Shown in pieces: positions 1-26,234 of a DNA stretch of 26,234 bases. The stretch is from the IMG/VR virus record IMGVR_UViG_3300031454_000254, positions 1 through 26,234 of that record; one strand, 5' to 3'. The notes beneath the pieces are model-generated. The model ran no database searches, was not told the origin of the DNA, and saw only the letters and a list, made by a program, of their open reading frames with translations. The translations under genes were made by a program, and so were the position numbers. Each line of letters starts with the position of its first letter. The stretch's first letter is position 1. Origin of the DNA: a virus (lineage: Duplodnaviria > Caudoviricetes).

Positions 1-429
1 ATGATCCCTGGGAACCCCTACGCCACCGAAACCCTCGATCATCTGCGTGCGGCTCAACGCCGCACCTTGACCGTGCTGCTGCGCGGGAACCTTGGGCCGG
101 TTGTATCCGATGGCCGGCCGGAGTTGGACTCGGATCCGGAGCACCTGCGAGCGGAGGTGGCGTGCCGGGAGCTTGCTGCTGGGCTGCTTGAGGCACATCA
201 GGAGTACCTGGCGAGCTCGGAGCGCGCGCAGATGATCCTCGACGTGCGGGCGATAGCGAACAAGGCTCGTGGCGCCCGATGGGTGGAGCCCGTCGCCGAA
301 TCTCTAGCTCGTCGACTGCCATACGAGGATTTTCCGAACGATCTAGAGAAGGAGCAGCGGCAAGAACTGCGGGACGTCGTGTTCCTCCTCATTGCAGCAG
401 ACGAGCTTGCTGCGCAGTCAAGCGAGTAA
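1..429 (+). CDS. hypothetical protein, probably cargo at the left end of element 1 (start may lie further upstream)
   Basis: 142-aa helical-looking ORF convergent with the head operon; no recognisable motif. Confidence 0.6.
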   Translation: MIPGNPYATETLDHLRAAQRRTLTVLLRGNLGPVVSDGRPELDSDPEHLRAEVACRELAAGLLEAHQEYLASSERAQMILDVRAIANKARGARWVEPVAESLARRLPYEDFPNDLEKEQRQELRDVVFLLIAADELAAQSSE

Positions 430-446
430 AGGCCGTACAGATCAGA

Positions 447-503
447 CGGTGACCCGGGCGCTCGCGTCCGGCCATGCCAGGCGGGGGAGCGTCCGGGCCA
501 CCG
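447..503 (-). terminator. long stem-loop just after the head operon, probable terminator
   Basis: cggtgacccgggcgctc ... gagcgtccgggccaccg inverted repeat; conserved at 10805-10861 in element 2. Confidence 0.55.
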
Positions 504-506
504 GAA

Positions 507-836
507 CTATGCGGCGCGTCTCCTGTAGCGGTGGAGGACGGCCAGTTCGGGGAGGCTCCACCCTTCGAGGGTGCCGGGTCGGACGGCGTAGCTGCCGATG
601 GATTCGGAGGTGGTGTGGGTGGGGTTCTTCACGAGCCGGGCGGTGGCGGTGACGATGACGGCGGCCACGTCGTCGAACGGGTCCCCGGTCGTCGCGTCGA
701 ACCCTCTGCCGCCGGTGTAGGCCCGAACGAAGGCTGTGACGAGCGGCAGGTGCGTTTCGGCCAGGTCGGCGACGGCGAGGTCGCCCCCTTGGCCGAGGAA
801 CGCGGCGACGTCGTACCCGAACGGTGCAGCAGCCAT
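507..836 (-). CDS. head-tail connector/adaptor protein (gp6/gp15-like)
   Basis: 109 aa directly after the capsid gene; VRAYTGGRGF..VIVTATARL..W(S/T)LPELAVLHRYRRRA pattern; homolog at 10865-11188. Confidence 0.75.
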   Translation of the reverse strand: MAAAPFGYDVAAFLGQGGDLAVADLAETHLPLVTAFVRAYTGGRGFDATTGDPFDDVAAVIVTATARLVKNPTHTTSESIGSYAVRPGTLEGWSLPELAVLHRYRRRAA

Positions 837-838
837 CG

Positions 839-1711
839 TCAGATGGTGATGCCGGTGAGGGTGACGACGGCCTCAGGGTTGAGGGGGGCGGCGTCGTAGC
901 GGGCCACGACGCGGATCGCCTGCTGGTCCCAGTCGCCGAACGTCTGGTCGAGGATCTTCACGGACGGGGCCAGGTCGCGGGCGACGGCGATCTGGCTGAA
1001 GTCGACGAGGGCGGCCCGGCCGGTCGGGGTCGCCCCGGTCGTCGCCGGCAGGCGGTTTGTGATGGTGACGCCGTGGCCGAGGAGGCGGTAGGCGCCGCCT
1101 TCCGTGGGGTCGGGCTGGATCAGGTAGCGGCCGGTGGTGTCCTTGGCCTTGCGGAGCCGGACGAAGTCGCGGGAGGTCATCAGCCACCGGACGCGTGTCG
1201 GGTCGACGTTGGCGGCGAGCACGAGCCCCTCGGCGTCCTGCAGGTGGTCGAGGGTGAGTGCGCCGCCCACCGCGAGGGTCTGGGTGCCGGGGTAGGCGAA
1301 CAGTCCCCGAGGGGTGGTGATCCCGTCGCCCGACGCGGAGAGGAACTGGGCGTCGAGCTTCGCTGCCACGTCGGACACGAGGCGGGTGCGGAGGGCGGCG
1401 TCGAGGGCGACGACGGACTGGCGGGCCAGCTCGTTCGAGTAGCGGGTGAGGACCTTGACCGACTTCATGGTCGAGGGGAGGAGGGTCACCTCGTCGAAGG
1501 TGACGTCACGCTCGGGGATGAGCTCGTTCTCGCCGGTCCAGCCGGGGTCGGCGATCGCGGCGCCCATCTTCGGGAGGCGCAGGGGGCCGGCGGTGTCGAA
1601 GATGCGGGGGCCGGCGGCGAGGAAGACGGACGCGGCTGCGAGGGGTTGGACGAGGATCGCTGAGACCTGCTCGGCGGTGAGCTCGGATGCGGTTGCGGTG
1701 GAAACGGCCAT
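839..1711 (-). CDS. major capsid protein (HK97 fold, no delta domain)
   Basis: 290 aa; WTGENELIPE, SNELARQS, LRKAKDTTGRYL, DFSQ..RYD motifs typical of phage major capsids; AAAGG RBS. Confidence 0.93.
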   Translation of the reverse strand: MAVSTATASELTAEQVSAILVQPLAAASVFLAAGPRIFDTAGPLRLPKMGAAIADPGWTGENELIPERDVTFDEVTLLPSTMKSVKVLTRYSNELARQSVVALDAALRTRLVSDVAAKLDAQFLSASGDGITTPRGLFAYPGTQTLAVGGALTLDHLQDAEGLVLAANVDPTRVRWLMTSRDFVRLRKAKDTTGRYLIQPDPTEGGAYRLLGHGVTITNRLPATTGATPTGRAALVDFSQIAVARDLAPSVKILDQTFGDWDQQAIRVVARYDAAPLNPEAVVTLTGITI

Positions 1712-1816
1712 GAGGGCGCCTTTCGATCGTGGGAGTAGTCACACGTCGGGCGCCCGGCCCTTCCGTCCGTGATCGCCAGGACCACGTGTCCGAGTCTACC
1801 TCGATTTGCTGGCTCT

Positions 1817-2263
1817 CTACTGAAGCATCAACTCTGAGAGGAGCTTCTTGAATCTCGCCGCCTCGTCGTGGCTGGTGCGGAAGGAGATATCTTCACCCGA
1901 CGTCGTGACGTTGACGATCGACCGAATGCCCTTCTTGGTGACTCCGACGTGAGACACTCTCGAGATAGGAATCATCTCGGAATCCTGATTCGCTCGCGAC
2001 AACGAGGTCATGCTCTTCGCCTTGATGCGTTCGATCCTGTTGGGATAGAGCACCACCGTCGAGTTGCGTCCATCCTCACCCTTGGAGGTGAGCGTCATCA
2101 GGGATCCCTCCGTGTCCACCTTCGCCACCTTGGCTGTGCGTTCAGCAGCCTCTTCCCTAGTTTTGCTCAGCTGCTCGGCGCGCTTGTCCGCCTTCTCCCT
2201 TAGCTCGGTTCCCTTCTCTTGAGCCTTCGCGTTTGCCTCGCGCATCTTGTCCATGAACCCCAT
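1817..2263 (-). CDS. cargo protein: N-terminal coiled coil plus probable PH-like beta domain
   Basis: 148 aa, Lys-rich, lower GC than neighbours; VVLYPNRI..IPISRVSHV..VNVTTSG pattern resembles bacterial PH domains; absent from element 2. Confidence 0.7.
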   Translation of the reverse strand: MGFMDKMREANAKAQEKGTELREKADKRAEQLSKTREEAAERTAKVAKVDTEGSLMTLTSKGEDGRNSTVVLYPNRIERIKAKSMTSLSRANQDSEMIPISRVSHVGVTKKGIRSIVNVTTSGEDISFRTSHDEAARFKKLLSELMLQ

Positions 2264-2320
2264 GACATCGCTCCCTCTGCACAGTGGATGGTGCTATTCG
2301 TACTACGACTCGCCCCCTCC

Positions 2321-2794
2321 TCAGATCGCGCGGGCCCGGAGGATGCCGGCGAGGTTCGCGGGGTCCTCGGTTCGGGTGGCGCCTTGCCCGATGTCGCCGT
2401 GCGGGCGCCGGCGAGCGAGGTGAGGGCGTCGCGTCACGAGGGCCTTGGCGGCCGCGACGATCTTGTCGGCGTCGGGGAAGCCGTCCTCGTCGAGCAGGTC
2501 GGCCTCGTCGCTGAACATGAGCAGGTCGACGGGGTCGGCGAGGTGATCGGCCGCGACCGAGCGGATGGTGGTCTCGACGAGGCGCCGGTGGAGCTCGTCG
2601 GCTCGGCCTGCCCGCTGGCGGTAGCGGGCGGACTCGTCACGAAGCCGTTGGACGTACTCCCTCGGGAACGTGTCGGGCTCGGTGTCACCCGTGGGCGACG
2701 TGTCTACAGATGTGGACACGTCCTCGCCTTCGCGGACATCTGCGGCAAGGGTCTCGTCCGTCGTGGTCTCGTCGGTGTGCTCGTGCTCGGGCAT
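2321..2794 (-). CDS. capsid scaffolding protein
   Basis: acidic N-terminus, DTFPREYVQRLRDESARYR, LADPxD, C-terminal GDIGQG; ATG 2794 with GGAG RBS; located between portal and capsid. Confidence 0.8.
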   Translation of the reverse strand: MPEHEHTDETTTDETLAADVREGEDVSTSVDTSPTGDTEPDTFPREYVQRLRDESARYRQRAGRADELHRRLVETTIRSVAADHLADPVDLLMFSDEADLLDEDGFPDADKIVAAAKALVTRRPHLARRRPHGDIGQGATRTEDPANLAGILRARAI

Positions 2795-2802
2795 GGGGTC
2801 TC

Positions 2803-3339
2803 CTAACGGGTCGTGGGGATCGGGATGCATGTGCAGCCCTTATGGGTCGGCATCGGGTGGGTGTCGGGCCACACCTGGCCGGCGCTGGCCCACCACGTGC
2901 AGAGCTGGCACGCCTTGGCGGACAGGCCGCGGGTCCAGCCGGTGACGTGCGGGGAGGTCTTCATCCCGTCGCTGTAGGTGTTCGCGGCGGTCGTGAGCGG
3001 TTCGGAGCGGCCGAGCCGGGCTACCCGAGCAGGCGGGTCCGGGGTCTCGTCAAGGGCGGCTCTGAGGGTCCCTGCGGCCCGACGCAGGCGGTCAGGGTCG
3101 GACGGGGGCGGGGTGAGTCCCAGCGGTGCTATAGGGCGTCTGAGGGCGATCGTGATGGCGGCTGCGAGTGCGAGGTCGGCGACCGCCGCGGCTCGACCGT
3201 TCGCTCGGACCACGAGGGCGGCGAGGTAGGCGTCGAACTCGTCGTCGTTCACCTCCCCTGCTGTCCAGCGTGCGTGAATGTCCAGGGCGGCCCGCTCGGT
3301 GATCTCGACGAGGCGGGTGAGGGTGTCCCTGTAGCTCAC
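2803..3339 (-). CDS. minor head / MuF-like capsid maturation protein
   Basis: 178 aa after portal; GWTRGL..ACQLC..H.GC.C motif; GTGA overlap with portal stop. Confidence 0.72.
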   Translation of the reverse strand: MSYRDTLTRLVEITERAALDIHARWTAGEVNDDEFDAYLAALVVRANGRAAAVADLALAAAITIALRRPIAPLGLTPPPSDPDRLRRAAGTLRAALDETPDPPARVARLGRSEPLTTAANTYSDGMKTSPHVTGWTRGLSAKACQLCTWWASAGQVWPDTHPMPTHKGCTCIPIPTTR

Positions 3340-4661
3340 GGCAGGAGCTCCGTCAGGTTCACGCCGGCCGCGTCGAGGGCTTCACCACGTCGGGCTGCCC
3401 GGACCCGTTCGACCTGGGCGGGTGTGTAGCCGAGCTGGGTCAGGGCTTCGCTCACGGGCAGGATGCCGGCGGCGACGAGCTTGGCGGCGGCGTCCGCCGT
3501 CTGAGCCGGGGTGCGGGTCTCGGGGTTCTCCCAGACGGTCTCGACGTCGACGGCGCCCGGGTCGGTCCCGTCGCGCACGCCGATGATGAGGCGGGCCACG
3601 TCGGCCCACGCCTGCCCGAACGTCCGTTGCCGGGCGATGGCCCGGGCGACGAGGGACGCTTCGGCGGAACGGATGGCGTCGGCCGATGGTGGCTGGTCGC
3701 CGTTGAGCCCCAAGTAGTGCGCGGGGAGTCCGGTCACCGCGCCGATCTGCTGGGTGATGACGGCTGCGAGGTCCCCGTAGCCGTCGAGGCGGGCCGCGTC
3801 GAACTGGCCGAACTTGGTCTCGGGGGCTTCGCTCTGCCAGACGCGGCCCAGCTCGTCTGAGAACGGGTTGACCGGGTTGCCGGCCTCGTCCTCAAGGATC
3901 TCGAGCCCGGTCACCCAGCGGCGGGGCCGGGCGTAGAACTCGCTCGTCACCATGGCGTCGGCCATGACCTTGTTCAGCGCGTCGGCGAGGTCGAGCACGT
4001 CGGCCATCTCCGACACGCCGTCGACGTCGAGGAGGCGGCCACGGTTGACGATCGGGACCACGGGGACGATGCCGAGCGGATTGTCGATCGTCTCGGCGAC
4101 GTGCCAGCCGGTGAGCGGGATGGCGCCGGCCTCCACGACGTTGGCCTGCGAGGTGTAGCGGCGGATCACGTCCGGCTCGTAGACGACGGCGTGGCCCTTG
4201 CCGTTGGCGCTCCACCGCTTCACGGCGGCGACCACCTCCCGGGTCGCAGGGTCCCGCTGCACCGCGACCTGGCGGGCTGACTCGACGGTGATCCGTGGCC
4301 CCGTGGTCCCTGCCCACACGATCACGTAGGACCGCCCGTAGACGAGGGCGTCGACGTGGGCCTGGCCGGCGGCGTCCTCCATACCGTTGGCCCGCCAGAC
4401 GCGCCACAGGGCGGCGTCGGGGGCGGCGTCGGGGCCTTCTGTCCGGAAGCCGGTCACGGTGAGGCGTTCCGCCAGCGACAACACGGCGAGGCGGGGGTAG
4501 TTGATCGCCAGGACGCGGAGCCTGTCGGCCAGCGCCGCCCGCGCCGCGGGGGCCAGGTAGGCGGCGGGCTGGGTCCCGGTGAAGTAGGCGTCGAAGGTTG
4601 CGAGGACGGCGGCGTCCTCGTCGATCCTGGCGCCGAGCGTTTCGAGGTGTGCGGTGCTCAT
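3336..4661 (-). CDS. phage portal protein (SPP1 gp6-like)
   Basis: 441 aa from ATG 4661 (ATGA overlap with TerL); NYPRLAV..ERL, ALVYGRSY, NPLGIVPVVP, KFGQF, PPSADAIR motifs. Confidence 0.92.
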   Translation of the reverse strand: MSTAHLETLGARIDEDAAVLATFDAYFTGTQPAAYLAPAARAALADRLRVLAINYPRLAVLSLAERLTVTGFRTEGPDAAPDAALWRVWRANGMEDAAGQAHVDALVYGRSYVIVWAGTTGPRITVESARQVAVQRDPATREVVAAVKRWSANGKGHAVVYEPDVIRRYTSQANVVEAGAIPLTGWHVAETIDNPLGIVPVVPIVNRGRLLDVDGVSEMADVLDLADALNKVMADAMVTSEFYARPRRWVTGLEILEDEAGNPVNPFSDELGRVWQSEAPETKFGQFDAARLDGYGDLAAVITQQIGAVTGLPAHYLGLNGDQPPSADAIRSAEASLVARAIARQRTFGQAWADVARLIIGVRDGTDPGAVDVETVWENPETRTPAQTADAAAKLVAAGILPVSEALTQLGYTPAQVERVRAARRGEALDAAGVNLTELLP

Positions 4662-6121
4662 CGGAACGAGACCACCTTCCTGCCGGCGGTCCGGCGATTT
4701 CCGTGCCAGGCGGCACGGTCGTAGGCGACGATCGCGGCGACCGCCGCGTCGATCTTGCGAGGGCTGTTGCGCTTGTCCTTCGACACGAGGTCGCCGAGCG
4801 AGGTGGACTTCGCCACGCAGTGGGCGACGTGGGAAGCCAGGCGCTCGTCCCCGTCGTGCGTGAGCGTCCCGGAGGTGACCGCCGCGAACATGCGGTCGGT
4901 CGCTGGCGCCATGCGCTGGGCGGCGGCCGTGTTCCATTCGAGGACGCGACGTTCCCCGTGGCGCTTCGCCCATGTGTCGATCTCGGTGCGCCACCCCCAC
5001 GGGTCAGCGGCGAGCTCGATCACGTCGTACTGATCGAACAGGGCGTCGACGGTGGCGTCGACCTCGTTGCGGGGGACGCGCCACCGGGGGTCCCCGTCGT
5101 TCGCCCACACGTCGACGACGAACACGAACCCGTTGAAGGTGCAGCCGATGAGGGCGGTGGAGTCACCAGAGGCGGACCCGTCGAAGGCGGCGACGATCCG
5201 TTCCCCGGGCTCCACGATGCGATCCCGGTCGGCGCACCCGTCCCACGTCCCCCACGGCAGCCAGGAGTCGGCTTGACCCACCCACTGGCCGAGCCGGAAC
5301 CTCCGGAACGCCGGCTCCCGGGTCGTGCGCACGGTGGCCCGCAGGGCGTCCCGGTGTAGGAAGTCGTCCAACGCCGGGTTCGCTACCTTCCACGCGTCCT
5401 CGTCGTCGACGGCGCACCCGTCGGGCGCAGCGAACTCTCGGAACACGAAGGCGCCGTCTCCCCCCGTGCGGGCGTGCTCGACGAGGCGCCACATGATCGA
5501 GTCGATCGAGTCGGCCGGTGTCGAGATGGCGAGGGTGAGGGACTGGTCACGCTTGCCGGCGGCGGACGTGACGGCCTCCCAGACGGCCTCGGTGACAACG
5601 TGCAACTCGTCGACGACCATGAGGGTCGGGTCCCACCCTTGGAGGGCGCCAGGCTCGGCGGGGAGGGTCCGCAGCTCGGAGTCGGTGTGCGGCACGTACA
5701 GCCGGTCTTGGTACACCTGCACCTGCTCGGCGAGGCGCGGTTCGAGCTCCACCATCCGGCGCACCGCCCGGAAGACGTGCCCGGCCTGCCGCTCGTCCGA
5801 GGCGACGATGAGCACCTGGGCGCCCTCCACCTCGTCGGCGAACAAGCCGTAGGCGCCGAGGACCGCTGCGAGCCCGGTCTTGCCGTTCCCTCGCGGCATC
5901 GAGAGGAGCCCCTGCCGTGGCCGGGTCCCGGCCGTCGGGTACAGATCTCGCACGAGGTCGAGCTGCCAGTCCCGCAACCGGAACGGCTCCCTGGCGTCCG
6001 TCCCCTTCGGGACCCGTAGGTACTCACGAGCGAACGCGTCCACCCGTTCCCAGCCCGGCCCCGGTAGGGCCGAGAGGTCCAGCGGCGGCGCCGTAACCGC
6101 CTTCTTGGGGCCGCCCTTCAC
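4658..6121 (-). CDS. terL: terminase large subunit
   Basis: 487 aa from GTG 6121; LRDWQ, Walker A PRGNGKT, Walker B VVDELH, ISTP, ANPAL, nuclease FDGS..D and KIDAAVA. Confidence 0.94.
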   Translation of the reverse strand: MKGGPKKAVTAPPLDLSALPGPGWERVDAFAREYLRVPKGTDAREPFRLRDWQLDLVRDLYPTAGTRPRQGLLSMPRGNGKTGLAAVLGAYGLFADEVEGAQVLIVASDERQAGHVFRAVRRMVELEPRLAEQVQVYQDRLYVPHTDSELRTLPAEPGALQGWDPTLMVVDELHVVTEAVWEAVTSAAGKRDQSLTLAISTPADSIDSIMWRLVEHARTGGDGAFVFREFAAPDGCAVDDEDAWKVANPALDDFLHRDALRATVRTTREPAFRRFRLGQWVGQADSWLPWGTWDGCADRDRIVEPGERIVAAFDGSASGDSTALIGCTFNGFVFVVDVWANDGDPRWRVPRNEVDATVDALFDQYDVIELAADPWGWRTEIDTWAKRHGERRVLEWNTAAAQRMAPATDRMFAAVTSGTLTHDGDERLASHVAHCVAKSTSLGDLVSKDKRNSPRKIDAAVAAIVAYDRAAWHGNRRTAGRKVVSFR

Positions 6122-6501
6122 GATGTCCCCTCGGACAGTGACCGGGACTCTGCCTTCCCCACGGGTCCTTGGCGGGTTCGTTGGACCCCTTCCCCCGTGG
6201 GTCTGGCGGCGCCCCGCTTGCCGTTGCAGGGTCGGCACACGACGTCGACGTCCTCCAGGCGGATCACTAGTCCGGCGTCGTGGCGTTCCCAGGCGCTCGG
6301 GAGGTGGTCGCACGTGAGGTCGCTCGTGGTCCCGCAGTCGGAGCACCACGGCTGTAGACGGCGTGCGCGTTGGCTGAGCTTGTCCCAGGTGGTCCCGTAG
6401 CCCCTCGTGCGGGCCGGGGGCTTCGAGTCGCCGAGGCGGTGGTCGTCGCAGCGCGAGCGGCCGGTCGGTTCACCGCAGTCGATGCATGGGCGGAGGGTCA
6501 C
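6118..6501 (-). CDS. HNH endonuclease (packaging-associated)
   Basis: CxxC..C..H N-terminus, RGYGTTW, WCSDCG..DLTCDH..CRPCN; coupled to terL by GTGA overlap. Confidence 0.85.
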   Translation of the reverse strand: MTLRPCIDCGEPTGRSRCDDHRLGDSKPPARTRGYGTTWDKLSQRARRLQPWCSDCGTTSDLTCDHLPSAWERHDAGLVIRLEDVDVVCRPCNGKRGAARPTGEGVQRTRQGPVGKAESRSLSEGTS

Positions 6502-6707
6502 GGGTAGTCCTCGGGGTTGATGCCGAGCTCGTCCCAGGTCCACCCGAGCACCTCGGGGGAGACGGTGAGGACGGCGGTGCTGGTCTCGTTCTCGATGCCG
6601 AGGGGGATGCCGTCCGCGTCTTCGAGGAAGACGTGCTCGGTGATGGTGACGGTCTTCATGGGGTTCGCCAGGAGGGCGAGCACGACGTCGCGGTCGGGTC
6701 GGGTCAC
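6498..6707 (-). CDS. small hypothetical protein
   Basis: 69 aa; GTGA overlaps at both ends. Confidence 0.7.
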   Translation of the reverse strand: MTRPDRDVVLALLANPMKTVTITEHVFLEDADGIPLGIENETSTAVLTVSPEVLGWTWDELGINPEDYP

Positions 6708-8035
6708 TGGTCCTCCCCGTCCCGAAGGTGCTCACCATCTGCGAAGGTGCTCAAGGTCTGAGCGTGAGCACCTTCGGCATCTTCGTGAGCACCTTCGCTG
6801 AGACGCCACTTCCAGCCGGACTCGGGATCACCCGGTCGGCCCACCTTGATCGCCTTGACGCCGAGCTTCGTCTTCGCCCGACGGAGGGTCGCCTTCGTGA
6901 CCTGGGCGGCGCCGGCTTGCTTCACCACGTCGGCTGACCAGACGGGGCCGTCAGCCAGGATCGACGAGAGGATGGCGCAGGCGTCGGTGAGAGCACCGCC
7001 CTCTGTCTCGTCGGTGCGGGGCGCGACGAGGTCGTCGGCCCGGTGGTGGCTGACGCCTTCCCAAACGACGCGGGCCACGCCGAGGCGGGGGTCGTCCACC
7101 AGGCGGTAGGCGAGCGAGTCGGCGAGCTTTCCCAGGTTCGCCTTTGTCGGGGCGAGGATGCGGCGCTCGGGTTCCTCGGGGTCGACGGCGACGAGCATCC
7201 CGGCGCGGACGGCGCCCATGATCCCGATGGAGCCACCGCCCCGGTAGATGGCACTGCCGCCGCTCGTCTTCGTGAGGTGGCGCAGGATGAGCACGGCGGC
7301 CCCGGTGCGGTTCGCCATGTCGGCGAGGGCGTGCATCGCTCGACGGACGTCCTGGTCGCGATGGGAGTCGACGCCGGCTCCGAGGTACGCCATGAGCGGG
7401 TCGATCACCACGAGGTCGGCGCCGACGCGGGTCACCATCTCCTCGATGTGGGCGACGTCCATCGGGATCGACGGGCTGCGGGGGACACCTTCGGCGTCGA
7501 GGACGTGTTCGAACACGTGCACGAGGTCGAGATTGGCGCCGGCCGCTTCCAGCCTGGGGCGGATCGTGTCGCCGATGGCGTCCTCCGCGGAGAGGAGGAC
7601 CACGGATCGCGGGCCCTTGGAGATCATGTGGCCGGTGGGGAGATCGGTGCCGGTGGTGATGCGGGCGGCCAGGTCGAGCGTGAACGTGGACTTGCCGAGC
7701 CCCGGATCACCGTCGAGGACGGTGAGCTTCCCGCGAGGTATGCGGCCCTGCCAGAGCCAACGGACCTTCTCGCGCTCGACGTCCGAGACCCGCGTGAGGA
7801 CGACCTGTTCGAGCGTGGGGGCGCTGGCGCGCTTGGCAGGCTCTGGCCGAGGCTTGAGCGGCCCCCTGTGGAGCTCGTCTTCGGCGAGCGCTTGCGCTAG
7901 CCCTCGGCTGGGGGCGGGCGCCATTGGCACAACTTCCGCCTGCGGGGAACGCTTCGCCTCGGCGATCCGGAGCAGGCTGGCTGCCCGCTCCTCGGCGGTG
8001 CGGAACGCGCCAAGGGACGACTTCGGGACGGTCAC
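6704..8035 (-). CDS. AAA_25/RepA-type SF4 replicative helicase with C-terminal HTH-like region
   Basis: WLWQGRIPRG, Walker A GDPGLGKS, LSAED, Walker B VVIDP, ILRHLTK, GGSIG, KANL. Confidence 0.88.
   Translation of the reverse strand: MTVPKSSLGAFRTAEERAASLLRIAEAKRSPQAEVVPMAPAPSRGLAQALAEDELHRGPLKPRPEPAKRASAPTLEQVVLTRVSDVEREKVRWLWQGRIPRGKLTVLDGDPGLGKSTFTLDLAARITTGTDLPTGHMISKGPRSVVLLSAEDAIGDTIRPRLEAAGANLDLVHVFEHVLDAEGVPRSPSIPMDVAHIEEMVTRVGADLVVIDPLMAYLGAGVDSHRDQDVRRAMHALADMANRTGAAVLILRHLTKTSGGSAIYRGGGSIGIMGAVRAGMLVAVDPEEPERRILAPTKANLGKLADSLAYRLVDDPRLGVARVVWEGVSHHRADDLVAPRTDETEGGALTDACAILSSILADGPVWSADVVKQAGAAQVTKATLRRAKTKLGVKAIKVGRPGDPESGWKWRLSEGAHEDAEGAHAQTLSTFADGEHLRDGEDQ
6723..6797. repeat. 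four 12-bp iterons, putative origin of element 1
   Basis: CGAAGGTGCTCA at 6723 and 6742; reverse complement TGAGCACCTTCG at 6765 and 6786. Confidence 0.8.
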
Positions 8036-8193
8036 GCTGCCTCCCGAGCTGACGTCGATGACGGGGCAGGACCCAGCAGGGCGGCGACACTGGCGAGTAC
8101 CGCCGGGTCGTCGACCTGGCGTGGGAGCCCCTGACGGGTTCGACTGGCGAGGAGTCGGTCGACGTGATCGTCGAGGGGTGTGGGCTTCGGCAT
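8032..8193 (-). CDS. 53-aa protein, putative recombination directionality factor (absent from ORF track)
   Basis: MPKPTPLDDHVDRLLASRTRQGLPRQVDDPAVLASVAALLGPAPSSTSAREAA; GGAGAG RBS; stop overlaps helicase GTG; positional and sequence homolog of 18476-18607. Confidence 0.65.
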   Translation of the reverse strand: MPKPTPLDDHVDRLLASRTRQGLPRQVDDPAVLASVAALLGPAPSSTSAREAA

Positions 8194-8352
8194 GGCGATC
8201 TCTCCCGGGACATAGCTTCGCTAGGGGAGAGGACCGCTGAGTCCCCGCACTGAGTGCCTACCGGATCGATTACCCGCTGTGCGGGCCACCGCGATCCGGG
8301 CGGTGCCAGTTCTGCCGCGCCTGGTGCGCGATCTGAAATTACACGCTGGGGA

Positions 8353-8919
8353 TTAGTCGGTCAAGCGCACCGTGTGGCGACCCGTGATGATGGCGATGGC
8401 GAATTGGACGAGCAGCTCCGTGTGCGACTTGACCCCTCGGTATCGGCACTTCGGGAGCCGGCAGTCGAGCGCTATCCGGGGCACGTGCACCGTGTTCTCA
8501 CCCAGCACTTCTGGGAAGTCGTGCTCCGGGCACAGGGGGTTGGGGTGCGCGACCAGTGCAGGGCATCCGGGTTCGGCACAGACAGTGCGCCAACTCGTCG
8601 TCCCCCAGGTGGCAGGCGCCGCCACAACCAGTGCTCTCTCGACGTGCCCGGTCCCGTTCTCGGTGGCCGCGAGGTAGAGATGCCAATTGCCGTCGATCTC
8701 GATGGTGACCCTCACGAGCGGATGACCCTCCGGGCAGACGAAGGATCGCGCCGGTGGCCGAATGTGGACGTAGGGACGGGCACCGTCTCGCGTCTTCCCG
8801 ATGAATCGCTCGATGAACGGCGGGTAGTCGTACAGGGCTCGTTCGACCTCGGCCGCCGTGCGGTGGTGGAGGTCGTACCACTCTTGTGGCGTGCTGCCCG
8901 TGTTGCGAAGCATCCTCAC
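8353..8919 (-). CDS. Cys/His-rich hypothetical protein coupled to integrase
   Basis: GTG 8919 overlaps integrase TGA (alternative ATG 8913); CPEGH, CAEPGC, CPEH, CRLPKC motifs. Confidence 0.6.
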   Translation of the reverse strand: MRMLRNTGSTPQEWYDLHHRTAAEVERALYDYPPFIERFIGKTRDGARPYVHIRPPARSFVCPEGHPLVRVTIEIDGNWHLYLAATENGTGHVERALVVAAPATWGTTSWRTVCAEPGCPALVAHPNPLCPEHDFPEVLGENTVHVPRIALDCRLPKCRYRGVKSHTELLVQFAIAIITGRHTVRLTD

Positions 8920-10286
8920 GCCTTCCATTCGATGGTGATGCGGTCGAGGTCGACCCGCCCGCCGGCCCGCCGGGCCGGTGCAACGCTCACGGCTTCGATG
9001 ATGGCGGCGATGATGGTGCGGCGGTGGTCGACACCGAGGTCGGCCCAGTGTCGACGTAGGGCGCCCTTCACCCGGTACGCGTCGAGCGGTGTGGCTCGGG
9101 CGGCGACCCGTTCCTCGGCGGCGACGCGGCGAGCTTCGAGGGCCCTGCGGGCGGTTGCCCATTCGCCTCGGCCAATTTCTGCGGCGGCGAACATCTCGGC
9201 GAGCTCGTCGAGCCGACGGTGCACGGCGGCGAGGTCGTCCCGGGGGTCCTCGTCCTCGTCAGTCGAGGTGACGACAGCGGCGGCGAGGTCGTCGTTGTCG
9301 AGGGCGGCGAACACGGTCTCGACGATCAGGTCCTCCACCGGCTCGGCCTTGATCGTCGTGCCGTCGCAGCCCCCATGGCTGCTGAGGCACGCGTAGGCGC
9401 GGCCGTAGGGGCGGGGGGCGGCGACCATGGCGGCACCACACCGGCCGCACCGCAGGAGCCCCCCGGAGAGGAGGTACGAGCGGGCGGGGCGCGTGCGGGC
9501 TCGTGAACGGCTGCGGATGACGTGGCCCACGGACTCCCACGTCTCCCGGTCGATGATGGGCGCCCACACGGCGGGGAACGTCTCCCCGTCATGGGTGCGG
9601 AGCCCTGCCACGCGAGGCGACAAGAGCAGGGTCCGCAGGTGCGTGGTGGTCCACTTGGCGCCGGTCACGGTGGGCACCCCGCGGGCGGTCCAATCGTTCA
9701 CGATGGCGTACAGCGACTCGCCCGCAAGTACGCGGCGGGCGGCGTCACCGATGAGACGGGCTTCGCCGGGGTCGTGCGTGGTCCTGTCGGCACGGAACCC
9801 GAACGGTCGGTTTCCTCCACCGGACACGCGTCCCTGCTCGGCGAGCTCGCGATGCTTGCGGCGAAGCCGGCGCGACTTGTCTTCGGATTCCTTGCGTGCC
9901 ACGGCTCCCGTGATCCTCGCCATCAGCCGACCCTCGGGGGTCCCCAGGTCCACGTCTCCGGCAGTCACGGTAGCGACCTGGACCCGGTGGGCTTCGACCA
10001 CCTCGACGAACCGTTCGAGTTCGATGGGAGAGCGGTGGAGTCGGTCGGGGTGCCACGCGACGAGCACGTCGATCTTGTCGTGCTCGATGAGGTCCAACAG
10101 CCGGGCGTAGCCGGGCCGGTGCTTGCCGCTGTAGGCGGACAAGTCGTTGTCGACGAGAAAGTCGGCCACCTCCCATCCGCGCCGCTTACAGAGGGCCACG
10201 CAGTCCTGCCGCTGGCGCTCGACCCCGGCGCCGGTCCCCTCGGTGTCGCGTGAGATGCGGCTGTAGATGACGACGTGGGGAGGCAT
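8916..10286 (-). CDS. large serine recombinase (integrase of element 1)
   Basis: YSRIS catalytic motif, DNDLSA, RPGY, DRLHR, recombinase domain PFGF, zinc ribbon CGRCG..C..C, coiled coil. Confidence 0.96.
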   Translation of the reverse strand: MPPHVVIYSRISRDTEGTGAGVERQRQDCVALCKRRGWEVADFLVDNDLSAYSGKHRPGYARLLDLIEHDKIDVLVAWHPDRLHRSPIELERFVEVVEAHRVQVATVTAGDVDLGTPEGRLMARITGAVARKESEDKSRRLRRKHRELAEQGRVSGGGNRPFGFRADRTTHDPGEARLIGDAARRVLAGESLYAIVNDWTARGVPTVTGAKWTTTHLRTLLLSPRVAGLRTHDGETFPAVWAPIIDRETWESVGHVIRSRSRARTRPARSYLLSGGLLRCGRCGAAMVAAPRPYGRAYACLSSHGGCDGTTIKAEPVEDLIVETVFAALDNDDLAAAVVTSTDEDEDPRDDLAAVHRRLDELAEMFAAAEIGRGEWATARRALEARRVAAEERVAARATPLDAYRVKGALRRHWADLGVDHRRTIIAAIIEAVSVAPARRAGGRVDLDRITIEWKA

Positions 10287-10301
10287 AGCGTCAGATTACC
10301 A
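10287..10301 (-). promoter_or_regulatory. putative leaderless integrase promoter (extended -10)
   Basis: TGG-TAATCT on minus strand, 6 nt before ATG 10286; same geometry in element 2. Confidence 0.5.
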
Positions 10302-10310
10302 CAAGGCTCT

Positions 10311-10784
10311 CGACGCCATCTTCGTCAAGCGCCATGCGGCGGCGTCCGGCTACCACGACGAGGTCTTCCACGACGACGAGCACGTCGTGCGCACCCTCAC
10401 CAAGATCCTCGACGACGCCACCGGATCGCACCGGAAGCTCGACGCCTCCCAGGGGCTCCAGGACGCACAGCTCGACAACGGGTCGCGCCTGCACATCGTC
10501 CACGGCGACGTCGGACGTGACGGCCACGTGCTCGTGAACATCAGGAAGTTCACCGGCGTGGCCTTCCGGAGCCTGGCGGACCTCGTCGACCGGGACATGC
10601 TCAGCACGGCCGCCAGCTCGTTCCTCCGAGCGGCCGTCCGGTCCCGCCAGTCGATCGTCTTCGCTGGTGCCCCCGGCTCGGGCAAGACCACGATGCTGTC
10701 GTGCTGCTCGGCCGAGCTCGACCCGTCGCTCCGCGTGGTCACGGCCGAGGAGGTCTTCGAGGTCGACATCCCGCTCCCGAACGT
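10311..10784 (+). pseudogene. cpaF: internal fragment of CpaF/TadA pilus assembly ATPase, between elements 1 and 2
   Basis: DAIFVKR..DAQLDNGSRLH..NIRKF..Walker A GAPGSGKTT..Asp box VVTAEEVFE; no N-terminus; breaks after PLPNV. Confidence 0.92.
10774..10784 (+). repeat. left att site core of element 2
   Basis: CTCCCGAACGT, identical to 20980-20990, exactly where cpaF breaks. Confidence 0.92.
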
Positions 10785-10804
10785 CTTGGTAGGTGCATGA
10801 GCCA

Positions 10805-10861
10805 CGGTGGCCCGGCGCTCGACCTCGGCCATGCCAGGCGGGGGGAGCGTCCGGGCCACCG
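10805..10861 (-). terminator. long stem-loop after head operon of element 2
   Basis: cggtggcccgg-cgctc ... gagcg-t-ccgggccaccg. Confidence 0.55.
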
Positions 10862-10864
10862 GAG

Positions 10865-11188
10865 CTAGGCGGCGCGCCGCCGGTAGCGGTGGAGGACGGC
10901 CAGCTCGGGCAACGTCCAGCCTTCGAGGGTGCCGTAGCGGATCGCGTAGTCCCCGATCGACTCCGTGACGTTGTGCGTGGGGTTCTTCACGAGCCGGGCG
11001 GTGGCGGTGACGATCACGGCGGCCACGTCGGCTACCGGGTCCCCCGTCGTCGCGTCGAACCCCCGACCGCCGGTGTAGGCGCGCACGAACGCGGTCACGA
11101 GGGGAAGGTGGGTGTCGGCCAGGTCGGCCACGGTCAGGTCGTCGCGTTGGCCGAGGAAGTCGGCCACGTCTGTCCCGTAAGGGGTCAC
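10865..11188 (-). CDS. head-tail connector/adaptor protein
   Basis: 107 aa from GTG 11188; close homolog of 507-836. Confidence 0.75.
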   Translation of the reverse strand: MTPYGTDVADFLGQRDDLTVADLADTHLPLVTAFVRAYTGGRGFDATTGDPVADVAAVIVTATARLVKNPTHNVTESIGDYAIRYGTLEGWTLPELAVLHRYRRRAA

Positions 11189-11190
11189 GG

Positions 11191-12063
11191 TCAGATGGTG
11201 ATGCCGGTGAGGGTGACGACGGCCTCGGGGTTGAGGGGTGCGGCGTCGTAGCGGGCCACGACACGGATCGCCTGCTGGTCGTAGTCGCCGAACGTCTGGT
11301 CGAGGATCTTCACGGACGGCGCAAGGTCCCGGGCGACGGCGATCTGTGAGAAGTCGACGAGGGCGGCCCGGCCGGTCGGCGTCGCGCCGGTCGTGGCCGG
11401 CAGGCGGTTCGTGATCGTGACGCCATGGCCGAGGAGGCGGTACGCGCCGCCCTCCGTGGGGTCGGGCTGGATGAGGTACCGGCCGGTCGTGTCCTTCGCC
11501 TTGCGGAGCCGGACGAAGTCGCGGGAGGTCATCAGCCACCGGACGCGGGTCGGGTCGACGTTGGCGGCGAGCACGAGCCCTTCGGCGTCCTGGAGGTGGT
11601 CGAGGGTGAGCGCCCCGCCGACGGCGAGGGTCTGGGTGCCGGGGTAGGCGAACAGCCCTCGCGGCGTGGTGATCCCGTCGCCCGACGCGGAGAGGAACTG
11701 GGCGTCGAGCTTCGCTGCCACGTCCGAGACGAGGCGGGTGCGGAGGGCGGCGTCGAGGGCGACGACGGACTGGCGGGCCAGCTCGTTCGAGTAGCGGGTG
11801 AGGACCTTGACCGACTTCATGGTCGAGGGGAGGAGGGTCACCTCGTCGAAGGTGACGTCACGCTCGGGGATGAGTTCGTTCTCGCCGGTCCAGCCGGGGT
11901 CGGCGACGGCGGCGCCCATCTTCGGGAGGCGCAGCGGGCCCGCCGTGTCGAAGATGTGAGGGCCGGCGGCGAGGAAGACGGAGGCGGCGGCGAGGGGCTG
12001 CACGAGGACCGCGGAGACTTGCTCGGCGGTCAGCTCGGATGCGGTGACGGTGGATACGGCCAT
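11191..12063 (-). CDS. major capsid protein (HK97 fold)
   Basis: 290 aa, 5 substitutions versus 839-1711. Confidence 0.93.
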   Translation of the reverse strand: MAVSTVTASELTAEQVSAVLVQPLAAASVFLAAGPHIFDTAGPLRLPKMGAAVADPGWTGENELIPERDVTFDEVTLLPSTMKSVKVLTRYSNELARQSVVALDAALRTRLVSDVAAKLDAQFLSASGDGITTPRGLFAYPGTQTLAVGGALTLDHLQDAEGLVLAANVDPTRVRWLMTSRDFVRLRKAKDTTGRYLIQPDPTEGGAYRLLGHGVTITNRLPATTGATPTGRAALVDFSQIAVARDLAPSVKILDQTFGDYDQQAIRVVARYDAAPLNPEAVVTLTGITI

Positions 12064-12201
12064 GAGGGCGCCTTTCGATCGTGGGAGTGTTCACACGTTG
12101 GGCGCCCGGCCCGTCCGTCAGCCGGCCGCCAGGGCCGTCTACCTACAGCATACCCCCCGGGGGTGACAGCGGGTTCGGCACCGGGGCGCAAGTCGGTGGG
12201 T

Positions 12202-12510
12202 GAGGCCGTGCCATCAAGGCGATAGGTGAGGCCGCCGGGCTAACCCATGGGTTAGTCCGGGTGACCGAGCGCGAGGCCCGTGCCATCAAGGCGATAGGTG
12301 AGGCCGCCGGTGTCTCAGATCTGAGACACGTGCCGGTGTGCAATACGTTGCACACGACATCACCATTCGCGAGATCGCCGATGCTGCCGGTGTGTCGCCC
12401 ATGGGTGACATCGCGGGTTCCACCAAGGTGGAAATCACCGAACGGGAAGCCCGGGACATCAAGCCTCATCTCCAGCAGGTCACCGAGATGGTGCGTGAAG
12501 CGCATGGAGA
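12202..12510 (+). repeat. array of five variable ~18-bp palindromes with semi-conserved coding-like flanks; includes an exact 33-bp direct repeat (12206-12238, 12278-12310)
   Basis: palindromes at 12239, 12311, 12337, 12393 and 12417; four follow GCCGG, the fifth follows GCGG. Confidence 0.85.
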
Positions 12511-12565
12511 ACGACCACAGCCTCCGGTCAGGGTGCGACGGGCACGACGTCCCGGTGCCGAGGTC

Positions 12566-13015
12566 TTAGCTGGCGCGCGCCCGGAGGATGGCCGCCAGGT
12601 TGGCGGGGTCGTCCGTGCGGGTGGCACCTTGGCCGATGTCGCCATGGGGTCGGCGGCGGGCGAGGTGGGGGCGTTGGGCGACGAGGGCGCGGGCGGCGGT
12701 GACGATCCTGTCGGCATCGGGGTAGCCGTCCTCGTCGAGCACGTCGGCCTCGTCGGTGAACATGAGGAGGTCGGCGGGGTCGGCGAGGTGGTCGGCGGCA
12801 GCGGAGCGGATCGTTGTCTCCACGAGGCGGCGGTGCAGCTCGTCGACCCGCCCGGCCCGCTGGCGGTAGCGGGCGGACTCGTCGCGGAGCTGTTGCACGT
12901 AGCTGCGGGGGAAGGTGTCCGGCTCGGTCGTCTCGTCGCCGGCCCCCTCGGTTGTCTCCTCCCTGGTCGTCTCCTCGGCGGCGTCGTCGGTCGTCGGGTC
13001 GTCGTGTTCGGCCAT
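12566..13015 (-). CDS. capsid scaffolding protein
   Basis: ATG 13015 with AAGGAG RBS; homolog of 2321-2794. Confidence 0.8.
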   Translation of the reverse strand: MAEHDDPTTDDAAEETTREETTEGAGDETTEPDTFPRSYVQQLRDESARYRQRAGRVDELHRRLVETTIRSAAADHLADPADLLMFTDEADVLDEDGYPDADRIVTAARALVAQRPHLARRRPHGDIGQGATRTDDPANLAAILRARAS

Positions 13016-13026
13016 GGCGTGCTCCT

Positions 13027-13563
13027 TCATCGGATGGTGGGGATCGGGGTGCAGGTGCAGCCCTTGTGCGTGGGCATCGGGTGGTCGGCTCGGAACACGC
13101 GCCCGCCGCGGGCCCACCACTGGCAGAGCTGGCACGCCTTGGCCGACAACCCGCGGGTCCAGCCGGTGACGTGGGGCGAGGCGCTCATCCCGGTGCTGTA
13201 GGCGTTCGCCGCGGCGGTGAGCGGTTCGGACCGGCCAAGGCGCGCAACACGAGCCGACGGGTCCGGGGTGTCGTCGAGGGCCTCCCGTAGCGTCCTGGCG
13301 GCCCGCCGGAGCCGGTCGGGGTCGGATGCCGGGGGGACGATGCCGAGGGGCGCCACGGGACGTCTGAGGGCCACGGTGACAGCGGCGGCGAGTCCGAGGT
13401 CGGCCACCGCCGCGGCTCGACCGTTGGCTCGGGAGACGACGGCGGCGAGGTAGGCGTCGAACCCGTCGTCAGTCACCTCCCCGGCCTCGTGGCGCAGGTA
13501 CAGGTTGACGGCTGCTTCCTCGGTGGCGCCGGCCAGGGCGGTGAGGGTGTCCCGGTAGGTCAC
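13027..13563 (-). CDS. minor head / MuF-like protein
   Basis: homolog of 2803-3339; ACQLC..HKGCTC. Confidence 0.72.
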   Translation of the reverse strand: MTYRDTLTALAGATEEAAVNLYLRHEAGEVTDDGFDAYLAAVVSRANGRAAAVADLGLAAAVTVALRRPVAPLGIVPPASDPDRLRRAARTLREALDDTPDPSARVARLGRSEPLTAAANAYSTGMSASPHVTGWTRGLSAKACQLCQWWARGGRVFRADHPMPTHKGCTCTPIPTIR

Positions 13564-14891
13564 GGCAGGAGGTCCGCCAGGTTCACGCCGGCCGCGTCGA
13601 GGGCTTCACCGCGCCGGGCGGCTCGCACCCGTTCGATCTGCGCGGGGGTGTAGCCGAGCTGGGCGAGGGCTTCGCTCACGGGGAGGATGCCGGCGGCCAC
13701 GAGCTTCGAGGCGGCGTCCGCCGTCTGTGCGGGGGTCCGGGTCTCCGGGTTGTCCCAGACGGTCTCGATGTCGATGTCGATGCCGGCCGGGTCGGTCCCG
13801 TCGCGGACGGCGACAATGAGGCGGGCCACGTCTCCCCACGCCTGGCCGAAGGTGCGTTGCCTGGCGATGGCACGAGCGACGAGGGATGCTTCGGCGGACC
13901 GGATCGCGTCCGCACTCGGCGGCTGGTCTCCGTTGAGCCCGAGGTAGTGGGCGGGGAGCCCGGTCACCGCGCCGATCTGCTGAGTGATGACCGCGGCGAG
14001 GTCCGAGTAACCGTCGAGGCGGGTGGCGTCGAACTGCCCGAACTTGGTCTCGGGCGACTCGGATTGCCAGACACGGCCCAGCTCGTCACTGAACGGGTTC
14101 ACGGGTTGGCCGGCGGCGTCCTCGAGGATCTCGAGCCCGGTGACCCACCGGCGGGGCCGGGCGTAGAACTCGCTCGTGACCATGGCGTCGGACATGACCT
14201 TGTTGAGTGCGTCGGCGAGGTCGAGCACGTCCGCCATCTCGGAGACGCCATCGACGTCGAGGAGGCGGCCCCGGTTCACGATCGGGACCACCGGGACCGT
14301 GCCGAGCGGGTTGGGGATCGTCTCGACCACGTGCCAGCCGGTGAGGGGGATGGCGCCGGCCTCCACGACGTTGGATTCGGAGGTGTACCGCCGGATCACG
14401 TCGGGCTCATAGACGACGGCGTGCGCCTTCCCGCCGGCCGCCCAGCGCTTCACGGCCGCGGTGACCTGTCGGGAGGCGGGGTCGTGGGCGACGGCGACCT
14501 GACGGGCCGACTCGACGGTGACCCGAGGGCCGGTGGGCCCGGCCCACACGATCACGAATGAGCGGCCGTAGACGAGGGCGTCGACGTGGGCTTGCCCGGC
14601 GCCGTCCTCCATCCCGTTCGCACGCCACGAGCGCCACAGGGCGGCGTCAGGGGCGGCGTCGGGGCCTTCGGTGCGGAACCCGGTCACGGTCAACCTCTCC
14701 GCCAACGAGAGGACCGCCAACCGCGGGTAGTTGACGGCGAGGACGCGGAGCCGGTCGGCCAGCGCGGCACGGGCGGTGGGTGCGAGGAAGGCGGCGGGTT
14801 GCTCTCCCCGGAAGTAGGCGTCGAGCCGGGCCAGGGTGGGGACGGCCTCGTCGATCTTGGCGCCGAGGGTTGCGAGGTGTGCGGTGCTCAT
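13560..14891 (-). CDS. phage portal protein (SPP1 gp6-like)
   Basis: 443 aa; homolog of 3336-4661. Confidence 0.92.
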   Translation of the reverse strand: MSTAHLATLGAKIDEAVPTLARLDAYFRGEQPAAFLAPTARAALADRLRVLAVNYPRLAVLSLAERLTVTGFRTEGPDAAPDAALWRSWRANGMEDGAGQAHVDALVYGRSFVIVWAGPTGPRVTVESARQVAVAHDPASRQVTAAVKRWAAGGKAHAVVYEPDVIRRYTSESNVVEAGAIPLTGWHVVETIPNPLGTVPVVPIVNRGRLLDVDGVSEMADVLDLADALNKVMSDAMVTSEFYARPRRWVTGLEILEDAAGQPVNPFSDELGRVWQSESPETKFGQFDATRLDGYSDLAAVITQQIGAVTGLPAHYLGLNGDQPPSADAIRSAEASLVARAIARQRTFGQAWGDVARLIVAVRDGTDPAGIDIDIETVWDNPETRTPAQTADAASKLVAAGILPVSEALAQLGYTPAQIERVRAARRGEALDAAGVNLADLLP

Positions 14892-16348
14892 CGGAAGGTG
14901 ACCACCTTTCTGCCGGTGGTGCGGCGGTTGGCGTGCCAGGCGGCACGATCGAAGGCGACGATGGCGGCGACGGCCGCGTCGATCTTGCGGGGGCTGTTCC
15001 GCTTGTCCTTAGACACGAGGTCGCCGAGGGCGGTCGACTTCGCGACGCAGTGCGCCACGTGTGCCGACAGGCGCTCGTCTCCGTCGTGGGTGAGGGTCCC
15101 GGCGGTGACCGCCGCGAACATGCGGTCGGTGGCTGGGGCCATGCGCTGGGCGGCGGCGGTGTTCCATTCGAGGACGCGGCGTTCCCCGTGTCGTTTCGCC
15201 CACGTCTCGATCTCGGTCCGCCACCCCCACGGGTCGGCGGCCAGCTCGATCACGTCGTACTGGTCGAACATGGCGTCGACCGTGGCGTCGACCTCGTGGC
15301 GCGGGACCCTCCACCGGGGGTCTCCGTCGTTGGCCCACACGTCGACGACGAACACGAACCCGTCGATCGTGCAGCCGACGAGGGCGGTCGAGTCCCCGGA
15401 GGCGGAGCCGTCGAAGGCGGCGACGATCCGTTCCCCCGGCCCCGCAATGCGGGCCCGGTCGGCGCAGGTGTCCCACGTCCCCCACGGGAGCCACGAGTCA
15501 GCCTGGCCGACCCATTGGCCGAGCCGGAACCGTCGGAACGCCGGCTCCCTCGTCGTCTTCACAGTCGCCCGGAGCGCGTCGACGTGCAGGAAATCGCCCA
15601 ACGCTGGGTTGGCGACCTTCCAGGCGTCCTCGTCGTCCACGGCGCAACCGTCGGGGGCGGCGAACTCCCGGTAGACGAACCCGTCGTCGTTGCCGGCGCG
15701 AGCGTGCTCCACCAGACGCCACATGATCGACTCAGGGGTGTCGGCCGGTGTCGAGATGGCGAGCGTGAGCGAACGGTCCCGCTTGCCCGCCGCTGAGGTG
15801 ACGGCCTCCCACACGGCCTCGGTGACCACGTGCAGCTCGTCGACCACCATCAGCGTCGGGTCCCACCCCTGCAACGCGCCCGGCTCGGCGGGGAGGGTCC
15901 GCAGCTCAGAGTCGGTGTGGGGGACGTACAGCCGGTCCTGGTACACCTGCACCTGCTCCGCGAGACGCGGTTCGAGCTCGACCATGCGGCGCACCGCCCG
16001 GAACACGTGCCCCGCCTGCCGTTCGTCCGACGCAACGATGCACACCTGAGCGCCCTCCACCTCATCGGCGAAGAGCCCGTACGCGCCGAGCACAGCGGCG
16101 AGTCCCGTCTTCCCGTTCCCCCGCGGCATCGACAACAGCCCTTGGCGGGGGCGGGGACCCTCCGGGTACAGGGCCGCCACCAGGTCGAGCTGCCAGTCGC
16201 GGAGCCGGAACGGTTCCCTCGCACCCGTCCCCTTCGGGACCCTCAGGTACTCCGCGGCGAACGCGTCCACCCGACGCCACCCCGGGCCAGGAAGGGCCGA
16301 GAAGTCCAACGGCGGGGCCGTAACCGCCCGCTTCGGGCCGCCCTTCAC
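14888..16348 (-). CDS. terL: terminase large subunit
   Basis: GTG 16348 overlapping HNH stop; PRGNGKT, VVDELH, KIDAAVA. Confidence 0.94.
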   Translation of the reverse strand: MKGGPKRAVTAPPLDFSALPGPGWRRVDAFAAEYLRVPKGTGAREPFRLRDWQLDLVAALYPEGPRPRQGLLSMPRGNGKTGLAAVLGAYGLFADEVEGAQVCIVASDERQAGHVFRAVRRMVELEPRLAEQVQVYQDRLYVPHTDSELRTLPAEPGALQGWDPTLMVVDELHVVTEAVWEAVTSAAGKRDRSLTLAISTPADTPESIMWRLVEHARAGNDDGFVYREFAAPDGCAVDDEDAWKVANPALGDFLHVDALRATVKTTREPAFRRFRLGQWVGQADSWLPWGTWDTCADRARIAGPGERIVAAFDGSASGDSTALVGCTIDGFVFVVDVWANDGDPRWRVPRHEVDATVDAMFDQYDVIELAADPWGWRTEIETWAKRHGERRVLEWNTAAAQRMAPATDRMFAAVTAGTLTHDGDERLSAHVAHCVAKSTALGDLVSKDKRNSPRKIDAAVAAIVAFDRAAWHANRRTTGRKVVTFR

Positions 16349-16743
16349 CCTGTCCCCCCCGACAGTGACCGGGATTCTGCCTTCCCCCACGGGTCCCGGC
16401 GCTGGTCGTGAGGGTCATCCCCCGTGGGTCGTGCGGCGCCGGCGGCTCGGTTGCACGGTCCGCACAACACCTGCACGTCTTCGAGGCGCACGGCCAGCCC
16501 GGCTTCGTGGCGTTCCCAGGCGGCGGGGGTGTGGTCGGTCTGGAGGTCGTCGGTGGCGCCGCAGTGGAGGCACCAGGGCTGGAGGCGGCGGGCTCGCTTG
16601 CTGAGCCGATCCCAGGAGGTCGAGTAGCCGCGAATGCGTGCGCTCGGCTTCGCGTCGTGGCGTGCTTCGAAGGTGCGAGCGCACGTCCAGCAGCGCGTCT
16701 CCTCGCTCGGTTCTCCGCACGACAGGCAGGGTCGGAGGGTCAC
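16345..16743 (-). CDS. HNH endonuclease (packaging-associated)
   Basis: RGYSTSW, WCLHCG..DLQTDH..CGPCN. Confidence 0.85.
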   Translation of the reverse strand: MTLRPCLSCGEPSEETRCWTCARTFEARHDAKPSARIRGYSTSWDRLSKRARRLQPWCLHCGATDDLQTDHTPAAWERHEAGLAVRLEDVQVLCGPCNRAAGAARPTGDDPHDQRRDPWGKAESRSLSGGTG

Positions 16744-16919
16744 TGGTCGCCCTCCTGCTTCGGCAGGAACGCGAGCGCGACTTCACGGGCGCCGGTCACG
16801 GGCCAGACGGGGCAGGTGTCGGAGTGATCGACCTCGATGCTGAGGGTCCTGCCGCGCCACACCTCGTGGATGGTCGAGTTGCAGTCGTCGCACTTGAGCC
16901 ATGCACCGCGGTTGGTCAC
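16740..16919 (-). CDS. 59-aa putative zinc-binding protein (absent from ORF track)
   Basis: MTNRGAWLKCDDCNSTIHEVWRGRTLSIEVDHSDTCPVWPVTGAREVALAFLPKQEGDQ; GTGA overlaps on both sides. Confidence 0.7.
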   Translation of the reverse strand: MTNRGAWLKCDDCNSTIHEVWRGRTLSIEVDHSDTCPVWPVTGAREVALAFLPKQEGDQ

Positions 16920-18172
16920 TGGTCCTCACCTCCCTCCCTGTCACTCCTGTCACTGGTGTCACTCTCCCTGGTCAAGGGGGGTGTTTCGAGTGACAGGTGA
17001 CGGGAGGCGGTGTCACTCACCTCGTCGTGCGGGTCAGGTGGAGTGACAGGAGTGACAGGGGTGACAGGTGACAGGGGGACCATGTAGTGCCCGGCCCCGT
17101 CGGTGTCGAGCTGGCCGGCGTCGACCATGCGCCGACACGTCTGGCGTGCCGTGGCTTCCTTGATCCCGAGGCGCTCGGCCAACACCTTCGGGGTCAGTGC
17201 CTCCTCGTCGCGCAACAGGTGAAGGATGGCGCGGCGGGTGTCGCCGAGGTCGTAGTCGTCGGCTGGGCCGTCGAGCATGGTCCACACGCCACCCGTGAGG
17301 GACAGGGGGATCTTGGCTTCGTCCACGTCCCGGCCGGTGATGTTGAGCGTGGCGTCGGCGCTCCCCCGGCTGCGGGAGAGGACGGCGATGGTGTCGGCGG
17401 CTGCGGCGAGCCCGTTCGTCCCGCTCACGGTGTCGAGGAAGTCTTCCGACGCGGCCTTGCGGGTGTGGTGGACGACGACGATCGCGCAGTCGTGGTCGTC
17501 GGCCAGGTCCTTGAGCTTCACCATCGCCCGGTAGTCGGCGGCGTACGCGTTCTCCCGTTCGCTGACGGTCCCTCGGATGCGGGCGAGGACGTCGACGGCG
17601 ACGAGACGGCACGACGGGTGCGCGTCGAGCCACTGGTCGAGCTGGTCGGCGCCACCCTCAGGGAACACGGGCCAGTCGGTGGCGAACGTGAGCCCGGCGG
17701 GGGGAGGGTCCCCTTCGAGGACGATCCCGAGACGGCTCTGCAAGCGTCGCGGGGTGTCCTCCAGCGCCAGGTAGAGGGCTTCCCCCTGCTCGACCTTCAC
17801 CTTGCCGAGGGCTCGGCCGCCGGAGCTGACGGCGACGGTGAGGGCGAGCGCGAGCCAGGATTTGCCGAGCTTGGGTGCCCCGGCGAGGAGGGTGAGCCCG
17901 GAGACGATCACACCGGGTACTGCCCAGCGCGGCTCGGCGAAGGTGGCGGCCATGAGGTCGACCGCGGACCACGCCGAGGGGACCGCGGTCCCCTGGTGCA
18001 GATCTGCGCCAGGGTCCGATACGAGCGCGGGACGAGGCGGGGAAGCCTGTGGCACGATTGCCACAAGCTTGGCGGCGCGCTTCGCGTCGGCGGCGCGGCG
18101 TTGGGTCTCGGCTCGCTGCTCCGCGGTGCGTAGCGAGCCGAGGGCGGGGTACGCGAGGGGTTCAGCCGACAC
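16916..18172 (-). CDS. AAA_25/RepA-type helicase with C-terminal winged HTH
   Basis: GTG 18172 with GGAG RBS; Walker A GAPKLGKS, YLALED, VAVD, VVHHTRK, SGTNG, ITGRD. Confidence 0.88.
   Translation of the reverse strand: MSAEPLAYPALGSLRTAEQRAETQRRAADAKRAAKLVAIVPQASPPRPALVSDPGADLHQGTAVPSAWSAVDLMAATFAEPRWAVPGVIVSGLTLLAGAPKLGKSWLALALTVAVSSGGRALGKVKVEQGEALYLALEDTPRRLQSRLGIVLEGDPPPAGLTFATDWPVFPEGGADQLDQWLDAHPSCRLVAVDVLARIRGTVSERENAYAADYRAMVKLKDLADDHDCAIVVVHHTRKAASEDFLDTVSGTNGLAAAADTIAVLSRSRGSADATLNITGRDVDEAKIPLSLTGGVWTMLDGPADDYDLGDTRRAILHLLRDEEALTPKVLAERLGIKEATARQTCRRMVDAGQLDTDGAGHYMVPLSPVTPVTPVTPPDPHDEVSDTASRHLSLETPPLTRESDTSDRSDREGGEDQ
16939..17073. repeat. TGTCAC/GTGACA iteron cluster, putative origin of element 2
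   Basis: TGTCACT at 16939, 16948, 16957 (9-bp period) and 17011; (A/G)GTGACA at 16989, 17042, 17051, 17060, 17067. Confidence 0.8.
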
Positions 18173-18479
18173 GCTCCACCTCCGTGATCCGGTAGGCGCG
18201 CGCGAGGTAGTCGGCGTCTTCGAGCACGATTCGTTCGAGGTAGTAGCGGGTCCACGTCTGGTCGCAGCGTCGGCACCGCCAACGGAGGTCGTCGACCAGT
18301 TCGGCGGTCCCCCCGTTGCAGTCGAGGCGGCGGCACTGGGGGCACCGGAAGCGGACGCCGGCCTCGTCGTCGAGGAAGGCGAACACGTGGTCGCCGGCCA
18401 CGGCCTCGGCGAGGGTGATCGTCGGTAGGTCGCGGACAAGCGCGGCGGGGTCGCCGAAAGACACGGGGGCGGCGTTCAC
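18162..18479 (-). CDS. zinc-ribbon hypothetical protein
   Basis: CPQC..CRRC; coupled to neighbours; no counterpart in element 1. Confidence 0.7.
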   Translation of the reverse strand: MNAAPVSFGDPAALVRDLPTITLAEAVAGDHVFAFLDDEAGVRFRCPQCRRLDCNGGTAELVDDLRWRCRRCDQTWTRYYLERIVLEDADYLARAYRITEVERVG

Positions 18480-18607
18480 GCTGCCTCCCGTTGCGATCGT
18501 GCTGGGCTTAGCAGGGCGGCGAGGCGGTCGACCTGCTCAGTGGTGAGCGGCGGCGCTTCGGCGACGAGATGGGCGACGTGATCGTCGATGGACGTGGACT
18601 TCGGCAT
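18476..18607 (-). CDS. 43-aa putative recombination directionality factor (phiRv1 Rv1584c-like)
   Basis: MPKSTSIDDHVAHLVAEAPPLTTEQVDRLAALLSPARSQREAA; APPLTxEQxxRLAxLL motif as recalled for the phiRv1 RDF; GAGG RBS. Confidence 0.72.
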   Translation of the reverse strand: MPKSTSIDDHVAHLVAEAPPLTTEQVDRLAALLSPARSQREAA

Positions 18608-18687
18608 GGCCGGACCTCGAAAGGTCGCCGGCGCCCAACCGGATCGTTTCGGCCCCTCTCGGCCGTGGACTCTCCCGCGAGGAGCAG

Positions 18688-19542
18688 CTACTCCGAAGCG
18701 GTCCAATCGATGGTACCCAACATGCGGGCCGAGCAGTTGTATCCCAGCGGGGTCTTCTTCTTCCGAGCCTCCTTCACCATCTGGCGCATCGTCGGGTAGT
18801 CGATGGCGGCGTTGAAGTGTCGGGGGCACCCGAGGACGAGCCACGGCGGGAAGCCGTCACCGGGCTTCGGATCGTTGAGGTTCACGATCGACGGGAGGAG
18901 CCGCACACTCCCGTTGTCGAGCATCTCGACCCACGCGAGCTCCATCTGCACCATGTTCTCGGCGATAGCGTCTCCCATCTCACGGAGCCGCATCGCTGTG
19001 TCGAGGTGGGTGGCGATCGCCTCCTTGAACGGCAGCATCTGCCCGGAGAGGTAGTAGCCGCGAGGGGTGTGCCAGACACGGCCGATTTCCTCCCAGCAGA
19101 GCCCGGCCGTGTTCGGCGATGAGCAGAACACCTTCACGTCAGGTTCCCGATCGCCGATCTGTTCCACCATCCAACCGTCGAGCCGGGCACGTCCCGCCAC
19201 CGGGTTCTCGTTCGCAAAGCGGTTCCTCTTCTTCTCCATCGCCGCATGGCGTTCGTCCTCCTCTCGTTCGAGGAGGTAGTCGTAGAAGTCGGCGTCAGGC
19301 TTCACGATCGGTGGCCGGTCGTCCACCGGGAGGTATGGGCCGGCGTCCACAAACCTGTAGTAGGCCGGCCCGCCGTCCGGGCCGACGTAGCAGTTGTACG
19401 TGCCGAAGCGCTCGCCGAGCCGGATGTAGCGCGGGTCCTGCATCATCTCCACGTCGGCGCCCAGGTCCCGGCTCAACATCTCCGTGCGGTGCCTACGGGC
19501 GGGCTGGTCCCACCCGAACTCATCTACGTCGTCCACGGTCAC
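18688..19542 (-). CDS. hypothetical protein coupled to integrase
   Basis: 284 aa from GTG 19542 overlapping integrase TGA; C..C..CPRH in the C-terminal half. Confidence 0.65.
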   Translation of the reverse strand: MTVDDVDEFGWDQPARRHRTEMLSRDLGADVEMMQDPRYIRLGERFGTYNCYVGPDGGPAYYRFVDAGPYLPVDDRPPIVKPDADFYDYLLEREEDERHAAMEKKRNRFANENPVAGRARLDGWMVEQIGDREPDVKVFCSSPNTAGLCWEEIGRVWHTPRGYYLSGQMLPFKEAIATHLDTAMRLREMGDAIAENMVQMELAWVEMLDNGSVRLLPSIVNLNDPKPGDGFPPWLVLGCPRHFNAAIDYPTMRQMVKEARKKKTPLGYNCSARMLGTIDWTASE

Positions 19543-20954
19543 TGCCTCCAGTCGATGGTGATTCGTTCGGGGTCGAACTTGTTGCCGGCGCGCGTGGTGG
19601 GAGCAATGCGAATTCGGGTCACCACGGTCGCAATGATGGCGCGGCGGCCTTCGAGGTCGAGGTCGTCCCACCTGTCGCGAATGTTGCTCAGGTCCGGCGT
19701 CGCGTGAGTCGTCTGGGTCTGCTCCACCACCTGTGCCTGTAGGCGTTGGAGGTCGTTGTCGAGGACGCCACGAGCCGCACGCCACTCTGCCGCGTCTATC
19801 TCCCGGTGGGCGAACATCTCTGCCATCTCGGTGCGGCGAGACTCCACGGCGGCGATCTCGTCGACTGGTGTTTCCGTTGCGGCGTTCCGGCGCTTGCGTT
19901 CGATCGCCTCGGCGAGCTCAGGTATGTCGATCAACCTGAGGACGGCCTCGGTGACGACTGCATCGAGTTGGGGCGCGTTGATTCCGCATCGTCCGCAACC
20001 GCCCCGATCGACGGAGCACACGTAGCGCTCATAGCGGTGACCCCGGTTGTGGCTGGGGCGGGTGGTCATTCGGACCTCGCAGCGGCCGCAGTAGAGGAAC
20101 CCGGATAGCAGGTACTTCCTTGCCGTGATCCCAGCAGCACGGTTCCGGCGCTGGTCTTTGAGGAGCGCTCGCAGGCGGACGGTCTGCTCGGGCGTGATGA
20201 TGGCGGGCCACACGGCGGTACTAACGATCCGCCCGTGGTGCTCGCGCTGCCCGGAGATGCGCCCGGACATGAGCAACCGCTTGACGGTGGTGGTCGACCA
20301 GTGTGCGCCGGTGACGGTCCGCACCCCCCGCTCGGCCCACTCGTTCACGATCGACCGCAGGGACTGCCCAGCGAGGACGCGGGCGGCGGCGTCCCGGATG
20401 AGCTCAGCCTCGTCCTCTCGGACGGTCACCCGGTCGCTCTCGAAGCCGAACGGTCGGCGTCCACCTCCTGGCACCTGACCAGTCTCGGCCAGCTCCACGT
20501 GCTTCCGGCGGATCCGCTCCGCCTTGTGCTCGGACTCGTGCCGGGCAACAGCGCCGTGAATGCGGGCCGTCATGCGGCCGGCGGGGGTGGCGAGGTCGAG
20601 GTCGCCTGCGGTGACCGTGGCGACCTCGGCGTGAGCCCGCTCGATGGTGTCGATGAAGTCCTCCAGCTCGCGCGGGGAGCGGTGCAGTCTGTCGGGATGC
20701 CAGGCGACCACGGCTTCGACCGTCCCGTCGCCGAGTGCGTCGAGGAGGGCGAGGTACCCGGGTCGGCGCTTCCCCCGGTACGCGCTCATGTCATTGTCGG
20801 CGTACACGGCGCCGACTTCCCAGCCGAGGCGCTTGCACAAGGCGCGAGCGTCCTGCTCCTGACGGGTGACGCCGAGCCCGGCGCCCCCTCGGTCCTGGCT
20901 TATGCGGACGTAGACGGCGGCTCGACGGGCGGTTGCAGTGGCGGTCGAAGTCAT
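19539..20954 (-). CDS. large serine recombinase (integrase of element 2)
   Basis: YVRIS, DNDMSA, DRLHR, PFGF, zinc ribbon CGRC..C..C. Confidence 0.96.
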   Translation of the reverse strand: MTSTATATARRAAVYVRISQDRGGAGLGVTRQEQDARALCKRLGWEVGAVYADNDMSAYRGKRRPGYLALLDALGDGTVEAVVAWHPDRLHRSPRELEDFIDTIERAHAEVATVTAGDLDLATPAGRMTARIHGAVARHESEHKAERIRRKHVELAETGQVPGGGRRPFGFESDRVTVREDEAELIRDAAARVLAGQSLRSIVNEWAERGVRTVTGAHWSTTTVKRLLMSGRISGQREHHGRIVSTAVWPAIITPEQTVRLRALLKDQRRNRAAGITARKYLLSGFLYCGRCEVRMTTRPSHNRGHRYERYVCSVDRGGCGRCGINAPQLDAVVTEAVLRLIDIPELAEAIERKRRNAATETPVDEIAAVESRRTEMAEMFAHREIDAAEWRAARGVLDNDLQRLQAQVVEQTQTTHATPDLSNIRDRWDDLDLEGRRAIIATVVTRIRIAPTTRAGNKFDPERITIDWRQ

Positions 20955-20966
20955 GCATGCACTCTA
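20955..20966 (-). promoter_or_regulatory. putative leaderless integrase -10 element inside the attP arm
   Basis: TAGAGT (20966-20961), 6 nt before ATG 20954. Confidence 0.5.
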
Positions 20967-20979
20967 ACCGACGTTCGTT

Positions 20980-20990
20980 CTCCCGAACGT
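20980..20990 (+). repeat. right att site core of element 2
   Basis: CTCCCGAACGT direct repeat. Confidence 0.92.
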
Positions 20991-21114
20991 GGCGTCGATG
21001 CAGACCCGTCCGGCCCGCTCCGACCGGCACGCCATCGACCTGCGCCACCTCGTCGCCGGCTTCTTGCGCATGGCGCCCGACGTCGCCATCGTCGGCGAGG
21101 TCCGGGACCGAGAG
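20980..21114 (+). pseudogene. cpaF: second internal fragment of CpaF/TadA (Walker B region), truncated again
   Basis: LPNVASMQTRP..IDLRHLV..LRMAPDVAIVGEVRDRE; the His-box region (TxHA) does not follow. Confidence 0.9.
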
Positions 21115-21499
21115 GGACTACCCCGCGATCGTTACCCACGGTGCGAGCCTGTGACCAGGGCGAACGCACCCGACGACGTCGATCTCCCGCATACCCCGGC
21201 GTTCGTGGGACTCCTCGATTCTCGACTGCGCGGCCCGTTCCAGGTCACCGCTGCGTGCCCGTGCGTACCGAGCAGATCGGCAGTTCCGGGCGCGGCTCAA
21301 GTAGCGGCCCGGTGGGTCGCGATCCGCCGCGGCGGTCTGCGACTCCAGAACGACACGTCGGTTGGCACGGGGATCCTCTCGTGCGTAGCGGCGGTCGATG
21401 CTGGGCACGTCGGCGTTCAGGATCGTGTTCCCAATGCTGTCGTCAGCCGGCAGAGCGTGGTGCCACGATGGCCTCGATGATGACCCCGTGGGTTGCACG

Positions 21500-22222
21500 A
21501 TGACGGTGCGACTCGTCGCGCTCGCGTTCGACGCCTTGGAGCCAGTGGAACTCGCACGATTCTGGGCGCACTCCCTGCGCTGGCAGATCCGAGAGGCCGA
21601 CGAGTTGCGCGTCGAGCTCGTGCCGACGGACGACACCAGCTTCGACCTCCTGTTCCGGCCGGTTGCACACGCGAAGGTGGGCCGCAACCGGATCCACTTC
21701 GATCTCACGACCACGTCGCTCGATGACCAGAGCGACACGGTGGCAGAGCTCTTGGCGGTCGGTGCGAGACACATCGACATCGGTCAAGACCCCGACGACG
21801 CCCATGTCGTGCTCGCCGATCCCGAGGGCAACGAGTTCTGCATCATTGAGCCTGAGAACCGCTTCCTCGCGAGCTGTCCTCGCCTTGGGGCGATCAACTG
21901 CGACGGCACGCGGGCCCTCGGGTGCTTCTTCGCCGAAGCACTCGGATGGCCGTTGGTCTGGGATCAGGAGGAGGAGACGGCGATCCAGGCACCGGATGGC
22001 ACGGGTCCGAAGATCACCTGGAGCGGTCCTCCGCTCATGCCGATGTCCGGTGAGGAGCGGTTCCACTTCCACATCGCCCCGACGCCCGGATCCAGCATCC
22101 AGGCCGCGCTCGATCACCTTCTCGGGCTCGGAGCGACGCTCCTCGACATCGGTCGCGCCTGCCACGGCGCGATCGTGCTCGCTGATGTCGACGGCAACGA
22201 GCTCTGCCTCGTCGAGCCATAG
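21500..22222 (+). CDS. two-domain VOC/glyoxalase-like protein
   Basis: LARFW..L.W, NRIHFDL, VLADPEGNEFC, second domain ending LADVDGNELC. Confidence 0.9.
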   Translation: MTVRLVALAFDALEPVELARFWAHSLRWQIREADELRVELVPTDDTSFDLLFRPVAHAKVGRNRIHFDLTTTSLDDQSDTVAELLAVGARHIDIGQDPDDAHVVLADPEGNEFCIIEPENRFLASCPRLGAINCDGTRALGCFFAEALGWPLVWDQEEETAIQAPDGTGPKITWSGPPLMPMSGEERFHFHIAPTPGSSIQAALDHLLGLGATLLDIGRACHGAIVLADVDGNELCLVEP

Positions 22223-22299
22223 CGTGCCTACCCTTCGGGTCGTGGCATGCGGGCTTGCCGAGGCAAGATCCAAGTCAACCGAACGTGCAGCAGGCCCCG

Positions 22300-23610
22300 T
22301 CAGCCGTTGCTGTACACCGCGCCGCCAAGCACTGGTCCCGAATCTTGCCACCCGCCCCACGCGATGAGCTCGGATCCGGTCCACACAAGTTGTACGCCCG
22401 ACCCGATCGCGCCGTCGCGCATCGTGGGCAAGCCGACCCACTGATCGTCGCTTACGACGTACGCGTGAACGGCAGGCCCGCCGTCCGATCCGCCCGTCGA
22501 CGACGTGATCAGGAAGACGACGCCGTCCCCGCTCGAGGTCGGGGAACTCCATGCCGATCCGCCGGACGGCGCCGCAGCTGTGCGCCGCCACTCCGTGGTC
22601 GCGATGTCGAACGCAACACCATGCTCGGGTTCGCATCCACCAGACCACGTGAAGATGGTTGATCCCGGGGCCTCTCCGATACCGGCCGGTCCGCCGGTCA
22701 TCGAGCACCGGGAGTCGGGGAAGTTGGGCGGAGGGGGCAGTTCTCGCCACTCGTCGCTCGCAGCATCGTACTGGCCGAGCCGCTGTCCACGGAAGACGTA
22801 GAGCGAGTCTCCGACGGTCAGCGTCACTTCGCTGCCGCCATCGCCGCTCCACGGCGCCGGCACATCGCCCAGCTCGGACCACGAGTTCGTGACCGGGTCG
22901 TAGCTCGCCGCTGTGGGATCGTGGATCACGCTGTCGATGGGACAGCACTGCGTGACGCCGCCCCACACCAGCATCGCTTCGTTCACCATGTCCGCTACGG
23001 CTCCGCTCCTTGCCTGCAGTGGCCCGGGCGCGATGAGCCGCCACGAGTCGGTGTTCGGGTTGTAGGCAGCACCGTCAGCAAAGAACTCGTTACCGCCTTC
23101 AGGTGAGGCGCCACCCCAGTAGACGACCTCGGTCCCCGTCCAAACGGCTGCCATCCTCTGCCGGTCGCTGATCGGCGCCGGGGGCAACGATCTCCACGTC
23201 CTGTCCGCTGGCCGGAACGCGGCGGAGGGAGTCCCCCACACGACGAACTCCTCGCCTGTCCAGACCCCCGACGACCGGCCCGTGACACCTTCGGGTGGCG
23301 CCGGAATCTCGTCCCAGTCACCCTTCGACCAGTCGACGGCACCCGTTGGGTCGGGCTCCGCCGTGGTCGCCGGGGTCACAGACGTGCCGTCGGCTGTGTC
23401 CACTTTCGTGGAGGAGTCACCTCCGAGCGCTGCCCAGGCGCCGCCGGCCACGGTCACCGCTGAGACCGCTGCGGCAGCGGCGAGCATGCGCCGCCGGTTC
23501 ACGTGTCGCCCAGGGCGACGCCCCGGGGGGCGTGCGACGTCCCGGATCGGGATCGGGTCGTCGATGTCTTCCACCCAGGACCGGATCTGCGCTTCGAGAT
23601 CGTCGGTCAC
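22300..23610 (-). CDS. membrane-anchored Kelch/beta-propeller protein, probable anti-sigma factor
   Basis: short cytoplasmic N-terminus, RRR plus TM helix, repeated VWTGxExxxWGG / AAYxPxTxSW blades; GTGA overlap with sigma gene. Confidence 0.82.
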   Translation of the reverse strand: MTDDLEAQIRSWVEDIDDPIPIRDVARPPGRRPGRHVNRRRMLAAAAAVSAVTVAGGAWAALGGDSSTKVDTADGTSVTPATTAEPDPTGAVDWSKGDWDEIPAPPEGVTGRSSGVWTGEEFVVWGTPSAAFRPADRTWRSLPPAPISDRQRMAAVWTGTEVVYWGGASPEGGNEFFADGAAYNPNTDSWRLIAPGPLQARSGAVADMVNEAMLVWGGVTQCCPIDSVIHDPTAASYDPVTNSWSELGDVPAPWSGDGGSEVTLTVGDSLYVFRGQRLGQYDAASDEWRELPPPPNFPDSRCSMTGGPAGIGEAPGSTIFTWSGGCEPEHGVAFDIATTEWRRTAAAPSGGSAWSSPTSSGDGVVFLITSSTGGSDGGPAVHAYVVSDDQWVGLPTMRDGAIGSGVQLVWTGSELIAWGGWQDSGPVLGGAVYSNG

Positions 23611-24080
23611 AGCGTTACCCCCAACCGTTGACGCAGTGTGGTCATGCCGCGCTCGACATGGCTTTGCACTGTGGACTTCGTGACCCCGAGAAGATCGGCG
23701 GTCTCGGCGAAGGACCAGCCGTACCCGTGGACCAGGACGACCGCTGTCCGTTGCTTCGTCGGCAGGCCGGCCAGTGCAACAGGAAGACCCGGCTCACACC
23801 GTGTCTCCGCTGCGCTGACGGGCGCCCGGAGCCAGCCTTCGCGCCTGCGACGCGTCTGGGACTGTCCCACCCGGTACAGGTAGCCGACCTTGTTCTCCAT
23901 TGACCGCACTTGGTCCCAGTTCTCCCACGCCCAGGCGAGAGCAGCCGCGGCCGCCTCGCGTCCGGCTTCCGGCCCGTACCTCGCGACGAGAGCGGCGCGG
24001 ACCCGAGGCTCCACGGCCTCGTACCAGTCCTCGAACTCGTCTGCCGTCTCCGCCACCGGCCGCACCTCGCTCGCGAGCAT
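23607..24080 (-). CDS. ECF RNA polymerase sigma factor
   Basis: FEDWY..AAAAALAWAWENW..GYLYRVG; region 4 LPTKQRTAVVLVHGYGWSFAETADLLGVTKSTVQSHVERG. Confidence 0.9.
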   Translation of the reverse strand: MLASEVRPVAETADEFEDWYEAVEPRVRAALVARYGPEAGREAAAAALAWAWENWDQVRSMENKVGYLYRVGQSQTRRRREGWLRAPVSAAETRCEPGLPVALAGLPTKQRTAVVLVHGYGWSFAETADLLGVTKSTVQSHVERGMTTLRQRLGVTL

Positions 24081-24299
24081 CACCCGTACAGACCGCCGGC
24101 CGCACCATTCGTACGACACCGAGGCGCGACCGCTCGGGAAGCGTGGAGATGCCGGTCGGAGCCGGACTGTGCCGCCAAAGCGGAGGGCACACCGGCTCGT
24201 GCGGGTTTCTGGCGAGCCCAACGGATGATCGGCGCGCCCTCGATCCACGTCGATAGACCATGAGCGGCCGCCAGCTACCGGCACATCTCCCGCGGCGAA

Positions 24300-24936
24300 A
24301 CCAGTAGGCAGCGGTGAGCGCGGTGGCGATCGCCTGGGTATCTGCGGCTGGTGCCTGAGCCGTTCGATGCGTTCAGCAATCACGGCTTCGCCACGTTCAT
24401 GGAGGCGCTCCTCGACGGAGTCGACGGACTCGAACGATGCCGGGGCTTCGTCGATGACATCGAGACGCATGCGACCTTCGGACGCGATTCGCTCCACCGT
24501 GATGAACATGCCGGCAAGTGGATGGCCGTGCACCCCGTTCGCAGACATCACGATCATCGAGTCCCACGCCTCCCGACGGGCACGCCTCGGACCACGCGCC
24601 TGCTCAACCGTCAACGCAGCGGCGTCGGGAACACTGCGCCGGCCAGCGCGGCGTTGAACTCTTCGTCTGGTGAAAGGAGGACCCGCTCGTCGTGTTCTTG
24701 GGCGATGGAAACCCGATCCAGACAGACAGGGCAGCGCCGGCGGCAACAAGTGGCTGCACACCGACAGCGGCGAGGAGGCCTGCCGTCGCAAGAGCGGCAA
24801 GCCCGGTGGCAGCCACCCGGTAGAGCGATGGCACGACCCGTTCCCAGAAGAAGAACCAGGCGTGCACAGGTCGAAGGACCACGGTCACAGCTCCCCGCAG
24901 CCTGCTGATCGAGCACCGGATACCATGAGAGTTCAT
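24300..24936 (-). pseudogene. possible frameshifted membrane-protein gene
   Basis: protein-like text passes through three frames (hydrophobic ..GLAALATAGLL.., then ..EHDERVLLSPDEEF.., then ..WDSMIVMSANG..); ends approximate. Confidence 0.35.
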
Positions 24937-25167
24937 GGGCGGACGCTCGAGCGATGACTGGCTCGGGTCCCCAGCGGCCGCCGCTCACCTCGGCCCAACC
25001 AGCGCACCCTCTACAAGCTGGTCGACCAAGGCGAGATCCGTGGCTACAAGATGGGGCGCGTCCACCGGTTCCGCCGCTCGGACCTTGAGGCGTACCTGGA
25101 GGCAAGCGTCATCCAGCCGGGGAACCTCAAGCACCTGCGCCCCGACACCTACCGGCCCGACGCCTGA
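24935..25167 (+). pseudogene. excisionase-family (HTH_17/MerR-like) DNA-binding protein with one frameshift near 24995
   Basis: DWLGSPAAAAHLG / NQRTLYKLVDQGEIRGYKMGRVHRFRRSDLEAYLE. Confidence 0.75.
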
Positions 25168-25463
25168 TCCAGCCGACACCTGAGCGCACGGATCTCGTCG
25201 ATCAGCTCTCGGATCACTCGTGCGCGCATCGTCGTCTCGCCGCCAAAGCCCTCGCCGCCGTATAGCGATGCAAGACGCTCCTCGGTGAGCTTCGACCGTT
25301 CCGGCACACCCCGAACGTACGTTTGCTTCGACGGACCCGCAAGCGGCTCGCACCACGCGCAGCGGCCCTCGCCGGGAACGAGGGACAGCCCGATGTACCA
25401 GGCGCGCTGCGGCGAGGTCGTGGAGCCGCTGACGAGGTAGGTCTCGATGTCGAGGCAGCGCAT
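25149..25463 (-). CDS. hypothetical protein
   Basis: 104 aa, GAGA RBS-like motif, coding-like third-position GC. Confidence 0.45.
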   Translation of the reverse strand: MRCLDIETYLVSGSTTSPQRAWYIGLSLVPGEGRCAWCEPLAGPSKQTYVRGVPERSKLTEERLASLYGGEGFGGETTMRARVIRELIDEIRALRCRLDQASGR

Positions 25464-25513
25464 GTCGGCGTTCTCTCACCGGAGGTCGCTGGTGCGGGCG
25501 GTGCTCACGACGG

Positions 25514-26234
25514 CTACCCCGTCTTTGGCAGCGCTCTCGACGGTGTTCCGGTCGGCTCCGCCGGGGCCAGCACGAACCGCACGGTGAGCTGGAACTCGGC
25601 GAGCGGCCGGGTCTCTTGCATGCAGGTCACCCGCACGACGTACGAGCCGGGATCGAGTTCCTCGCTCGTCGGGACGGTGATGGTGGCGCCGGCGCTGATC
25701 GGTCCCGGTAGGTGGCGGATCTCGTACCGGGACGTGGTGAACAGCGGTAGGTGCTCGACCTGCAGCTCCGAGTTGGCCGTGGCGGGCACGTCGCAGGGGC
25801 TCACGATCGTGTACCGACGTCCGATCTCACGTCACCGCCGTTGACCACGAACGGCTCGCCGACGAGAGCAGCCGCACGCTCCGCTCCCACAAGCCGGCCG
25901 ACCGCAGCGGGTCGGTGTCGTCGCCGCTGGTGCAGCGGACGATGAGCACGCGGTCGCCGTGGCTGTGGGGCTGGCGGGCCGTCACCACCGCGTCGAAGGA
26001 GCCGTCGGCGGCGACGGCGGCCTGATGGAGGAGCGCGAAGCCGTCCACCGTGGAGACGACCTGGAGCCCGTCCCCAGACCCCGTGGTCGGGTCGACGCAG
26101 CCGCTCCCCGACAGTCGGATGTCGTCGTCGAGGTGGATCTCCGTGGGGGAGACCTCGATTCCGGGCTCGGGGACCGGTGTCGCCGGCTGCCGCTCCGCCG
26201 GCTCGCCGCCGGGGTCGGGCGCCTGCGTGAGCAC
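25514..26234 (-). pseudogene. secreted Ig-like repeat protein, apparently split by frameshifts near 25830-25865; runs off the window
   Basis: IEVSP..LSGSGC..ADGSF..C domain continues into VGEPFVVNGGDV, then EIGRRYTIVSPC..PGSYVVRVTC in shifted frames. Confidence 0.5.

Follow-up and report, generated by a model that had tools for sequence, protein, structure and literature searches.

A Tad-pilus ATPase gene of Acidimicrobiia interrupted by mobile elements at three separate att-like sites

The window, by which we mean the whole 26,234-nt stretch of DNA analysed here, contains two internal pieces of a cpaF gene separated and flanked by mobile elements (Table 1). By tblastn, piece 1 corresponds to residues 94–254 of the intact relative P0001 (448 aa; 10303–10785, 96.9% identity) and piece 2 to residues 251–298 (20980–21123, 89.6%). 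The pieces are collinear and abut at the core of the middle site, in agreement with an earlier sequence-only reading that had described two consecutive internal pieces of cpaF. The sequence CTCCCGAACGT is present twice, at 10774–10784 and 20980–20990, and once the pieces are spliced the first and last cores lie 594 bp apart.

Table 1. Features of the window (positions in nt)
Feature	Position	Strand	Basis or remark
Element 1, right part	1..10311	-	Pfam, PHROGs; left end outside window; 82–90% DNA identity with element 2
Element 1 head-tail adaptor	507–836	-	Pfam/PHROGs
Element 1 capsid	839–1711	-	Pfam/PHROGs
Element 1 scaffold	2321–2830	-	Pfam/PHROGs
Element 1 VG15-like	2803–3339	-	Pfam/PHROGs
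Element 1 portal	3336–4661	-	Pfam/PHROGs
Element 1 TerL	4658–6160	-	Pfam/PHROGs
Element 1 AAA_25 primase-helicase	6704–8035	-	Pfam/PHROGs
Int1, large serine recombinase, 456 aa	8916..10286	-	Resolvase + Recombinase + Zn ribbon
Site 1 right junction (attR-like)	10284..10313	+	Element arm and core GA 10312–10313, codon D97
cpaF piece 1	10312..10784	+	Residues 97–254, contains Walker A; 98% identity with intact P0001
Site 2 left junction (attL-like)	10774..10803	+	Core CT 10774–10775, codon L251, and element arm
Element 2, complete, 10.2 kb	10776..20979	-	Pfam, PHROGs
Element 2 adaptor-like	10865–11190	-	
Element 2 capsid	11191–12063	-	
Element 2 scaffold	12566–13135	-	
Element 2 portal	13560–14891	-	
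Element 2 TerL	14888–16390	-	
Element 2 HNH	16345–16743	-	
Element 2 AAA_25-HTH replicase	ORF 16916–18439	-	
Int2, large serine recombinase, 471 aa	19539..20954	-	Resolvase + Recombinase + Zn ribbon
Site 2 right junction (attR-like)	20950..20981	+	Core CT 20980–20981
cpaF piece 2	20980..21113	+	Residues 251–295, contains Walker B region
Site 3 left junction (attL-like)	21112..21143	+	Core GA 21112–21113, codon E295, and conserved arm
Element 3, left part	21114..26234	.	Cargo genes
Element 3 glyoxalase	21398–22222	+	
Element 3 Kelch protein	22300–23610	-	
Element 3 ECF sigma	about 23607–24230	-	

In terms of family assignment, both pieces match Pfam T2SSE, and CpaF is the top solved-structure match of piece 1 (E 2.7e-13), as expected of a Tad/CpaF pilus ATPase, a T2SSE ATPase closest to CpaF; the motif in piece 2 is one that we take to be Walker B. 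The gene scores 175 bits against the TIGR03819 TadA family, below the cut-off of 373, which suggests a subfamily separate from that family (helicase/secretion neighbourhood). In intact relatives cpaF sits in a tad operon of preserved gene order, in which SAF and T2SSF are recognized by Pfam, CpaB is recognized weakly, and flp and tadE are labelled from size and motif without a Pfam match; these neighbours do not appear in the window. The window pieces derive from an Acidimicrobiia Tad-pilus ATPase gene. The expectation that its ends lie outside the window held for the 5′ side, where a recorded 5′ cpaF piece, P0259, ends at site 1, has sources in common with int2, and carries a tail whose back-translation agrees with the site-1 arm in 10 of 16 positions, with several degenerate ones among these. 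On the other side, no 3′ end was seen before the host contig L159 stops, 733 bp beyond the window.

All three breaks in cpaF are att-like junctions with a 2-bp core (GA, CT, and GA, respectively). The site-2 arms in the window, after 10774 and before 20980, form an imperfect inverted repeat (15/28 positions, ungapped) that reaches 20/28 in G149 and 19/28 in G314; attP arms arranged in this way about the 2-bp core match at 17–26/28 in four other genomes and at 10/28, ungapped, in G031. Inverted-repeat attP arms about a 2-bp core, the arrangement that marks large serine recombinases, are present. The GA core of site 1 is the same in G021/L001, and the site-3 arm is near-identical after codon E295 in G276, G249, L157, and L158, with an inverted copy preceding the cpaF 3′ piece in G276 (26/28). 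A search of the window and L159 gave no partner arm for either site 1 or site 3.

Logan contigs of run X1 span all four junctions with zero mismatches at a depth of ~20; X1 may be the source sample, so that these contigs check the assembly only. Runs X2 and X3 contributed small shares only, and one X3 contig covering 20980–21144, with a flank too short to read, was not used. No empty-site joint occurs among the 15 of 87 joints listed, from contigs that drop rare variants. Searches with two junction patterns gave no matches, and viral contigs scanned with int1, int2, and a CpaF alignment yielded distant or unrelated loci only.

Elements 1 and 2 resemble satellites that encode capsids but lack tails; no tail or holin/lysis gene was found among the scanned ORFs of element 2, which include part of the small ones. 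Element 2 carries the integrase, primase-replicase, capsid, portal, TerL, HNH, and head-tail adaptor of the cf-PICI set, the adaptor match being weak (E 7e-5) and scored on the element 1 copy. No small terminase, head-tail connector, or AlpA/MerR/Stl regulator was matched among its scanned ORFs, and we file it as putatively cf-PICI-like only. Element 3 is a cargo island with its integrase outside the contig. A probable third island had been proposed, with a third integrase to the right: the island is real, its site-3 arm being found again in other genomes, but neither the window part of element 3 nor the 733 bp that follow it on the contig holds an integrase.

Int1 and Int2 are likely site-specific serine integrases, predicted to act at these junctions, and share 47.7% identity. 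In a quick tree search, a split with SH-aLRT 94 puts Int1 and the G021 site-1 integrase on one side, and a split with SH-aLRT 87 does so for Int2 and four other site-2 integrases (50–55% identity). Site-1 and site-2 integrases are 44–50% identical to one another, whereas the site-3 integrase is 26% identical to Int2 and the site-4 integrases 28–37%. At least four serine lineages can be told apart among the integrases, and they follow the sites; in L155 a probable tyrosine integrase adjoins a cpaF piece starting at residue 87. The notion of divergent serine integrases at different sites holds insofar as the lineage differs per site; Int1 and Int2 themselves belong to related lineages of one family, with only the site-3 and site-4 enzymes distant (26–37%).

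The same breaks are found elsewhere. By hand count, cpaF breaks with foreign DNA beyond in at least 12 of ~209 Acidimicrobiales genomes having this ortholog: at site 1 in G021, at site 2 in G149, G314, G318, and G071, at site 3 in G276, G249, G031, and G195 (and within 10 nt of it in G035), and at a fourth site, near residue 178, in G068 and G381; further candidate sites exist. This count leaves out G039, G361, G060, G309, G393, G370, G207, G107, G336, G312, and G206, eleven genomes with a contig end at a site or close to one. Among short CpaF proteins, 49 of 120 finish with a foreign tail at residues 94–98 (site 1). Because the same breaks occur in other genomes, the three cuts in the window are more than chance, and together with the junctions this recurrence of sites 1, 2, and 3 bears out the claim of three separate att sites in one cpaF. 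Most of the ortholog-bearing genomes have an intact cpaF, and triple occupancy was seen in the window only, among the genomes surveyed. Elements of very unlike kinds use a common site: site 1 is occupied by a tailed prophage and a satellite, and site 2 by satellites, by prophage-like elements, and by an island that brings tad-like genes of its own. The occupants of site 3 appear to be non-viral cargo islands.

Several candidates were set aside. A residue 257–298 piece in G035 was rejected as double occupancy, as ends that lie ~40 codons ahead of site 3 are consistent with assembler overlaps; two of five pattern matches (G297 and G195:C50) fall outside cpaF; and G248 was rejected as a second multi-cut gene, its orphan cpaF piece (residues 200–255) lying in an island at another gene. 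At site 2, G071 may have either a tandem or a pair of alleles.

A LysM-like gene ~6 kb downstream contains a look-alike site to which site 1 is also joined, with the whole pilus block lost. For G324 and G125, in which host genes come after the junction, we dropped the reading of the LysM-like tail as an arm brought in by an element. Recombination of site 1 with the downstream look-alike would remove the block in some lineages; the deletion takes out the entire pilus operon and is repeated, precise, and anchored at an att site.

Our preferred reading, held with moderate confidence, is that the three elements inserted by means of likely serine integrases and that breaking a probable DNA-uptake pilus likely prevents their curing by transformation. 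Each integrase lineage would have evolved its own site in intact hosts, and elements at separate sites would not compete and could stack. The first insertion would kill the pilus, because any single insertion separates the ATPase motifs, and a non-transforming host would retain later arrivals. As a second or third insertion gains nothing from an already dead gene, co-residence would reflect separately evolved site choices. That the pilus is probably one for DNA uptake is suggested by analogy with Micrococcus luteus, in which Tad genes are reported to be required for transformation (PMC4322843), and by comEC, which lies 16–52 kb from cpaF in seven of seven genomes with both on one long contig; this proximity may be ancestral gene order, and comEC is also present in four of five genomes without the intact ortholog. 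In addition, comM is cut by the same integrase family in G061 and the unpublished G147, and according to the supplement of PMC10083194 serine-integrase targets are enriched for T2SSE-family/competence genes (15 vs 2, odds 6.4, FDR 0.03).

It is possible, if rather doubtful, that integrases converge on cpaF as a neutral landing pad that is conserved across the class and dispensable, regardless of pilus function. By far the best-conserved gene in its operon, cpaF has 32% of its 40-nt windows at a conservation of at least 0.85, against at most 1% in five neighbours. Ranked among cpaF windows, the four sites fall at the 58th–76th percentile, above the median yet off the conservation peaks. In 80 intact-cpaF loci no serine integrase was found, and by span length the other operon genes there lack a large internal insert. 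The integrase family also uses unrelated genes: 48 non-seed integrase flanks gave cpaF (3), comM (2), an fpg-like gene end (2), yebC (2), and a tad-locus HTH gene (2), the others being single or unreadable. Against a neutral pad, at least four lineages and the probable tyrosine integrase land within ~620 bp of cpaF, comM is also a target, and the published enrichment favours competence genes. Convergent selection to disable the pilus, as originally proposed, is plausible but not distinguished here from use of a gene that is conserved and dispensable.

Tad pili are phage receptors in Caulobacter, and several occupants are prophages or capsid-encoding satellites, so that cutting cpaF might instead block superinfection of the host. 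We consider this improbable: satellites depend on incoming or resident helpers, the site-3 occupants resemble non-viral islands, and comM targeting does not fit. A host-controlled switch, in which programmed excision restores cpaF under some condition, has precedents in sigK and spsM (PMC5025042, PMC5499854), and precise excision at site 2 would give back the reading frame of intact relatives. Such a switch is very unlikely here, as three simultaneous excisions would be needed, occupants vary among genomes, most of which are intact, and elements 1 and 2 retain replication and packaging genes. Equally remote is the idea that the pieces are not the host locus at all, whether element-carried or part of a chimeric contig. 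The G248 orphan is a case of a cpaF piece taken elsewhere within an island, and the 3′ end was not seen, yet the pieces are collinear, meet at the core, and share 90–98% identity with the intact relative, P0259 agrees with site 1 as described above, and a second assembly crosses every junction.

A broader version of the transformation reading is offered tentatively. Here cpaF would be the motor of an Acidimicrobiia DNA-uptake pilus and a common target, in which satellites, prophages, and islands would use five or more private att sites, and the site-1 integrase with the LysM look-alike site would cut out the whole Tad block, disabling uptake for good and possibly moving pilus genes on an excised circle. 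If true, integrase hotspots would point to competence machines in uncultured lineages.

As for known systems, SCC-type islands form tandem arrays at one site. The site-3 islands resemble them: their arms are inverted, a serine recombinase lies inside the G031 island, and copies stand in tandem in G031 and G249. Unlike SCC-type islands, the site-3 islands disrupt their target gene. Several elements in heterocyst nif genes are developmentally excised. Like the genes split by sigK skin and spsM SPbeta, cpaF is divided by serine-recombinase elements, although these show no sign of fixation or programmed excision. The closest known systems to elements 1 and 2 presumably include phiRv1. At ~10 kb, element 2, with integrase, primase-helicase, HNH, TerL, portal, capsid, and head-tail adaptor and with no tail or holin found, also resembles cf-PICI (PMC10085698) and the mycobacterial candidate PICIs with capsid and serine integrase (PMC10654092), and differs from the cf-PICI described there in lacking matches to a small terminase, head-tail connector, or AlpA-type regulator in its scanned ORFs.

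Integrase targeting of competence genes and of cpaF's ATPase family is already known, whereas we did not find the multi-site Tad hotspot, triple occupancy, or pilus-block deletion in print. A review (PMC12378983) describes elements inserted in comYC, comGA, comFA, comEC, comM, pilB, and pilQ, in line with the premise that mobile elements disrupt competence genes. The present case is likewise one of integration inside a pilus/competence gene, the comGA pilus ATPase belonging to the same Pfam family as cpaF; we noted no Tad/cpaF target in that review, which places Flp/Tad pili outside its coverage, and the present gene is hit at several sites, three of them simultaneously. With these findings, the conflict that sets mobile elements against natural transformation would also take in Tad pili and an actinobacterial class that is for the most part uncultured. 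They suggest which of several tad clusters in Acidimicrobiia genomes merits testing as a DNA-uptake pilus. Durrant et al. (PMC10083194) likewise describe distant integrases converging on one gene, with the T2SSE domain enriched, and “CpaF” and “TadA” have no occurrences in the searchable text of their supplement. Their worked example has many integrases on one site, whereas here many sites are occupied together, and the matched att sites and integrases within 600 bp provide material for studying site-choice shifts along one gene.

The record, one entire virus-type sequence of 26,234 bp, aligns in two parts to an intact acidimicrobial CpaF (P0001, 448 aa), which bears out the sequence-only reading that this Tad-pilus ATPase gene survives as two consecutive internal pieces. 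Close relatives of the window gene are annotated as CpaF of Acidimicrobiales and the top solved-structure match is also CpaF; scored against NCBIfam, the gene falls under every cut-off, TIGR03819 included. In intact genomes, cpaF lies in a conserved block of SAF, MinD-like, cpaF, tadB, tadC, flp-like, and tadE-like genes. Comparison of the window with intact genes and other broken cpaF copies placed 2-bp cores at the breaks designated sites 1, 2, and 3, and the arms flanking element 2 are imperfect inverted repeats of each other, which fits the expectation for a serine-integrase attP. Every junction is crossed without mismatch by Logan contigs of run X1, which may be the source sample; among the pieces listed, none spans the entire stretch. 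The cpaF disruption is a genuine feature of the window.

The proposed third island is supported by the site-3 arm of the window, which recurs near-identically after the corresponding cpaF codon in G276, G249, and two further stretches (L157 and L158); in G276, an inverted arm copy (26/28) precedes the cpaF 3′ piece. Of the missing gene ends, a candidate was recovered for the left one only. P0259, a 98-residue protein (90% identical) recovered in the search for short CpaF proteins, terminates at site 1; its database record places it on a 120,089-bp contig, with four sources identical to those of int2, the integrase of element 2; from contig size and sources, it is probably the 5′ piece upstream of element 1. 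By pattern scan, the host contig L159 (120,089 bp) is identical to the window over 15,138 bp and continues for 733 bp on the right, ending in what we take to be the start of an IS3-type transposase. The cpaF 3′ end and a third integrase were found neither in the window nor in those 733 bp.

Coordinates of cpaF pieces, junctions, and associated features
Feature	Sequence	Position
cpaF piece, P0001 residues 94–254	window	10303–10785
cpaF piece, P0001 residues 251–298	window	20980–21123
GA core, site 1 (D97)	window	10312–13
CT core, site 2 (L251)	window	10774–75 and 20980–81
GA core, site 3 (E295)	window	21112–13
Inverted repeats, replicase 3′ ends, elements 1 and 2 (possible origins)	window	6723–6797; 16937–17068
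38-nt direct repeat between capsid and scaffold genes, element 2 (possible origin)	window	12202–12310
cpaF 5′ stub, cargo, second gene start	L017; L075; L125	8155–10001; 7219–10001; 2703–5579
Orphan cpaF piece, residues 200–255	G248:C1	24735–24902
Probable further site, residues 87–93	L155 (G337)	2–1400
cpaF/LysM-like fusion	G324:C87 (L250)	28–71
cpaF/LysM-like fusion	G125:C6 (L249)	15000–15043
Undeleted counterpart	L059	50–5986
Four serine integrases in a row	G130:C1	262436–271800
Serine integrase	G139:C1	29366–30685
Site-2 element with tad-like cluster	L185 (G314)	970–8614
Stretch in an 8.8-kb site-2 element	L133 (G071)	435–4745
Prophage right end	L121/L001 (G021)	9980–10003

The breaks are not confined to this record. 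Ortholog-level matches occur in ~209 of 401 searched genomes of the order (hand count), of which 65, mostly with weaker best matches, were examined and 40 stretches retrieved. At least 12 genomes have cpaF interrupted at a site from a set of four, the break being followed by foreign DNA (site 1, one; site 2, four; site 3, five, at or within 10 nt; site 4, near residue G178, two), leaving out 11 more that end at or near a site. The unpublished G392 adds one break at site 3. Genomes with only a cpaF 5′ stub (G125 and G324) score as paralogs and are missed by this ortholog route. Among 120 short N-terminal CpaF proteins listed, our own rule identifies a foreign tail on 92, at residues 94–98 (49), 90–93 (12), 113 (7), 178–180 (12), or elsewhere (12); sites 2 and 3 cannot appear here because the query comprised residues 1–100 and the proteins at most 245 aa. 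Among 120 longer proteins listed, P0002, P0094, P0104, and P0110 carry a foreign tail at site 3, and one ends at site 2. Residues 87–93 are probably a further site, with a longer duplicated block and an adjoining tyrosine integrase (G337; ends of G324 C28 and C87), and residue 113 is another candidate.

In three stretches, a cpaF 5′ stub is followed by cargo and a second gene start, a 91–97% identical duplicate. The stub in L017 stops at site 1 and is followed by cargo with a PIN-domain gene and by a full-length second copy, a layout that looks as though the host had regained cpaF. G125 holds four 5′ stubs (C6 and C15; L249, L251, and L252), three ending at site 1, and the 3′ part was not found in that genome. 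An orphan piece ending at site 2 lies within an island of G248 at a gene labeled from sequence as acyl-CoA dehydrogenase-like.

Loss can extend to the whole tad block. A tail corresponding to the 3′ end of a host gene 4–8 kb downstream of cpaF is present on 18 of the 120 short proteins; of 42 intact loci with sufficient flank, 8 contain the tail motif of that gene, and LysM scored above the Pfam cut-off in one of seven copies tested, with three other weak matches. When 401 genomes were scanned by pattern, the fusion turned up in 2. In G324, the cpaF 5′ end runs at site 1 straight into the final LysM-like codons, and core host genes follow; in L059 (88% identical), 5.9 kb separates the two halves and holds the remainder of cpaF plus tadB to tadE. 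This is a precise ~5.9-kb deletion, and searches of G125 and G324 for the deleted block gave no match. CCCCGAC is common to site 1 and the site in the LysM-like gene. The site-1 integrase may have caused the deletion, perhaps via two integrated copies; alternatively, microhomology could have mediated it.

A quick tree of 56 proteins put the two site-1 integrases together on the same side of a branch (SH-aLRT 94) and the five site-2 integrases on another (SH-aLRT 87), with the two site-4 integrases outside; many background proteins of unknown site lie inside the site-1 and site-2 groups. Searching with a profile built from these seven site-1 and site-2 integrases, with up to four candidates scored per genome, gave at least 59 matches in 40 of 401 genomes, five being seeds. 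Among 48 non-seed flanks, cpaF is touched in three (G381, G068, and the G248 orphan piece) and comM is cut in two (G061 and the unpublished G147); two follow an fpg-like gene, two lie at yebC (one Pfam-tested), two lie beside a tad-locus HTH gene, and the rest are single targets or too short. The family is thus not a pure cpaF specialist. Serine integrases adjoin the excisionase-like HTH gene, a normal tad-operon flank, in G130 and G139, both without this cpaF.

The data thus comprise three att-like junctions in one gene, their recurrence across genomes, and integrases sorted by site. Each cut splits the ATPase between its N-terminal domains, Walker A, Walker B, and His box, so a single insertion suffices to break it. 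Integrase lineages would keep private sites, allowing elements to stack in one cpaF, and loss of transformation in the host would permit them to accumulate. Selection against transformation, close to the pilus-disabling selection proposed from sequence, has about an even chance of explaining the targeting. It is favored by the dependence of M. luteus transformation on Tad genes, as stated in the available part of PMC4322843, by the enrichment of T2SSE and competence genes among serine-integrase targets in that of PMC10083194, and by the cutting of comM by the same integrase family. It is weakened by the finding that cpaF is the most conserved gene of its operon and that comEC occurs with or without cpaF. 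That same conservation speaks for a neutral landing pad, used irrespective of pilus function, which we consider possible though unlikely. Removal of the pilus as a phage receptor is a more distant prospect, and a host switch or displaced cpaF fragments lying away from the host locus are both very improbable.

Elements 1 and 2 are related, with 82–90% DNA identity over the packaging module. Both carry capsid, scaffold, portal, and TerL genes together with an AAA_25 replicase and a large serine recombinase; an HNH match comes from element 2 and a weak match to a head-tail adaptor from element 1, and the scanned ORFs contain no tail or lysis genes. Element 3 within the window carries cargo genes only. 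In G031, a site-3 island encodes, 3.8 kb in from its right end, a serine recombinase of 687 aa that shares 26% identity with int2. Several site-3 arm copies in G249 (C34, C75, and C135) and G031 (C40 and C83) suggest tandem island arrays. The G314 site-2 element cuts host cpaF and brings a tad-like cluster of its own (T2SSE paralog at 31%, T2SSF, and TadE), and the 8.8-kb one in G071 encodes a small terminase along with an XhoI-type restriction-modification pair. At the G021 prophage right end (also P0043 and P0106), the arm places a start codon in frame immediately ahead of D97, from which a CpaF without residues 1–96 could be made.

In our incomplete coverage of papers and supplements, no relevant paper linked cpaF or Tad to integrases; "CpaF" and "pilus" are both absent from the available parts of PMC13626063 and PMC12884075. 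In gene content, elements 1 and 2 resemble capsid-forming satellites, but they are not classed as capsid-forming PICIs because the three defining genes (small terminase, head-tail connector, and AlpA/MerR/Stl regulator) had no match among the scanned ORFs, and the mycobacterial satellites of PMC12822802 differ, in the part available, in carrying a tape measure gene. The available part of PMC12378983 lists comGA, comYC, pilB, and comM and sets Tad pili aside; the cpaF case is a known kind of disruption in a new form.
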